A stretch of DNA of 64,000 nt from Candidatus Latescibacterota bacterium (GCA_965200315.1 OZ241362.1:3648001-3712000), one strand, 5' to 3'. Positions 1 to 64,000 are shown, counted from the first letter of the stretch. Notes: generated by a model from the sequence alone, not told the origin. Program-made: numbers and translations.

Positions 1-1
1 G

Positions 2-529
2 CGCAGCATTCTATTCCGGCAACTGCTCTACGACACCCGCATCCTCGACATTGCCGAAGACCTCATCGGCCCGAATATCCAGCTCTTCCACGACCAAGCC
101 CTCTACAAACCCGCCCATCACGGCGGCCCCGTCTTTTGGCACCAAGACAACGCCTACTGGAAATGTATGCCAGCCAACTTGGTTAGCTGCTGGATGACGC
201 TCGACGACGTCGATGCGACCAACGGTGCCATGCACTTGTTGCCCGGCTCGCACCTGACGCCCGTCGGGCACGACCGCTCGGAGCAGACCAGTGCCTTGCT
301 CGACTACGGCGACCAAGCCGATGCAGCTCAAGCCGCCGTCATAGACCTGCCCGCGGGCGGCGCACTCTTCCACCACTGCCAAACCCTCCACTACACTCCG
401 CCGAACCAAACCGCTCGCCAGCGCCGCGCCTTTGTCATCCACTTCATGCCCCCTGGCACGCGCTCGGCGCACACCGGGCAATTTCTCGAAGTGTCTTTTG
501 GGCGCCCCATGCTGAGGATGCGGGTCTGA
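2..529 (+). CDS. Phytanoyl-CoA dioxygenase (PhyH) family Fe/2OG dioxygenase, 5'-truncated by window edge
   Basis: Frame is open from position 2: HDQALYKPAHHGGPVFWHQDNAYW...SCWMTLDD...NGAMHLLPGSH...HHCQTLHYTPPN...RRAF, matching PhyH HxD...H...R motifs. Confidence 0.9.
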   Translation, partial: RSILFRQLLYDTRILDIAEDLIGPNIQLFHDQALYKPAHHGGPVFWHQDNAYWKCMPANLVSCWMTLDDVDATNGAMHLLPGSHLTPVGHDRSEQTSALLDYGDQADAAQAAVIDLPAGGALFHHCQTLHYTPPNQTARQRRAFVIHFMPPGTRSAHTGQFLEVSFGRPMLRMRV

Positions 530-657
530 TCGTTTGACGGAAGCGAGGCCGCACGGTTTCGTTGACTAGATCATAGACGATTCCGAAATTTAAGAACGTA
601 CACGACGAGGGTATAAGCGGGCCATCCAGCATCCGCTATCACGCTTTGGAGACCACG

Positions 658-1485
658 ATGACGCTCATCCACACCACCGACGACCTGATCCGCCTGCTGA
701 ACGAAAACGACGAGTTCCGTCAGGCCGTCCGCCGCCACGTCCTGAGCGATGAGCTGATTCAGCTACCCGAGCGGCTTGCCAAGTTTGAAACTCGCGTCGA
801 GAGCTTTATTGACGAGCAGCAGCAGTTCAATAAAGAGCAGCGGCAGTTTAACCAGCGAATGGAGAGTTCCATCGGCGAATTGCGCGATACCGTAGCCCAA
901 CATACAGACACCATCGGCGAACTGCGCGATACCGTAGCCCAACATACAGACGCCATCGGCGAACTGCGCGATACCGTAGCCCAACATACAGACACCATCG
1001 GCGAACTGCGCGATACCGTAGCCCAGCAAGGAAAAGCCATCAACCGGCAGACAGACGCCATCGGCGAACTGCGTGGCAAAGTAGCCCGGCAGGTGGTTGG
1101 TGTGCATTTCCTAGAGATCGCCGACGGTATGGGCTTCCTGTTTAAGGGGTTTTTGTCAAGGCTGGACCTCGGCCAATTGATTTTCCAACGCGAGACCGAC
1201 ATTCCCCAAAACGACCGGCGCAGCTTCTTTCGCGCCGATCTGGTCATAGAGGTCACGGACTCTGATGACGCTATCCACTACATCGCTGTCGAGGCTTCCT
1301 ATACGGCCGACGAACGCGATACGAGCCGGGCCCAACGCAACGCCACCATACTCACTCAGCTCACTGGGCACCCAGCCCACGCCGCTATTGCCAGCGTCCG
1401 CAACGTCCACGAAATCCAGGTGCTGATCGACGACGGCACCGTGTACTGGTACGCACTCGAACCCAACGATTTCACACCTGAGTAG
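658..1485 (+). CDS. Coiled-coil heptad-repeat protein with C-terminal PD-(D/E)XK-like domain
   Basis: N-terminal DDLIRLLNENDEFRQAVRRHVLSDEL, 14-aa repeats IGELRDTVAQHTDT, C-terminal RADLVIE...YIAVEASY...DTSRAQRNATIL. Paralogous to 55354-56117. ATG 658 preferred over TTG 646. Confidence 0.75.
   Translation: MTLIHTTDDLIRLLNENDEFRQAVRRHVLSDELIQLPERLAKFETRVESFIDEQQQFNKEQRQFNQRMESSIGELRDTVAQHTDTIGELRDTVAQHTDAIGELRDTVAQHTDTIGELRDTVAQQGKAINRQTDAIGELRGKVARQVVGVHFLEIADGMGFLFKGFLSRLDLGQLIFQRETDIPQNDRRSFFRADLVIEVTDSDDAIHYIAVEASYTADERDTSRAQRNATILTQLTGHPAHAAIASVRNVHEIQVLIDDGTVYWYALEPNDFTPE
869..1073 (+). repeat. Intragenic 42-bp tandem repeat (3 full copies plus partial copies)
   Basis: ccatcggcgaactgcgcgataccgtagcccaacatacagac(a/g) at 869, 911 and 953, partial at 995 and 1051-1073. 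Confidence 0.95.
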
Positions 1486-1652
1486 CGGTCTAAACATTCC
1501 GGGTTGGGTCTCTCCAACCGCTGGGATCGAAGGCGTCTCGTCCGCGAAAAACGCGGGATGCTAAGGCCCTCGGCCGCGCCGCAAAGCAGCCCAACGAGGG
1601 TCTTCAGGCCGCTTCTGAGTAGGGCTATTCCCACCGCTAGACAGCGGCAGCG

Positions 1653-2378
1653 TCAGGCCAAATAGCGCTCGGGGCTTGCCACGACCTCAGCCAGCAGGGT
1701 ATCGACGTAGGCGTCTATGGCAAAAAGCCGGCACGGAGACGCGCCGACGAGGCCCCGTGTCAGCGGACCAGTAGCGTCCCAAAATTTTCCCAGACGCGGT
1801 CGGTCCAAGGCGGGATAAGCGGCTTGGGAATCGGTTCGGCGCAGGTGATGCCAGTAGAGCACTTCGACCAGATGGACGTAGGTAGAAGTCTGGTAATCAA
1901 CGCCCAGCATGAGGATTTTGCCACCGCGTCGATAGGCTCGGAACATGGGCGAATGGGTGCCATAGGTCCGTCCCCAAGGAGCCAGATCCCAAGACGACGT
2001 ATGGCCTTCTTGGCGCAAGTGATCCGCGACAAAATCCGCCGCGCCGCGCCCTCGGGCCGCCACCGAGTGAGAGTAGTGATCCGAACGATAGGTATCGGGC
2101 AAGCGGCGAAAGAACTCGGTCAGCCAGCCCACGGTCGAAGGAGTAGTAGCCCAGTCCCAGCGGTGCGCTCGTTCGCTCCGCTCTATCAGGTGAAACGAGG
2201 GCATCAGGATAAGCCCGTCGGGACCGACCGCCGCTTGCAGGGCATCAATCACAGTCTGCGCTCCGCCGGCGACAGGTCCCAAGCTTTTGAACGAGGAATG
2301 GACAAAGAGCATATTCCCGGCTTCGACGCCGAGGGCCTCTAAGTGATTCTGTAAGTCGGCTTGGGTATAGGCGTCCAT
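1653..2378 (-). CDS. AAC(3)/YokD family N-acetyltransferase
   Basis: LFVHSSFKSLGPVAGGAQTVIDAL...GLILMPSF...TPSTVGWLTEFFR...RSDHYSHSVAARG...GKILMLGVDYQTSTYVHLVE, the Antibiotic_NAT signature. Confidence 0.88.
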   Translation of the reverse strand: MDAYTQADLQNHLEALGVEAGNMLFVHSSFKSLGPVAGGAQTVIDALQAAVGPDGLILMPSFHLIERSERAHRWDWATTPSTVGWLTEFFRRLPDTYRSDHYSHSVAARGRGAADFVADHLRQEGHTSSWDLAPWGRTYGTHSPMFRAYRRGGKILMLGVDYQTSTYVHLVEVLYWHHLRRTDSQAAYPALDRPRLGKFWDATGPLTRGLVGASPCRLFAIDAYVDTLLAEVVASPERYLA

Positions 2379-2431
2379 CGCAGTGCGCGGTTAGGCTTTG
2401 TCCAGACGTAGTCGAGGATAGCCGTTGCGGG

Positions 2432-2806
2432 TCACGAGCGGTCTTCTTCTAGGACGAATTGGCGGTCGCCTTCCGAGTAGGCCACGATCATATCCGCGTC
2501 TTCGGGACCGAGGCTAATTCCGTTGTGGAAGACGCCGGCTGGGATGGCGAGGGTATCGCCAGCTTTTAGCGTAAAAAACTCGTCGCCCAAGGTGTGCTCT
2601 ACGCGGCCGGCGAGCACATAGAGCACTTCTTCGCAATTGGGGTGGGCGTGGCGCGGATTGGCTTGACCGGCCTTGAGGACGACGCGGCCCAAGGTGAGGC
2701 CCTCGACATTGCCCTGCGGACGGCCCGCCAACCAAGTTAGATGTCCCCACGATTCGTCGATGCGATTCTGGCGGCTCTCGGCGGCGCTGAGAAGGGGGTT
2801 CGACAT
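2432..2806 (-). CDS. Cupin domain protein
   Basis: HAHPNCEEVLYVLAG...GDTLAIPAGVFH cupin metal-binding motifs. Confidence 0.88.
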   Translation of the reverse strand: MSNPLLSAAESRQNRIDESWGHLTWLAGRPQGNVEGLTLGRVVLKAGQANPRHAHPNCEEVLYVLAGRVEHTLGDEFFTLKAGDTLAIPAGVFHNGISLGPEDADMIVAYSEGDRQFVLEEDRS

Positions 2807-2985
2807 TTTGTTTAGGCTCCGGTTAGAGATGGGAAACGATAATGCGAAAAAGGCACCGAGCCGTCCAGAAGCAACCGCTGATCGGGAGCTATTCCTCGGC
2901 CCTATAATCGGCGTACCGTACTCACCTGAGTATCAATAATCGCCTTCTTTGACGGCCCTCCAGCCGTTGGGCATATTACCGCTCC

Positions 2986-4371
2986 ATGAAACCCATAGAC
3001 CCCCAAGCTCTGTCGGCACTGACCGCTCTCCTCGGCCCGCGTCTGAATGCGACATCTGAGGTGCGCCACGCCCACGCCGCCGACGCCTCCTACCACGCCC
3101 CGCAACCGCCGCAAGCCGTAGCCTTTCCCACAAGCGTGGAAGAAGTAGCCCAAATCGCCCGGATCTGCACCGCGCACCAAGTGCCGATCGTGCCCTTTGG
3201 CACTGGCACGGCCGTCGAAGGCGGTATTGTCGCAGTGCGCGGCGGCTTGTGCGTCAACCTCTCGCGCATGAACCACATCCTCCGCGTCAGCACCGCCGAC
3301 ATGGACGCCACCGTTGAAGCCGGCGTCACCCGCCAGCAACTCAACGAACACCTCCGAGCACAAGATACCGGCCTGCACTTCCCAGTCGATCCCGGTGCCG
3401 ACGCTTCCTTAGGCGGCATGGCCGCCACCCGCGCCTCGGGCAGCTCGGCAGTGGGCTATGGCACCATGCGCGACAACGTCTTGGGCCTCAAGGCCGTCTT
3501 TGCCGACGGCGCGATTGTCGAAGTGGGCGGACGAGCGCGCAAATCCTCGGCGGGCTACGACCTAACCGCCCTGCTCGTCGGCACCGAAGGCACCCTAGTC
3601 CTTATCACCGAAGTAACCCTGCGCCTAGCCAAGCTGCCAGCGGCCATCTCCGCAGCTGTCTGCCCTTTCGCCGACCTCGACACCGCCGTCGCCGCAGCCA
3701 TCGACGTCCTGAGCGCGGGGCTCCCGGTCGCACGGCTCGAATTGCTCGACGAAGTGCAAATGCAGGCCTGCAACCAATACGCAGGTCTTGATTACGAAGT
3801 GGCACCAACGCTCTTTTTTGAATTTCACGGCACGGAAAAGGGAGTCGTCGAACAAGCGGAAACCGCTGGCGAGTACGTAGCCCGGCGCGGCGGCGGTCCA
3901 TTCCGCTGGGCCACGGCCGAGGGCGAGCGCGACCGCTTGTGGCAGGCGCGCTACGATGCCTACTACGCCTCGCGTGCGCTCCGCCCCGGCTCAGTCGGCT
4001 ATGTAACCGATGTCTGCGTACCGATCACAGCCCTCGCCCGCTGCATCCACCAGACGAGAGCCGCGCTGGCCGACCTCGACTTTCCCGCGCCGCTCTTCGG
4101 CCACGTCGGCGACGGCAACTTCCACGTCGTCTGCCTCATCGAACCGGGCAACGCCTCAGAACTCGCGCAGGTTCAACGGCTAGGCGAGCAAATCGTCGAA
4201 TGGGCGCTCCAAGCCGGAGGAACCTGCACCGGCGAACACGGCATCGGCCTGGGCAAAATCGACGCGCTCGAAGCCGAGTGCGGTCCAGGCGTTGAGATCA
4301 TGCGCCGCATCAAAAAAGCACTCGACCCGGACAACTTGATGAACCCAAGCAAGGTTCTGAATGGCTTGTAG
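2986..4371 (+). CDS. FAD-linked oxidase / D-lactate dehydrogenase (GlcD-like)
   Basis: PFGTGTAVEGG, FPVDPGADASLGGMAATRASG, KSSAGYDL, GHVGDGNFH, GTCTGEHGIGLGK, LDPDNLMNPSK. Confidence 0.92.
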   Translation: MKPIDPQALSALTALLGPRLNATSEVRHAHAADASYHAPQPPQAVAFPTSVEEVAQIARICTAHQVPIVPFGTGTAVEGGIVAVRGGLCVNLSRMNHILRVSTADMDATVEAGVTRQQLNEHLRAQDTGLHFPVDPGADASLGGMAATRASGSSAVGYGTMRDNVLGLKAVFADGAIVEVGGRARKSSAGYDLTALLVGTEGTLVLITEVTLRLAKLPAAISAAVCPFADLDTAVAAAIDVLSAGLPVARLELLDEVQMQACNQYAGLDYEVAPTLFFEFHGTEKGVVEQAETAGEYVARRGGGPFRWATAEGERDRLWQARYDAYYASRALRPGSVGYVTDVCVPITALARCIHQTRAALADLDFPAPLFGHVGDGNFHVVCLIEPGNASELAQVQRLGEQIVEWALQAGGTCTGEHGIGLGKIDALEAECGPGVEIMRRIKKALDPDNLMNPSKVLNGL

Positions 4372-4380
4372 CCGCCAAAC

Positions 4381-4824
4381 ATGAGAGTTTATCTAGATAC
4401 TTGCAGCCTTCAGCACCCACTTGACGACAAATCGCCACTGCGCAATCGTCTTGAGGCCGAAGCAGTTTTGAGCATTCTCGACCTTGTTAGAGCCGGTCAC
4501 GTTGAAATTATGTCGTCTGATGTGCTCACTTTTGAAATTGTGCACAATCCGCACCCAGTGCGTCGGGCATTTGCCTTGGAAACTATTTTGGCTGCATCAA
4601 TCTGTGTTCAACACTCGAAAACTGTAACAAGGCGCACTAAAGAGCTATGCCAAACAGGGATTGAGGCTTTGGATAGTCTGCATCTTGTATCGGCTGAAGC
4701 TGGTGAGGCAGACTTTTCTGCACCTGCGACGATTCGCTTCTGCGGAAAGCAAAGTAAGCGGTCAAAGGTAAAATCAGAACTTGCGGAGGAAATAGAAAAA
4801 TGGCAGTCCCAGCTAGGCCATTAA
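4381..4824 (+). pseudogene. PIN-domain (VapC-like) toxin, probably frameshifted near 4714-4717
   Basis: MRVYLDTCSLQHPLDD...RLEAEAVL...ALDSLHLVSAE. The conserved-looking FCTCDDSLLRKAK continues in a shifted frame after gac-tttt. Confidence 0.65.
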
Positions 4825-4964
4825 GCGAAATTAACGAGCAGGCTATTAGGCTCTTAGTGCGGGAAATGGGGCCAGCAGATGCCGTGCGCTTCTGCGGCCA
4901 ATTCACAACGGGCTACGGCGACTACACTAAAGAGCGCAAGAGACAATTAAGAAAGATGCAATAA
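4800..4964 (+). CDS. Small PIN-associated putative antitoxin (54 aa, absent from the ORF track)
   Basis: MAVPARPLSEINEQAIRLLVREMGPADAVRFCGQFTTGYGDYTKERKRQLRKMQ. Overlaps the PIN 3' end, with GGAGG upstream and a GDYTKER motif typical of PIN-partner small proteins. Confidence 0.7.
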   Translation: MAVPARPLSEINEQAIRLLVREMGPADAVRFCGQFTTGYGDYTKERKRQLRKMQ

Positions 4965-5166
4965 TTTGCCGCTTTTCTTTTGTTAGATGGATCTAACAAA
5001 AAACAACCCATTCGGCATGACGACAAGGCAAGCGGTCAATCTCAGGAAGTCCAAGCTAAAAGTGGTGTTGCCGATGGGGTAAGGCTTGGGTGTGGCATGT
5101 TTATTGTCTTGTCCTTGATTATACTTGGACCTATAAGCTACTAGTGATAGTGAAAGGACTTGCAAA

Positions 5167-6381
5167 ATGAAAATCACCAACGTCGAATTCTTCCACCTCA
5201 ATCCGCGTCTCTGCGACCGCTATCAAGGTCACGAGGTCCGCTTGTCCGGCATCGATACCCAGACCGTCTTCCGCGTAACCCTCGACAACGGCGTCGTCGG
5301 CTACGGCGACGAACGCTGCCACACCTCGCTGTCCGAGGGACAGATCGCGGGCATGATCGACCAATCGCCGTTCAACTACGTCGCCGGTGCGCTCAGCACT
5401 GGCCTGATAGGCGCGCTGTACGATGCTATGGGCAAAGCCATCGAAGAGCCAGCGTACAAACTGATGGGCCAAAAGGTCCGCGACCGCGTACCCGTGGCGG
5501 CATGGACCCGACCCGCGGCCCCCGAGGACTTTGCCAGCGAAATCCAGCGCGCCGCCCAAGAGGGCTACACCATCTTCAAGATGCACTCGGCCGCACAGCA
5601 CGACGTGATCGAACAGACGTGCGCCGCCCAGGAAGTCGCGCCGGATGGCTTTAAGGTCCACTGGGACTTCAACCACAATCGGCCCGCTACAGCCGTGCTG
5701 CGCCTCGTCGATGAGCTGGAAAAATTTCCGGTCGTCGGCTTCTTGGAAGACCCGCTCTATCCCTACGACATCGAGGGCTGGCGCCTGTTGCGCTCCAAGA
5801 CGAGCCTGCCGCTCTTGATGCACGTGCCGCAGCTCGGGGGCGGCCCGGAGATTCAGCGGGATGTGGCCGATCTCTACATGATCGGCGAAATGGGCCTTGG
5901 CCACTCCATCCGCCGGGGCTTGGCAGCAGCGGCCGCCGGTCTTTCGACCGTGGTCCAGCTCACCGGCGGCACCCTGTGCAAGGCTATGGCTATGCACTTG
6001 GGCGCGGTCATTCCCAATGTCTCGCACTCGACCAACCTCGACGACCAATACGCCGAGGATGTGACCGGCGGCCGCCTCGAAGTCAGCGAGGGCAGCACGC
6101 CGGTGCCCGAAGGCCCGGGGCTGGGCGTGGAGGTCGATGAACAGATATTGGCAGAGCTAGCCGCACGGCCCAAGAGCGAACTGCCGCGCCACGTCGGTGT
6201 CTTGCACCTGCCCGGCGGCACTACGTACTACACCCCGAGCATCCCGGCGGTCGAGCGGCTGACCGGATTTGTCGAGGGCAATGTGCGCGGCGTGCGGAGC
6301 GAAGTCTGGAACGACGACGGGTCCGAGGAGTTCGCCCGGCTCTACGAACAAGTGCAAAAAGAAGGCCAAGCCAAGGCTTAG
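5167..6381 (+). CDS. Mandelate racemase/muconate lactonizing enzyme (enolase superfamily)
   Basis: ALYDAMGKA...PAYKLMGQKVRDRVP, FKMH, WDFN, FLEDP, PEGPGLGVEVDE. Confidence 0.9.
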   Translation: MKITNVEFFHLNPRLCDRYQGHEVRLSGIDTQTVFRVTLDNGVVGYGDERCHTSLSEGQIAGMIDQSPFNYVAGALSTGLIGALYDAMGKAIEEPAYKLMGQKVRDRVPVAAWTRPAAPEDFASEIQRAAQEGYTIFKMHSAAQHDVIEQTCAAQEVAPDGFKVHWDFNHNRPATAVLRLVDELEKFPVVGFLEDPLYPYDIEGWRLLRSKTSLPLLMHVPQLGGGPEIQRDVADLYMIGEMGLGHSIRRGLAAAAAGLSTVVQLTGGTLCKAMAMHLGAVIPNVSHSTNLDDQYAEDVTGGRLEVSEGSTPVPEGPGLGVEVDEQILAELAARPKSELPRHVGVLHLPGGTTYYTPSIPAVERLTGFVEGNVRGVRSEVWNDDGSEEFARLYEQVQKEGQAKA

Positions 6382-6394
6382 AAAGGATCACCTC

Positions 6395-7522
6395 ATGCTC
6401 GACCGACTCGCCTACATCCGCGACGCCCAGACCGGGCGCGCCTCGTCTTGGGACGAAACCGGCCGCAATAGCGACGCTTGGTGGATCGAACCCGGCGAGC
6501 GTGCAGTCCTCGCCGACATCAAAGGCCCCGGCCGCATCACTCACCTGTGGCTGACCCAATCCAACCACTACCGAGAGTGCTTGCTCAAGATCACTTGGGA
6601 CGACGCAGACCACCCCAGCGTGGTGTGCCCTTTGGGTGATTTCTTCGGCCTCGGCCACGGCATCGTCAACTCCTACCAGTCCCTGCTCTTTTCCGCTTCG
6701 ACGCGCAGCAACAATTGCTTTAACACCGGCTGTGCCCTCAATGCCTACGCGCAAATGCCCTTCCGCCAGCGAGCGGTCGTCGAGTTGGTCAACGAGAGCA
6801 GCGAACGGCACCGCCAGTACTTCTATGTGGATTACGAGGCCGGCGACGTACCGAGCGAGGCCGGGTATTTCCACGCAGAATTTCGCCGCGAAAACCCCTT
6901 TGGCGGCTGGGGCCACGAGATCCGCGTCAACTCGCCGGAGGCCAACATCGTCAACAAGGAACAAACGGCTTGGGCCAACAACTACGTCGTCTTGGAAACC
7001 CAAGGCCGCGGTCACTACATCGGCTGCAACATCAGCGTCACCAACTTCCAAGGCACTTGGTGGGGCGAGGGCGACGACATGATCTGGGTCGATGGCTACA
7101 AGTGGCCGCCCGAGCTGCACGGCACCGGCAGCGAAGATTATCTCAACCAAGCATGGGGCATGCAGGACAACGCCTTTTTGCGCAACGGCTCCTCCATCCA
7201 CGAAAACAACACCAACGGCTACCAAACTTCGTACGTCCACCACCTAGAAAACCCCGTCCATTTCCAGCGGGAAATCAAGGCCACCATCGAACACGGCCAT
7301 GGCAATCACCTCTGCAACGAGATGAGCAGCGTTGCCTACTGGTACGCAGCCGAACCCACCCGCGTAGCCGCCCCCCCCGCCGTCGCCCAGCGCATGCCCG
7401 TCCTCCGCGACGACCAAGGCCAGTGGTTGGGCGATCCAGAGAATCAAATCACCAGTCGGAAAATCCGTCCCAACGCAGAAATGGAGCAGATGAAAACGCA
7501 ATGGGCGGCCAGAAACCAGTAA
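6395..7522 (+). CDS. DUF2961 / GH172-like glycoside hydrolase
   Basis: RASSWDETGRNSD, KGPGRITHLW, PLGDFFGLGHG, WWGEGDDMIWVDG, HGTGSEDY, ATIEHGHGN. ATG 6395 with AAGGA upstream. Confidence 0.9.
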   Translation: MLDRLAYIRDAQTGRASSWDETGRNSDAWWIEPGERAVLADIKGPGRITHLWLTQSNHYRECLLKITWDDADHPSVVCPLGDFFGLGHGIVNSYQSLLFSASTRSNNCFNTGCALNAYAQMPFRQRAVVELVNESSERHRQYFYVDYEAGDVPSEAGYFHAEFRRENPFGGWGHEIRVNSPEANIVNKEQTAWANNYVVLETQGRGHYIGCNISVTNFQGTWWGEGDDMIWVDGYKWPPELHGTGSEDYLNQAWGMQDNAFLRNGSSIHENNTNGYQTSYVHHLENPVHFQREIKATIEHGHGNHLCNEMSSVAYWYAAEPTRVAAPPAVAQRMPVLRDDQGQWLGDPENQITSRKIRPNAEMEQMKTQWAARNQ

Positions 7523-8166
7523 GTGCCACCCTAACAACCACGGCCAAAGTTCAGATCGTCCTCGACGTACTCCAGCGGCTCTATCCCAATCCCTCGGTGC
7601 CGCTCAAACGTCGAGACCCGTACACGCATCTGATTGCCGTGTTGCTCTCGGCGCAGTGTACGGATGTGCGCGTCAACCAAGTAACGCCCGCGCTCTTTGC
7701 CCGCGCCGCCCAGCCCGAGCGCATGGTCGAACTGGACGTGGACGAGATCGAGCAGATCATTCGCCCTTGCGGGCTAGCCCCGCGCAAGTCCAAGGCCATC
7801 TGGGAACTGTCGCACATTCTGCTCGCCGAACACGGCGGCCAAGTCCCGCCCGATCTGGCCGCACTCGAACGCCTGCCCGGAGTGGGGCACAAAACCGCGC
7901 AAGTCGTGCTCGCTCAGAACTTCGGTGTGCCGACCTTTCCCGTGGACACCCACATCCATCGGCTGATCTACCGTTGGGGGCTGTCCAACGGCAAGAGCGT
8001 CGAGCAAACGGAACGGGACTGCAAGCGCCTCTTTCCCCAAGAGTGCTGGAACGACCTACACCTGCAAATCATCTATTTTGGCCGCGAGCACTGCCCAGCG
8101 CGTGGGCATCAACCGACCGAGTGCCTGCTGTGCAGCAGGATAGGCCGCAAAAGCCTGTTCAAGTGA
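7501..8166 (+). CDS. nth: Endonuclease III
   Basis: LIAVLLSAQCTDVRVN, HhH motif LPGVGHKTA, FPVDTHIHR, C-terminal CPAR...C..C Fe-S motif. Start codon uncertain. Confidence 0.93.
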   Translation: MGGQKPVSATLTTTAKVQIVLDVLQRLYPNPSVPLKRRDPYTHLIAVLLSAQCTDVRVNQVTPALFARAAQPERMVELDVDEIEQIIRPCGLAPRKSKAIWELSHILLAEHGGQVPPDLAALERLPGVGHKTAQVVLAQNFGVPTFPVDTHIHRLIYRWGLSNGKSVEQTERDCKRLFPQECWNDLHLQIIYFGREHCPARGHQPTECLLCSRIGRKSLFK

Positions 8167-8329
8167 GGAAGTCATAGACCGGAGAAATTATCTATGCCTG
8201 AATCGAAGCGGGCAATGCCCAGCCTTTCCGCCAGCCTTGGAACCCCAAAAGCTACCGCGGCAACGTCATTCACCGAGTGCCAATCGTGGTCTCAGCGTCA
8301 ATGCAGACCAAACGCGAAAGGAACCAAAC

Positions 8330-9193
8330 ATGAGCGATAATCTGCGGCTGTTGTCCATCGGCGCACATCCAGCCGATATTTTTGATCAATCGGGCGGCAC
8401 CATGGCCCATCACGTTGCCCGCGGCGACTGGGTCGGCTGCGTGGTGCTGACCCACGGAGCGAGGGTCCACGACAAGGTTATTAGCGACGAGATGTTCCAC
8501 CGGGCAGAAGTCCCGCAAGCCGACCAACTAACGGCACTGATGGCCGAGCGCGCCGACGTCAAGGCCGACGAGGTGCGGCGAGCCTGTGCCCTGCTCGGCG
8601 TCGAGGAAATCCACTTTTTGGGGGCCGACGATGCGGTGTTGCGAGTTACCGAGGAGGCCGTGCGCCGCTTGGCGCGGCTAGTGCGCCAATTGCGGCCGGA
8701 TGTGGTGCTGACGCACTTTCCCAAGGAGGGCGACGGGCTGACCAACGCCCATGCTATATGCGGTCAAATCGTCCTTTACGCGCTCGCGCTGGCCAATGGG
8801 GTGGATCCCGGCGACAGCCGCCCGCCGCATCGAGTCGCCCAAGTTTTCTATTTTGGCACGGGGGCTGCGGCGGTTCCGCGTAGTGTGTGGGATTCGGAGG
8901 GCGGCTACTACAACGATGTCTTTATCGACATTACCGACGTGGTCACCAAGAAGCTGGCGGCGCTGGATTGCCTAGCAAGCCAAGGCTACGGCGGGGCGTA
9001 TGCGCGCAAGCGGATCGAGACCAGCGACGGGGCCTTTGGCGCCGCCGCCGGGTGCGCTTATGCCGAGGGCTTTATCAAAACCAACGCCGAGACCCATTAC
9101 TACCTGCCGCTGACCGAGCACGCGATAAAGAAAGCGCGGACATCAGATCACGAGCACATCGCCGAACAGTCGTTCAAGGTCCAAATCGATTGA
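8330..9193 (+). CDS. PIG-L/LmbE family deacetylase
   Basis: SIGAHPAD...GGTMAHH...VLTHG...EVRRACALLGV...RPDVVLTH...DITDVVTKKLAAL...SQ...YAEGF. Confidence 0.85.
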   Translation: MSDNLRLLSIGAHPADIFDQSGGTMAHHVARGDWVGCVVLTHGARVHDKVISDEMFHRAEVPQADQLTALMAERADVKADEVRRACALLGVEEIHFLGADDAVLRVTEEAVRRLARLVRQLRPDVVLTHFPKEGDGLTNAHAICGQIVLYALALANGVDPGDSRPPHRVAQVFYFGTGAAAVPRSVWDSEGGYYNDVFIDITDVVTKKLAALDCLASQGYGGAYARKRIETSDGAFGAAAGCAYAEGFIKTNAETHYYLPLTEHAIKKARTSDHEHIAEQSFKVQID

Positions 9194-9288
9194 TCTCCGT
9201 GGACATATTCCGAAAACGCGTCGATTTTTCGGTCTTTTTTAGACGTGTCCGCCGAATATGTCCACGTCGTGGATACGTTGCCCACTCC

Positions 9289-9312
9289 GTAGGGGCTTCC
9301 TTGTGGGTGCCT
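9289..9312 (+). repeat. GTAG-type REP-like palindrome
   Basis: gtaggggcttccttgtgggtgccct: GTAG followed by an imperfect hairpin, between convergent genes. Confidence 0.55.
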
Positions 9313-10502
9313 TACTGCATCTCGGCTAGTCGCTCCGCCAAGGCCTCCTGCGTCGTCCCAATGTCGAGGGAACCAATATCCCGTCCATCCAAGCTGCTGG
9401 CTAATCCACTCGGATCGGTGGGCGTCGGCTTAGCCACTACACCCACATCGTCAAGCACCTCGTGAATTTTGTCGGCGCGAATGCCGAATCCGAGGGCCGC
9501 TTGTGAGATGCGCGCAGGTACGCCGCCTATGCTGAGAACCAGATTTTCAATACCCGCGTTGTTGATGGCCACCACCTGACCCGAAGCGTCGAAAATGGGG
9601 CTGCCGCTGGTGCCGCCGGACAGGTCGAGATTGTGCTGAACGATGTAGGTGTTGGCCACGGAGTACGGCTCATTTTGGAAGGACGGACGCAAGGCACTGA
9701 TCGTGCCATTCTTAAAGGTGGCAATCGGGAAAAGGGCGGACAGTTCGCCGCCTTGGAGTTCGCCGGGAAATCCCAACGTCGCTATCGGCGCACCGACTCT
9801 CAATCGACGAGCCTCTCTGCTCGTCGCCAAACGGGCGCGACGCCCAATGAAGCCTTCGGAGATGTGCAGCGTACCCACGTCGGGCGAACTCAGATCCTCG
9901 GGGTCCCATTGCGGATGCGACCAATAACCACCAATAAAGAAATAATTTCCTTGGTATGAGAGGCTGGTCGTCAGGTTTCTCACTACTATCCAATCGCTCG
10001 ATAGATCGGTTCCATACCTGTTGTTAAATGCCGCTACTTGGCCGTCCAATTCAATCAGTCCATCTATGATATGTCCATTGGTAACAAGCGTACCGCTTGC
10101 CACGGCAAAGCTCGTGCCGATGAATGTAATAGTCCAATCCTCTATGTTTTCGTTGTACACGCCGTGGAGCACGGCGTAAACGGAGTACTGCCGAGAATGG
10201 ACAATCCCGCTCCAATCCCCAATTTGACCTTCCAACTCCTCCACGCGCTCTTGAAGGTCCTCAAATTCCGACCGCGTAATACCCGTCTGGTTCAGCTTGG
10301 CGCGCACTTGGCCGATCTCCTCGGCGTTGGCGGACGTCACCGCGAGGGCGTCGAGCCGCGCCAGCAGGCGCATCCTATCCTCCTCTCGCTCGGCTTCAAC
10401 TTCGTCGAGCCGCTGCTCTAATTCGTCTACTCGCTCCGCGAGCGGATTATCCGCGCAGGCGAAAAAGGCCGCGCTTAGCAGGACGAACAGAAACAGATGC
10501 AT
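9312..10502 (-). CDS. Lipoprotein trypsin-like serine protease with N-terminal coiled coil
   Basis: Lipobox FFAC, coiled coil, triad motifs TNGH, PDVG and GTSGSP. AGGAG RBS before ATG 10502. Confidence 0.85.
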   Translation of the reverse strand: MHLFLFVLLSAAFFACADNPLAERVDELEQRLDEVEAEREEDRMRLLARLDALAVTSANAEEIGQVRAKLNQTGITRSEFEDLQERVEELEGQIGDWSGIVHSRQYSVYAVLHGVYNENIEDWTITFIGTSFAVASGTLVTNGHIIDGLIELDGQVAAFNNRYGTDLSSDWIVVRNLTTSLSYQGNYFFIGGYWSHPQWDPEDLSSPDVGTLHISEGFIGRRARLATSREARRLRVGAPIATLGFPGELQGGELSALFPIATFKNGTISALRPSFQNEPYSVANTYIVQHNLDLSGGTSGSPIFDASGQVVAINNAGIENLVLSIGGVPARISQAALGFGIRADKIHEVLDDVGVVAKPTPTDPSGLASSLDGRDIGSLDIGTTQEALAERLAEMQ

Positions 10503-10803
10503 GAAAAGCTCCTTTCGGGATTGGCGCATTGCTTGCGAACGTGCTTAAACGTAGTTTGGTCAACCGAATGTGCCGTGCAATAATGACCAATTCTATACCA
10601 TGCGGACAAATCAACTCCTCCCCATTAGCAATGCGTACCTGACGTTATGCGGCCGGCCCTCATGGAATCACTCGGTCCTTTCAGCAGCGGTTTGCCAATC
10701 TCCGGCCGCGTTGCGTTGCGGGCGAGACGGCCGCGCACCCTAGCACCAAGGCCCTATACCCCTCTATGCACTCCGCTCTTTCACCCCCAATTCGCCATTC
10801 CCA

Positions 10804-12057
10804 ATGCCCTTAGCCTTTTCGCTCCTCCTCGCCCTTTCCTCCTGCAGCCCTGAGCCGCGCCAAGACGCGACCGTCACCCTCGAATTCTGGACCATTGCCC
10901 TCGGCGATGCCTTCGCCGACTACATCTTAGGCATGATCGCCGAGTACGAGCAGGCGCATCCCGGCGTACAAGTCAAATGGGTCGATGTCAGCGGCGGCGA
11001 GGTGGCCGAGAAGTTCCTCGCCGCCTTGGTCGGCGACGCGCCGCCAGACTTGGCCAATATCTATGATCTGCCCCGCTTTTTACAATACGACATCCTCGTC
11101 AACATGGACGAAGCGGTCGCCCCCGCCGAAAAGGCCAAACGGCTCGAAAATTTTTGGCGCGGCGTCGGTTACTTCCAAGGCAGCAACTACGCCATCCCTT
11201 GGTACGTCGGCGTCACCATGCTCTGGTACAACAAGGACCTTTTCGCCCGAGCCGGCCTCGACCCGGAGCGGCCGCCCGCCACCGTCGACGAGATGCTCGC
11301 CATGGGCCGCCAAATCCGCGAGCGCACCGGCAAATACGGCATCTCTTGGCGGCTGCATCCCTCACTGGTGGCTCCCCCTTGGGCCCTGTTGCGCCTAGAC
11401 GGATTCTGGCCGCTCTTCGTCCCCAACGCCCGCCGCACCCGCATCAATCACCCCGAAGCCAAGGCCATCTTGCAGCAGTGGATTGACGCCTATCAGCAAG
11501 GGATCGTGCCGCCCGAGGCCCTCGCCGCCTCCCACCGCGACGAGGTCAATTGGTTCATCGAGGGGCGCGCCGCCATGCTGCCCTTTTCCGGCGGGTGGAT
11601 CACCCGCTACTTCGACGACTCCTTTGCCAAAAAGGCGGTCCCAGCGCCCATGCCGCGCGGCCGCCTCGGCCAAGTGCCAGCCACCAGCCAAGTCTTGGTC
11701 GTGCCCAAAGCCTCGCCCCACGTAGAGCAAGCCGTTGACTTCGGGCTGTTTGTCACCAACGACGCCAACCAACTCGAATTCTGCCGCCGCGTCGCTATCT
11801 TGCCCTCGACTGTGGAAGCCGCCGCCGATCCCTACTTCCGCCGCCCACCCGCCACGCTGGCCGCCGCCGCCAACCAGCTTTCCGCGGCCGACATCGCTCA
11901 CTCCTTTGTCATGGCCCCGCCCGACGTCAAGGGCTGGAGCCGGATGGAGGACATCCTCCACGAGGAATTCGCCAAGGCCCTAGCCGGCCAGCAGAGCGCG
12001 GACGCGGCCCTCAGCCGCATCGAATCCAAGTGGAACCACCTAGCGCGCTTCCGTTGA
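10804..12057 (+). CDS. Sugar ABC transporter substrate-binding lipoprotein
   Basis: Lipobox LSSC, YEQAHPGVQVKWVD, YAIPWY...LWYNKDLF..AGLDPERPP, SBP_bac_1/8 pattern. Confidence 0.9.
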   Translation: MPLAFSLLLALSSCSPEPRQDATVTLEFWTIALGDAFADYILGMIAEYEQAHPGVQVKWVDVSGGEVAEKFLAALVGDAPPDLANIYDLPRFLQYDILVNMDEAVAPAEKAKRLENFWRGVGYFQGSNYAIPWYVGVTMLWYNKDLFARAGLDPERPPATVDEMLAMGRQIRERTGKYGISWRLHPSLVAPPWALLRLDGFWPLFVPNARRTRINHPEAKAILQQWIDAYQQGIVPPEALAASHRDEVNWFIEGRAAMLPFSGGWITRYFDDSFAKKAVPAPMPRGRLGQVPATSQVLVVPKASPHVEQAVDFGLFVTNDANQLEFCRRVAILPSTVEAAADPYFRRPPATLAAAANQLSAADIAHSFVMAPPDVKGWSRMEDILHEEFAKALAGQQSADAALSRIESKWNHLARFR

Positions 12058-12098
12058 GACCCAATCATGCACTTATTACCGAGGCGCCCAACCAATCC

Positions 12099-12123
12099 AA
12101 TTCCTAATTCCTAATTCGCAATT
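12099..12123 (+). repeat. Heptamer (AATTCCT) short tandem repeat, intergenic
   Basis: aattcct aattcct aattcgc aatt. Related units occur at 30952-31019. Confidence 0.6.
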
Positions 12124-12127
12124 GACC

Positions 12128-13048
12128 ATGTACGGACGCTACACTCCTTACTTTTTTGTCGCTCCCGGACTGTTACTCCTAGTCGTGTTCTTCGCCTATC
12201 CCTTGCTCGACACGCTCTATCTCAGCCTGCACCGCTACAACATCTTCTCGCCGCCCACCTTTGTCGGCTTCGACAATTTTCGCCGCGCTTGGGGCGACGA
12301 GCTGTTTTGGCGCGTCTTGGCCAACACCCTGCTCTACGCGATCATCGTGGTGCCCGCGCTCGTCGTACTCTCGTTTTTCATGGCGCTCCTGCTCGACAAC
12401 TCCCTGCGGCTGATCAAAGTGTTTCGCACCCTGTACTACATTCCGGTCGTCACCTCCATCGTCGTCGCCGGCATCGTCTGGAAGTGGCTGTACAATGCCG
12501 ATGGCCTGCTCAACGCCTTTCTCAAGGGGCTGGGCGTCAGCGGCCCGTCGTGGCTGGCCGATGTGCGCGGCGTCCCCGAGGCGTTCTTGGGCCTGCTCGG
12601 CGTGGAGACTCAAGCCGCGTGGTTGACCGAGCCGGCGATTGCCCTGTTTGCCGTGGCCATGGTAACCGTGTGGAAGGCAGCGCCTTACTACATGATCATC
12701 TATCTGGCCGGCTTGCAGGGCATCCCGGCCCAGCTCAAAGAAGCGGCCCGCGTCGATGGAGCCGGTTGGTGGCAGGTCGTGCGCCACGTCATCGTCCCGA
12801 CGATCAAGCCCTACACGCTCGTGGTCTCCATCATCGCCACCATCGCCGCCTTGCGCACCTTTGGCGAAGTGTACGTGATGACCGGCGGCGGTCCTTTCCA
12901 CCGCACCAACCTGTTGGCTTACTACATCTACACGCTCGGGTTCAAATACCTCGAAGTAGGGTACGCCGCGGCTGTTTCGCTCTGCTTGCTGGTCGTCATA
13001 CTGATCTTTGCCCTGCTCAACTTTCGCCTCGCCGGCCGAGGAGACTGA
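12128..13048 (+). CDS. Sugar ABC transporter permease (UgpA-like)
   Basis: Transmembrane helices and EAA motif LQGIPAQLKEAARVDGAGWWQ. Confidence 0.93.
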   Translation: MYGRYTPYFFVAPGLLLLVVFFAYPLLDTLYLSLHRYNIFSPPTFVGFDNFRRAWGDELFWRVLANTLLYAIIVVPALVVLSFFMALLLDNSLRLIKVFRTLYYIPVVTSIVVAGIVWKWLYNADGLLNAFLKGLGVSGPSWLADVRGVPEAFLGLLGVETQAAWLTEPAIALFAVAMVTVWKAAPYYMIIYLAGLQGIPAQLKEAARVDGAGWWQVVRHVIVPTIKPYTLVVSIIATIAALRTFGEVYVMTGGGPFHRTNLLAYYIYTLGFKYLEVGYAAAVSLCLLVVILIFALLNFRLAGRGD

Positions 13049-13049
13049 G

Positions 13050-13865
13050 ATGGTCAAGCGCATTCTACTCTACGCAGTCCTGTGCGCGGTCGGCGCGGTC
13101 TTGCTCGTTCCTTTCGCCTGGCTGCTATCCACCGCGCTCAAGGCCGAGTCGGCCGATCTGTTCGCCCATCCTCCGCAGTGGATTCCCGATCCCATCGTCT
13201 GGAGCAACTTCGCCAAGGCTTGGAACATCCTCCCGTTTATGCGCTACCTCTTCAATACCTTCTACATTGCCATCGCCACCGTCCTGCTCAACTTGGCGTG
13301 CTGCTCGCTGGCCGGCTACGCCCTCGCCCGCATGCGCTTTCGCGGCCGCCAAGCCATCTTCTACTGCATATTGGCCACGACCATGGTGCCGTTCCAAGTC
13401 CTCTTAATCCCGCTCTTCATCGTCACCTTGAAGCTCGGCCTCGTGGATTCGTACGCCGGTGTCATCCTGCCGGTGGCCGTCAATGCCTTCGGCATCTTCC
13501 TCCTGCGCCAAGCCTTCGCCACCATTCCCACCGACTTAGAAGACGCCGCGCACATCGACGGCTGCGGCCCGTGGACCATCTATGCGCGCATTATGATGCC
13601 CCTCGTCAAACCGGCCCTCGCCGCGCAGGCCGCGTTCACGTTCGTGGCCCAGTGGAACGACTTCCTGTGGCCGCTGGTGGTGCTCAAAAGCCGCGAGCTG
13701 TACACCCTGCAATTGGGACTGGCCAGCCTCCAAGGCGTCTTTGGCGTCAACTGGCGCTACATCTCGGCGGCCTCAATCATCGCCTTGGTGCCGACGGTGC
13801 TGTTCTTTCTCTTCACCCAGCGATTCTTCACTCAGGGGCTGACGGCTGGCGCGGTGAAGGAATAG
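13050..13865 (+). CDS. Sugar ABC transporter permease (UgpE/MalG-like)
   Basis: IPTDLEDAAHIDGCG...QWNDFLWPL...FTQGLTAGAVKE. Confidence 0.93.
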   Translation: MVKRILLYAVLCAVGAVLLVPFAWLLSTALKAESADLFAHPPQWIPDPIVWSNFAKAWNILPFMRYLFNTFYIAIATVLLNLACCSLAGYALARMRFRGRQAIFYCILATTMVPFQVLLIPLFIVTLKLGLVDSYAGVILPVAVNAFGIFLLRQAFATIPTDLEDAAHIDGCGPWTIYARIMMPLVKPALAAQAAFTFVAQWNDFLWPLVVLKSRELYTLQLGLASLQGVFGVNWRYISAASIIALVPTVLFFLFTQRFFTQGLTAGAVKE

Positions 13866-14012
13866 CGGGAGGTATGTCGCCTGTTAGCTCGGCCGATCTG
13901 CCCAGCGATTATTCCTAGCGAATCAAGAGCATGCGAGACACCCAAGGGCCCAAGGGCTAAGGCACAGGTTGCCCGACAGCCGGCAGGCCCCTCGCTAGCA
14001 AGGAGTCGCAAC

Positions 14013-15617
14013 ATGACGACAACGACCATGCGTTTTTTCAACACCGCCGGTCCCATCAAGACGGATATTCACTATCAAGTCCCGCTCCTGTCGCGGCTCG
14101 ATATCGAGGACCTCCTCCTGCTTATCCGGCAGGAAAAGTACTTCGTCCTGCACGCACCGCGCCAGACGGGCAAAACATCGGTGTTGTTCGCCTTGCGGGA
14201 CCAACTGAACGCCAGCGGCGAGTTCCGCTGTGTGTATGTCAACGTCGAGGTCGGCCAGTCGGCGCGGGAGGATGTGGCCGCGGCCATGCGGGCAATTCTC
14301 AGCGCATTGGCTCGTGCGGCGCGCCACACGCTCGACGATCTGTTCGTCGCGGACATTTGGCCCGGCATTCTCGACGACGCGGGGCCCAATGACGCGCTGG
14401 GGGAGACCCTATCCCGTTGGTCGCAAGCCGACGCCAAACCGCTGGTGCTGATCGTCGACGAGATTGACGCCCTGATCGGCGACACCCTACTGGCCGTGCT
14501 GCGGCAACTGCGTGCGGGCTACCCAGACCGCCCACGCCGGTTTCCTCAGAGCGCGATCCTCTGCGGGGTGCGCGATGTGCGCGACTACCGCATCCGCTCG
14601 TCCGCCGAAAACGCCATCATCGCCGGGGGCAGTGCGTTCAACATCCGCGCCGAATCCCTGCGCTTGGACGACTTCTCGTCCGCCGAGGTTGAATCCCTGC
14701 TGTTACAGCACACCGAGGAGACCGGCCAAGCGTTCGCCGAGGAAGCGCGGGGGGCGATATGGGAATTGACGCAGGGCCAGCCGTGGCTAGTCAACGCCTT
14801 GGCCTACGAAGCCTGCTTCAAGAACAAGGCCGGCCGCGACCGCAGCCGAGCCATCACCGCCGACGCCATCCAAGACGCCCGCGAGCAGTTGATCCTCCGC
14901 CGCGAGACGCACTTGGACCAGCTCACCGACAAGCTGCAAGAGGAGCGGGTGCGCCGCGTAGTCGAACCGCTGCTGAGCAGTGCTGACGCCGTGGAATCAT
15001 TCGCCGACGATGATCTGCAGTACGTGCGCGACTTGGGCTTGGTGGCGCAGGGCAGCCCGGTTGCCATCGCCAACCCGATCTACCGAGAGGTAATCCCGCG
15101 CGCCCTCACCTATACCACTCAGGAGATGTCGATCCACCACGACCCCGCTTGGTACGTCAATGCGGACGGCACCTTGGAGATGGGCAAGCTGCTGGCCGCG
15201 TTCCAAGCATTCTTCCGCGAGCTGTCTGAACATTGGGTGGAGCGATTCCAGTACAAGGAAGCGGGGCCGCAGTTGCTACTCCAAGCGTTCTTGCAGCGGG
15301 TCGTCAACAGCGGCGGGCGGATCGAGCGCGAGTATGGTTTGGGTCGGGGGCGCACGGACTTGCTGTTGACATGGCCAGTGGGCGGGGATCGCGGCAAGAT
15401 GCAGAAGGTCGTCATCGAATGCAAGGTGCTGCATCGGGGGCTGGAGCGGACGCTGCGCGAAGGGCTGGAGCAGACGCGGGCCTACATGGACCGCTGCGCG
15501 GCGGCGGAAGGGCATCTCGTGCTCTTCGACCGCACCGAGGGCACGTTGTGGGACGACAAGGTGTATCGCCGCGAGGAAACCGAAGAGGGTGCGCCCGTCG
15601 CGGTATGGGGCATGTAA
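14013..15617 (+). CDS. AAA-like ATPase with C-terminal PD-(D/E)XK nuclease-like domain
   Basis: MRFFNTAGP, Walker A APRQTGKT, Walker B LIVDEID, C-terminal EREYGLGRGRTDLL...VIECK. Confidence 0.85.
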   Translation: MTTTTMRFFNTAGPIKTDIHYQVPLLSRLDIEDLLLLIRQEKYFVLHAPRQTGKTSVLFALRDQLNASGEFRCVYVNVEVGQSAREDVAAAMRAILSALARAARHTLDDLFVADIWPGILDDAGPNDALGETLSRWSQADAKPLVLIVDEIDALIGDTLLAVLRQLRAGYPDRPRRFPQSAILCGVRDVRDYRIRSSAENAIIAGGSAFNIRAESLRLDDFSSAEVESLLLQHTEETGQAFAEEARGAIWELTQGQPWLVNALAYEACFKNKAGRDRSRAITADAIQDAREQLILRRETHLDQLTDKLQEERVRRVVEPLLSSADAVESFADDDLQYVRDLGLVAQGSPVAIANPIYREVIPRALTYTTQEMSIHHDPAWYVNADGTLEMGKLLAAFQAFFRELSEHWVERFQYKEAGPQLLLQAFLQRVVNSGGRIEREYGLGRGRTDLLLTWPVGGDRGKMQKVVIECKVLHRGLERTLREGLEQTRAYMDRCAAAEGHLVLFDRTEGTLWDDKVYRREETEEGAPVAVWGM

Positions 15618-15789
15618 GATGTCGCTTGCGCCCTGCGGGAAAGACGATTGCATATAGCGAGTTGCAAGCACGGAACGTTCAGCGGCACCTTCTTCGCCGT
15701 GTTCCCTGCCCGCAGGCCAGCGGGCCAAACGCCCGCGCATCCAGCTATCATGAATGACTTAGGATTGCTATAACAAGGAGACCACGCCC

Positions 15790-16932
15790 ATGCGAGCGAC
15801 CATATACACGTACCCCTGGGACTTGACGGACGAGGGCATTGACTCGGCCCTAGAGACCATCGCCCACACAGCCGGCCTCAACAGCGTCAGCCTAGCCCAG
15901 AGCTACCATGTATCGACGTATTTTTTGCCGCACAATCCCCGGCGGCCCCTCTACTGGGGAGAAGAAGGCGCACTCTATTTCCAGCCATCCGCCACCTTTT
16001 ACGACGAAAGCCCCATCGCGCCCCTGATCAGCAACATTGTCGATGGCCCGGATTACATGCGCCGGATCGCGGATAAAATCAGGGCGCGCGGCCTCGACTT
16101 GACGAGTTGGCTGGTCTTCAACTACAACCACTACCTGCCCCAGCGCTATCCAGACGCAGCCAAGCACGATCCCTTTGGGCACATCAACTTCGCCCAGCTA
16201 TGCCCGGCCAGCCCCTTGGTGCGCGGCTATGCTCGTGCGCTCTGCCGCGATATCGCCGCGCAGTTTCAGCCCGACGAGTTCCACCTCGAATCGCTGGGCT
16301 ACCTGCACTTCAGCTACGGGTTCCGCAATCCCAAAGTCGGCGTACAGATCACACCATTCTGCGAGCTGCTGATGGGGTTGTGCTACTGCCGGCACTGCTT
16401 GCAGCGGGCCGGTGAAGGCGAGTGCTTCCGCGCAGAGGTCGCCGCATTCCTCGCCAGCGAACTCGCTGCTGAGCCTGCCCCGGAAGACATGCAGCCCCCG
16501 AGTGCCGAATGCCTCGCCGCCGCCTTTTCCGGCCGCTTGCAGACCTTTCTCGCTGCCCGCGTCGAAACGGCAACTTCGCTGGTGGAGGAAGCCATTGCCA
16601 TCGCCAACCAAGCCGGGGCACGCGCCTCGTTTTTCGGGGGCCGCGACCAGACAGTCAATGGGCTTGACTCGGATCGCGTCCTCCGCAACGTGTACATGGT
16701 CAACGCCGGCATGGGCGGCGAGCGCGTCCGCGCCCTGCGCGGCGAACTCCCGGCGGGTACCGGCCTAAGTGCCATCGTCAACCCTGGGGAATTCGCCGAC
16801 CGCGACGCGCTCGGGGCGCACCTGATCGCGCTGCGCCAAGCGGGCGTTGATGGCTATGCTTTCTACAACTACGGACTCATCCGCCGCGCCCATCTCGAAT
16901 GGATTGGCGCACACCGCCACTTGTGGCAGTAG
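15790..16932 (+). CDS. Hypothetical TIM-barrel (glycoside-hydrolase-like) protein
   Basis: 380-aa ORF with AGGAG RBS. YPWDLTDEG...LNSVSLAQSYH...LCPASP...FHLESLGY...YAFYNYGL. Confidence 0.7.
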   Translation: MRATIYTYPWDLTDEGIDSALETIAHTAGLNSVSLAQSYHVSTYFLPHNPRRPLYWGEEGALYFQPSATFYDESPIAPLISNIVDGPDYMRRIADKIRARGLDLTSWLVFNYNHYLPQRYPDAAKHDPFGHINFAQLCPASPLVRGYARALCRDIAAQFQPDEFHLESLGYLHFSYGFRNPKVGVQITPFCELLMGLCYCRHCLQRAGEGECFRAEVAAFLASELAAEPAPEDMQPPSAECLAAAFSGRLQTFLAARVETATSLVEEAIAIANQAGARASFFGGRDQTVNGLDSDRVLRNVYMVNAGMGGERVRALRGELPAGTGLSAIVNPGEFADRDALGAHLIALRQAGVDGYAFYNYGLIRRAHLEWIGAHRHLWQ

Positions 16933-16961
16933 GGTGCTGTCTAACCAAAGGAGCTAACTAC

Positions 16962-17993
16962 ATGGACGTCCAAGCAATCCAACGCGCCATCGACGCGCTG
17001 CCCCGCCACCACCTGACGCATTTGCCAACGCCCTTACAGCCCTGTCCGCGGCTGTCGGACGCGCTCGGGGGGCCGCAGATATGGATCAAGCGCGACGATC
17101 TGACCGGTCTGGCCTTGGGCGGCAACAAGTCCCGCTACCTCGAATTCACCCTCGCCGAGGCCACGGCCCAAGGGTGCGATGCGGCCGTGCTGAGCGCCGT
17201 CGTCCAGTCCAATCACTGCCGCCAGTTCGCCGCCGCCTGCGCCCAGCTCGGCCTCAAGGGCGTCGTCGTCCTGCGCGAGAACGATTCCATCATGGGGCGC
17301 AAGTCGCCAGCCCAAGGCAACTACCTTTTAGATCAGCTATGTGGCGCACACATCCGCTTTGCTCCACCCGAGAGCGTCGGCGCAACCATAGCCGAAGAAG
17401 TGGAGCGGCTCAAAGAAGAGGGGTACAAACCTTTCACCGGCCTGTCCGGCCTGTTGTCGCGCGTTGCCTACATCCAATGTGCGTTGGAAATCGAAACCCA
17501 ACTGTGCGCCGCCGGTATCCAAGCCGACGACTTGGTAATCGGGTCCGGGGGGACCAGCTTGGCTGGGCTAGTGGCCGGCTTTGCCCTCTTAGGGCGTTCG
17601 GCCCGCTTCCTCGGCACGCCCCAGAGCAAGCTGAGCCAGCGCGAAGGAGTGTCTGAGCGCATCGCGCAATCTGCTGCGGAAGCCGCGGCCCACCTCGGCC
17701 TCGAATGCGCACCCAACCCAGAGCGCATCGCCGTGACCGATGAGTACGTCGGCCCGGGCTTCGGCCATTTGGACCGCGCCACGCTCGACAGCATCCGCCT
17801 CCTCGCCCAAAGCGAGGGCATCTTCGTCGATCCCACCTATTCGGGCAAGGGATTATCCTGCCTAATTGATCAGGTGCGCCAAGGGCGTTTCCGCGACAGC
17901 GAAAATGTCGTCTTTGTCCACACCGGCGGAACGCCGCTGCTATTTGCCTACGGGGAAGAATTGGTAGGACTAGGTACAACCGAAAACGCTTGA
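16962..17993 (+). CDS. D-cysteine desulfhydrase / ACC deaminase family PLP enzyme
   Basis: LPTPLQ..PRLS, WIKRDDLTGLALGGNKSR, QSNHCR, GSGGTSLAGL, EGIFVDPTYSGK, FVHTGG. Confidence 0.92.
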   Translation: MDVQAIQRAIDALPRHHLTHLPTPLQPCPRLSDALGGPQIWIKRDDLTGLALGGNKSRYLEFTLAEATAQGCDAAVLSAVVQSNHCRQFAAACAQLGLKGVVVLRENDSIMGRKSPAQGNYLLDQLCGAHIRFAPPESVGATIAEEVERLKEEGYKPFTGLSGLLSRVAYIQCALEIETQLCAAGIQADDLVIGSGGTSLAGLVAGFALLGRSARFLGTPQSKLSQREGVSERIAQSAAEAAAHLGLECAPNPERIAVTDEYVGPGFGHLDRATLDSIRLLAQSEGIFVDPTYSGKGLSCLIDQVRQGRFRDSENVVFVHTGGTPLLFAYGEELVGLGTTENA

Positions 17994-18004
17994 ATCTGCT
18001 TTAG

Positions 18005-18307
18005 ATGTTTGGCGAATATCGGCGAATTTTTTTCTTTGAGGGTGCAAAACCGACTCATTCTCATTTTCAAAGAGGATCCCATCATGTGGCCCATGATTGC
18101 CGAACCCGGCCTGCGCTGCACAGAATGCCGACACACCATTTTGCTGCCGCCTACAGCGTCGATGGAACCCACAAGTGCCTTGTATTTAACCAAGCTGGAC
18201 AATTTTACGTCGAGGACCAGCCAACCGAAATCATACCTAGCAAGGAATACTTATTCTACTTTGAAACCGACGGAGAATGGAATATAAACTTCACGGAAGG
18301 GTACTAA
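18005..18307 (+). pseudogene. Low-GC gene remnant(s)
   Basis: AT-richer stretch with two protein-like segments in different frames (MWPMIAEPGLRCTECRHTI and HKCLVFNQAGQFYVEDQPTEI...WNINFTEGY). Confidence 0.35.
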
Positions 18308-18357
18308 TCAAGCATTCCCTCATTATGACATGCTGTGGATTGGCCATGTCTCTTTTT

Positions 18358-18768
18358 TTATTTTCCAGAACATTCCTCAATACCCAAGGCCCCGACGACT
18401 TCCTTGATTCGAGCGAGCCGGGCTGAAGCATAGTCCGTGGCCTCGTACCGCTGAATCTGTTGCTCCTTCAGTCCGAGTCGTTCCGCCAGCTCTTTTTGGC
18501 TCAGTCCTTGGGCGATTCGCGCTTTGATTAGAAGGGTCGGCAGCTCGGCGACGGTCTTGAGCTGATCAAATTGAAACAGGCCGACCTTTAGAGATTCATA
18601 TTCGCGCAACTCCTCTTTCAGGTCGGCGATCTGACTGCTCAAGGCATCGCGCTGGGCTTTGACAATAAGCGGATGCACTCCGTCGGCCTCGCCGAGGCTC
18701 TGCAAGGCCTGCGAGAACCGATTCGCTTGCGCTTTGGTGAGTCGGTATTGCCTTTCGTTTTTGATCAT
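18358..18768 (-). CDS. XRE-family HTH protein (HigA-like antitoxin or regulator), no adjacent toxin
   Basis: MIKNERQYRLTKAQ...LIKARIAQGLSQKELAERLGLKEQQIQRYEATDY. GAGG RBS before ATG 18768. Confidence 0.85.
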   Translation of the reverse strand: MIKNERQYRLTKAQANRFSQALQSLGEADGVHPLIVKAQRDALSSQIADLKEELREYESLKVGLFQFDQLKTVAELPTLLIKARIAQGLSQKELAERLGLKEQQIQRYEATDYASARLARIKEVVGALGIEECSGK

Positions 18769-18871
18769 GGAAAACCTCTCAAGTCTATGGCAACAATTCC
18801 TTGTGGAAGAGTTCCGACTGTATTGAACCGAGGGGACCACAACACAATTTTATCGTTGTGTTGGCGCGTTG

Positions 18872-20425
18872 TCAAGGGGGTACGCCGGGCGCCAACCCCA
18901 ACGGCCCCACTAGCTCGTCCAGCGCATCAGATAGCGGCTGCGGGTCCGCGAGGTCGGCGATGACAGCCGCCAAGAAAGCCACGCCGCCGCGACGAGCAAA
19001 ATCCGCAATCTGCGCGTAGCTCAGCTTGGGCAGGTCGGCTAGCTGCTCGCCGACTAAGTGCGCGAGCCGCTGCTCTAAAATCGGCGGTCGCTCGGCGTAC
19101 GGCATGTTCTTCAACAGCAGGATTAAGTCGTTGCGCGCTAGCACGCGCTCGCGGACTCCGTAGCCCAAGCGGCGGCAATAGCCGGCAAAATCGTCTAAGG
19201 CATCCTCGCGGCCTCCCGCTAAACCCAACGCATCCTCCCGCGCAAACAGGGTCGTCATTATGGTCTGCGCGATCAGATAGTGGCCCCGCACCGTGGGGTG
19301 CAGATACTCGGTGATGAGCGCGTCGCCGACCAAACCAGCCGGTGCTTGGGCGGCAAACGCCTGCTCCACATCGATCAAAATCGCCCCCGACTCAGCGGCC
19401 AAGGCGCGAAGGGCGAGGTTGAAGGGCGAACAGGCCCGCAGGTGAATGCCGTCTAAATCGCGGGCGCGCACAAACGCGGCTAGCGCCTGCGCTGAGTCCC
19501 CAGCCGCCTGGTGAGCCAAGCCCGCCTCAAAGTGCCAGGCCGCATGCTGCGGATGATCCGCCAGCGCAGCGTCCGGCGGCGGGACTGGCCCTTGCGAGCG
19601 CAGAGGATAAAATCCGGCCAAATTGGAAACCAGCGTACAGAGCGCGACCGGCACCTCGCGGGCGCGCAGCACTTTGAGCATCGCGGCCATATTGCGCTGA
19701 TAATGGGCCTCGGTCTGGCGGTGCGCCTCGTCCTCCAAGTAAATCGCGCGCTGCACCAAGTGTACGCCAAAAGACTCAACGGGTGCGGCCGGCCGCAGCG
19801 CGGCCGCAGCGTAGTGCAGCAGGCTGTCGAGCAAGTAGTAGGTCTTTGTCCTCTGTAGGAACATCTGCAACTGGATGAAGTACCAGTTGCCGCTCAGACG
19901 CGCAAACGGGGTCGCGGCCCCGTACGGCCCTACGAACTCGTTGTGGCCAGCGTAGATGAGCACCAAATCCGGCTCGTGCGCGACCACTTCCTCGACAAAT
20001 TCTCGCATGACAAAGGAATTGATGGCCGTGACGCCGCAGTTGACGACCTCGATCTGGCGCGCTGGATACGCATCGGCGAGCATCTGTTGCAAGAAGTTGG
20101 GAAACGAGGTATAGGCGGGGTTGGGGAAGCCGAGCAGGGTCGAAGCTCCCAGCGCGAACACGCGGAACGTACGTGCGTCTTTGTCGCGGGCAAAGCGATC
20201 TTGCCCTGGGGCCAAGCGCACGTACTGGCGGGGGAAGAAGCGCCGCGCAGCTTGTGGGTTGATGCGGTAGGACGAGTCGCTGGCCGCAAAAAGGGCGTCG
20301 TCCGGCCCGACGCCCACCAGCCACAAGGCGGCCTCAAAGAGCGCGACCAACGACAAACCAATTAGGAAGGCTACGGCCCGACCTTTTGCTCTATTGGCCC
20401 TTTTTGCTTTGTTTGTCGCCTTCAT
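18872..20425 (-). CDS. Membrane-anchored SGNH/GDSL hydrolase-like protein with TPR segment
   Basis: N-terminal TM, RVFALGASTLLG, EVVNCG, YAGHNEFVG, EYLHPTVRGHYLIA, TPR-like HAAWHFEAG...ARDLD. Confidence 0.8.
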   Translation of the reverse strand: MKATNKAKRANRAKGRAVAFLIGLSLVALFEAALWLVGVGPDDALFAASDSSYRINPQAARRFFPRQYVRLAPGQDRFARDKDARTFRVFALGASTLLGFPNPAYTSFPNFLQQMLADAYPARQIEVVNCGVTAINSFVMREFVEEVVAHEPDLVLIYAGHNEFVGPYGAATPFARLSGNWYFIQLQMFLQRTKTYYLLDSLLHYAAAALRPAAPVESFGVHLVQRAIYLEDEAHRQTEAHYQRNMAAMLKVLRAREVPVALCTLVSNLAGFYPLRSQGPVPPPDAALADHPQHAAWHFEAGLAHQAAGDSAQALAAFVRARDLDGIHLRACSPFNLALRALAAESGAILIDVEQAFAAQAPAGLVGDALITEYLHPTVRGHYLIAQTIMTTLFAREDALGLAGGREDALDDFAGYCRRLGYGVRERVLARNDLILLLKNMPYAERPPILEQRLAHLVGEQLADLPKLSYAQIADFARRGGVAFLAAVIADLADPQPLSDALDELVGPLGLAPGVPP

Positions 20426-20440
20426 TAATCGTTAAAAAAC

Positions 20441-22390
20441 ATGGCTGAAATCGATTCTTCTCACAATGCGCCGGCCGCCGCCATTACGGGCCGGAGCATC
20501 CTCGTTGGCGCGGCACTGAGCTTGGTCATTGCCATCGGCGTTCCCTACGGCAGCATGGTCGTGCAAGGCTCGCGCCTTGGGCTGAGTTCGGCTACGCCAG
20601 CCGCGTTCTTTTTGCTGTTCGTCCTGCTGCTGACTGTCCAAGTCGCCTTGGGACGCTGGGGTTTTCGGCGCGGCGAGCTGGTCGTCATCTTCGCCATGAT
20701 GGCCGTCGCCACGGCCATCCCCACGCGCGGCGTGGTGGGGATGCTGCTGCCCATGATCACCGGCACCTTCTACTACGCCACGCCTGAAAACCAATGGGCC
20801 GACTTAGTCCACCCGTTTCTCTCCGATTGGATGGTGGTGTACGATCCGGCTGCGGTAAAGGCATTTTACGAGGGCACCAAAGGCTCGGCCATTCCCTACG
20901 AAGTCTGGCTCAAGCCGCTCGGGCGCTGGTTTGCGTTCTACGCGGCGTTTTACGCAACCATTATCGCGGCCATAAGCATCTTGCGCCGCCAGTGGGTTGA
21001 CAACGAGCGGCTCGTTTTTCCGCTGGCCCAAGTTCCGCTCGCCATGATCCAAGACGACGACGGCGAGCAAAAAAGCCTCAAACCCTTTTTTCGCAACCCC
21101 ATCATGTGGTGCGGCTTGCTGCTGCCCTTCTTGTTCAACAGCACCAACGCCCTGCATAACTACTTCAACTTCGTCCCCTCCCTCGCCCTCCAAACCAGCG
21201 TCGAGCTGTTCAGCCGCACGACCTCGCTCAACATCCGCATCAATTTCCTGATGTTCGGCTTTGCCTACTTTATCAACTCCAATATCGCCTTCAGCCTGTG
21301 GTTTTTCTACCTGCTGCACGTGATACAAGAAAGCATCTTCCGCTACATCGGCATCTTCAGCCCCGAGGAATTGGGGCCTTGGACCGGGTCGGGGCCAGTG
21401 GGCGCGATCATGGGGCATCAGATGATGGGTGCGCTCATCGTGTTGGTATTCTATGGGCTGTGGACGGCGCGGCCCCACCTCAAAAACGTCCTGCGCAAGG
21501 CCCTGTGGGGCGACGAGCGGATCGACGACTCTGCGGAGATTCTCTCCTATCGGGCCGCGTTTTGGCTCTTCGTCGGCGGCACCTGCGCGATGGGCTTCTG
21601 GCTGTGGAAGAGCGGGATACCGGCTTGGATCGTACCCTTTTTCCTGTTCTCGTCGCTGGTCATATTCATCGGCCTAGCGCGCGTCATCGCCGAGGCGGGG
21701 ATGCCCACCGTAACCCCGGAAATGGTCCCGGCCGGCTTTGTCGTCTCCGGCGTTGGGGTCCCGGCTCTCGGCGCACCGGGCATGGTCGCCACGGGCTACT
21801 CCTTCGTCTGGGCGGGCGACCTGCTGGTCTTTATGACCGCGCCCCTCGCCAACAGCCTGCGCTTGGGCAGCGCGATCAGCGGCACCCGGCGGCTTTTTTG
21901 GGCTATTGTCGCGGCCATACTCATCAGCCTCGTAGTCTCCTGCTGGTTCATGCTCTACCTCGCCTATCGCGACGGCGCACTCAACCTGCATCCCCAGTAC
22001 TTCACGGGCTTTGCCAGATACCCTTCGGACTTTGCCGCGCAAAAGCTCGCCAATCCCACGGAGCCGAGCCTCGTCGGGTGGCTGTGGACGGGTTTTGGTG
22101 CCCTGATCATGGGCGGTTTGATGACCGCCCGCCACTTCTTCGTGTGGTGGCCCTTTCACCCGCTCGGCTTTGCGGTGAGCGCCGGCTGGGTAATGAACAG
22201 CATCTGGTTTTCGATCTTTCTCGCCTGGCTCATCAAGATCACCGTCCTCAAATACGGCGGGCCCCGCACGTACCTCCTCACCCGCCCCTTTTTCGTCGGG
22301 GTCGTGCTCGGCCAGTTCGTCGCCGCCGGCCTGTGGCTAGTGGTGGACGGCTTCACCGGTATGGTTGGCAACCGAACACCTGTATATTAG
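20441..22390 (+). CDS. DUF6785/DUF6784-type multi-pass membrane protein (putative transporter)
   Basis: Many TM helices, ILRRQWVDNERLVFPLAQVP, WWPFHPLGF, WFSIFLAWLIK..VLKYGG....RPFFVG...G. Confidence 0.78.
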   Translation: MAEIDSSHNAPAAAITGRSILVGAALSLVIAIGVPYGSMVVQGSRLGLSSATPAAFFLLFVLLLTVQVALGRWGFRRGELVVIFAMMAVATAIPTRGVVGMLLPMITGTFYYATPENQWADLVHPFLSDWMVVYDPAAVKAFYEGTKGSAIPYEVWLKPLGRWFAFYAAFYATIIAAISILRRQWVDNERLVFPLAQVPLAMIQDDDGEQKSLKPFFRNPIMWCGLLLPFLFNSTNALHNYFNFVPSLALQTSVELFSRTTSLNIRINFLMFGFAYFINSNIAFSLWFFYLLHVIQESIFRYIGIFSPEELGPWTGSGPVGAIMGHQMMGALIVLVFYGLWTARPHLKNVLRKALWGDERIDDSAEILSYRAAFWLFVGGTCAMGFWLWKSGIPAWIVPFFLFSSLVIFIGLARVIAEAGMPTVTPEMVPAGFVVSGVGVPALGAPGMVATGYSFVWAGDLLVFMTAPLANSLRLGSAISGTRRLFWAIVAAILISLVVSCWFMLYLAYRDGALNLHPQYFTGFARYPSDFAAQKLANPTEPSLVGWLWTGFGALIMGGLMTARHFFVWWPFHPLGFAVSAGWVMNSIWFSIFLAWLIKITVLKYGGPRTYLLTRPFFVGVVLGQFVAAGLWLVVDGFTGMVGNRTPVY

Positions 22391-22402
22391 AAGGAAAAAT
22401 CT

Positions 22403-24046
22403 ATGCGCTCTCTGTACCCCCTCGCTATCACTATCGCCCTCGTGGCCTGCTCGCAGGAAAAAAATGCGCCCGTAGCGCGAGTCGATGAAGTGCCTATCTC
22501 AGGAGAGAGCCTGCGCTCTTTTGTCGAAAAGATGCCCGTAGGTTTGCGCCACCCCGAAGGCGGCGACGCGGCCCGGCGTCAGTACGTGCAATCGCTCATC
22601 GATCGCCAGCTAATCCTCAAAGAGGCCATAGCCCACGGGCTGGACACGCTGCGCTCGGTAAAACGCGCCGTTGATGAGGCTGTGGATGCGCGCGTCATCG
22701 CCCTGTACCGGGCACGCAACATAACCTCTCAGGTGCAAGTACCCGAAGAGGATGTGCGCCGCGTCTTTACCGAGGAAGGCTACCACCGCGAGCGCAAGCT
22801 CAACGCAATTTTGGTCCACACCCGCGCTGAAATCGAAGCGGCTGTGGCCGCGCTCGACGCCGGTCAACCCTTTACCGAGGTGGCCCGCTCCCACTCGCTC
22901 GACAAACGCTCGGCTGAACAGGGCGGCGAGTTGGGCTTTATTGGCCGCGAGGCCGCGCCCAGCCTGCATATCCCGGCCGAGGTCTTCAACACGCTGCCCT
23001 TGGCGGAAATATCTGCTCCTTTGCGCGCTGGCCGCAGTTGGCACATCGTCCGCTTCACCGAAGACCGCGACACGCCCTACGAGCGCTACCGGCCCCTCAT
23101 CGAGGAGCAGCTATTCAGAGAGCGTCTAGCCCAAGTTGAAGCCGAGCACTTTGAATCGCTCCGTGCGGCCGCCGAGGCAGCCCTCGACCGCGATGGACTG
23201 CAACTCATGCTCAGCGCGGCCCAGCGAGAAGACGGCGCACTGCTCGACACCTGTACTGCGCCGCTCTACACCTTTGCTGAGGGGCAAGCCACAGTCGCCG
23301 CGGCTTACAAGGCCCTGCGGCGGCTCAATGCCCAGCGCAGCCTCAAAGACAGTGCGCGTGCGAGCACCTCGCTAGACCGGCTGGTATTGCGGCCCCTCCT
23401 CCAGCGGCGCGCCGCCCGCGAACAGGACCTATACGACGACCTGGATGTCCAACGGCTGGCCAAGAGGGCCTACCAAGACGCGCTGCTCAACGCCGTGCGC
23501 AAGCGCTTCGCAGCCATCGAAATGCTCTCCGACGCCGAGGTATGGTCCTACTACGACAGCCATCCCGACATGTTTTATCACGAAGAATCCGTCGAGGTCG
23601 AAGAGCTGCTCGCGTCCAGCCCGGCCGAGGCCCAAGGGCTGAGCGATCAACTTGCTGCTGGCGCGAGTTTTGCCGATCTCGCCGACCGCAGTGTGCGCGC
23701 CCAAGCCGTCCAATCGCAAGCGCGCTTCCACTTCCATCCGCGCGACGAAAAGCTCTATCCGCGCCTAGTCCCGGCCATCTATGAGGCGGAACCCGGCCAG
23801 CTCGTCGGGCCGATTCGGGTGCGCGACGGGTACTCTATTTTCCGCGTCCAAGGACGCAATCCCGGCCGGGTCGAACCGTACGAGCAGGTCCAGCGCCGCG
23901 CCCGCGCTCTGCTGAGACGCGAGCGGGAAAACGCGGCCTTCACCAGCTTCGTCCAAGACTTGCGCCAGCGCTATCAGAGCCGAGTCGAGATCGACGAGCG
24001 CGCCCTCAAGGCCGCCCTGCCGGATTCGCTGGTCCAAGGCACCTGA
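22403..24046 (+). CDS. Peptidyl-prolyl cis-trans isomerase (PpiC/parvulin, SurA-like) lipoprotein
   Basis: Lipobox LVAC and two rotamase-like units (FTEVARSHSLD..SAEQGGELG...SAPL....WHIV; FADLA..S...GPIRVRDGYSIF). Confidence 0.85.
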   Translation: MRSLYPLAITIALVACSQEKNAPVARVDEVPISGESLRSFVEKMPVGLRHPEGGDAARRQYVQSLIDRQLILKEAIAHGLDTLRSVKRAVDEAVDARVIALYRARNITSQVQVPEEDVRRVFTEEGYHRERKLNAILVHTRAEIEAAVAALDAGQPFTEVARSHSLDKRSAEQGGELGFIGREAAPSLHIPAEVFNTLPLAEISAPLRAGRSWHIVRFTEDRDTPYERYRPLIEEQLFRERLAQVEAEHFESLRAAAEAALDRDGLQLMLSAAQREDGALLDTCTAPLYTFAEGQATVAAAYKALRRLNAQRSLKDSARASTSLDRLVLRPLLQRRAAREQDLYDDLDVQRLAKRAYQDALLNAVRKRFAAIEMLSDAEVWSYYDSHPDMFYHEESVEVEELLASSPAEAQGLSDQLAAGASFADLADRSVRAQAVQSQARFHFHPRDEKLYPRLVPAIYEAEPGQLVGPIRVRDGYSIFRVQGRNPGRVEPYEQVQRRARALLRRERENAAFTSFVQDLRQRYQSRVEIDERALKAALPDSLVQGT

Positions 24047-24049
24047 GTG

Positions 24050-25618
24050 ATGACCGCCCGCCTGCTTCGACTTGAGCTCAGCCGAAAATTGCTGATTCTG
24101 GGCGCAATCGCCTGCGCCGACCAACCTTCGGCTGAGCTCAGGTCGAAGCCCGACCCGCAAGACGCGGCGCGCCCCGAAGAAGCCCGCCGCTTGCTCCAGC
24201 GCGGTACGCTCTTCTTACAACAAGATCGGCCTGAACGCGCCTTAGCGGCACTTGAGCAAGCCGTAGCGCTCGATTCCGCGTCGAGCACCGCCCATTTTCA
24301 GAAGGGGCTAGCCCACGTGCGGCTCGACCAGCCCGCACTCGCCATTGCGGTTTTTGAACGCGCTTTGGCCCTGACGCCCGACGACTCGACTGAGCTCGCC
24401 GAAGTCCGGCCCCGCGCTCACTTTGCCCTTGCCGCGGTGCTGCGCGACCAGCACCGCTACCTAGAGGCCGCAAGCCATCTAGAGCAGGCCATCGCCCTCG
24501 CGCCCGAGCGCGCCAAATACCACTTCTATCTAGGCGAGGTGCGCCGCGCCACGGGTGATTTTGCGGGCGCGCTCGCGGCCTTCAACCGCACCATCGAACT
24601 CGCACCCGACGGCTCGACTGAGCTCGCCGAAGTCCACCTTGAAGCCCGCTACTACCACAGCGACCTGCTCGTGCGCAATCAGCAATTGTCCCAAGCGCGC
24701 ACGGGTTTTGCCGACCTGCTCGCCCGCGACCCCAACCACATTCAAGGCGGCTTAGGTCTAGGCGGCTTACTCATCCGCCTCGGCGAACCCACAGCAGCCA
24801 TTCCCGTGCTCCAGCGCGTCGCCGCGACCGACCCTCACAACCCCGCTCCCCACTACCTGCTGGCCCAAGCCTACGCCGAGTGCGACCGACCCGCCGATGC
24901 CCGCGATGCACAGGGCCGCTTCCAGCAGTTGAGCGCAGCCGAACGCCACCTCAATCAGGGCAACATCTACATTCGCCAACGCGCGTGGGACAAGGCGATC
25001 GACTCCCTGAAGCGCGCCCTCTCCAGCGACTCTACTTCGGTGGAAATTCGCCTGCGCCTCGCCACCGTGTACGCACAGCAAAAGCGCTTCGCCGACGCCC
25101 GCGCCATGCTGGAGCAAGTCCTCGCCCGCAACCCCGACGGCTCGACTGAGCTCGCCGAAGTCCACCGCGACGCCTACATCATGCTGGGCGACCTGTACTT
25201 GTACGAGGGTGTGCTCAAAGAAGCCAACGCGCACTTCGTCCGCGCCGTGGCGATTGATCCCGACTCCTTTGCCGCCGCCTATGGCTTGGGCCGCACGAAC
25301 TTCAAAAGCGGTGACTTTGCCGGAGCCGTTGCCGCGTTGCGCCAAGCCCTCGCCCGCAATCCCGACCACCGCGACGCCCACTACGTCCTCGGGCTGGCCT
25401 ATGTCCGCCGAGCTAACTACCGAGATGCCCACACCCATTTCGCCCGTAGCATTGCCCTCGACCCAGACCACGCGGAATCGCACTACGGGCTGGCGCTGAT
25501 CCTCCTGCAGCAAGGACAACGGGAAAAAGCGCGGCAAGCCCTGCAAAAGGTGCTTGCCCTCGCCCCGGATCACCAACGCGCCCGGGCCAAGCTAGGCGAG
25601 CTGGACCAAGCACCGTGA
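24050..25618 (+). CDS. Multi-TPR lipoprotein carrying five in-frame palindromic DNA inserts
   Basis: About 12 TPR-like units, lipobox AIAC, inserted peptides (D/G)STELAEV x3, LRLELSRK and PSAELRSK. Confidence 0.88.
   Translation: MTARLLRLELSRKLLILGAIACADQPSAELRSKPDPQDAARPEEARRLLQRGTLFLQQDRPERALAALEQAVALDSASSTAHFQKGLAHVRLDQPALAIAVFERALALTPDDSTELAEVRPRAHFALAAVLRDQHRYLEAASHLEQAIALAPERAKYHFYLGEVRRATGDFAGALAAFNRTIELAPDGSTELAEVHLEARYYHSDLLVRNQQLSQARTGFADLLARDPNHIQGGLGLGGLLIRLGEPTAAIPVLQRVAATDPHNPAPHYLLAQAYAECDRPADARDAQGRFQQLSAAERHLNQGNIYIRQRAWDKAIDSLKRALSSDSTSVEIRLRLATVYAQQKRFADARAMLEQVLARNPDGSTELAEVHRDAYIMLGDLYLYEGVLKEANAHFVRAVAIDPDSFAAAYGLGRTNFKSGDFAGAVAALRQALARNPDHRDAHYVLGLAYVRRANYRDAHTHFARSIALDPDHAESHYGLALILLQQGQREKARQALQKVLALAPDHQRARAKLGELDQAP
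24065..24086 (+). repeat. Palindromic element variant B, copy 1
   Basis: cttcgacttgagctcagccgaa, reverse complement (1 mismatch) of 24127-24148. Confidence 0.8.
24127..24148 (-). repeat. Palindromic element variant B, copy 2 (inverted partner)
   Basis: ttcggctgagctcaggtcgaag. Confidence 0.8.
24383..24406 (+). repeat. 24-bp coding palindromic element (STELAEV), copy A1
   Basis: gactcgactgagctcgccgaagtc following cccgac. Confidence 0.92.
24611..24634 (+). repeat. 24-bp coding palindromic element, copy A2
   Basis: ggctcgactgagctcgccgaagtc following cccgac. Confidence 0.92.
25139..25162 (+). repeat. 24-bp coding palindromic element, copy A3
   Basis: ggctcgactgagctcgccgaagtc between cccgac and caccgcgac. 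An empty equivalent site cccgaccaccgcgac lies at 25361. Confidence 0.92.
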
Positions 25619-27906
25619 GCCGCCGCTTCCGCGTCCTGTACTTGGCCAGCCTTTGCATCGGCTGCCAAGCCCCGCCCGAAGCCGAAAGCGATCGCGTCTA
25701 TGCCAAGGCCCTGAGCCTGCTGCACCAAGGGCAGTTCTCAGATTCCGAGGCCCTCTTCCGGCGCGTCGTCAGCTTGGCACCCGACAGCACGATTGCCCAG
25801 ATCCGCCTTGGCGAAGCCCTGCTCCGCCAAGGCCGGCGGCAGCGTGCGGCCCGCCTCCTCGACGAGCTGCCCGCGCCAGCGCACCAGCGGCCAGAAGCCC
25901 GCCTCCTCGAAGCGCGGCTCCTCGCCTTTGGCGGTTTTGCCCGCGAGGCCGAACTCGCCGTCAATGAAATCCTCGACCAACACCCCAACTCGCTCGATGG
26001 CCGCCTGCTGCTGGCTGAATTGTATTTGCAGGCCGCTGCCACCATGAACCTCGAGCGCGCCACGGCCCTGTGCAGCGAAGCACTATCCGCCCAACCCCAG
26101 CGCCGCGACGCACATTACCTGTTGCTCCAAGCCACGCTGCGCCTCGGCCGCTTTCCCGCAGCCTTGGAACGCAGCCGCTCGTTACTCGACGCCTATCCAA
26201 ACGATGGCCATGCCTATCTCTTGGCCGGTACCGCGGCCTTCTGGGCAGGAGACGACCGCGCCCGGCCTTGGCTCGAAGAAGCGGTCGATCTGTTGGAGTC
26301 AATAGATCGCCTAGAGGCCCTGTGGCTGCTCAAGCTGACCCACGAGCGGCAGGGCGAAGATGCACCGGCATTGCTGCCGCGCTATCGCTTTCCCCGGCGC
26401 GCCTCAGTGCCTGCAACAACCGACTTGCGCTTTGTCGATGTGGCCACGCACGTCGGCGTGGCCAAGAAAGATCGCGGCCGCGGCAGTGCTTGGCTCGACT
26501 TTGACGGCGATGGCGACTTCGATCTCTTCAGCGTGGGCATCCAAGCCGAACATTCGCTCTACCGCAACGATGGCGGCCAATTTCGCGATGTCGCCCAAGC
26601 AACCGGGCTAGCCGACGCGCGCGGCGGTTGGGCGGCGGCGAGCGCGGACTTTGACAACGACGGGGACGACGACCTGTTTGTCAGCCGCGACGCCTGGGAG
26701 GGCCGGGCACCCAACTCACTGTACCGCAACGACTCGGGTGCCTTCATCGACAGCGGGCGCGCGGGCGGCGTGGCCGACTCCAGCGACAGCTTTACGGCGG
26801 CTTGGCTCGACTTCGACGCCGACGGGTACCTCGATTTGTATGTGGCCAACGGCGTCACCGGTACGGGCGCGGCAAACGCCCTTCTGCACAACCAGCAAAA
26901 CGGCGCGTTCCGCAACGTGGCGGCGGCCGCTGCGGTCGCCGACTCAGGCCAGACCATTGGCACGGCCGCTGGCGACTTCGACGGCGATGGCCGCACCGAC
27001 CTGTACGCGGTCAACATCGGCCAGCGCAACCGCCTCTTTCGCAACCTCGGCGACGGCACCTTTGCCGATGTGGCCGAGCGCGCCGGCGTCCTTTTCCCGG
27101 TGGAAGGCGGGTATGTGGCGTTCTTCTTCGACCTTGACAACGACGGGCATCTCGACCTATTTGCTTCAACTATGAGTGCCTTTCCCGATGTCCTCAACAG
27201 CATGGTCACCGGTGAGGCTATTGAGCCCAACCGGCCCTTTCTCTATCTCAACATGGGCGACGGCACGTTTGCCGACATCGCGGTCGCTGCGGGACTCAAG
27301 CGTTCTTTCGGCAGCATGGGCGCGGGTCTCGGCGACATAGACAACGACGGTTTCATCGATATCTACCTCGCCAACGGCGGCCCGCAAATGGCCCGGCTCG
27401 AACCCAACGCGCTCTTCCGCAACATGGGCGACGGCACGTTTGCCGACATTACGGCCACCGCGGGCACCGGCAGCCTTGGCAAGGGCCACGGGGCCACCTT
27501 CGCCGACTTCGACCAAGACGGCGACTTGGATCTTTACGCTGGTTTGGGCGGCCACTACGACGCCGACACTTGGGACAACGCGCTCTATCGCAACGACGGC
27601 CCGGTGCAGCACTACCTGTCCATTGATCTTGTGGGCACACAGGCCAACCGCAGCGGGCTGGGTGCGCACGTTGCAGCCTTTGCCGCCGGCCGCGCCATCC
27701 GCGCCCAGCGCCAGAGCGGCTTTGGGTTCGGCAGCAGCAACGAGCCGCTCCTGCACCTCGGGTTGGGGTCGGCCACCCGCGTCGATAGCCTGCACGTACT
27801 CTGGCCCGGCCAGCCCCCACAACGCTTCTTTGACCTGCCCGTCGATTGCCGCATCCGCATCGCACAAAGCGCGGCGCACTACCAGATTCTCAGGAGGGCA
27901 CCATGA
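25615..27906 (+). CDS. TPR + FG-GAP/VCBS repeats + ASPIC/UnbV (CRTAC1-like) protein
   Basis: N-terminal TPRs, repeated DFDGDGDFDL / DFDNDGDDDL...LYRN.G, C-terminal GFGSSNEPLLHLGLG..TRVDSLHVLWPG. Confidence 0.9.
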   Translation: MSRRFRVLYLASLCIGCQAPPEAESDRVYAKALSLLHQGQFSDSEALFRRVVSLAPDSTIAQIRLGEALLRQGRRQRAARLLDELPAPAHQRPEARLLEARLLAFGGFAREAELAVNEILDQHPNSLDGRLLLAELYLQAAATMNLERATALCSEALSAQPQRRDAHYLLLQATLRLGRFPAALERSRSLLDAYPNDGHAYLLAGTAAFWAGDDRARPWLEEAVDLLESIDRLEALWLLKLTHERQGEDAPALLPRYRFPRRASVPATTDLRFVDVATHVGVAKKDRGRGSAWLDFDGDGDFDLFSVGIQAEHSLYRNDGGQFRDVAQATGLADARGGWAAASADFDNDGDDDLFVSRDAWEGRAPNSLYRNDSGAFIDSGRAGGVADSSDSFTAAWLDFDADGYLDLYVANGVTGTGAANALLHNQQNGAFRNVAAAAAVADSGQTIGTAAGDFDGDGRTDLYAVNIGQRNRLFRNLGDGTFADVAERAGVLFPVEGGYVAFFFDLDNDGHLDLFASTMSAFPDVLNSMVTGEAIEPNRPFLYLNMGDGTFADIAVAAGLKRSFGSMGAGLGDIDNDGFIDIYLANGGPQMARLEPNALFRNMGDGTFADITATAGTGSLGKGHGATFADFDQDGDLDLYAGLGGHYDADTWDNALYRNDGPVQHYLSIDLVGTQANRSGLGAHVAAFAAGRAIRAQRQSGFGFGSSNEPLLHLGLGSATRVDSLHVLWPGQPPQRFFDLPVDCRIRIAQSAAHYQILRRAP

Positions 27907-30900
27907 GGCTCTTAGCGTTTCTCGTCATCTGCTTGGCACCCTTGGCCGCAGCCCACGCTCAAAAGGGCCATCGCGTCACCAGTCGCTCCGTAGTGGTCAA
28001 TAGGGCCGCGCACTGGCACAATTGGCAGCTACCTATCCACGCGGTGAAGGTGTCGCCGGACGGCGTGGTCGAGCCGCACTTTTTCCGCGCACACTTCAAC
28101 TTGCTCGACGACTTGCAGACCTTCACCCGCCCCATCCCCGAGCTGCGTCGCCGCCGCAACCAGACCGCCATCCTCAACATCGACAGCACCCAGACCCGCG
28201 ACGTGAAAGGCGAGATCATCGCCGACCGCAAGGGCAATCCCATCTACTCCTATTTCTTTCGCCCGGGCATTAGCCGCGTCGGCTCGAATGCAGCCGCGGC
28301 CGCCAACATCCTCGACGCCGACCCAACCACCTTCTGGGAGCCCGACCCGCAGGCACCGATCGACGACTGGTGGATCGAAATAGACTTGGGCCGCGTCGTG
28401 GCGGTTGATTCCCTCGTCATCCACTTCGTCGAGGAAGAGTTGGGCGACCCCTTCTTCCAGTTCCGCGTCCTCGCCGCACCCGACCAAGAGCCGGTGCAGG
28501 AAAACGCCGACAAAATCACCTTTGAACGCATCGCCCACACCAAGGCCCCTAATCGCGACCAGCGCACCTTCCGCATTGGCCTCGAACAGCTCAATGCCGA
28601 CTCCGACTGGCAGGGCAAGATGGTGCAGACCATCCGCATCGTGGCCAGCGATACGCGCGGCGAGCACGGCGAGCGCATCGGCGAAGCGGAATGGCAGGCT
28701 TTGCCAGCCGACGAGCGCGGCGCAATCGTTCATTTCATCCGCGACGAACAGGGTTTTGAAGAGCCGGTGGAGCGCGCAGTCTATGAAAGCCTCGACCCCC
28801 AGCGCCAAGGCCGTTTGGATTACTACCGGCGCGAGCGGCCGCGCCTAGCCGGGATTGAGGTGTACGGGTTTGGCGACAACATCAGCAGCGGCTTGGTGGC
28901 CGGCGGCGGCCATCTCGACTTAACCGGCGATGGCTTTCTGCCGGGGCCGGCTTTTGACGCGGATTTCAACACCAGCTTCCTGCACCTCGTTTGGTCGCCA
29001 ACCATTGACCGCGGCGTACTCACCGTCGACATGGGCGCGTCGTTTTGGCTCGACGCCATGCGCATTTCCTCGGCCCGGCCCCAGCCCTTTATCGACGGCT
29101 ACTTGATCCGCGGATCCGATGGCTCGCGCGACACCCGCGGCAAGATCAAGTGGGTGCGCCTCAGCCCCCGCGCCCGCGAGGACAATAGCTCGGACCGCTT
29201 TGAACATATCGTCGATACCTATGCGCCTAGCCCCAAGCTCCGCTTTCTCGAAATGAGCATCATCTCGTCGGACCCGCGCCGCCGAGGCGGGTACAACACC
29301 GGGCCGACCATTGCCGAGTACCAGCTTTTTTCCACCGGCTATCCAGCGCAAGTGGAGCTGACTTCCGATCTGATCGCGCTGCCTGGAGTGCGCAACTTCG
29401 GGGCCATCACCTATGAGGCCGAGACCCCCCCGGGCACGACCGTCGCAATTCGCACCCGCACCGGCGACTTGCTGGGCAAGGCCATTCGCTACTTCGACAA
29501 AACGGGCAACGAAATCACTTATGACGCTTGGAAAAACCTGTTGGGCAGCTTCAAGGGGCCAGCCGACACCACCTTCGTGCCCACCAGCGGCTGGAGTCCT
29601 TGGAGCCGCGCCTACCAGCAACCCGGCGACATCGTCACCTCCCCCGGCCTGCGCAAATTCATGCAGTTCCAAGTCGAGATGATTACCACCGACCGCGAGG
29701 CCGCGGCCTCGATCCGCTCGCTCGCAGTTGAGTTGCTCAATCCCGTGGCCGAGCGCATCGCGGCCGAGCTGTGGCCGGCCTCGGTGGAGGTCGCCGGTGA
29801 GCGGGAGACCTTTGATGTCTTTGCTCAGCCCTACTTTATCGAGTCGCCTGCGGCCTCGCGCAGTGCTGGCTTCAACGAAATCCTGCTGACCATGCCGGCC
29901 TCGGAAGCCCTCGAGCTTTTGGAATTTGGCCTCGGTAGCCCAGACGGCGAAAAGGTCTTTCGCCCCGGGGCCGAGCGCGGCGTGTTCACGGCCAGCGACC
30001 AGACGCAGGCCGCGCTTTTGGCCAACGGCGGCGACTCGATCTGGGTGCGCCTAGACGATGCGCTCAACATCCTGCCCGCGGCCAGCCGCACGTACAATCG
30101 CATTACCCTTGAGGGCGAAGAGGTCCCCGTGACTCAAGACGGTTTGCCGCTTACGGCCGCGGCGTACGGCACCCTCGACGAAGACGAACGAGGAGCCATC
30201 CGCTACTTCCGCCGCAACGGCGAGCAAATCAGCGAGATCGACCAAACTAGCTACCGCGACCTGCCCGGCGAGGAGCAAGGCCCCGTCCGCTACTTCCGCA
30301 TTCTGCGCGGCGACGGAGCGCAGTTTCCTTTTGACGCGCACGGCGACTCGCTCGACTCGCGTACGTACAATCGCCTCTCGGCGAGCTTGCGCGGCATTGT
30401 CACCGGGCCGGGCCAGCGCTTCCGCTTGCGCCTTTCTGCGCCGGTCTTTCTCAACGGCACGACCTTGCGCCTGTTCGTGCGCCACGCCGCAAGCGCCGAC
30501 GCCGAGGTGGCGTGGCAGGCTGTTGAAGAAGGCAACGCCGATGAGGGCGTCGCCAGCAACACGCTGTCGGTCAACGTCCCCATCGACGGCGACCTCCTCC
30601 ATGGTCTCGCAGTCGGCCCCAATCCTTTTACCCCCAACGGCGACGGGATCAACGACGCGGCGGAAATCTCGCTGGATATCTTCAAGCTCACTTCCAGCCG
30701 TCGCCTCCAAGTGCGAATTTACACGCTCGATGGGCGACGGGTTTGGCAGCGCGAGGAAATGGTGCTGAGCGGCCGCACCACCGTGCGCTGGGACGGCGTT
30801 GATGACCGCGATCGCCGAGTGCCGCCCGGGCTGTATCTGTGCCAAGTCCAACTCGACGCCGACGCCGCACAACAGGCGACAACCCAAGCGCGGATTATCG

Positions 30901-30914
30901 CTGTGGCCTACTAG
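27903..30914 (+). CDS. Large secreted protein with discoidin-like domains and C-terminal FlgD-Ig/CHU_C-like domain
   Basis: Signal peptide, ILDADPTTFW...WWIEIDLGR (F5/8-C-like), C-terminal PNPFTPNGDGINDAA...IYTLDGRRV...WDGVD....VPPGLYL...IAVAY. Confidence 0.82.
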   Translation: MRLLAFLVICLAPLAAAHAQKGHRVTSRSVVVNRAAHWHNWQLPIHAVKVSPDGVVEPHFFRAHFNLLDDLQTFTRPIPELRRRRNQTAILNIDSTQTRDVKGEIIADRKGNPIYSYFFRPGISRVGSNAAAAANILDADPTTFWEPDPQAPIDDWWIEIDLGRVVAVDSLVIHFVEEELGDPFFQFRVLAAPDQEPVQENADKITFERIAHTKAPNRDQRTFRIGLEQLNADSDWQGKMVQTIRIVASDTRGEHGERIGEAEWQALPADERGAIVHFIRDEQGFEEPVERAVYESLDPQRQGRLDYYRRERPRLAGIEVYGFGDNISSGLVAGGGHLDLTGDGFLPGPAFDADFNTSFLHLVWSPTIDRGVLTVDMGASFWLDAMRISSARPQPFIDGYLIRGSDGSRDTRGKIKWVRLSPRAREDNSSDRFEHIVDTYAPSPKLRFLEMSIISSDPRRRGGYNTGPTIAEYQLFSTGYPAQVELTSDLIALPGVRNFGAITYEAETPPGTTVAIRTRTGDLLGKAIRYFDKTGNEITYDAWKNLLGSFKGPADTTFVPTSGWSPWSRAYQQPGDIVTSPGLRKFMQFQVEMITTDREAAASIRSLAVELLNPVAERIAAELWPASVEVAGERETFDVFAQPYFIESPAASRSAGFNEILLTMPASEALELLEFGLGSPDGEKVFRPGAERGVFTASDQTQAALLANGGDSIWVRLDDALNILPAASRTYNRITLEGEEVPVTQDGLPLTAAAYGTLDEDERGAIRYFRRNGEQISEIDQTSYRDLPGEEQGPVRYFRILRGDGAQFPFDAHGDSLDSRTYNRLSASLRGIVTGPGQRFRLRLSAPVFLNGTTLRLFVRHAASADAEVAWQAVEEGNADEGVASNTLSVNVPIDGDLLHGLAVGPNPFTPNGDGINDAAEISLDIFKLTSSRRLQVRIYTLDGRRVWQREEMVLSGRTTVRWDGVDDRDRRVPPGLYLCQVQLDADAAQQATTQARIIAVAY

Positions 30915-30951
30915 TTATTGCTGGAACACCTAGGGCCGATTACCATTGAGC

Positions 30952-31019
30952 ATTAGGAATTAGAGTTTGCCAATCAGCATGAATTAGGAGACGGTTGGGT
31001 ACATTCGTAATTCCTAATT
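30952..31019. repeat. Inverted heptamer (AATTAGG/CCTAATT) repeat cluster, intergenic
   Basis: attaggaattag...gaattagga...attcgtaattcctaatt. Confidence 0.5.
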
Positions 31020-31034
31020 GAAGGAGGGATTGCA

Positions 31035-33698
31035 GTGAACCGGAAATGGATGTTCTGGACGGCAATAGCCGTTTTGTGGCTCGGCAGTGCTGCTGCCGAA
31101 GCCCAAGAATACGGAGCGCGCATCGGCACCGTCAAAAAGGGCGGGGTGGTTTCCTTTGAGCCGCAGGGGCCGGGCGTCCTGTTCGGTGCCCTCGACCCGG
31201 CCAAGCGCCGGTGGTACGTGCCGCAGGAGCTTTTTAACGAATACCAGTGGCGTCAGTGGGAATACTCCAACTATGCCCGCGATCACTACCAGCGCTACGT
31301 CAGCGCCATCCGCGAAGGCGATTACTACTACGACCTCTACGGCAACCTCATCACCCGAGGCTGGCTGGTTTTCAACAACTCACAGACCCAACCCCGGCAG
31401 TTTGGCTCTTCGGTGCTGAAGTCCAGCAATTTCGATCGCTGGTTTAGCGGCGTGGTCATCTCGGCCGACTCCAAGGGCCAGCACCACTACGCCCTGACGG
31501 CCGGCACCAAGATTCGCTCGACCCTGACGCCGATGACCTTTTCCAAGCCGCGCTGGGACGGCATTCAATTCGACTACGCGGCCGACAAATACCAAGGCAC
31601 CCTGATCTACTCGCGCATCAGCCGCCCCGGCGGCACGTCGACCAACGATCAAGAGAGCTTGGTCACCAACGCCACATCCATGTTCGGCAGCCGCGCCACC
31701 GCGCAGGTGGGCGATTTCGCCACCGTGGGGCTGACCATGGTCAACGCCCACCAGTCCAACACCCTCATTGACGGCTTTACCGGCAACCCCTTCACCGGCG
31801 AGCTATCGGTCGATCAAAACCAGACCGTCTCGATCATCGAAGTCGTCTTGCGCGACGACAGCCCCGAGGACGGCGTCGGCGGCGCGGCCTTCTTCAGCGC
31901 CGGTTCGGACATCATCATCACTTATCTCGACGGCACGCAAGACAACGGCAAGGCCATTCGCTTTGAGCCGATCGTCGAGGGCGGCCTCGTGGGAGAAGGC
32001 TTCCTTTCGGCCGATGGCGTCGAGGAGATTCGCCTGCGCTACGACTTTGACAGCCCGGCCTTTGTCAACCGCGCTTCGGGCACCAAAGAAGAAATCAAAA
32101 AGGTCGAGTTTCGCCTCGTGCTGGGCAACGACTATCAGGTTTGGGTCACCTCCGACAGCCAGCTCAACGCCGGTGGCGAGTCCGTGCTCTTGCTCGTTGC
32201 CCAAGCCGAGGGCAATGTCCGAGACAACACCAATTTGCAGATCGTCAGTTTCGACTACGGCCTGCCGACTTCCACCCAGATCTGGGGAGCAACCCTAGAG
32301 CTGCAACAGGTCCTCGGCTTCGACTTCTACGGCGAGTACGACCTGAACTACAACTACACCAAGTACCCCAATGTAGTCGCCAAAACCCACACCACCTTCT
32401 CGGGCATCCGCGGCGACCGCGCCGCGGCCGCGTGGATGATGAACCTCTCGCGGGTCGCGTTTCCCTTCTTCTTCTTTGGCGAGGCATACAGCATGGACCC
32501 TCGCTATTCCACCCGCACGTTCACCGCGCAAGGCGATGGCTTTATCGACTACGAGGACGAACGCATCCACGTCGTCGAACTGGTCGAGGACAACGACGAC
32601 CAAGACGAATTTCCCGATACCGTGCGCAAGGACTGGCAGACCGGCGATCCGAGCGTCTTCCCCGGCTGGGACGAGAACAACGACTTCATCTCGGATTTCA
32701 ACCAGAACGACAACCGCTTCTTGAGCAACCTCATCCCAGACTACGAGGAGCCATTCCTGCGCCACAACGTCGATCGGCCCGAATTCCTCTTCGGCATCGA
32801 CCTGAACAACAACCTGTGGGTCGATCGCTTTGAAAACGACGAACTGCCCGACTATCCCTACAAGAGGGATCACCAAGGGTACAACGTTTACGGCGGCTTC
32901 CACTTCACCCCCGAGCTGCGGCTGATGGTCGGCGTCTTGCGCGAGGATCTCATTTCTTCCAACCAAAAAAACCACGCCAATTACGTCCTACTGACCCTCG
33001 ACCGCGACACCCCTGATTGGGGTCGCTTCCGCGTCTTTGAGATGCTCAAATCCACTACCGACGACATTCCCGACGACCTCTTGCAGTGGCTGCCCAACGC
33101 CAATATCCGCACCGGTGAACCAACCAAAGTCGAGGATCCTCTCATCGCGCGCGACGCTTGGATCAACAGCCTGTGGGTCGGCCACGACTACAAGCTGGGC
33201 GGCCTGCTGACGGCCAATTACCTCAAATACGACTTGTATCACCAGCGGCTCAGCGCCAATGAGCGCGCGCTGTTGGGCCTGCGCGAGCGCGATTTTTTCT
33301 TTGGCCTAATCAACAAAATCAGCTACCGCTTCGACTTTGGGCACCTGTGGCTGGAGCCGCGCTGGAAAAGCGAGTACCGCCGCCAGAGCCGCGACCTGAT
33401 TTCGGCTGATGAACGCACCGAACTGGCCGAGATAGGCGGCTTCGTCCTCGGTTTTCCCCTGCTCAGCCACACGACCCTGCTGAGCGGGCTAGAGATGACC
33501 TTCCTCAACGACATGAAGCGCGACTCCAACGACTTCAACGGCCTAGTCTGGGCCTTGCAGTTGTCCAATATCTCCGATTATCTCGGCTACAAAGTCACGA
33601 CCCACGCGGGCATGAAAATCGACCGCCGCCAGCCCCGAGGCGAGGACGCCGTGATTATCAATCAGATCTTTATTTCCATCTACGCGGGCTTGCAATAA
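31035..33698 (+). CDS. Large secreted or outer-membrane hypothetical protein with acidic Ca-binding-like region
   Basis: Signal peptide (AEA-Q), GGAGG RBS, DNDDQD/DENND/DLNNN motifs, amphipathic beta strands ending FISIYAGLQ. Confidence 0.75.
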   Translation: MNRKWMFWTAIAVLWLGSAAAEAQEYGARIGTVKKGGVVSFEPQGPGVLFGALDPAKRRWYVPQELFNEYQWRQWEYSNYARDHYQRYVSAIREGDYYYDLYGNLITRGWLVFNNSQTQPRQFGSSVLKSSNFDRWFSGVVISADSKGQHHYALTAGTKIRSTLTPMTFSKPRWDGIQFDYAADKYQGTLIYSRISRPGGTSTNDQESLVTNATSMFGSRATAQVGDFATVGLTMVNAHQSNTLIDGFTGNPFTGELSVDQNQTVSIIEVVLRDDSPEDGVGGAAFFSAGSDIIITYLDGTQDNGKAIRFEPIVEGGLVGEGFLSADGVEEIRLRYDFDSPAFVNRASGTKEEIKKVEFRLVLGNDYQVWVTSDSQLNAGGESVLLLVAQAEGNVRDNTNLQIVSFDYGLPTSTQIWGATLELQQVLGFDFYGEYDLNYNYTKYPNVVAKTHTTFSGIRGDRAAAAWMMNLSRVAFPFFFFGEAYSMDPRYSTRTFTAQGDGFIDYEDERIHVVELVEDNDDQDEFPDTVRKDWQTGDPSVFPGWDENNDFISDFNQNDNRFLSNLIPDYEEPFLRHNVDRPEFLFGIDLNNNLWVDRFENDELPDYPYKRDHQGYNVYGGFHFTPELRLMVGVLREDLISSNQKNHANYVLLTLDRDTPDWGRFRVFEMLKSTTDDIPDDLLQWLPNANIRTGEPTKVEDPLIARDAWINSLWVGHDYKLGGLLTANYLKYDLYHQRLSANERALLGLRERDFFFGLINKISYRFDFGHLWLEPRWKSEYRRQSRDLISADERTELAEIGGFVLGFPLLSHTTLLSGLEMTFLNDMKRDSNDFNGLVWALQLSNISDYLGYKVTTHAGMKIDRRQPRGEDAVIINQIFISIYAGLQ

Positions 33699-33711
33699 GC
33701 GTACAGCACCA

Positions 33712-35955
33712 ATGGCTAGACGCTGGATGTTTATGGGGGTGGTGGCCGTTTTCGCGCTCGCCTTCTCTGTGCGCCTGTACTACCTCCACGAAATACGCGT
33801 CAGCCCGCTTTTCACCGCGCCCGTCGTCGATGCCCGCACCTATACCGAGGAGGCTCGCTACCTCAGCGAAATCTCCTTTGCGGGTCGGCCCGCACCCTTT
33901 TGGCAACCGCCGCTCTACCCAGTTCTGCTCGGCGTCCTCTTTGCCTTCGCCGGAGACGACCTCTACCTGCCGCGACTCATCCAAGCCGTCATTGGCGCAC
34001 TCGTCTGCGTCCTCATCTGCCTGTTGGGATACCGGGGCTTTGGCGCGGGGGTCGGGCTCGGGGCGGGTTTTGCCGCAGCGTTATACGGTCCCCTCATCTA
34101 CTTTGGCGGCGAGTTGCTGCCAACCCTGCTGGCCTGTTGCCTCAACTTGCTCGTGCTGCTGCTCGCAGTCGGCACGGGCGGTTGGGCGCGCTGGCTAGCA
34201 GCCGGCGTGCTGCTGGGCCTGTCCGCGCTCGCCGTGGCCAACGTGCTGCTCTGTGCGCCGGTGCTGTTGGGCTATCTCTACTGGCGGCAGCGACAGCTTC
34301 GCCCGCCCGCTTTTCTGCTTTTGGGCTGCGCGCTGGTCATCGCGCCGGTCGCGTATCGCAACTGGGCGGTCGGCGGCGATAGCGTGCTCATCTCGCACAA
34401 CGCGGGCATCAACTTTTACATCGGCAACAACGCCGACTACGAACAAACGACCCGCATCCGCCCGGGACGGGATTGGGTCGAGCTGGTGGAAATGCCCGAG
34501 CGCCGCGCCGGCATTGAGCAGCCTTCGGCCAAGTCGCGCTATTTTTTTGCCCAATCTTGGCAATACATAACCTCCGAGCCGCTCGATTTCTTGGGCTTGC
34601 TGGCTTACAAGGGATATCTGTTCCTGCGCGGCGACGAAATCCCGCGCAATCGCGACCTCTACTTCGCCCGCAACGACTCCTCGCTTTTGTCGATCCTGCT
34701 GTGGAAAAAGGGGCTGGCGTTTCCCTTCGGCTTGGTCGCGCCGCTGGCTCTTTTGGGACTTTTTGTTTTTCTCCGTTCCCCCGAGCCTCCCGAGGGGCGC
34801 TTGCTGGTGCTCTTTGTGGTTTGCTATGCACTTTCCGTGGTTCTGTTTTTCGTCACCGCACGCTATCGCCTGCCAGCCGTGCCGGTGCTGTTGCTGTTTG
34901 CAGCTTATGGGGTACGCTTCCTGTGGCACCGGACTTCGGTGAGCTCAGTCGAGTCGTCGAAGCCTTGGCCCGCGTTCGCCGCGGTTGCCGCGCTCTTGAT
35001 CTTTTGCAATGTGGCCACGGGCGCGATGGACCGAGAGGGCAATGCCCACGAGCACTACTATCTCGGCTATGCCTACGAGCAACGGGACATGCCGGCCCAC
35101 GCTGCCCGCCACTACCGCCGCGCCATTGACCGCGACCCTACCTTCGCCGAACCACTCCTTGCACTCGCGGCACTCCACGGCGAGGCCGAGCGCTACGGCA
35201 AGGCCATCGACCTCTATCGGTGCTATCTTAAAACGCAGCCCCACGACGCGGACGTGCGCTTTCTCCTCGGCCACACCGCACTGCTCGCTCGGCGCTACGA
35301 CGAGGCTGCGGCCGCGTACGACGAGGTCGCAGCAGCGCGGCCCAATTGGGCGGCCGCGCACGGCGGCCTCGGCTACGCCCTCCTGATGGCAGACCAACCC
35401 CAACGCGCCGCCCGAGCTTATAGCCGTACGCTCGAACTAAACCCAGACTCGACGCTCGTGCGCTATCAACTGGCCCGCCTGTACGCGGAGCAGGGACAAA
35501 ACCGCGCGGCCATCGCCGAGTTTGAGCAACTCGTGCAGCGCGAGCCGCACGTATCCGAATATCCAACCCGCCTCGCCGACTTGCTCATCCAACTCGAACA
35601 AGGGACGGGCATGGCCCTCGGGCAGACCGCCCGACTAGCGGAAGCCGAAAAACTCTTGCGCCGCGCCATCGCGCTCGGCTCTAAGGCCGCGCATCCCCAT
35701 TGGAGCTTGGGTATGCTCTACGCCTGCCAAGGGCGCTATGCAGAGGCCGTGCCCCTGTTTGAGCACTTGCTCCAGATCGCTCCGCGCGACTTTCAAGCCC
35801 ATCTATTCCTCGGGCACCTCTACCAACGCAGCGGACGCCAAGCCGATGCGGACGCTCAATTCGCGGCCTTTAGCCGCAGCCAGCGCGCCTACCGCATGGA
35901 AAAAGTGGCACGTCGGGAAATGGAAGCCCAGATCGAACAAATTTTCGGCGGTTGA
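33712..35955 (+). CDS. GT39/PMT_2 (ArnT-like) glycosyltransferase with C-terminal TPRs
   Basis: VDARTY.EEA, PFWQPPLYP, NAGINFYIGNN, FFVTARYRLP, followed by multiple TPRs. Confidence 0.87.
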   Translation: MARRWMFMGVVAVFALAFSVRLYYLHEIRVSPLFTAPVVDARTYTEEARYLSEISFAGRPAPFWQPPLYPVLLGVLFAFAGDDLYLPRLIQAVIGALVCVLICLLGYRGFGAGVGLGAGFAAALYGPLIYFGGELLPTLLACCLNLLVLLLAVGTGGWARWLAAGVLLGLSALAVANVLLCAPVLLGYLYWRQRQLRPPAFLLLGCALVIAPVAYRNWAVGGDSVLISHNAGINFYIGNNADYEQTTRIRPGRDWVELVEMPERRAGIEQPSAKSRYFFAQSWQYITSEPLDFLGLLAYKGYLFLRGDEIPRNRDLYFARNDSSLLSILLWKKGLAFPFGLVAPLALLGLFVFLRSPEPPEGRLLVLFVVCYALSVVLFFVTARYRLPAVPVLLLFAAYGVRFLWHRTSVSSVESSKPWPAFAAVAALLIFCNVATGAMDREGNAHEHYYLGYAYEQRDMPAHAARHYRRAIDRDPTFAEPLLALAALHGEAERYGKAIDLYRCYLKTQPHDADVRFLLGHTALLARRYDEAAAAYDEVAAARPNWAAAHGGLGYALLMADQPQRAARAYSRTLELNPDSTLVRYQLARLYAEQGQNRAAIAEFEQLVQREPHVSEYPTRLADLLIQLEQGTGMALGQTARLAEAEKLLRRAIALGSKAAHPHWSLGMLYACQGRYAEAVPLFEHLLQIAPRDFQAHLFLGHLYQRSGRQADADAQFAAFSRSQRAYRMEKVARREMEAQIEQIFGG
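34932..34955 (-). repeat. 24-bp coding palindromic element, copy A4 (reverse orientation, read as TSVSSVES)
   Basis: gacttcggtgagctcagtcgagtc, reverse complement of A1 with 1 mismatch, followed by gtcg (CGAC on the minus strand). Confidence 0.9.
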
Positions 35956-36181
35956 TCCGCAGAAAGCGATTTCTCGATGCACAACGCGAGCCGCTGGGCC
36001 GTTTTCGGGCTGTTCTTTTTTTTGGAGCCTGCGCCTTCATCTATCAAATCACTTGGATGCGGCTCTTGATGCAGCAGCAAGTGACCGAGTGCGCCAAGCC
36101 CTCGCCGCTGATTCCACGGACGGACGCGTGTGGAACAACCTCGGCACGGCCTTTCTCAAGCAGCGGCAGTTCGCCGAGTAG
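35952..36181 (+). pseudogene. Remnant of a fused MFS/spermidine-synthase-like TPR gene (large internal deletion)
   Basis: AVLFFGACAFIYQITWMRLL, the typical first helix of this family, joined out of frame to a terminal TPR fragment ALAADSTDGRVWNNLGTAFLKQRQFAE. Confidence 0.6.
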
Positions 36182-36433
36182 ATGCCGGATCAACCGCCGC
36201 CGTCCTTCTGGGGTCAGGATCTCGGCCATGTCGCAGTCTAGTCTTACGCCGACGAATCCGACGAGTCCCTTGCTCAGTACGGCTTTGCTCCTCTTGGAGT
36301 GTTTCACCGCGTCTCCCAATAAACCCTTCCTAATGCTACGACTCACATCCTTAGAAGGGCCCCCCGCAACAAAAGCCACTTCGTTGATGGAAAGTTCGCG
36401 TTCTCCCAATGGTGTGATCTTCGCGTCATTCAT
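36178..36433 (-). pseudogene. Truncated antitoxin-like (DUF433-type N-terminus) gene
   Basis: LSINEVAFVAGGPSKDVSRSIRKGLL...LTPEGRRRLIRHL, then reads into the antisense of the TPR remnant. Good RBS (GAGGGGG). Confidence 0.45.
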
Positions 36434-36461
36434 ATTGCCCCCCTCTCGATCTCCAGCCGTT

Positions 36462-37839
36462 TTACCTTAGCTTGCGCTCTTCCTTTTCAATAATTTCCAG
36501 TTGCGCCTCTATTGCGGCGTAGTACTCGGTCAGCGGTTCCACGTTCATCAGCACATCAACACCTTGCTGCTGGCAGTTGGTGAATATAATCATACCACCT
36601 TCCGCCGGTTCCTCCACGTCCTGCACTGCTTCATCAAGGTCCGCATAGAAGGAGCGATAGTCTTTGCGCTCGGTCTTCAGTTTCCTAGACGCCATTCTGT
36701 AAAATGTGGTCTTTGCACTTGGAAATACCATTCGCTTGAAGAAGCCCTCCTCGGCGATACCCTCGGCCGCAACTGCTAGGTGCTGCTCAAAAAACGAGTC
36801 CATAGCACCTACGACATCATGGTATAGCTCTACAAATGCATCTCGAAACTCGGTAGCCAGATACTGAATATCCTCAATAGCTCGCCGAAGGTGGCGTTCC
36901 TTGAACCACCCGCTGATCCCCTTGCCAGTAAAGATGCCGACCAAACTACCTAGTACTGGTAGGACAACGGTTGATAGGCCACCGGGCACGGGTGCCAACG
37001 CTAGCCCCCAACCAAGACCAGCCGTGCTGCCGAGCCAACCACCCACACCGCTGGCAGCCGTGTCGAGCGCGGTATGTTCGGCCGCGGTCTTCATGTCTAT
37101 ATCGCCTTTGTGCAATTTATGGATATTCTTACCTGCGTTGATGACCAACGAAATGAAGGGGATGCTATCGATTCCATCTCCGAGGTCGGTAATCCCCTCA
37201 AAGGTATCTTCTGTGTAGTCAAACACTTCCTGAGACGAGAGTTCGGGAAGGACTACGACACGAGGATTATCGGGGAAGGCATCTGCCATTTCTCGATTTG
37301 TGATTACGTCAATATCTGGATGTTTGTCGAGGTGTTCTTGGATGTAGTAAGAGTTGTCTGTGATCTTAACATTATATGGTTTTCCTTCTACCATAAGGTC
37401 CAGTCCCTCGGCGGTGCCCGACTCTTGAATCTCGACGTTATAGCCGTACTCGCGAAGGTGCTCAGCCACCTTCGCCTCGCCGGTGTAGCCCTTGTATTTG
37501 TCAATCATCTGTCGCCAAGCTTTTTCCCCCGACTCGGACTTGATGATAAAACGTTTCATGAAGGCCATGAGATCGCCAAGATCGTCGAAGTCTTGTGCGT
37601 GGTGCAGATGGGCCATCCCCTTCAGAGCACTGGGATCCATTCGCATCGTGTTGTAGAGCACATCGAACGTGCTTACACCTGTCACGAAAGCTCCGTCCAC
37701 TCCTACATTCCCTTGCGACACGCTCCCGTAGCGAACCGTCAACTTGGAGCGTCTTGGTAAGAAAGGCCCGCTGGTGCCACCGACGAATGTATGAGACGAC
37801 GCCCACAACACCAGCTATCGAGATGAGTATGATTTCCAC
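36462..37839 (-). pseudogene. Membrane-anchored hypothetical protein with nuclease-like motif and glycine zipper, frameshift near 37710
   Basis: N-terminal TM MEIILISIAGVVGVVSY in one frame. The body (GNVGVDGAFV...GEAKVAEHL...GLDLMVEGKPYNVK...GVGGWLGSTAGLGWG) is in another frame. Confidence 0.6.
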
Positions 37840-37864
37840 AATAGCTTCTCTTTCGTTTTTTGCT

Positions 37865-38842
37865 TCACAACGCGGATTCGTTCAGCCGGTCGGCAAAATT
37901 TTGCACCGCCTTTGCGATGCGCGTCCGGCACTTCATGGCCGCGGCAAAGGCCCTCTTCTCTCGCTCGGAAGGGGTTCCGTCTTTCTCGTGGACAGCCTCG
38001 CGCAAATCGTTGAGCATCCGCACGGCCGCGACGCGGCCACTCGTCGCAAGTTGCCCGACCTGGGCCCGTTTGATTTCATCCGCCCACAACGCCAACGTTT
38101 GCACGAGGCACTGCCCAGCACGGACGCATTCGGCTGCCGAGACTGGCACCTCTGGATAGTCGCTTCTGTGATCGCGCCTCGTGTCGCCGTTCAACGCGCG
38201 CAGACGACCGGCCAAACGCTGGAGGTACTCTCGGCCCTGCTCGCTGGTCTGCTGGTTTTCAATCTGCTGCGCCAGCAGGATCATATCATGGGTTCTGTGC
38301 GGATGGATTCCCTGCCGGGCGAGTACGCCCTTGCCAACCCGCTCGGCAGCGTCTGCGGTCGCCGCGCCGAAACTATCGCAAGCCGTGCTTGTCAGCACCC
38401 AATCGCTTGTACTCGCGGCCACTTGTAGCTGCATGACGGCCTCCACCGCATGTCCCAGCGCCCCGGCCATCCACTTTTTGTAATCTTCCTCGGTCATCAC
38501 TAGACTTCCTTCGATCAGCGGCCTCTCCCAATGGCCTGCGAGCAAGGTTCCGTCACGGACGATTTCGCATTCGACCGCCCCGAGCGCGTTCGCACGCCGC
38601 CGAATGCGCTCGGCTGTCAGCACCGGAATATCGGCGTAGGCTAGGTCGAACAGCGGTAGGCCGTCCGGGCGCGGCCCGCTGCGGGCCGTGATAATCGCGA
38701 TATCCCAGTCGCTGTCCGGGCGGTGTTCGCCGCGGGCGCGAGAACCGAACAGCACGGCGGCCTGCGCGGCCGGCCACTGGCGCAGCGTTTCCTCGGCCGC
38801 ACGGCGGACGCGCGCTCGTTGCTGGGCTTCTGCGCTATCCAT
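37865..38842 (-). CDS. Fused minimal nucleotidyltransferase (MNT)-HEPN protein
   Basis: LFGSRARGEHRPDSDWDIAII, then HEPN-like AAERVGKGVLARQGIHPHRTHDMILL. Confidence 0.82.
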   Translation of the reverse strand: MDSAEAQQRARVRRAAEETLRQWPAAQAAVLFGSRARGEHRPDSDWDIAIITARSGPRPDGLPLFDLAYADIPVLTAERIRRRANALGAVECEIVRDGTLLAGHWERPLIEGSLVMTEEDYKKWMAGALGHAVEAVMQLQVAASTSDWVLTSTACDSFGAATADAAERVGKGVLARQGIHPHRTHDMILLAQQIENQQTSEQGREYLQRLAGRLRALNGDTRRDHRSDYPEVPVSAAECVRAGQCLVQTLALWADEIKRAQVGQLATSGRVAAVRMLNDLREAVHEKDGTPSEREKRAFAAAMKCRTRIAKAVQNFADRLNESAL

Positions 38843-38848
38843 GATTTC

Positions 38849-40939
38849 TCAATATGCCACTCCGACGACGCGGCTCTGCTCGGCGTCACCCGAATCCCCG
38901 GAGACAAAGACGCGGGCCACGTACAGGCCCGGAGGAACCGGCTGGCCTTGGTCGTCGCGGCCGTCCCACGCTTTGTCTGTGTAGCGGCCATTGGCCTCTT
39001 CGCCGGCAAAGAGAACGCGCACGCGCTGGCCGCTCAAGTCGTAGAGCGCGACCTCAACTGGTCGCGGGGTGCTCAGTGCCAGCAGGCTATAGTGGATGAT
39101 CGCCTCGTCGTTGATGCCGTCGCCATTGGGGGTAAAGGGATTGGGCGCGGCCTGCACTTGGCCCAATAGCTGCCCTTCGGCCAACACGGACGGGCTGAGC
39201 ACCGTGGTACCGGAAAAGGCGTCCTCGTCGCCAGTGCCCAAAAAGGCCACATTGCCCGGGTCGATGACTTGGGCGGCGCCCGGCTCGGTCGTCAGTCGCA
39301 CCGCAGCCGTGAAGTTGGTGCTGTACGTCAGCACGTTGGTCTGGAAGCGGATATGCACCTGAGTCTGGTCGTCGGTCACCACGGGGAAGCGCACGGCAAA
39401 GCGGTCGTCGGCAACCTCGGCAATGGCGAACTCCTCGCTGGCCGCGTCGAGGCTGTCGAATTGGTGCTCAGCCACAACCGCGCCAGCACCATCCATAATC
39501 TGCACTGCGTCGATGCTCGACACCCGCGCTGGCGTGTCGATCTCAATGGTGTCGAAGCCGCGCAGGCTGTCTGCACCCATAGCGGCGCGCGTGGCAAAGG
39601 TAAAGGGCACTTCCTCAGACACCTGTACCTCGCGTGGAAAGACCTCGCCGACCAAAGCGTCGGCAAACGGCGGCGTCAGCAAGTCGAAGCTCAGCGACTT
39701 GATCGCCCGCGCGGCCTCTAGGTCGCTGCTGTTAAAAACCACCTCAAACTGCATGTAGCGACGCGGGCTGGGCGAGACAATGGGCAGGCCCGGGCCGTTG
39801 GCCGCGTCAGCCGGATACGGCGTACTGAAGGGACTCCAATTGATCAGGTCGTCGGTCACGGCCCCGGCCATCCACTCGCGGCCGGCCGCGTCGGTAATGG
39901 GCGTCTGACCGGCCTTTTGGGGAAATTTTCGATACTCGGCTAGGCCCATCTCCTCCCCGGGGTTTTCCAGCGAAAACGGGATGTCCTCGGCGTCTTGCTT
40001 GCCGCGCAGCCGGCGGGTGTACACAAAGGGCGAGGTGTCTGTGCCGGTGCGCGTGCGGATCTGCGCGCTGGAGAAGCGCGGATCGCCCAACACCTCTTCC
40101 CCCCAGCGCAAAGTGCCCCACACGGCGGGTTGCCCGGCGTCGAAGATGTCCGACACGTACAGGGCCCGCGACAGAAAACCCTTGCCGAAAACCTCGATCT
40201 CGTCGATCTCAAAATCTACCGGCGAAGTAGCCCGCAAGCGCAGATGCTGGACATAGCGCGGTGGGTCGAGCGGCACGTCGATAACCGCGACTTGGTTGTC
40301 GGTTTCGGCAATGAGCGACCTCCAGATAGGCGTGTTTTCGCTGGTCAGGTTCAGGCCGTCGTTGGTAAATAGCTCATACGCCCGCAGGTAGTCGTTTTGG
40401 AAGGGGGTTGAAGGCGAAGACACGACCGTATTGCGCGGATAGATGCGGATGCGCTCCACCCCAAAGCGCGCTCCTAAATTGAGCAGCACTAGGATGCCGA
40501 GAGAATTCTGATTCTTGCGCTCAAAGGCCAACAGCTCTCCGCCCGGCTCGTCCGAGAGCAGTTCCTTTAACATCATCTCCAAGTCGAGCGGCTTGAACGT
40601 GCCGCTAAAGTCGAAGACATTGGGCGAATCGATGTTGCCGCCGCGCTCAATGGTGCCGACGGCCACGTTGTCCCCTTCGGCAATGCGCAGGGGTAGGATG
40701 CTGTGGGGAAAGTCGTCGCGGGCGAATTCGATTAAGTCGCCGGGTGCGTTGCCCACTAACAGGTTGTTGGGGTCTAAGGGCGAGCGATGCTCGGCGTCAA
40801 TGGTGGTGACGACAGCCTCGCCTTCGCCCTGCCAGTCCAAATCGCCGCCCTCCCCAATCGAGACCGCGTCGAGAGCCAAACTTCCCCGCGGCAGCCACAG
40901 CAATAAGACGAGGCCGACCGCGGCACAATGCGCTTTCAT
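38849..40939 (-). CDS. Secreted protein with C-terminal FlgD-Ig/CHU_C-like domain (paralog 2)
   Basis: Signal peptide, GGAGG RBS, QIRTRTG...WSPFS.PY...SPSPRRYMQF, PNPFTPNGDGINDEA...WDGRDDQGQPVPPGLYV...VGVAY. Confidence 0.82.
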   Translation of the reverse strand: MKAHCAAVGLVLLLWLPRGSLALDAVSIGEGGDLDWQGEGEAVVTTIDAEHRSPLDPNNLLVGNAPGDLIEFARDDFPHSILPLRIAEGDNVAVGTIERGGNIDSPNVFDFSGTFKPLDLEMMLKELLSDEPGGELLAFERKNQNSLGILVLLNLGARFGVERIRIYPRNTVVSSPSTPFQNDYLRAYELFTNDGLNLTSENTPIWRSLIAETDNQVAVIDVPLDPPRYVQHLRLRATSPVDFEIDEIEVFGKGFLSRALYVSDIFDAGQPAVWGTLRWGEEVLGDPRFSSAQIRTRTGTDTSPFVYTRRLRGKQDAEDIPFSLENPGEEMGLAEYRKFPQKAGQTPITDAAGREWMAGAVTDDLINWSPFSTPYPADAANGPGLPIVSPSPRRYMQFEVVFNSSDLEAARAIKSLSFDLLTPPFADALVGEVFPREVQVSEEVPFTFATRAAMGADSLRGFDTIEIDTPARVSSIDAVQIMDGAGAVVAEHQFDSLDAASEEFAIAEVADDRFAVRFPVVTDDQTQVHIRFQTNVLTYSTNFTAAVRLTTEPGAAQVIDPGNVAFLGTGDEDAFSGTTVLSPSVLAEGQLLGQVQAAPNPFTPNGDGINDEAIIHYSLLALSTPRPVEVALYDLSGQRVRVLFAGEEANGRYTDKAWDGRDDQGQPVPPGLYVARVFVSGDSGDAEQSRVVGVAY

Positions 40940-41104
40940 AAAAACCTCCGTGCCATTTGCCGCATAAAACAACCAAAGTACAGGTATAAATCAAGTTCAT
41001 CCGAACTTGCTAAACCGCCCACTTCTTTTTTTATATAGCAACCCGGAATGCTTCTTGTGCGTCCATCTGCGGATTATCTTGTATGTAAATAAGGAAGAGA
41101 CCCC

Positions 41105-43225
41105 ATGCAGCGCATTATTGCTTCGTGTTTCCTGCTCGTCCTGTCTATCGCGCCGGCGCACAGCCGCGGCGAGTTTCGCGTCGGGGGAGACGACGGCAAC
41201 CCTTGGCCCAGCCTGCTGTCTGAAGAAGGATCTGGCGAGTACTGGCTCTTTGATCCCGAAGGGCAGCGCGTGAGCTCCGCACCTGTGGGCGGCACGCCGC
41301 ACGGCGCGGCCGCCGACACCCTCATCGACTTTGCCGACAACGCCATCGGGCCGCGCTTCATTGACCCAGCGGTCAACCTAACCTTGATCGACCCCAATGC
41401 CTCGGACATCAACACTCTGCTGCCGTACACTGGAGGACAGATTCAGACGACCGACGGCTGCTCGGCCCGCGACGACCAAATCCGCGCCGTGAAAAAGCAA
41501 TTCGACGGCGATTTCACCACAGCCCACTTCCGCCGCTTCACTCCAGGCCAAGGCATCTTCAGCGGCGGCACATTCATCGCCGGAGTCACCGGCGAAGGCT
41601 GGAAAAACTCCGTGGTCATAGACTTTCGCGCCGCTGTGCCGGTCAACCGCATCCGCTTTCTTCCCCGCCTCGGCCAAGAGGACGACCTATTGCTCATTGA
41701 GGAGCTCACGGCACCCCAGCCTCCGCTGGAGGCCTTTGGCGAAGACAGCTTCGCCGCCAATTTCCTCGCCTGGTACGAGTTGCGCAAAGGCGACAACACC
41801 GTGCGCTTTGCCAACAGCCCCTGCGACCGAGTCAGCCTCGTCACTAAGGGCCTGCGCTGGGTCCGCAACCAAGACCCCGCGCTTATCGTAATCGAATCCA
41901 ACCGCGAAAATCTCGATCCCGTAGTAGAACTGCGCTTCCCCACCGAGTCGATCCGCTACATCACTGCCCAAGCCTTTCCCCTGCGCGACTGGGAGGTCGC
42001 CGAATTTGAGGTGTACGGCGAGGGCTTTGTCGAAGAGACCGTCCTCGTCACCCAGATCCTCGACTTTGGCCAGTCGATTAACTGGGGCAAAATTCGCTGG
42101 GACGCCGACGTGCCCGCAGGCACCCGCATTGAGGTCCGCACCCGCACTGGCAACTCGCCCGATCCCAGCCTCTACTTCGACGAAAATATCAACGGCGACA
42201 TCCGCCCCATCACCTTGGCTGCCTACGAAAAACTCGATCCGTCCGGCCGCTTGCCCACCGTGTACGACACTGACAACTGGAGTTTCTGGTCGCCGCCCTA
42301 CGACTTTGCCGCGGGCTTGCGCGACAGCGACGCGCCGGCCGAGGCGTGGCGCGACGGCACACCGCTTTTGTCGCCCGGGCCGAGCCGCTACATCCAGCTC
42401 GCCTTTCGCCTGTTTTCTACCTTTACCACTGCGCCCCGCATCCGCTCATTCACGCTCCAATTCGGCAATGCACCGGCTGCCCGCGAAATCCTCGGCGAAG
42501 TGTGGCCCATTGCCGTCGATTCCTTCGCGCCCACGGAATTTACGTACGTCGTCCGGCCGGAATTCAGCGTCGACGACACCGGCTTCGACCGGTTAGAAAT
42601 CCTCACCCACGCCCACGCCCGCGCCGTCGCTGCGGTCAAGCGCGACGGCACCGAACTCGACTTGACCGACTTCGTCCCCGATATCCAAGCCGACCGCCTC
42701 GTGGTCTCCTTCCCCCGTCTGCAAGGCGAGGACGATAGCTTCAAACAGCTCGAAGTAAGTTTTGTGGTGCCGGTCTTGCGCTTTGGCACCGAGTTTTCGG
42801 GTTGGGTCTTCGACAGCAACGATCCCGACCAGATCAAACAGCAAGTTCGCCCGGGCAACGCCACCTTTCGCTTTTCGGGCGATGCCCTCGCCATCAATAC
42901 GCCTGTCGGCGGCCGGCTCCTCGTCGATATTGCGGTGACGTCCAACCCACTTACGCCGAATGGCGACGGGCTGAACGAGACCGTGGAAATTGCCTACAAG
43001 CTGCGCGAAGTTACGGCTAGTCGCCCGGTGCGCCTGGCGATCTACAACCTCGCCGGCCAGCTCGTGGTCGAATTGCCGCCCATCACCGCTCGCAGCGGCG
43101 AATTCGCCCATCGCTGGGACGGCCGCAACGCGGCTCGGCAACTCGTGCCTCCGGGCACCTATATCTGGCGACTGCAACTAGAAGAGAAAGAGGAACGCGC
43201 CGGCATCCTCGCGGTCGCGTATTGA
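41105..43225 (+). CDS. Secreted protein with C-terminal FlgD-Ig/CHU_C-like domain (paralog 3)
   Basis: Signal peptide, EVRTRTG...WSFWSPPY...SPGPSRYIQL, SNPLTPNGDGLNE...WDGRNAARQLVPPGTYI...LAVAY. Confidence 0.82.
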   Translation: MQRIIASCFLLVLSIAPAHSRGEFRVGGDDGNPWPSLLSEEGSGEYWLFDPEGQRVSSAPVGGTPHGAAADTLIDFADNAIGPRFIDPAVNLTLIDPNASDINTLLPYTGGQIQTTDGCSARDDQIRAVKKQFDGDFTTAHFRRFTPGQGIFSGGTFIAGVTGEGWKNSVVIDFRAAVPVNRIRFLPRLGQEDDLLLIEELTAPQPPLEAFGEDSFAANFLAWYELRKGDNTVRFANSPCDRVSLVTKGLRWVRNQDPALIVIESNRENLDPVVELRFPTESIRYITAQAFPLRDWEVAEFEVYGEGFVEETVLVTQILDFGQSINWGKIRWDADVPAGTRIEVRTRTGNSPDPSLYFDENINGDIRPITLAAYEKLDPSGRLPTVYDTDNWSFWSPPYDFAAGLRDSDAPAEAWRDGTPLLSPGPSRYIQLAFRLFSTFTTAPRIRSFTLQFGNAPAAREILGEVWPIAVDSFAPTEFTYVVRPEFSVDDTGFDRLEILTHAHARAVAAVKRDGTELDLTDFVPDIQADRLVVSFPRLQGEDDSFKQLEVSFVVPVLRFGTEFSGWVFDSNDPDQIKQQVRPGNATFRFSGDALAINTPVGGRLLVDIAVTSNPLTPNGDGLNETVEIAYKLREVTASRPVRLAIYNLAGQLVVELPPITARSGEFAHRWDGRNAARQLVPPGTYIWRLQLEEKEERAGILAVAY

Positions 43226-43572
43226 CAAATGCTGTGGGTGCGCCACGATTTAGCAGGGGTAGTGCGCTGACAGAAAAGCAGGAACCCATACGCTTTATTG
43301 GTTGTAGATTAGCAAACGTCGTGTTGGCGGACGAAGAGGGCAATGCTCATCTCTATGTCCGCGATATTAGTGAGTACCTGCGCCCGTATCTTTCCCAGAT
43401 TCAAGTTGAGCTGTGGGGTCCTCCCCTTCCTGATCTACCCCAGCAAGGTAAATCTGAATTCGGCATTCTAACCACAAGCTCTCCCGCTTGGCAACCTGTC
43501 GTCCCTTCTACTACTGCCACGAGCGTCGAGTCCCAGTCGTGGGGACGGATCAAATCGCTGCTTTCCCATTAA
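43222..43572 (+). pseudogene. C-terminal remnant of a secreted protein with xWGxIK tail
   Basis: No signal peptide, lower GC, ends TATSVESQSWGRIKSLLSH. Confidence 0.5.
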
Positions 43573-43609
43573 TCGCGTCTCGTCTGTAAACCTACAGGCA
43601 CCAGCGTAG

Positions 43610-43650
43610 CAGAAGCCCCCAGCCCTACATCAGGGCGGGGGCTTCTGTTT
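43610..43650 (+). terminator. Rho-independent terminator
   Basis: cagaagccccc-agccct-acatc-agggc-gggggcttctg-ttt hairpin. Confidence 0.75.
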
Positions 43651-43710
43651 GCCGATCTGGGCACTCAGGTATATAACTACCATTTTTTTTGTAGAAACGC
43701 GAGGAATCAC

Positions 43711-43740
43711 TTGACACCTAAGTGTTTTTTTTTTTAGACT
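43711..43740 (+). promoter_or_regulatory. Sigma70-type promoter with T11 tract in the spacer
   Basis: TTGACA (43711-16), 18-bp spacer, TAGACT (43735-40). AGGAGG RBS at 43803 before ATG 43818. Confidence 0.75.
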
Positions 43741-43817
43741 TACGCCATCTTTGAGCTTGGGCATAGACCCTTTATTTACACCGCATTTCTCACTTCTTCC
43801 TTAGGAGGATTTTCTCT

Positions 43818-44720
43818 ATGAAAGAGCGGAGCAAATTCGTCTTAGCAGCAGCTTTGGTCATGGGCTTTTGCGGCACGTCCTTTGGCCATGCGCCTCCCGG
43901 CGAGCTCTATTTCGCCGTGCAGTTCCCCGACAATCTCGTCCCCACCATGGACGGCGATCTGTCGGATTGGGACGTCGTGCCGATCGATCCGTACACCATT
44001 CGCAACGACCGCCTCTATTCGCCGGTGGCCGACATCCAGCCCGTGGGCCGTGGCGAAATCGATGTCAGCGATATCAACATCCGCCACCTCATCGGCTGGA
44101 ACGACAACGCGAATAAGCTCTACTACATGACCGAGGTCTTCGACAATGTCCACAACTTGGACCGCGAAAATCCCTCGGCCTTCTGGCAGGACGACGCCTG
44201 GGAAGTAGAGGTCAACCCGGACCACACGCCGACCGAAGAGCACAACCAAGAAGGCGAGCCGGCCAACAACTTTAGCTACAAGTGGGCCGTGCCTCCGGTG
44301 GAAGGTGCCTATCAGTTCTACCGCCCGGTGCGGGCACTGGAGTGGTTCGTGGATGGCAGCGACTTCATCACTTTCGGCTGGGGCTACGACGGCGAGCAGT
44401 TCGGCGAGAGCACCTATTACTACGAATTGGCCATCACGCCGATCACCTCAATGCCCAACGACGAATCGGCCACCCCAGAGCAAGCTGTGATCTTCGACCT
44501 CGCGGAAAACGAGATCATCCACACGTCTGTAACTGTGGGCGACTTCGACGAGGCGTGCACCGAGTGTGTGCTCGAAAGCTATCAGGGTTTCTGGACCATG
44601 TCGCCGGAAAGCTGCTGCACAGCGACCAACGACGTGGTGCTGGCCGAGATGGAGCCCTCGCTGGCGTCCATGACCGCCGTTGAGGACGTGAGCTGGGGCC
44701 AGATCAAGGCCGCTTACTAA
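43818..44720 (+). CDS. Secreted CBM9/DOMON-like hypothetical protein with xWGxIK tail
   Basis: Signal peptide, PTMDGDLSDW, IGWNDNANKLYYMTEVFDN, WQDDAWEVEVNPD, ends TAVEDVSWGQIKAAY. Confidence 0.78.
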   Translation: MKERSKFVLAAALVMGFCGTSFGHAPPGELYFAVQFPDNLVPTMDGDLSDWDVVPIDPYTIRNDRLYSPVADIQPVGRGEIDVSDINIRHLIGWNDNANKLYYMTEVFDNVHNLDRENPSAFWQDDAWEVEVNPDHTPTEEHNQEGEPANNFSYKWAVPPVEGAYQFYRPVRALEWFVDGSDFITFGWGYDGEQFGESTYYYELAITPITSMPNDESATPEQAVIFDLAENEIIHTSVTVGDFDEACTECVLESYQGFWTMSPESCCTATNDVVLAEMEPSLASMTAVEDVSWGQIKAAY

Positions 44721-44749
44721 CAGCTACGACAGCGTCTTCAGGGTATGCG

Positions 44750-44785
44750 AAACGCCCTGCTTCCTTCGGGGAGCAGGGCGTTTGT
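44750..44785 (+). terminator. Rho-independent terminator (possibly bidirectional)
   Basis: aaacgccctgcttcc-ttcg-gggagcagggcgttt hairpin with UUCG loop. Confidence 0.85.
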
Positions 44786-44842
44786 GTTGAGAGCAATCTG
44801 TAGCTACGGAAGGGCGTACTTGAGAATGATCTGAACGGCCAC

Positions 44843-45574
44843 TTAAGCGCCGAGCATCTCCTTCATCTTAGCGGCCACCCAATCAATGGCCACATCGGCC
44901 ATCACCCGCCCCTTTTTGGGCGTGGCCAAGTCGCGGCCCGCCTCAAAGTAAACCGGGTCGCGCGGCGCGTAGCTCTCGCTCTGGATCTGGAGATTGGCCC
45001 CCTCGTAATCGACCCCCTTCCACTGCACGTTTTCGGGAAATGCCGCCATGGCAAACGACGTCTCAAACTCGGCCGCATGCGCCGGGCAGTCCCCGGACTC
45101 CAACACCTCGGCGACCAACTCCTCCGAATACGCCGCCCAATACGAATAAAACTGCACGTCCATGTCCAGCCGCTTGCTGAACTCCTCGACTTGGCCGCCC
45201 AAAGGGCCGTTGCCGGCGTGGCCATTGCATATTAGGACGTGCTCAATCCCGTGCCGCTTGAGCGATTCGCACACGTCGTAGGCCACGGCAAAAAAGGTCT
45301 CTGGCCGCAGGCTCAAGGTGCCGGGGAACTCCATCCAGTGCTCGGATATGCCGATGGATAGAGGCGTGGCCACCACCACTTGCGGATAGAGCTGTAAGGC
45401 CGCTTGGTGCGCCACATGCGCCGCACTCGCAGTATCGTGCTCCATCGCCAAGTGCTCGTTGTGCTGCTCGGTGCTACCAGTCGGCAAAATCGCCCCTTTG
45501 ATCAGGCCCTGTTCCAGCCGCTCGCGCACGTGGCGGCGCGTCAATTTCCACAGCCGTACTTCTTCGACGATCAT
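44843..45574 (-). CDS. Creatininase/creatinine amidohydrolase family protein
   Basis: LPTGSTEQHNEHLAMEHD, GISEHW..FPGTLSL, NGHAGN, HAAEFETS. Confidence 0.92.
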   Translation of the reverse strand: MIVEEVRLWKLTRRHVRERLEQGLIKGAILPTGSTEQHNEHLAMEHDTASAAHVAHQAALQLYPQVVVATPLSIGISEHWMEFPGTLSLRPETFFAVAYDVCESLKRHGIEHVLICNGHAGNGPLGGQVEEFSKRLDMDVQFYSYWAAYSEELVAEVLESGDCPAHAAEFETSFAMAAFPENVQWKGVDYEGANLQIQSESYAPRDPVYFEAGRDLATPKKGRVMADVAIDWVAAKMKEMLGA

Positions 45575-45687
45575 TGGTTTTCTCCTTTGTCGCGTTGACG
45601 GGTATATTCGGAGGCCCTATCATGCACAATTAATTGGCCGCCGACAACTCTTTGTCCGTCTCCTATTCTTAAAAGCAGAGGAATCCC

Positions 45688-46602
45688 ATGCACATCGCTT
45701 GCTGTTTTTTGCTCTTAGCCGCCCTGCCACTAGCCGCCCAAACCGACCAGTACGAAGGCTTTACTGGTTTTTGGCTCAAAAACGACCGCGCCGAAGCCTT
45801 TGCCATCGCCACGCCTTATCCGCGAGTCCTCGCCTTTCGCCTCAAAGGCGGCGAAAACCCCCTCCATGTCTCCCGCGAATACGAATACATCGGTGTGCGA
45901 TCGTGGTTTTTTGAGCCGACCCAGATTCCCGAATCCGGGCTACCGGCCCTGCAACCGGCCACCGCTGAGAAGACCGGCGCACGCTCCGTGCGCCTCACCG
46001 CCGCCCCAGACGACAGCTCGGGTTTGCGCTTGACTATGGAGGTTGCACTTGACGCCGAACGACCAATGCTCCACATCCGCCACGGTTTCAAAAACATGCG
46101 CGACAAACCGCGCCGCATCGCCTGCTGGGCCCTCAACGTCATCCGCCCCGATGCAGGAGTAGGCGTCACCCCGTGGCGCACAGAGGCCCGCCGCAGTCTG
46201 CTATTCTGGCCGAACACCGACCCGGACGAGGACGGCATCTACTTAGGGCCTAGAGCACTGGCGTTGGATTATCGAATAAAGCCGCAAAACGGCTGGCAAA
46301 AGGTCGGCACCAACAGCGACGCTGGCTGGGTCGCTTTCGTCTGGAACGAGACCGCGCTCAAATCCACCGTCGCCCACGTTGCCGAGGCCGAATACCCGGA
46401 AGACGGCGGCACGGTGACCATGTTCAATTCCACGCCTGAAGTGTTCGACGGCAAGCCGCGCTTTGGTGAAATCGAAAACGTCGGCCCGTTAAGCGAGTTG
46501 ATGCCGGGGGACACTTTGTGGATGGAACAAGAGCTGGAGTTGGTTACCGGAATTGAGGGCGACGACCCGGAAAGCTGGGTCGAAGTGTTAGGGGGCCCAT
46601 AG
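45688..46602 (+). CDS. Secreted hypothetical protein (DUF4380/mutarotase-like fold possible)
   Basis: Signal peptide (LAA-Q), YPRVLAF, WALN, YPEDGGTV, EIENVGPL..L.PGD. Confidence 0.65.
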   Translation: MHIACCFLLLAALPLAAQTDQYEGFTGFWLKNDRAEAFAIATPYPRVLAFRLKGGENPLHVSREYEYIGVRSWFFEPTQIPESGLPALQPATAEKTGARSVRLTAAPDDSSGLRLTMEVALDAERPMLHIRHGFKNMRDKPRRIACWALNVIRPDAGVGVTPWRTEARRSLLFWPNTDPDEDGIYLGPRALALDYRIKPQNGWQKVGTNSDAGWVAFVWNETALKSTVAHVAEAEYPEDGGTVTMFNSTPEVFDGKPRFGEIENVGPLSELMPGDTLWMEQELELVTGIEGDDPESWVEVLGGP

Positions 46603-46747
46603 CGGCCTAACCCGAGAAAATCAGGCCGTACGGCTTAGAGACGCGGACCAATGTTGGGTGGAGATGCTAGCGGAAGAACAATAGAGTTAGGCCCTTACTA
46701 CGCGACCCCCTCTGGCCCGCCTGCCTGCTTGAGATGCGCCCATGCCT

Positions 46748-48223
46748 TCACGCCCGCCACAAGTCGAGCTGCGGCCGGTCGGCGATTTGCATTAGCGACC
46801 CATCCGCCGCAAAAGGCATCCGCCCGCCAATGCAGTAGGTACACAAGTCCTGCTCGCGCAGACCGGCGCGGGCAAAAGCTTTGTGCATGCCCTCCCGCGA
46901 CAAGTACACCACCGGCATCTCTATAAGCTCGGCGAGCTCCTCCGGCGTGCGACCGCGCGCGATAAACTCCTCGCCCGACGGCGGATTCGGCGGCATATCC
47001 ACCCCAAAGACGCATCCCCTCGGCACGCCATCATCGCCAACGATGCCAATCGGCGGCGTGTAACTGACCAAATAGGCCCGTTTGACCCCGGCCTCCTTGT
47101 ACAGCAAGTCGCGGGTGCGCTTGGAGTTGTTGCCGCGCACAATGCTGTCGTCAATAAGGATCACGGTTTTGCCCTTGAGCTTTTGCGTCATGCCCGGCAA
47201 AAGATGCAGATTCTGGCCGATGGACGCCCTGCGCTCTTCTGCGGTAGAACCCTGAAATGAGCGCTCGCCGCGCATCTTGTACAACACTCGTTCAAAGGGC
47301 AACCCCGCCTGCTTGGCGTACGCACGTGCCGCCACTTCTGGACAGCGCGGCAGGTACGTCACCAAATCGGCATCGGCCGGGCAAAATTCCTCGCTCAGCA
47401 CTTCCCCGAGGGACTCGCGGATGCGGCGTACGCTAACGCCGTTGATGATCGAGTCGAGGTCGGTGATGTAGTTCCACTCAAAGAAGCAATAGGCCAAATC
47501 CGGCTCGACGATGATGTCCTTGCTGTAGTCGCCTTCGGGCGTGAGATAGTAAATCGCCCCGGGCTCCATATCCTCGACGTATTCGCCGCCGTTTTTGCGA
47601 AACGCGATGTCCTCGGAGGCGATCCCGTACTTGCCGTCCTTCCACCCTAAGACGCCGGGCTTGATGCCCGTGTGGTCGCGCATGGCGATCACGGTGCGCT
47701 CGCGCTTGTCGGCGATGGCAATGGTGTAGGCCCCGGGGACCTCCTTGAGGAAATTGTGTCGGCCTTGTGCGCGGTATAGGTGCAGCAGGCCCACGGTGTC
47801 GCAGTTCAAATGCAGAGGAAGAGGAATCGCGTCTTGAAAGAAGACCGGATCGACTTGGCCATTGTGGACCGCCGCTATATCGCAGTCCCAGACCAAGATG
47901 TGATTCTCGCGGTTTTCGACCGTGCCTCCGAGAACGTGCGGGTGAGCCTCCTCGAGAATTTTGTCCTTGGAGCCGCGGGTGGCATAGCGCACATGGGCCA
48001 TGTACGTGTGGTAGTTGGGGCTGTGAAAAATTTTGTGCAAATCGGTTACGTCGAAGCGCGAGACCCCTCCCTTCCACTTGATCACGTCGATGCGGCCATC
48101 GCCTACTGCGGCGATGCCGGCGGCCTCTCGCCCTCGATGTTGCAGCGAGTGGATGAAGCGATAGGCGTCGTGCAAGGTGTGGGCTACGGTCAAACCGCAG
48201 TTGTGGCGAACGACTTCGGCCAT
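46748..48223 (-). CDS. purF: Amidophosphoribosyltransferase
   Basis: Ntn N-terminus HNCG, LQHRGREAAG, HVRYATRG, VHNGQ, CFFEWNY, PRT motif ILIDDSIVRGN, C.FGVDM, CTYCIGG. Confidence 0.88.
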   Translation of the reverse strand: MAEVVRHNCGLTVAHTLHDAYRFIHSLQHRGREAAGIAAVGDGRIDVIKWKGGVSRFDVTDLHKIFHSPNYHTYMAHVRYATRGSKDKILEEAHPHVLGGTVENRENHILVWDCDIAAVHNGQVDPVFFQDAIPLPLHLNCDTVGLLHLYRAQGRHNFLKEVPGAYTIAIADKRERTVIAMRDHTGIKPGVLGWKDGKYGIASEDIAFRKNGGEYVEDMEPGAIYYLTPEGDYSKDIIVEPDLAYCFFEWNYITDLDSIINGVSVRRIRESLGEVLSEEFCPADADLVTYLPRCPEVAARAYAKQAGLPFERVLYKMRGERSFQGSTAEERRASIGQNLHLLPGMTQKLKGKTVILIDDSIVRGNNSKRTRDLLYKEAGVKRAYLVSYTPPIGIVGDDGVPRGCVFGVDMPPNPPSGEEFIARGRTPEELAELIEMPVVYLSREGMHKAFARAGLREQDLCTYCIGGRMPFAADGSLMQIADRPQLDLWRA

Positions 48224-48303
48224 AGACGTATCTCACGGAAAAACGTAAAGGGAATGCAACGGAAAAAGTACGGGCGACCGCGCCACACGGCAAGGCCGCG
48301 ACA

Positions 48304-49674
48304 CTACATCGCCAGAATCAGCTCTTGTGCCAACAGCAACTCAACCGTCTGGGCAAACGCCGTGGTCGCCTCTTCGACATCTTGAGCCGTGTGCGCCGAC
48401 GAGAGTACGCCGCCGGTGGAGCTCATGTTATCGACCCCATAAAAGCGCAGACTGCGCTGGTACTCTTCGAGCAGCTTCCCCGGCATCCCCTTGAGCCGCT
48501 CGGCCTCGGTCGTGTGCAAGCCCGCCCGGCCGTGGGCCTTTTGTACGCGCTGGGGATCGGTTTCAAAATAGACGTGGAAGGTCGAACACACCCCGTACAC
48601 GTATCCAGCGATACCTCGGCACTCCAGTACTTCGTCCCAAGCGGTGCGCAGCTCAGCGGCGCGGGCATTGGCTTGGTCTATCGGCTCGCCCGTGGCTATG
48701 CGCTCGAGCACGGAGATCCCGGCCGCGGCCGAAAGCGGTGCCCCGTTAAAAGTCCCTTGGTGCGCCACGCGCGGGCGGGCATCGTCCGTCACGTCGAAGA
48801 GCTCCATAATGTCCGCCCGTCCCACCACAGCCCCGCCGGGCATGCCACCGGCGACCACCTTGGCAAAACAAGACAGGTCCGGCCGCAGCCCGTAGAGCAC
48901 TTGCGCACCGCCCGGACTGAAGCGGAAGCCGGTGACGACCTCGTCGAAAATCAGCACTACCCCGCGCTCTCTGGTCATCGTTTGCAGATCGCGCAAAAAC
49001 TCCGCTGCCAAAGGTACTCGGCCCCACGACCCTCCCGATGGCTCGATAATCGCCGCCGCAATATCGCCCTCTGCGTCGAGAACATCGGCTACGTGGTCCG
49101 CATCTCCCGCCGGTACGCAGACCACGTGCTCGCGCACCTGCGGCGGGATGCCCAACGAACCGTCCGCGTCAAAGGGCGGCTGCACGCCGCGCATCACGTC
49201 GTCGTGCCACCCGTGGAAGTGGCCGGCAAAGCGCAGTATTTTGCGGCGGCCGGTAAACGCCCGCGCCAAGCGCAGCGCCAGCAGGGTCGCCTCCGTCCCC
49301 GAATTGACCAAGCGCACGCGCTCGGCCGAAGGGACCAGTGCCTGTATGCGCTCGGCCCACTCGATGTGCAGTGGATGGTCGTTGCCAAAGTGCGTCCCGC
49401 ACCCCACCGCCTCGGCGATGGCTGCTACGACTTCGGCGGGCGCGTGCCCCAAAAGCAGAGCACCATTGCCGAGCAGGAAGTCGATGTACTCGTTGCCATC
49501 GACATCCCACTTGCGGCCGCCAGCCCCCCGCTCGATGTAGAGCGGCACTGGCGTTGCATAGCGCAGGTCGTGTCCCACCTTGCCGCCGAGCACCTTGCAG
49601 GCGCGGTCAAAGTACTCCTGAGACCGAGGGCGCGCCGCTTTGTAGGCCGCGTATATTTCGCTGTGCATCGCCAT
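48304..49674 (-). CDS. Class-III aminotransferase (glutamate-1-semialdehyde aminomutase-like)
   Basis: KWDVDGNEYIDF, VNSGTEAT, FAGHFHGWHD, LIFDEVVTGFR, CFAKVVAGGMPGGA, HQGTFNGAP. Confidence 0.9.
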   Translation of the reverse strand: MAMHSEIYAAYKAARPRSQEYFDRACKVLGGKVGHDLRYATPVPLYIERGAGGRKWDVDGNEYIDFLLGNGALLLGHAPAEVVAAIAEAVGCGTHFGNDHPLHIEWAERIQALVPSAERVRLVNSGTEATLLALRLARAFTGRRKILRFAGHFHGWHDDVMRGVQPPFDADGSLGIPPQVREHVVCVPAGDADHVADVLDAEGDIAAAIIEPSGGSWGRVPLAAEFLRDLQTMTRERGVVLIFDEVVTGFRFSPGGAQVLYGLRPDLSCFAKVVAGGMPGGAVVGRADIMELFDVTDDARPRVAHQGTFNGAPLSAAAGISVLERIATGEPIDQANARAAELRTAWDEVLECRGIAGYVYGVCSTFHVYFETDPQRVQKAHGRAGLHTTEAERLKGMPGKLLEEYQRSLRFYGVDNMSSTGGVLSSAHTAQDVEEATTAFAQTVELLLAQELILAM

Positions 49675-49685
49675 AGCCTTTCTAT

Positions 49686-50435
49686 CTACGACCGGCCGCC
49701 GCAGGCGGTAATTGTCTGTCCGGTGACAAAACTGGACTCTTCGGACAACAAAAAGCGCACCACCGACGCCATCTCGGCCGGATCGGCCATCCGTCCCAGC
49801 GGAGTGCTGGCGATGAGCTCGGCGACTTGGCCGGGGTTGGCCGAGCGCGCCAGCTCGGTATCCGTCAGCCCCGGCGCTAGGCAGTTGATCCGCACGTTGT
49901 GCTCGGCAAATGCTTGAGCGCATTGCCGGGTGAAGGCGATAACGGCTGCCTTCGTGGTGGCGTAGTGGATCATGTTCGGCTTGAGCAGCCAAGCGGCCAG
50001 CGAGGAGATATTGACGATCCGCCCAAAGCGGCGCGCGATCATCTCGTCCTTGACGGCCCAAGTAGTCAAAAACGGCCCGTGGACATTGACCGCAAACATC
50101 CTTTCCCACTCGGCAAAGCCGAACTCGCCGTGTTCTTGGGTATAGGCGATCCCGGCGTTGTTGACCAGCAATTCGACCGGCCCGAATGCCACGCGCACTT
50201 GAGCGACCATCCGCTCGACTTCTACCGGCTGCGACACGTCGGCTTGGACGGCCATGCCCTCGGTGCCGCACGCCTCGACCTCCGCCAAGCTCTCCTGCGC
50301 GGCCTCGGCGTTGTGTTGGTAGTTGATGGCGACCTTGGCTCCGTGTTCAGCCAGCATCTGGACGATGGCGCGGCCGATGCCGCGACTGCCGCCCGTTACC
50401 AAGGCGGTGCGCCCGGCAAAAATCGCGGTGGTCAT
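49686..50435 (-). CDS. SDR family oxidoreductase (FabG-like)
   Basis: VTGGSRGIG, LVNNAG, NISS, YATTK, PGLTDT, FVTGQTI. Confidence 0.93.
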   Translation of the reverse strand: MTTAIFAGRTALVTGGSRGIGRAIVQMLAEHGAKVAINYQHNAEAAQESLAEVEACGTEGMAVQADVSQPVEVERMVAQVRVAFGPVELLVNNAGIAYTQEHGEFGFAEWERMFAVNVHGPFLTTWAVKDEMIARRFGRIVNISSLAAWLLKPNMIHYATTKAAVIAFTRQCAQAFAEHNVRINCLAPGLTDTELARSANPGQVAELIASTPLGRMADPAEMASVVRFLLSEESSFVTGQTITACGGRS

Positions 50436-50478
50436 GTGTGTTGGCTTTCGTTGTTGGGAGAAATTTTGATGATAGCGC

Positions 50479-50511
50479 AAAAAGGGGCCGGGAGCAATCC
50501 CGACCCCTCTT
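50479..50511 (-). terminator. Probable rho-independent terminator upstream of the SDR gene
   Basis: Minus strand: aggggtcggga-ttgc-tcccggcccct-tttt. Confidence 0.6.
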
Positions 50512-50623
50512 CTCGAACTTAGGCTAGTCTGGTGCTTTGGTGCTCTCCGCGATTTTGGCGACGATCTCTTGAGTATCGTGCAATACGCTCAGCCGTTCCG
50601 CGATCTGCCCCTGTGCATGTATT

Positions 50624-50662
50624 AAAAAAAGCGGCCACACCCTTTATGGATGCAGCCGCTTT
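50624..50662 (-). terminator. Rho-independent terminator of glnB
   Basis: aaaaaaagcggc...gccgcttt. T7 tail on the minus strand, 22 nt past the glnB stop. Confidence 0.7.
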
Positions 50663-50684
50663 GGAAGAGCTTCTGTGGCCGGCT

Positions 50685-51023
50685 CTAAATAGCCGCGTCG
50701 CCGGTTTCGCCGGTGCGGATTCGCACTACCTCATCCACCGACAGCATGAAAATTTTGCCGTCGCCAATACGGCCCGTCCGCGCCGCCTCGCGCACTGCAC
50801 CCAAGCACTGCTCGGCAAGATCGTCCCGCACCACCACCTCGACCTTGAGTTTGGGAGTAAAATCGACGACATACTCGGCACCGCGATATATCTCCTTATG
50901 ACCTTTTTGGCGGCCAAAACCCTTGACTTCGCTAACCGTTATGCCTTGGACACCCAAGCCGCTCAACGCCTCCTTGATAGCGTCTAGCGCGTTGGGCCTC
51001 ACTACGCACATTAGCATTTTCAT
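50685..51023 (-). CDS. glnB: Nitrogen regulatory protein P-II (GlnB/GlnK)
   Basis: 112 aa, VSEVKGFGRQKGHKEIYRGAEY, RTGRIGDGKIF, RIRTGETGDAAI. Confidence 0.96.
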   Translation of the reverse strand: MKMLMCVVRPNALDAIKEALSGLGVQGITVSEVKGFGRQKGHKEIYRGAEYVVDFTPKLKVEVVVRDDLAEQCLGAVREAARTGRIGDGKIFMLSVDEVVRIRTGETGDAAI

Positions 51024-51168
51024 ATCGCCATCTCCTCGCGTGTTGATGCCTAAGAAAAGTAGGTCGCCGCGCTCTCTGGCGCAATGGTCGGAATCGCTTT
51101 AGACTTTCTTACTTTTTGATTATTAGCCGCCCCAAGCGGCGCACCTGTTTCTACGTGGTATAATTTTG

Positions 51169-53130
51169 ATGAATGGAGTTCAGGCCGGATGCCTGCTAGT
51201 GCTCGTGGCCCTAGTGGGATGCGGCCGAGAAAGTCAAGCGGCACCCCCAGCGGCCGAGGGCGATATCCCGCGCACCGCGTGGCCCGAAAGCTGGTTCCAC
51301 CCCCCGCGCACGGCCTCGGAAGTCGGCTTGACGACCTTCCATCAGTCGCCCATGCTCGACGAACTCGTGGCCACCGGCGAGTTGCCACCGGTGGAGGAGC
51401 GGCTCCCCGACGACCCGATTGTCGTCGAGCCAATCGACGGGATTGGGACCTATGGGGGCACCGCACGGCTGTTCCTCGCCGGCGAACAGCTCCTCAACGT
51501 GCCCGAAGGAACCCTGCGCCCGGGCCCGCAACTCCAGCTAACCCTGCCCAACTTTGCCGAGCGGGTCGAGTACCACAACGACGCGCAGACCCTGACGGTG
51601 GCCCTCCGACCCGGGCACAAGTGGTCCGACGGCCACCAAGTGACGGCCGACGACTTTGTCTTTTGGTTCGATCGCGTCCAGATGAACAAAAGCCTCACCC
51701 CCGTGGTGTCGCCCCGCTTTAAGGGGGCCCACATAGAAAAGCACGGCCCCCACCTTTTTAGCTATCACTTTCCCCAGCCGATGCCGCTCTTTGTCAAGCA
51801 CCTCGCCCACAACAGCTCGCATCTGTCGGCACCAGCGCACTTTATGCGCCGCTATCATCCCGATTTTACCGACGCGGAGCAGCTAGAGCGCGAAGCAGCC
51901 GAGCTCGGCCTGCAAGACTGGCGCACCTATTTTCAAGCCGTTGTCAGCACGCGCGACCTAATGGTCTTTCACAAGCCGGTACAGACCGCTTACGTGGTGG
52001 TCAGCAAGACTTCGACGCGCGTCCGCTATCGCCGCAACCCCTATTACCCCAAGGTAGACCCTGCTGGCAATCAACTGCCCTATATAGATTACCTCGAAGT
52101 CCAGCGGGTTGACAGCCCCGAGATCATGGCAGCTAAGGCCGCCACCGGGCAGGTCGATTTTGCCGGGCGGCAGTTTAAGACCGCTGACATCCCACTGTTT
52201 AAGCGCTTTGAGCAAGACAACGACTACGAGACGTACCTCTGGCCTCGTCCATACGGCTCGGACGTCACCTTCATGCTCAATATGACTCACCCGGACGAGC
52301 GGCTCAGGCAGATTTTTCAGGACGTGCGCTTTCGCCGCGCCCTCTCGCTGGCCATCAACCGCGCAGAGATCAACGACATCGCCTATTACGGGCAGGGGGT
52401 CCCACGCCAGTTGACGGTCGTATCTTCGAGCCGCTACTTTGAGCCTTCCTTTGCCGCGGCTTGGGCCGAGCACGATCCGCAACGCGCGCGCGCCTTGCTC
52501 GACGAGATGGGGCTGGTTGACCGCAACGGCGACGGCCGGCGCGAGCATCCCGATGGCCGCCCCCTCGAAATCACTCTGGAGTACACGATCGGGGAGACGC
52601 CAAAGCAAGTCACTGTGGACTTGGCAACCGCCCACTGGCGCGAAGTGGGGCTGCACATCAACCGCAAGCAAATAAGCGGCGCGCTGCAAGGCATTCGCAC
52701 TCGCGGCGGGGTCATGGACATGAGCATCTGGCACGCCGATCGCAACGCCGATATCCTCTTTCCCATCGAGCCTTTTTGGTATGTGCCCATGCACGTGGGG
52801 CAGGAGGTGACCCAGTGGCCGGAGTGGTCGCGGTGGTATCGGTCAGACGGAGCGCGCGGCTGGATGCCGCCCGACAAGGTCCGGGACCTAATCGCTTGGT
52901 GGGAGGTGCTCCGCCGCACATCAGACCTGCAAGAGCGCATCGCCATGGGCAAGAAAATTCTCCACAGCCAAGCCGAAAACCTGTGGGCGCTCGGCGTCAT
53001 CGGCCTAGGGCCACATCCCGTCATCGTTAACAACCGGCTGCGCAATGTCCCTCGTCAGGGCTATTGGGGGTGGGATTCGCGCTGGTCTTGGCCCTACTAT
53101 CCAGAGACTTGGTATTTGCAAAAAGACTGA
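51169..53130 (+). CDS. Peptide/oligosaccharide ABC transporter substrate-binding lipoprotein (SBP family 5)
   Basis: Lipobox LVGC, GELPPVEERLP.DP, LRPGHKWSDG..VTADD, VDPAGNQLPYID, FRRALSLAINR. Confidence 0.92.
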   Translation: MNGVQAGCLLVLVALVGCGRESQAAPPAAEGDIPRTAWPESWFHPPRTASEVGLTTFHQSPMLDELVATGELPPVEERLPDDPIVVEPIDGIGTYGGTARLFLAGEQLLNVPEGTLRPGPQLQLTLPNFAERVEYHNDAQTLTVALRPGHKWSDGHQVTADDFVFWFDRVQMNKSLTPVVSPRFKGAHIEKHGPHLFSYHFPQPMPLFVKHLAHNSSHLSAPAHFMRRYHPDFTDAEQLEREAAELGLQDWRTYFQAVVSTRDLMVFHKPVQTAYVVVSKTSTRVRYRRNPYYPKVDPAGNQLPYIDYLEVQRVDSPEIMAAKAATGQVDFAGRQFKTADIPLFKRFEQDNDYETYLWPRPYGSDVTFMLNMTHPDERLRQIFQDVRFRRALSLAINRAEINDIAYYGQGVPRQLTVVSSSRYFEPSFAAAWAEHDPQRARALLDEMGLVDRNGDGRREHPDGRPLEITLEYTIGETPKQVTVDLATAHWREVGLHINRKQISGALQGIRTRGGVMDMSIWHADRNADILFPIEPFWYVPMHVGQEVTQWPEWSRWYRSDGARGWMPPDKVRDLIAWWEVLRRTSDLQERIAMGKKILHSQAENLWALGVIGLGPHPVIVNNRLRNVPRQGYWGWDSRWSWPYYPETWYLQKD

Positions 53131-53133
53131 GCC

Positions 53134-54117
53134 ATGATCAACTACATCATCCGCCGCGTCCTGATTATGATCCCCACCCTGCTAGCCGTTTCGGTGCTGG
53201 TCTTCGTCGTCATCCAGTTGCCGCCCGGGGACATCATCACGTCGCGCCTGCAAGAGCTACAGGCCGAGGGCCAAGACATCTCCGAGGAACAGATCGCCGC
53301 TCTGCGCGCCCGCTACCACCTCGACGACCCGATGTTTATCCAATACTTCAAGTGGATGGGTGGCTTCCTCCAAGGCGACATGGGCTATTCAGTGATGTAC
53401 GGCCAGTCGGTCAACAACCTGATCTGGGAGCGGCTTGGCTACACCTTGCTGATCACCTCGACCGCGACCTTGTTGACTTGGCTGGTGGCCTTCCCGGTGG
53501 GCATCTACTCGGCCCTGCGCCAGTACTCGGTGCTCGACTACACGGCAACCCTCGCGGCCTTCGTCGGCTTGGCGACGCCCAACTTCCTGCTCGCGCTGGT
53601 TTTGATGTACCTCGGCTACGAGTGGTTTGGGATCGCCGTAGGCGGGTTGTTTTCCCCCGAGTACGCGAGTGCGCCGTGGAGCTTGGCCAAGCTCGGCGAT
53701 TTACTTGGGCATCTGTGGATCCCGGCCGTGGTCGTCGGCACGGCCGGCATGGCCGGGCTAATGAGGATTATGCGCGCCAATCTCCTCGACGAGCTGGGCA
53801 AGCCCTACGTAACCACGGCGCTGGCCAAGGGCCTTGGTCCGGTCCGCTTGGTGATTAAGTACCCGTTGCGCATTGCCATCAATCCCTTTATCAGCACGGT
53901 CGGCTGGATGCTGCCGCACCTGATCTCCGGCTCGGCCATCACCAGCGTGGTGTTGAGCTTGCCGACGACCGGCCCCCTGCTGCTCGACTCCCTCCGCAAT
54001 CAAGACATGTACTTGGCGGGCAGTTTCCTGCTCATGCTCAGCGTCCTGACGGTGATCGGCACCCTGCTGTCGGACATTCTCTTGGCCATTGCCGACCCGC
54101 GCATCCGCTATGAGTGA
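53134..54117 (+). CDS. ABC transporter permease (DppB/OppB-like)
   Basis: YIIRRVL, IQLPPGD, MRANLLDELGKPYVTTALAKG, SDILLAIADPRIRY. Confidence 0.93.
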   Translation: MINYIIRRVLIMIPTLLAVSVLVFVVIQLPPGDIITSRLQELQAEGQDISEEQIAALRARYHLDDPMFIQYFKWMGGFLQGDMGYSVMYGQSVNNLIWERLGYTLLITSTATLLTWLVAFPVGIYSALRQYSVLDYTATLAAFVGLATPNFLLALVLMYLGYEWFGIAVGGLFSPEYASAPWSLAKLGDLLGHLWIPAVVVGTAGMAGLMRIMRANLLDELGKPYVTTALAKGLGPVRLVIKYPLRIAINPFISTVGWMLPHLISGSAITSVVLSLPTTGPLLLDSLRNQDMYLAGSFLLMLSVLTVIGTLLSDILLAIADPRIRYE

Positions 54118-55216
54118 AGATCGCCCCACAACCCAACTAGCCGACGCCTCGCAGTGGCGGCTGATGTGGATGCGCTTCCGCCGCCATCGGTTGGCCTTAG
54201 CCGGCAGCGCAGTGCTGATTGCGCTCTACGGCCTCGCGGCCCTGTGCGAATTTGTCTCGCCCTACCAGCCCGACCAGCGCCACGCTCAATACGTCCTCTG
54301 TCCGCCGCAGGAGATCCGCTTTTTCGACGGCGAGGGGCGCTTTCACTGGCGTCCCTTTGTCCACGGCGTGCGGCAAGACACGGCCGCTGGCCCGTGGCAG
54401 CGCGAATATCTCGTCGATACCAAGACCGTGTATCCGATCCGCTTTTTCGCACGCGGCCCGGCCTACGAGTTTTGGGGGCTTTTCAACGCGGACTTGCACT
54501 TGTTCAGCGCGGGCAGCGGGCCGTTGTTCCTCTTTGGCACCGACGATCTGGGCCGCGATCTGTTCAGCCGAATTATACATGGGGCGCGCATCTCGCTCAC
54601 CATTGGGCTAATCGGCGTGGCCCTGACCTTCCTCATCGGCATTCTGCTGGGGGGATTGGCTGGTTATTACAGCGGTTGGGTCGATGTGGTGGTGCAGCGG
54701 ATGATCGAGGTCCTGATGGCCGTGCCGCAGTTACCGCTGTGGATGGCGTTGAGCGCGGCGCTGCCAGCGCACTGGCCGCCGCTGCATATTTACTTCGGCG
54801 TCACCATCATCCTCTCGCTGATGGGCTGGACTGGGTTGGCGCGGGTGGTGCGCGGCCGCTTTCTGTCGCTGCGCGACGAGGATTTCGTGGTCGCCGCTCG
54901 CCTGTCGGGCACCAGCGAGTTGAAAATCATTTTCAAACACCTGCTGCCGTCGTTCCTCAGCCACGTGATCACGTCGGCTACCCTAGCGGTGCCGGGCATG
55001 ATCCTCGGCGAGACCGCGCTGAGTTTTTTGGGGATCGGGCTGCGGGCACCCGTGGTTAGCTGGGGGGTGCTGCTGCAAAAGGCGCAGAATTTTCAGGCCG
55101 TGGCCATGGCACCGTGGCTCTTGCTGCCCGGGCTTTTCGTGGTCATCGCGGTCTTGGCCTTCAACGTGGTCGGCGATGGGATGCGCGACGCGGCCGATCC
55201 GTATGCGAGCCGGTGA
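54110..55216 (+). CDS. ABC transporter permease (DppC/OppC-like)
   Basis: FRRHRLA, FGTDDLGRDLFSR, EDFVVAARLSG, ETALSFLG.G, GDGMRDAADP. Confidence 0.93.
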   Translation: MSEDRPTTQLADASQWRLMWMRFRRHRLALAGSAVLIALYGLAALCEFVSPYQPDQRHAQYVLCPPQEIRFFDGEGRFHWRPFVHGVRQDTAAGPWQREYLVDTKTVYPIRFFARGPAYEFWGLFNADLHLFSAGSGPLFLFGTDDLGRDLFSRIIHGARISLTIGLIGVALTFLIGILLGGLAGYYSGWVDVVVQRMIEVLMAVPQLPLWMALSAALPAHWPPLHIYFGVTIILSLMGWTGLARVVRGRFLSLRDEDFVVAARLSGTSELKIIFKHLLPSFLSHVITSATLAVPGMILGETALSFLGIGLRAPVVSWGVLLQKAQNFQAVAMAPWLLLPGLFVVIAVLAFNVVGDGMRDAADPYASR

Positions 55217-55353
55217 CACGCTTTTGGGCCGCACAAAGTACTGTTTAACGGGAGCGGCGGCGTATGAAAAAACGCCGGGGTTTCTTTATATTCTGATGGT
55301 AGAATTTCACTTGGTATGTCCCTACGTTTGAACCCAATTCAGTTAGGTATGCC

Positions 55354-56117
55354 ATGTTTACTGTAAGCGATTTTCGAGATTTGGTCCAACTCTTAGACGA
55401 GCATCCTGATTGGCGAGAGGAGATGCGACGCTTGGTCTTGACGGACGAAGTGTTGTCGCTTCCCAGTGCAGTCCGTGAACTGGTTGAAGCGCAGCATCGG
55501 ACCGAGGCCCGCATGGATCAGCTAACCGAGCGCATGGATCAGCTAACCGAGCGCGTGGATCAGCTAACCGAGCGCATGGATCAGCTAACCGAGCGCGTGA
55601 ATCAGCTAAGCTAACCGAGCGCATGGATCAGCTAACCGAGCGCATGGATCAGCTAACCGAGGCCCTGACGAAGGTCTCCAGTGACGTCGATTGGCTCAAA
55701 GGCGACCAACTCGAGCGGAGATACCGGGAACGAGGACCGGCCTACTTCGCTCCTCTGATTCGTCATGCCCATGTACTGTCATCGGACGAATGGGTCTCCT
55801 TGGTCGAAGGTGCGCTGGATCAGGAACAAATCTCGGAGCAAGAAGCGGATGACCTTTTGCAAACAGATGCAATCGTGCGCGGCCGGCGGCGGGAAGATGG
55901 CGCAGAGGTTTATCTGGTGGTGGAAGTGTCTTGGGGGGTCGGTATTTCCGATGTCCAACGAGCCTCGGAGCGCGCCGCCATGCTGGCGAGAATCGGCAAA
56001 ACCACCCTTCCGGTAGTCGCGGGTTCTTGGGTGACCCCCGATGCACAAGAACCCGCTCGCATCATGGGGGTCTGGCAGGTTACCAATGGCCGGGTAACGG
56101 ACCCGAAAGCCGCTTGA
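55354..56117 (+). pseudogene. Heptad-repeat coiled-coil / PD-(D/E)XK-like protein split by a 5-nt duplication in its repeat
   Basis: ORFs 55354-55614 and 55623-56117 join if agcta (55609-13) is removed. Paralog of 658-1485. Confidence 0.82.
55510..55661 (+). repeat. 21-bp tandem repeat x7 (RMDQLTE)
   Basis: cgcatggatcagctaaccgag units. Unit 5 is 26 nt (agcta-agcta). Confidence 0.95.
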
Positions 56118-56218
56118 AGCCGGCACTACCGACGCAAGCTGGACGAGCGCGGGATCGGCCTCGCCGCGCTTTAGGCTGCCCGCAGTCTAGCCTAAACCGG
56201 ATCCTGTGAGCGATTACA

Positions 56219-59200
56219 GTGCCGCGCATTTTCGACAACATTAAACAAAAGCTCCAGCCAGCCCTGGCGGAAACCATGAAGGTCGCCGACCGGGCCGACT
56301 TCTGCGTGGGCTACTTCAACCTCTACGGCTGGCAAGCCATCGACAAATACGTCGAACAGTGGGCTGGTGGCGACGGTCATTGCTGCCGTCTGCTGGTCGG
56401 CATGCAGCGGCTGCCCCATGAAGAGCTTCGCATTGCGCGAAGTTTTTCGGCCAGTGAAGAACAGCTAGACAACCAGACCGCGTTGCGGCTGAAACGCAGG
56501 CTGGCAGAAGAGTTTCGCGAGCAATTGACGATCGGCACCCCCAGCAACGCGGACGAGGCGGGCCTTCGCCGACTAGCGCGACAACTCGACGCAAAGAAGG
56601 TGGTGGTCAAGCTGTTTCTCCGGCACCCGCTTCACGCCAAGCTCTATCTGTTATTCCGCCCAGATCCGATCAATCCAATCGTCGGCTATTTGGGCAGCAG
56701 CAATCTCACTCAAGCGGGGTTATCTGGTCAGGGTGAACTCAACGTAGATGTGCTGGAACTCGACGCCTGTCAGAAACTGGCCCAATGGTTTGCAGAGCGG
56801 TGGAATGACCGTTGGTGCATCGATATATCGCAGGAACTGCTCGAAATTATTAATGAGAGTTGGGCGCGAGAAAAACCAATTCCGCCGTACCATATCTACG
56901 TTAAGATGGCCTACCACCTATCACAGGAAGCACGAGCCGGCCTGAACGAGTTTCGGATCCCCGCAGACTTCGGCAACAAACTGCTCGACTTCCAGATAGC
57001 TGCGGTAAAAATTGCAGCCCATCTCCTGAACAAACGCGGCGGCGTCATCATCGGCGATGTGGTCGGGCTGGGCAAAACGCTCATGGCAACCGCTTTGGCG
57101 CGGATATTTGAAGATGATCTCGGCCTTGAGACCTTAATCATCTGCCCGAAGAATCTCGTCCCAATGTGGGAGGATTATCGCCAGCAGTACCGCCTGCGCG
57201 CCCGCGTCCTGTCGATCAGCCGCGTGATCGACCAATTGCCCAACATGCGCCGGTACCGACTGGTACTCATCGACGAGAGCCACAATCTGAGAAATCGCGA
57301 GGGTAAGAGATACCGTGCCATCCAAGAATACATCACGGAAAACGACAGCAAATGCATCCTGCTGTCGGCGACCCCATACAACAAGACCTACCTAGATTTA
57401 TCTAGCCAACTTCGCCTCTTTGTAGCCGATGATGCCGATCTCGGCATTCGCCCGGAACGCTTGCTTAAAGAGATAGGTGAAACCGAATTCGTGCGCCGGC
57501 ACCAAGCTCCGGTTCGATCGCTAGCGGCATTTGAAAAATCTGAATATGCCGACGACTGGCGGGAGCTGATGCGCCTGTATCTCGTGCGTCGAACTCGCAG
57601 CTTCATCCAACGCAACTATGCTGCCACCGACCAAGCCAATGGGCGAAAATTTTTGACCTTTGAAAACGGTACGCGCTCCTACTTCCCAGCCCGAGTCCCC
57701 AAGACGCTTAGGTTTGATATAGACGAACAATACGCCCGGCTATTTGCAGACCACGTCGTTGAAGCCATAAATGGCTTGGAACTCCCGCGCTACGGGCTGG
57801 GCAATTATGTCAAGTCATCATCGCCCACGCCCCCTACCGATACGGAAACAAAAATTCTAGACGACTTGTCGCGGGCCGGTAAGCGCCTGATGGGCTTTTG
57901 TCGCACCAACCTGTTTAAGCGTCTGGAGAGCAGCGGCCATGCCTTTTTGCTGTCGGTTGAACGACACGTGCTCAGAAACTTCATTTTTCTCCACGCCATT
58001 GATAATGATCTGCCGCTTCCCATCGGAACGACCGATGCCGGGCTCTTGGATACGCAATCCTTCGACCGCGATGCTGATGAGGGGGTCGGGGACTTTTTCG
58101 ATACGGGAGATGAAGACGATGGCGAAGGGTCCAACGGAGCGACCTCACTGAGAACGGAGGCCGATTTCCGCCAGCGAGCCGCCGAGGTCTATGCGCTCTA
58201 TGCTAATCGCTACAAGAGGCGCTTCCGCTGGCTGTCGCCACGCCACTTCGTCGCGGATCTCGGCAGTGCCTTAAAGGCGGACGCCAAAGCACTTCTCAAC
58301 CTCCTAGCCCAATTCGGCGAGTGGCAAGCGGCCAAAGACGCCAAGCTGAATGCACTGGAAGAACTGCTGAGGAGCAACCATGCGGACCGCAAAGTTCTGG
58401 TCTTTACCCAATTTGCCGACACGGTGCATTATCTAGAAAAAGAGTTGCGGGCGCGCGGAGTGTCGAACATGGCCGCCGCGACTGGAGACACGCCGGACGT
58501 GACGCAACTTGCTTGGCACTTTAGCCCGAGGAGCAATGAAAAAGACAACCTAGGCCAAGAACTGCGGATCCTGATTGCGACCGACGTGCTCAGCGAAGGG
58601 CAGAACCTGCAAGACTGCGCCGTCGTAGTGAATTACGACCTGCCGTGGGCCATTACCCGCTTGATTCAACGGGCCGGTCGCGTTGACCGCATCGGCCAGC
58701 AGGCGCATGACATCCTGTGCTATTCCTTTCTCCCAGCCGATGGAATCGAACGCCTTATTCGGCTGCGGGAGCGCGTCCGAGCACGCCTCGACCAAAACGC
58801 CGAAGTGGTAGGGACCGACGAGGCATTCTTTGAGAATGAGGACCAACAGGCCGTGCTCGATCTCTACAACGAGAAGGCCGGCATTCTCGATGGCGACGAC
58901 GATACCGAAGTTGATCTCTCATCCTACGCCTACCAAATCTGGAAAAACGCAACCGAGGCCGACCCACCGCTCAGAAAGAAAATTGAGGACTTGCCGTCTG
59001 TGGTATATTCCGCGAAAGCCTACTGTGAACGACCAGCGCAACCGGAAGGGGCACTCGTTTATATGCGTACCGCACAAGGAAACGATGCCTTGGTTTGGAT
59101 CGACCGCGATGGCAACAGCGTTACCGAGAGTCAATTTGAGATCCTGCGGACTGCCGAATGCTCGCCCAACGCGCCAGCCGTACCGCGTCATGGCACCCAT

Positions 59201-59578
59201 CACGATCTAGTGAGCAAGGCCGTAGAGTACATTGCCCGTGAGGAAAAACAGGTCGGCGGCCAGCTTGGGAGGCCGTCTGGTGCGCGGTTTCGCACCTACG
59301 AGCGGCTCAAGAATCACGCCGAACGGATCGAGGGGACCCTGTTCGATACTGAGCCTTTGCGCCGGGCCATTGACGACATCTATCGCTATCCCTTGCGCCA
59401 AGCTGCGCTGGATACCCTGAACCGGCAGTTGCACAGCGGGATTTCCGCTGAGGCACTTGCCGAGTTGGTCGTCACGCTCCGGGAGGAAGATCGGCTCTGC
59501 GTCGTCCACGAAGAAGATGAACGCCAAGAACCGAGCATTGTCTGTTCGTTGGGTCTAATTAAACAGGGCGGGGACTGA
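56219..59578 (+). CDS. Phospholipase-D-nuclease / SNF2-type helicase fusion (defence-associated)
   Basis: LHAKLYL...YLGSSNLT (PLD HxK), GDVVGLGKT, DESHN, SATP, DVLSEGQNLQ, QRAGRVDRIGQ. Confidence 0.9.
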   Translation: MPRIFDNIKQKLQPALAETMKVADRADFCVGYFNLYGWQAIDKYVEQWAGGDGHCCRLLVGMQRLPHEELRIARSFSASEEQLDNQTALRLKRRLAEEFREQLTIGTPSNADEAGLRRLARQLDAKKVVVKLFLRHPLHAKLYLLFRPDPINPIVGYLGSSNLTQAGLSGQGELNVDVLELDACQKLAQWFAERWNDRWCIDISQELLEIINESWAREKPIPPYHIYVKMAYHLSQEARAGLNEFRIPADFGNKLLDFQIAAVKIAAHLLNKRGGVIIGDVVGLGKTLMATALARIFEDDLGLETLIICPKNLVPMWEDYRQQYRLRARVLSISRVIDQLPNMRRYRLVLIDESHNLRNREGKRYRAIQEYITENDSKCILLSATPYNKTYLDLSSQLRLFVADDADLGIRPERLLKEIGETEFVRRHQAPVRSLAAFEKSEYADDWRELMRLYLVRRTRSFIQRNYAATDQANGRKFLTFENGTRSYFPARVPKTLRFDIDEQYARLFADHVVEAINGLELPRYGLGNYVKSSSPTPPTDTETKILDDLSRAGKRLMGFCRTNLFKRLESSGHAFLLSVERHVLRNFIFLHAIDNDLPLPIGTTDAGLLDTQSFDRDADEGVGDFFDTGDEDDGEGSNGATSLRTEADFRQRAAEVYALYANRYKRRFRWLSPRHFVADLGSALKADAKALLNLLAQFGEWQAAKDAKLNALEELLRSNHADRKVLVFTQFADTVHYLEKELRARGVSNMAAATGDTPDVTQLAWHFSPRSNEKDNLGQELRILIATDVLSEGQNLQDCAVVVNYDLPWAITRLIQRAGRVDRIGQQAHDILCYSFLPADGIERLIRLRERVRARLDQNAEVVGTDEAFFENEDQQAVLDLYNEKAGILDGDDDTEVDLSSYAYQIWKNATEADPPLRKKIEDLPSVVYSAKAYCERPAQPEGALVYMRTAQGNDALVWIDRDGNSVTESQFEILRTAECSPNAPAVPRHGTHHDLVSKAVEYIAREEKQVGGQLGRPSGARFRTYERLKNHAERIEGTLFDTEPLRRAIDDIYRYPLRQAALDTLNRQLHSGISAEALAELVVTLREEDRLCVVHEEDERQEPSIVCSLGLIKQGGD

Positions 59579-59666
59579 ATCTCGTTATACTATATATTAT
59601 TGCAAATGCGATACATTACCCGCCTTTAAGATGCTAATAACGAACAGCTAATCCGGGATATTCCCA

Positions 59667-62600
59667 ATGCCAACACACCTCAATCGCACGAAAATCAGAG
59701 AATATCTAGCGGACTTCGACCTCGAATCCCTGTTCATTGAGGAGCTTGGCTGGGATCGGGGCGGCACAAACATAGAAGTTCCCCTCGACAACGCGACATA
59801 CGATCTCCAAGCCGTCGCCCACAAGCGCGGCATGGTTGTTTATCAGTATGTAGCAAATGACGACGCCTTCCCGAACTATCCCACTCGCCAGAAGATCGAG
59901 AGGGATGTTGCCAAGACCGTCCGCGAACACATCATCGTTTACGCCTCAGCGGACAAGAGCACGTACTATTGGCAATGGGTGAAGCGCGAACCCGGCCAGC
60001 CCGACCGCTCGCGCTCGCATATCTACCGAAGAGGACAAGCGGGCGAAGCATTGATTCAGAAGTTGGAGCAGATCGTCTTCGCGCTAGACGAGGAAGCCGA
60101 CCTGACCATTGTCGATGTATCGGGGCGGGTGCGTGCAGCCTTTGATGTCGAGAAGGTCACAAAGGAATTCTACGACCGCTTCAAGAGAGAACATCTAGCC
60201 TTTCTCGCTTTCATCGAAGGCATTGAGAACGTAGCCGACCGCGAATGGTACGCCTCGCTGATGCTCAACCGGATGATGTTCATCTACTTCATTCAGAAGC
60301 GCGGCTTTCTCGACGGCGATACGAATTATCTGCAAAATCGCTTGCGGAAAGTACGCGAGCAGCGGGGCAACGGAAACTTTCTCGGCTTCTACCGCCTGTT
60401 TCTTCTGCGGCTGTTTCACGAAGGGCTGGGGCAACCAGAGGCCGACCGCGACCCTGAACTGGCGGCGTTGATCGGCAAGGTTCCGTATCTCAACGGAGGC
60501 TTGTTTGAAGTCCACGATCTAGAGCGGGACAACGAAGATCTCCACATCCCGGACGAGGCATTTCAGCAGATATTCGACTTTTTCGACGCCTACCAGTGGC
60601 ATCTCGACGACCGGCCGCTTCGCAATGACAACGAGATCAACCCCGACGTCCTCGGCTATATCTTCGAGAAGTACATCAACCAGAAGCAGATGGGGGCCTA
60701 CTATACCAAGGAGGACATTACTGGCTACATCAGCCGCAACACCATTATTCCCTTTCTGTTTGACCAAGCAAAGAAGGAGTGCGCCATCGCCTTCAAGCCC
60801 GACGGCGGGGTGTGGGAGCTATTAGCCGACGATCCAGATCGGTATTTCTACGAGGCTGTTCGGCACGGCATTACCTACGACATCCATAAAGGGGAAACTC
60901 TCACGGCAAAGCGCGAGCTGCCGCCTGAGATAGCGGTTGGCCTGCAAGACGTGTCCAAGCGCGGCGACTGGAACAAGGCGGCCCCGCCGGCCTATGCCCT
61001 GCCGACCGAGACTTGGCGCGAGCATATCGCCCGTCGCCAACGCTACGAAGAGGTCCGGGCCAAGCTCGCTGCCGGCGAGGTCGCGTCGATTAACGAGCTG
61101 ATCACGTACAATCTGGACATTGAGAAATTCGCCAAAGACGTGATTGCTGGTAGCGAGGGTTCCGAACTCATTCGCGCCTTCTGGCAGGCGATTACTCAGG
61201 TCTCCATTCTCGATCCCACCTGCGGTTCGGGTGCCTTCTTGTTTGCCGCGCTCAACATCTTGGAGCCGATATACACGGCCTGCTTAGAGGCCATGCAGGG
61301 GTTTCTAGACGATCTGGAAAGTTCGCGACGTAAGCATCGTCCAGAGAAACTGAAGAACTTCCGCGAGGTGCTGGGTAAGGTCGCCAGCCACGCCAGTGAG
61401 CGGTACTTCACGCTCAAGTCCATCATCGTCAACAACCTCTATGGCGTGGACATCATGGAAGAAGCGGTGGAAATCTGCAAACTACGACTCTTCCTGAAGT
61501 TGGTCGCGCAGTTGGAGCGTTACGAGCAGATCGAGCCGTTGCCCGACGTTGACTTCAATGTCCGCGCCGGTAATACGCTCGTGGGGTTTACGACGCTCGC
61601 GGAAATACAGGAGGCGTTTGTCTCCACCCCGGATGGCCAGCGAAGAATGATCTATGCCGAAGACGAAGCTAAGCTGAAGCGGATTGAAGAGGACGCCGAG
61701 GTCGCCGACCGGGCCTTTCGTCAGTTTCGCAAGATGCAGACCGAGCACGAGATGGATGCGGGTGCGTTCGCCAGTGCCAAGACGGAATTGCGAAAGCGAC
61801 TCAATGATTTGCGCGCCGAATTGGATCAGTATTTGGCTGGTGATTATGGCGTCGAGAGTGAGGATGAACGAGCGTACCGGAAATGGCGTGAAAGCCACCA
61901 GCCATTTCACTGGTTCGTCGAGTTTTATGGGATTATGAGAAGCGGCGGGTTTGACGTGATTGTCGGGAATCCGCCGTATGTTTCAACTATAAAAATACGA
62001 AAATTCTATGATGTAAGGCACTTGAGCTGTAATAGATGTCCTGACATTTACGCATGGGTATTAGAACGCAGTCAGGTCTTGCTTCGTATGAATGGTAGAT
62101 GCGGCGTGATTGTGCCTCTAAGCCTCGGGTTCAGTTCCGCTTTTGATTCGTGTCGCCGCCTTTTATTCTCTGGATACAGCCAAAATTGGTTCTCGTCGTT
62201 TGGCCGTATCCCGTCAGCCTTGTTCAGCTTTGATGTTCGAGTCAGGAATATCATTCACCTTGCACTTAAGTCGAAAGGGCTAAAAAGCACCCAAACTACC
62301 CGACTGCACCGCTGGTCTGCTGATGCACGTCCGACATTACTAGAAATACTGGAATACGTATCATTTAACCCCATTCTTTGGAAAAATAGAATACCAAAGC
62401 CGAATAGCCGATCACTCGCAAATTCTTTTGAGAGACTTCTTTCCTTCGAGAATCGAAAAGTTGAAGGGATACTCGCACGTCGCCCGACTCGACATGTATT
62501 ACATTTTAAGAAAACGTCCTACAACTGGCTGAACTTCTGTAGTGAGATGCCAGCATGTTATAATGAGAAAGGGCAAACTATTCCACATACACAGTTTGGC

Positions 62601-63005
62601 CATCTATACTTCAAAGACTCTATAACGTACCAGCTTGCTATGTTATTAGCAAATGGAAAGCTCATGCTGACTTTTTGGCTCATGATTGGCGACGATTTCC
62701 ACGTGACTCAATGGAACTTTACCGACTTTCCAACTAATTTTGAATGTCTATCAGAACAACAAACCGCTGATCTTCTCAGAATTTTTCCACGTTTGAAATT
62801 CGCCATGAAAGAGAATACTCAATTTAAGTTAAACGCAGGTAAAAAAGTTGGTAACTACAATGTAGCTAAGTGTCGTCTTATTACGGATATAAGCGATAAA
62901 ATTTTTTGCGAATCAATTGGACTCTGCGACGTATGGGAGGATATTGAACTCTACTATGCTCAAGCTGTACGGACAGATTTCAGTTTGAACGAAGAGGACA
63001 ACTGA
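59667..63005 (+). CDS. Eco57I-like (type IIG/DrmMI-like) N6-adenine DNA methyltransferase with C-terminal TRD
   Basis: PYLNGGLF, LGYIFEKYIN, GAYYT, ILDPTCGSGAF, LYGVDIMEEA, GFDVIVGNPPY. Confidence 0.92.
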   Translation: MPTHLNRTKIREYLADFDLESLFIEELGWDRGGTNIEVPLDNATYDLQAVAHKRGMVVYQYVANDDAFPNYPTRQKIERDVAKTVREHIIVYASADKSTYYWQWVKREPGQPDRSRSHIYRRGQAGEALIQKLEQIVFALDEEADLTIVDVSGRVRAAFDVEKVTKEFYDRFKREHLAFLAFIEGIENVADREWYASLMLNRMMFIYFIQKRGFLDGDTNYLQNRLRKVREQRGNGNFLGFYRLFLLRLFHEGLGQPEADRDPELAALIGKVPYLNGGLFEVHDLERDNEDLHIPDEAFQQIFDFFDAYQWHLDDRPLRNDNEINPDVLGYIFEKYINQKQMGAYYTKEDITGYISRNTIIPFLFDQAKKECAIAFKPDGGVWELLADDPDRYFYEAVRHGITYDIHKGETLTAKRELPPEIAVGLQDVSKRGDWNKAAPPAYALPTETWREHIARRQRYEEVRAKLAAGEVASINELITYNLDIEKFAKDVIAGSEGSELIRAFWQAITQVSILDPTCGSGAFLFAALNILEPIYTACLEAMQGFLDDLESSRRKHRPEKLKNFREVLGKVASHASERYFTLKSIIVNNLYGVDIMEEAVEICKLRLFLKLVAQLERYEQIEPLPDVDFNVRAGNTLVGFTTLAEIQEAFVSTPDGQRRMIYAEDEAKLKRIEEDAEVADRAFRQFRKMQTEHEMDAGAFASAKTELRKRLNDLRAELDQYLAGDYGVESEDERAYRKWRESHQPFHWFVEFYGIMRSGGFDVIVGNPPYVSTIKIRKFYDVRHLSCNRCPDIYAWVLERSQVLLRMNGRCGVIVPLSLGFSSAFDSCRRLLFSGYSQNWFSSFGRIPSALFSFDVRVRNIIHLALKSKGLKSTQTTRLHRWSADARPTLLEILEYVSFNPILWKNRIPKPNSRSLANSFERLLSFENRKVEGILARRPTRHVLHFKKTSYNWLNFCSEMPACYNEKGQTIPHTQFGHLYFKDSITYQLAMLLANGKLMLTFWLMIGDDFHVTQWNFTDFPTNFECLSEQQTADLLRIFPRLKFAMKENTQFKLNAGKKVGNYNVAKCRLITDISDKIFCESIGLCDVWEDIELYYAQAVRTDFSLNEEDN

Positions 63006-63223
63006 TGAATACCAATTCTACAACTCTACCGACGAATAGTTCAGACTGCATAGATTACGCCGTCAAGTGTCGCATGGGACGAAAAACCTCTTACGAAGCA
63101 AATACTAACGACCTTTTCAAGCTAGCAGCAAAGGTCTATGAGGGCATCTCCGATACTGACCTGAACGACATGGAAGAAATTATTCATGATCGTCGCAATT
63201 TTTTTGGAGATAAAAACCAATAA
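63005..63223 (+). CDS. Small hypothetical protein, C-terminus resembling antitoxin-like small proteins
   Basis: Overlaps the MTase stop. LAAKVYEGISDTDLNDMEEIIHDRRNFFG. Confidence 0.45.
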   Translation: MNTNSTTLPTNSSDCIDYAVKCRMGRKTSYEANTNDLFKLAAKVYEGISDTDLNDMEEIIHDRRNFFGDKNQ

Positions 63224-63327
63224 TGGCTCTACAAGGAAGGTATTTAAACTGCTATGATACACCCTCCTATACATTGGGATATGCACCATCAAGAAACGAA
63301 TGACACTCTTGGAGATGTAACCCATAG

Positions 63328-63489
63328 ATGAAAGACAAGACTAAGCAAAACCTAGAAGATATTGTCTCACGTCTTCTAACCGTTGATCCCTATAGAATCG
63401 TACTTTTTGGATCCCTTGCTACAGGCATGGATAGAGAAGACAGCGATATAGAACGTTCAGGAAGGACACTGCATGAGAAGCCAAACTAA
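63328..63489 (+). pseudogene. Internally deleted minimal nucleotidyltransferase (MNT)
   Basis: MKDKTKQNLEDIVSRLLTVDPYRIVLFGSLATGMDREDSDI, then jumps to a C-terminal-like GRTLHEKPN*. Only 53 aa. Confidence 0.7.
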
Positions 63490-64000
63490 AGCGTGGCTAG
63501 ATTTGGCTGGAAGCTCGCCTGAGTTCACGTTTAAGGGCAACCTCGGCATACTCGACAGCATCCTAATTGGCTTCTTCTGCTCTGTGCGTTGCCCGGGCGA
63601 CGCAATCCTCAAGACCTACGATCTGGCACGAATACTACGAGACACCGACGCGGCGATTGTCGGCGGTTTTCAGTCGCCTATGGAAAAGGAGTGCCTAGAC
63701 TTGCTGTTGCGCGGCTCGGCGTCGATCGTAGTTTGTCCGGCGCGCGGGCTTAGCCAAATGCGGATTCCGAAAAGCTGGAAGGAGCCGTTGGCCGAAGATC
63801 GTTTGCTGATCTTGTCCTTTTTCGCCGACCGCATTCGCCGCCCCACCACAGCAATTGCCGCCCAGCGCAATGCCCACATCGCCGCGCTCGCCGACCGCAT
63901 TCTTATTGCCCATGCCGAAAAGGGCGGCAAAACTGAGGCATTGTGCAAGAAAGTGCTCACTCAAGGAAAACCAGTGTTTGCCATAGAATCCCCATATAAC
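63473..64000 (+). CDS. DprA/SMF-like SLOG-fold protein, 3'-truncated by window edge. The first ~12 aa look like a HEPN N-terminus.
   Basis: Open frame not in the ORF track: MRSQTKAWLDLA-GSSPEFTFKGNLGILD...GFFCSVRCPGDAILKTYDLA...VGGFQSPMEKECLDLLLRG...CPARG...QRNAHIAALADRILIAHAEKGGKT. Confidence 0.85.
   Translation, partial: MRSQTKAWLDLAGSSPEFTFKGNLGILDSILIGFFCSVRCPGDAILKTYDLARILRDTDAAIVGGFQSPMEKECLDLLLRGSASIVVCPARGLSQMRIPKSWKEPLAEDRLLILSFFADRIRRPTTAIAAQRNAHIAALADRILIAHAEKGGKTEALCKKVLTQGKPVFAIESPYN

Follow-up and report, generated by a model that had tools for sequence, protein, structure and literature searches.

Two sister families of 24-bp near-palindromes, A (G(A/G)CTCGACTGAGCTCGCCGAAGTC) and B (CTTCGACCTGAGCTCAGCCGAAGG), are dispersed mobile DNA elements in the Latescibacterota genome studied here (G000); they are orientation-independent, non-autonomous units that operate at the DNA level, and are not protein repeats. 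Taken as a whole, the data are best explained by elements that are targeted to hairpins and mobilized in trans, a reading to which we assign a probability of roughly 0.7. At 24 bp, A is among the smallest mobile DNA elements seen, and the genes that receive it gain eight amino acids rather than being broken.

Elements within the window

The original prediction had named four copies of a 24-mer in the window, which is the whole 64,000-nucleotide stretch of DNA that was analyzed. All four are real: the A pattern matches at positions 24383, 24611 and 25139 on the plus strand with 0 mismatches and at 34932-34955 on the minus strand with 1 mismatch, as compared to 0.00 matches expected from 100 dinucleotide-preserving shuffles. 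Translation yielded the anticipated 8-residue readings, DSTELAEV, GSTELAEV (twice) and TSVSSVES. The first three copies reside in a gene that encodes a 523-residue TPR protein (24047..25618, plus strand; orthologues 483-520 aa), inside which five elements are found. Copy 1 (GACTCGACTGAGCTCGCCGAAGTC, 24383..24406, plus strand) encodes DSTELAEV, and copies 2 (24611..24634, plus strand) and 3 (25139..25162, plus strand) are GGC variants that encode GSTELAEV; each follows CCCGAC. The other two elements belong to family B: a degenerate copy (CTTCGACTTGAGCTCAGCCGAAAA, 24065..24088, plus strand) contributes LRLELSRK to the N-terminal region of the protein, and a perfect, GG-flanked copy (24125..24148, minus strand) is read as PSAELRSK directly after a putative lipobox cysteine. 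In a structure model, the inserts are predicted to be located at turns or in the disordered N-terminus, with pLDDT falling to 59-77 at the inter-repeat turns (67 for block 111-120, the TPR turn at copy 1, and 59 for block 361-370 at copy 3). As proposed earlier, Pro-Asp codons (CCC GAC^C, where ^ marks the insertion point) supply the preferred target in the TPR gene.

The fourth match, located in a gene for a PMT_2 (GT39-like) + TPR protein (33712..35955, plus strand, 747 aa), had been described as a further 24-bp copy. The insert is really 30 bp long (34933-34962, minus strand), as all 22 aligned orthologous loci (L094-L115) contain a 30-base gap, placed with a 1-base ambiguity. It is a hybrid, in which a B-type left end, CTTCGAC, is joined to an A-like body with one change; GG precedes it on its own strand, and it adds the 10 residues TSVSSVESSK to the protein. 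The claim that CGAC precedes every copy holds for the A copies in the TPR gene, but not for this one, where CGAC is part of the insert.

Filled and empty sites

A codon alignment of the TPR gene (L001-L011, with L012 left out) reveals clean 24-bp presence or absence at six sites, and TPR orthologues in the genus, which are 85-91% identical, have lengths of 483, 485, 491, 499, 507, 520 and 523 aa. The degenerate B copy is matched by a clean 24-bp gap (CGCCTG^TTGCTG) in all 10 other aligned orthologues (L002-L011), and the perfect B copy, present in L001 and L002 only, by a 24-bp gap (GACCAA^CCCGAC) in L003-L011. The site of A copy 1 is filled in L001-L004 and L006 and empty (CCCGAC^CAGCCC) in L005 and L007-L011, that of copy 2 is filled in L001, L003, L005 and L006 and empty elsewhere in the aligned set, and that of copy 3 is filled in L001 and L002 only and empty (CCCGAC^CACCGC) in L003-L011. 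At the copy 2 site L006 contains a second A nested after TCGAC, and at the copy 3 site L002 has 15 additional bases within the A copy. The empty paralogous site that had been pointed out, ARNPD-HRDA as compared to ARNPD-GSTELAEV-HRDA, is also present. The ortholog alignment thus produced the filled and empty alleles that had been sought, the flanks of the empty alleles are contiguous, and the 24-bp gaps bear out the addition of eight codons without measurable target duplication.

Similar results were obtained for copies taken from seven relatives (40 A and 40 B): 53 of these 80 sites are empty in G000, where some entries of the tally represent one orthologous site seen in several relatives. 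The A sites comprise 28 empty, 4 filled, 3 partial and 5 unalignable cases, and the B sites 25, 8, 3 and 4, respectively. The filled/empty pattern is not tree-like on the TPR gene tree; it fits recurrent insertion, exact loss and recombination between alleles alike, and does not tell them apart. As for the question of whether the inserts are retained in RNA, RNA-library contigs, which may include admixed DNA, keep them and contain no skipping joints: the perfect B copy is kept in contig X5 record 17, and A copies 1 and 2 are both bridged by contig X7 record 25.

Families A and B across the genome

A search of both strands located copies genome-wide rather than in one gene. G000 contains ~18 A and ~29 B copies (≤4 mismatches each), 10 of the latter being perfect, and a reversed-genome control returned 1 match at ≤6 mismatches. 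Further forms include 30-bp and 48-bp hybrids and nested copies. Family B, with its two copies in the TPR gene, the hybrids and the spread outside the lineage had all been missed in the original prediction. According to a simple in-house codon-usage gene caller, 13/18 A and 24/29 B copies lie within predicted coding sequences in a genome that is 88.8% coding, and three of the B copies overlap predicted starts. Five of the six reading frames of A and four of the six of B are free of stop codons; copies of B are read in each of the four, and copies of A in four of the five, each family in both orientations. The host proteins are unrelated and include PurL, a PQQ dehydrogenase, M81 and S58 peptidases and a GHMP kinase, among others, so the envelope proteins originally envisaged are too narrow a description. 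Because several frames, both orientations and unrelated host enzymes are involved, the elements act at the DNA rather than the protein level; together with the filled and empty alleles, this upholds the idea of an orientation-independent, non-autonomous DNA element.

Target sites and hairpins

Over 43 distinct sites, A is preceded by C at position -1 (43/43) and by A or G at position -2 (42/43), and is followed by C or T at position +1 (39/43). The target is thus RC^Y, and CGAC^C, as first proposed, is too strict. B follows GG in 21/21 G000 copies, located using a query without GG, and its empty sites have one GG; as B also ends in GG, it amounts to 22 bp of core plus a GG repeat of 2 bp. The two borders of A have no matching dinucleotide. 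Insertion adds 24 bp, and any duplication amounts to at most 1 base (A) or 2 bases (B). In both families the target resembles the 3' end of the element (GAC^ and GTC^, respectively, for A; RGG^ and AGG^ for B). Element-like words occur at 23/43 distinct A sites, and nesting is frequent, in other copies as well as in other palindromes: A is located within B where TTCGAC precedes it, and within A or B(rc) where the preceding bases are GAGC or TCGAC.

Folded as free single strands, the elements form weak hairpins, with energies between -1.2 and -4.5 kcal/mol, which are no better than those of shuffled sequences (z-scores of +0.98 to -1.18). On metagenome and viral contigs, the reconstituted target sites of 94 A copies have a mean MFE of -5.99 kcal/mol, as compared to -3.69 kcal/mol for 938 matched controls (p = 8.5e-12), and A sites within the genus are also hairpin-prone (p = 0.0015). 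In the metagenome and viral copies the insertion point is usually at the hairpin loop, and A is often found in the loops of REP-like hairpins.

Spread of family A

A is present in 18/31 genomes of the genus and is patchy in the phylum (18/168 genomes). Outside the lineage, unrelated microbes and phage DNA contain the 24-mer of A in exactly the same form: it was located in at least 120 stretches of metagenome DNA and in 9 IMG/VR viral contigs, which range from 40 to 71% in GC content, and the outside copies have C at position -1 in 94/94 cases. Because the exact sequence is scattered in unrelated microbial and phage DNA, either A itself or its mobilizer moves between lineages. No gene family recurs beside the 94 outside copies, as at most 4/89 loci share one. 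It is conceivable, though we advance this only tentatively, that A is a cross-phylum 24-nt mobile DNA, gene-less, the smallest transposable unit so far and served by no element-specific host transposase, which a conserved housekeeping or a phage-delivered ssDNA enzyme would paste into hairpin loops at RC^Y. If this is true, A would be, by virtue of its 24-base length and five open frames, a general source of 8-residue protein indels, with occasional bursts such as that in this Latescibacterota genus.

Candidate enzymes and alternative origins

Domain searches in G000 and its genus (31 genomes) linked no transposase to A or B. The elements could in principle be substrates of a Y1 HUH transposase (IS200/IS605 TnpA or RAYT) that excises a single strand and pastes it 3' of a short motif, which we consider unlikely. 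Such an enzyme would agree with the lack of measurable target duplication, with insertion 3' of a motif like the element's own 3' end, with the imperfect palindromes and their bulge, and with the hairpin-prone targets; moreover, full-length tnpA is confined in the genus to 6 genomes, each of which contains A or B. A replication-strand bias is expected for ssDNA transposition, and co-orientation with local GC skew is observed for 18/24 B copies once 5 ambiguous ones are set aside (Fisher p = 0.006), whereas A is without strand bias (6/16), on a G000 skew map that is irregular. The distribution of Y1 genes argues against the enzyme: at least nine element-rich genomes lack a full Y1 gene, the A-rich G010, G012, G014 and G022 have no Y1 match, G029 has 5 A copies and Y1 fragments only, and the A-free G025 has a full Y1. 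So do the weak A and B hairpins and the absence of covariation between variable base 2 of A and target base -2, which gives no sign of guide-type pairing. A RAYT or TnpA gene flanked by the same hairpin, as the original prediction had suggested looking for, is not what G000 contains; its sole Y1_Tnp match is a RAYT-like domain, the repeats on its flanks are of the GGGTGCGCGGGCGTCTCGC type, neither A nor B, and this gene was rejected as their partner. The REP family around it comprises 58 GTGCGCGGGCGTCTCGCC-type copies, 49/58 intergenic and 9/58 in CDS. Full IS200/IS605 copies occur in 6 relatives and were rejected as a parent, as their left and right ends are unrelated to A and B (L119-L121, L123) and no GAGCTC is found within 1.5 kb. 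The distribution of Y2_Tnp (6/31 genus genomes) and that of IS110 (10/31) do not follow that of A or B, and both genes are absent from G000. A MITE of a DDE insertion sequence was rejected as well, as each half-site in G000 is either part of a complete 24-bp copy or a chance match with 1 mismatch, and duplication does not exceed 1-2 bases. Of the interpretation first put forward, the mobile element is supported; its target and host range were drawn too narrowly, and its enzyme link is an analogy.

Template switching or microhomology-primed copying at hairpin-stalled forks or during repair, or allele recombination, might generate the copies with no transposase at all, which strikes us as rather improbable. 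The negative enzyme searches accord with such a process, as do targets that are hairpins or other copies, the 1-3 bases that are identical between target and element ends (GAC with GAC..GTC; GG with GG), the 30-bp and similar hybrids, which resemble slippage products of nested copies, and a distribution that is not tree-like on the gene tree. However, the borders are base-exact at dozens of independent sites, the microhomology is 1-2 bases only, and an identical 24-mer in DNA of 40-71% GC needs a sequence-specific agent or a horizontally moved template. IS607 elements insert beside or between GG with a 0-2 bp duplication, and B, always GG-ended and beside GG, and perhaps A, could be mini-derivatives for which a serine recombinase crosses over at GG. 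This is very improbable, as a Resolvase-domain gene is absent in G000 and found in 1/31 genus genomes, which comes close to refuting the idea for resident enzymes, and the borders of A share no dinucleotide. Lastly, one might suspect a repeat at the protein level, a duplication confined to the TPR gene, or an error of assembly or sequencing, as 3/4 of the copies first named sit in one repetitive gene and as it is unusual for A to be exactly the same in metagenomes that are unrelated. Within the reach of this analysis, such origins are refuted, to a negligible residual probability, by the varied frames, orientations and hosts, by filled and empty alleles with contiguous flanks, by mutated copies that are common to orthologous sites in independently assembled genomes, by recovery of the element stretch in sequencing runs, from DNA as well as RNA libraries, that belong to two or more studies, and by the strict target of the outside copies.

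Proposed mechanism

We favor hairpin-targeted elements mobilized in trans. A is inserted after R-C and before a pyrimidine, and B beside GG. The machinery probably works on hairpins in DNA that is single-stranded or extruded, given that the reconstituted targets readily form hairpins and that insertion takes place at the loop or at the edge of it. The enzyme would be supplied in trans, its best analogy being an HUH-type nick-and-join enzyme; to ascribe an HUH mechanism to A and B is a guess by analogy. Selection, not mechanism, would account for the open-frame genic copies in turns, termini and linkers. A length that is a multiple of three and stop-free frames allow genic copies to survive as 8-residue inserts in any open frame.

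Comparison with known systems

IS200/IS605 elements insert 3' of a short motif without target duplication, through hairpins and single strands; they are hundreds of bases long and have two different subterminal hairpins. A and B likewise insert 3' of a short motif with no measurable duplication, but unlike a mini element of this type their ends are not those of the relatives' IS605, and tnpA does not track them. Likeness to IS607 is confined to B, whose filled sites have GG at either border and whose empty sites have a single GG; the IS607-type serine recombinase gene is absent from G000 and found in 1/31 genus genomes. Fungal mitochondrial GC clusters and double-hairpin elements are very short mobile palindromes that can sit in coding regions. 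Both are organellar, and they tend to be longer and to form GC-rich islands within AT-rich sequence. A and B differ from both in sequence.

RPEs are described, in a passage of PMC10969869 that cites Ogata 2000 and 2002, as palindromic selfish DNA located in frame in unrelated coding genes and apparently tolerated there. In-frame insertion into open reading frames is thus common to RPEs and A/B, but RPEs are ~100-150 bp long, use one conserved peptide frame and are limited to Rickettsia; A and B measure 24 bp and use four or five frames, and A is cosmopolitan. A REP sequence folds into an imperfect yet stable hairpin and has a conserved tetranucleotide of the GTAG type at its 5' end. REPINs are treated as miniature mobile DNA in a passage of PMC3116915. 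A and B resemble REPs and REPINs as short imperfect palindromes with many dispersed copies; unlike REPs, their ends have no GTAG and their free-strand hairpins are weak, with non-significant z-scores. REPs are extragenic (49/58 here), most copies of A and B (13/18 and 24/29) lie within genes, and in place of a cognate RAYT gene flanked by A or B the RAYT-like gene is flanked by another repeat.

The small dispersed repeats (SDRs) of heterocyst-forming cyanobacteria were reportedly described by Elhai et al. in 2008. In passages that cite that work, SDRs appear as dispersed repeats of 21-27 nt, and as so portrayed they resemble A and B: very small (~20 nt), dispersed, thought to be mobile, inserted precisely and site-specifically, and without a known transposase. 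Unlike SDRs, from which they probably differ in sequence, A and B are mostly genic and in frame, with the exact 24-mer of A found over a wide GC range, and their host lineage is Latescibacterota, not cyanobacterial, with a genome in which HIP1 is not enriched (156 observed vs 150 expected, ratio 1.04). Nesting occurs among SDRs as well. In size and mobility the likeness holds, as A and B are 24 bp long and have filled and empty sites.

Element copies in the window and their host genes

The pattern G(A/G)CTCGACTGAGCTCGCCGAAGTC, which describes the 24-bp near-palindromic element referred to here as family A, occurs on the forward strand of the window at 24383, 24611 and 25139 (copies A1, A2 and A3) and, with one mismatch, on the reverse strand at 34932; 100 dinucleotide-preserving shuffles of the window yielded no match. 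A1-A3 fall within a 523-aa ORF composed, according to Pfam, entirely of TPRs (24047-25618, forward strand), and the fourth A-type copy lies in a 747-aa ORF that contains a PMT_2 domain and TPRs (33712-35955, forward strand). The translations originally given for the four copies were recovered unchanged on re-reading, and the paralogous empty site within the TPR gene (ARNPD|HRDA) is present. Two copies of a sister 24-bp family, B, are located at the 5' end of the TPR gene, at 24065-24088 on the forward strand and 24125-24148 on the reverse strand. The insert in the PMT_2 gene is a 30-base hybrid (34933-34962) that is preceded by GG and joins a B-type left end, CTTCGAC, to an A-like body. The N-terminus of the TPR protein (window 24047-24160) resembles a lipoprotein signal, ..LLILGAIAC|ADQ.., with one B copy in the charged n-region and another directly after the cysteine, and from its sequence can be read as a putative lipobox. 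The sole Rfam match at E ≤ 1 between window positions 23500 and 35500 is a chance similarity to miR-598, far from the elements.

Two families dispersed through the source genome

The source genome, Candidatus Latescibacterota bacterium GCA_965200315.1, is a single contig of 5.36 Mb with 59.2% GC, and copies of A are dispersed over it, as the original prediction of a mobile element had anticipated: 18 are found at ≤4 mismatches, and a listing by the GGC variant returns 19, one of them chance-like. Family B, which was found by fuzzy search, is commoner; its 26-mer GGCTTCGACCTGAGCTCAGCCGAAGG is matched perfectly at 10 loci and with ≤4 mismatches at 29, as compared to a single match at ≤6 mismatches in the reversed genome. 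The words TCGAC, TGAGCTC and GCCGAAG are common to both families. With an in-house gene caller based on codon usage, which predicts 4309 genes covering 88.8% of the genome, we found that predicted coding sequences contain 13 of the 18 A copies, slightly under random expectation (binomial p = 0.043), and 24 of the 29 B copies, near random expectation (p = 0.37), while three further B copies overlap predicted starts. Each of the four stop-free frames of B is in use (GFDLSSAEG, LRPELSRR, PSAELRSKP and LRLSSGRS), and A encodes (D/G)STELAEV, TSASSVE, FGELSRV or LRRAQPSR; this multi-frame reading is as predicted for insertion at the DNA level filtered by selection, and unlike a protein motif. Host genes encode an M81/MlrC peptidase, a PQQ dehydrogenase with ankyrin repeats, a DsbH-like protein, PurL, an S58 peptidase, a GHMP kinase, a TPR+TonB_C protein and an FG-GAP/ASPIC protein, so the original description of the hosts as envelope proteins was too narrow, as they include PurL, peptidases and the GHMP kinase.

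Half-site scans of the source genome for an autonomous parent revealed no long element with A or B ends. The genome also carries a classical REP family, GTGCGCGGGCGTCTCGCC, with 58 copies at ≤2 mismatches, 49 of them intergenic; some form perfect inverted pairs, for example at 712791/712817. CRISPR-like repeats are present in very large sets (14-mer counts), comprising two variants that end in ..GGGGATTGAAAC, counted 246 and 109 times, and a third counted ~30 times. Many palindromic hexamers are strongly avoided (for example, observed/expected 0.06 for CAGCTG, 0.06 for GTGCAC, 0.05 for GTTAAC, 0.10 for TTCGAA and 0.11 for TCCGGA), which suggests many restriction-modification systems; GAGCTC occurs at 0.52 of expectation.

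Filled and empty sites in related genomes

TPR orthologues within the genus are 85-91% identical and vary in length, most having 483 aa and others 485, 491, 499, 507 or 520 aa versus 523 aa in the source genome, in steps that are mostly multiples of eight. A codon alignment of the orthologous loci L001-L011 contains clean 24-bp gaps at all five copies of the source genome, as well as a sixth site that is filled in L002 alone. At an A site, empty CCCGAC|CAGCCC corresponds to filled CCCGAC-GACTCGACTGAGCTCGCCGAAGTC-CAGCCC, and at a B site CGCCTG|TTGCTG corresponds to CGCCTG-CTTCGACTTGAGCTCAGCCGAAAA-TTGCTG, from which it follows that B is also 24 bp long. In L006 an A copy is nested within A after TCGAC, and in L002 copy A3 is interrupted by 15 extra bases. 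All 22 aligned orthologues of the PMT_2 gene are without the 30 bases at 34933-34962. Because another compared locus, L055, has plain B where the source genome has a 30-bp hybrid form, we propose from sequence comparison that such hybrids may derive from B copies with a nested A, through loss of 18 bases between GCCGAAG repeats.

Presence and absence extend well beyond these genes. Forty A and forty B copies from seven relatives were aligned to the source genome with 400-base flanks. For A, the corresponding site is empty in 28 cases, filled in 4 and partial in 3, with no spanning alignment in 5; for B, the numbers are 25, 8, 3 and 4, respectively. The gap at the empty A sites spans 24 columns in 15, 26 in one and 48 (nested pairs) in 8, and is untidy in 4, while at the empty B sites it is 24 columns in 24 and 25 in one; some of these rows represent one orthologous site in several relatives, and the independent events are fewer than 53. 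The clean 24-bp presence or absence in the TPR gene and at the relatives' sites provides the filled and empty alleles expected of a mobile element, and bears out the core of the original prediction, namely a minimal, coding-tolerant mobile element. On trees restricted to the TPR gene plus upstream sequence, the states of A1, A2, A3 and the second B copy (B2) are not tree-like; A1, for example, is present in L001, L002, L003, L004 and L006 and missing from L005 and L008 within a 99%-supported clade. Repeated insertion at one site, precise loss and recombination of alleles are all compatible with this pattern and cannot be separated. Downstream of the TPR gene, the sequences of L001-L012 are of two mutually non-homologous types (patterns 110110010101 and 001001101010, alignment columns ~3420-5150).

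Insertion targets and nesting

Within the genus, 55 A copies occupy 43 distinct sites. Position -1 is C in all 43, position -2 is A in 31, G in 11 and T in one, and position +1 is C in 21 and T in 18. Targets of B were counted only for the source-genome copies found with the bare 24-mer, as the query that retrieved the relatives' loci contained GG; GG directly precedes 21 of 21 such copies, against a background frequency of 0.079. Since empty B sites hold one GG only, B is equally well described as 24 bp adjoining GG or as 22 bp with a 2-base repeat, GG; for A, the equivalent descriptions are 24 bp following C and 23 bp with a 1-base repeat. Nesting is frequent, with A inside B after TTCGAC, A at the centre of reverse-complemented B or of A after GAGC, and A in A after TCGAC, and 23 of the 43 A sites have element-like words within their 12-base flanks. 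No guide-like covariation was detected between element base 2 and target base -2.

Spread of the 24-mer

A is present at ≤2 mismatches in 18 of the 31 genomes of the genus, with many perfect copies and up to 28 per genome. A search of 168 genomes of the phylum at ≤1 mismatch located it in the source genome, in 15 of the 30 other genomes of the genus, in none of 45 genomes from the rest of the family, and in two distant members of the phylum, G029 (5 copies) and G052 (1 copy). The B 26-mer is found in 16 of 41 relatives including the source genome, every one in the genus; it is missing from all 16 sampled genomes of other genera in the class, and its exact 24-mer from IMG/VR contigs, so the confinement of B to the genus is a statement about those 16 genomes and the viral contigs.

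The exact GGC form of A also occurs in 9 IMG/VR contigs and at least 120 metagenome stretches. We analyzed 94 such outside copies in 89 loci whose GC content spans 0.40-0.71. Position -1 is occupied by C in 94 of 94, position -2 by a purine in 83 and position +1 by a pyrimidine in 72, and the flanks are unrelated to one another. When 2176 ORFs from the 89 loci were clustered all against all, no recurring neighbour emerged, and the most widespread family reached 4 loci. One IMG/VR contig (L132, 13.3 kb, 64.5% GC) is a tailed-phage structural module encoding portal, head-protease, neck, tail, tape-measure and fibre proteins, and A occurs in it twice without mismatch, once within the N-terminal portion of the head-protease ORF and once between genes.

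Many outside copies lie within other palindromes, including REP-like hairpins (..GGCGGAGC[A]CTCGCCCTACC..), B-like words (..CCCTGAGC[A]CTGTCGAAGGG..), A-like copies and terminator-like stem-loops. Four loci (L152, L163, L187 and L190) have A at the same position of a larger repeat, ..GTCCC.GAGGGAC..TAGC[A]C.., where it seems to have been co-multiplied as a passenger. For one REP-like host repeat, a strict regular expression, too narrow to be informative, retrieved three filled and no empty copies from the metagenome loci. Outside sites were reconstituted as 36 bases after removal of the 24-mer and compared with 938 controls from the same loci, matched for the two preceding bases. The reconstituted sites fold at a mean of -5.99 kcal/mol versus -3.69 for controls (Mann-Whitney p = 8.5e-12), and 63% reach -5 or lower as compared to 27% of controls. 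The insertion point is a loop or loop edge, more toward the 3' arm ('))' in 25, '..' in 24, '(.' in 10 and '((' in 5). The effect is smaller at the genus sites, rebuilt as 24 bases (A, p = 0.0015; B, p = 0.04), and is not significant at non-nested B sites. A and B were also considered as unusually stable hairpins themselves, a view that fails as their free DNA strands fold weakly. Unexpectedly, an identical 24-base sequence is scattered, always after C and usually in hairpin loops, across DNA of very different organisms and a phage.

Search for a mobilizing enzyme

The original prediction proposed an HUH mechanism and a search for a RAYT/TnpA or GIY-YIG gene flanked by the A hairpin. The single Y1_Tnp match in the source genome is a RAYT-like domain in frame within a 1228-aa DUF1156-like ORF, and it is adjoined by the REP family GTGCGCGGGCGTCTCGCC and not by A or B. 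The Y1 domain of this methylase-type ORF (L013, contig positions 705399-709085) has the HUH motif NHVHVL and YY..R and is bracketed by two REP-type repeat copies that read GARASR on either side, and similar long open frames surround the Y1 match in G008, G013 and G045. Full tnpA-tnpB IS605 units are present in six relatives, all element-bearing, and have ends unrelated to A or B. Four element-rich genomes (G010, G012, G014 and G022) have no Y1 match, the A-free G025 has a full tnpA, and G029 has fragments only. Resolvase is absent from the source genome and from 30 of the 31 genus genomes; a zinc-ribbon search for TnpB in the source genome returned a 49-aa fragment only; and Y2_Tnp (6/31) and IS110 (10/31), both missing from the source genome, do not track the elements. 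None of the five families searched for tracks the elements. An HUH mechanism for A and B is neither shown nor excluded by these searches, in which no cognate gene was found. On an irregular skew map, 18 of 24 scorable B copies follow local GC skew (Fisher p = 0.006; 5 ambiguous copies excluded), as do 6 of 16 A copies. The cumulative GC skew of the source genome has its maximum at ~0.42 Mb and a broad minimum at ~2.9-4.3 Mb, a shape that implies very unequal replichores, rearrangement or misassembly.

Inserts in RNA libraries and in the protein model

Two RNA-library runs contain the TPR gene. One contig is gapless over 24275-24960 and retains A1 and A2, and a second (24000-24216) retains both B copies; as RNA libraries may include DNA, the two contigs support retention of the inserts in the mRNA only weakly. 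The contigs tend to stop at element copies and contain no skipped or joined forms or length variants, although contigs drop rare variants and are uninformative on population polymorphism. In an AlphaFold2 model of the TPR protein (8-sequence alignment, mean pLDDT 86.5), the three A inserts are positioned at inter-repeat turns as N-terminal extensions of the next helix, giving helices of 20 residues versus 13-14 for the others, with local pLDDT down to 67, 75-77 and 59. Both B inserts fall within the low-confidence N-terminal 40 residues.

Implications and comparison with known systems

If A and B are mobile in the way that the comparisons indicate, they lower the minimum size of mobile DNA able to proliferate within genes, and they offer a simple mutational route to 8-residue insertions in otherwise conserved enzymes, exemplified here by PurL, a PQQ dehydrogenase, peptidases and TPR proteins. 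That A is exactly identical over DNA of 40-71% GC, including a tailed-phage module, points to either a travelling, highly sequence-specific mobilizer or a conserved host activity, and either would be new. In practical terms, the inserts break de Bruijn assemblies, whose contigs end at copies; their length variation can be mistaken for sequencing error or protein repeats; and they are useful markers of recent divergence among uncultured genomes.

Searches with the A sequence on both strands, with descriptors and for Latescibacterota mobile elements found no earlier description, although literature coverage is incomplete and one may exist. IS200/IS605 and IS607 are among the closest precedents by their properties. 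A and B were weighed as SDR repeats, Rickettsia palindromic elements, REP/REPIN-RAYT systems, IS200/IS605 or IS607, and each assignment failed on defining tests of the system concerned. The closest precedents further include the cyanobacterial SDR repeats (21-27 nt), which have in common with A and B their size, nesting and the lack of a known enzyme. REP/REPIN-RAYT systems (PMC3116915) also belong among them, as do the Rickettsia palindromic elements, which resemble A and B in residing in frame within genes (PMC10969869).
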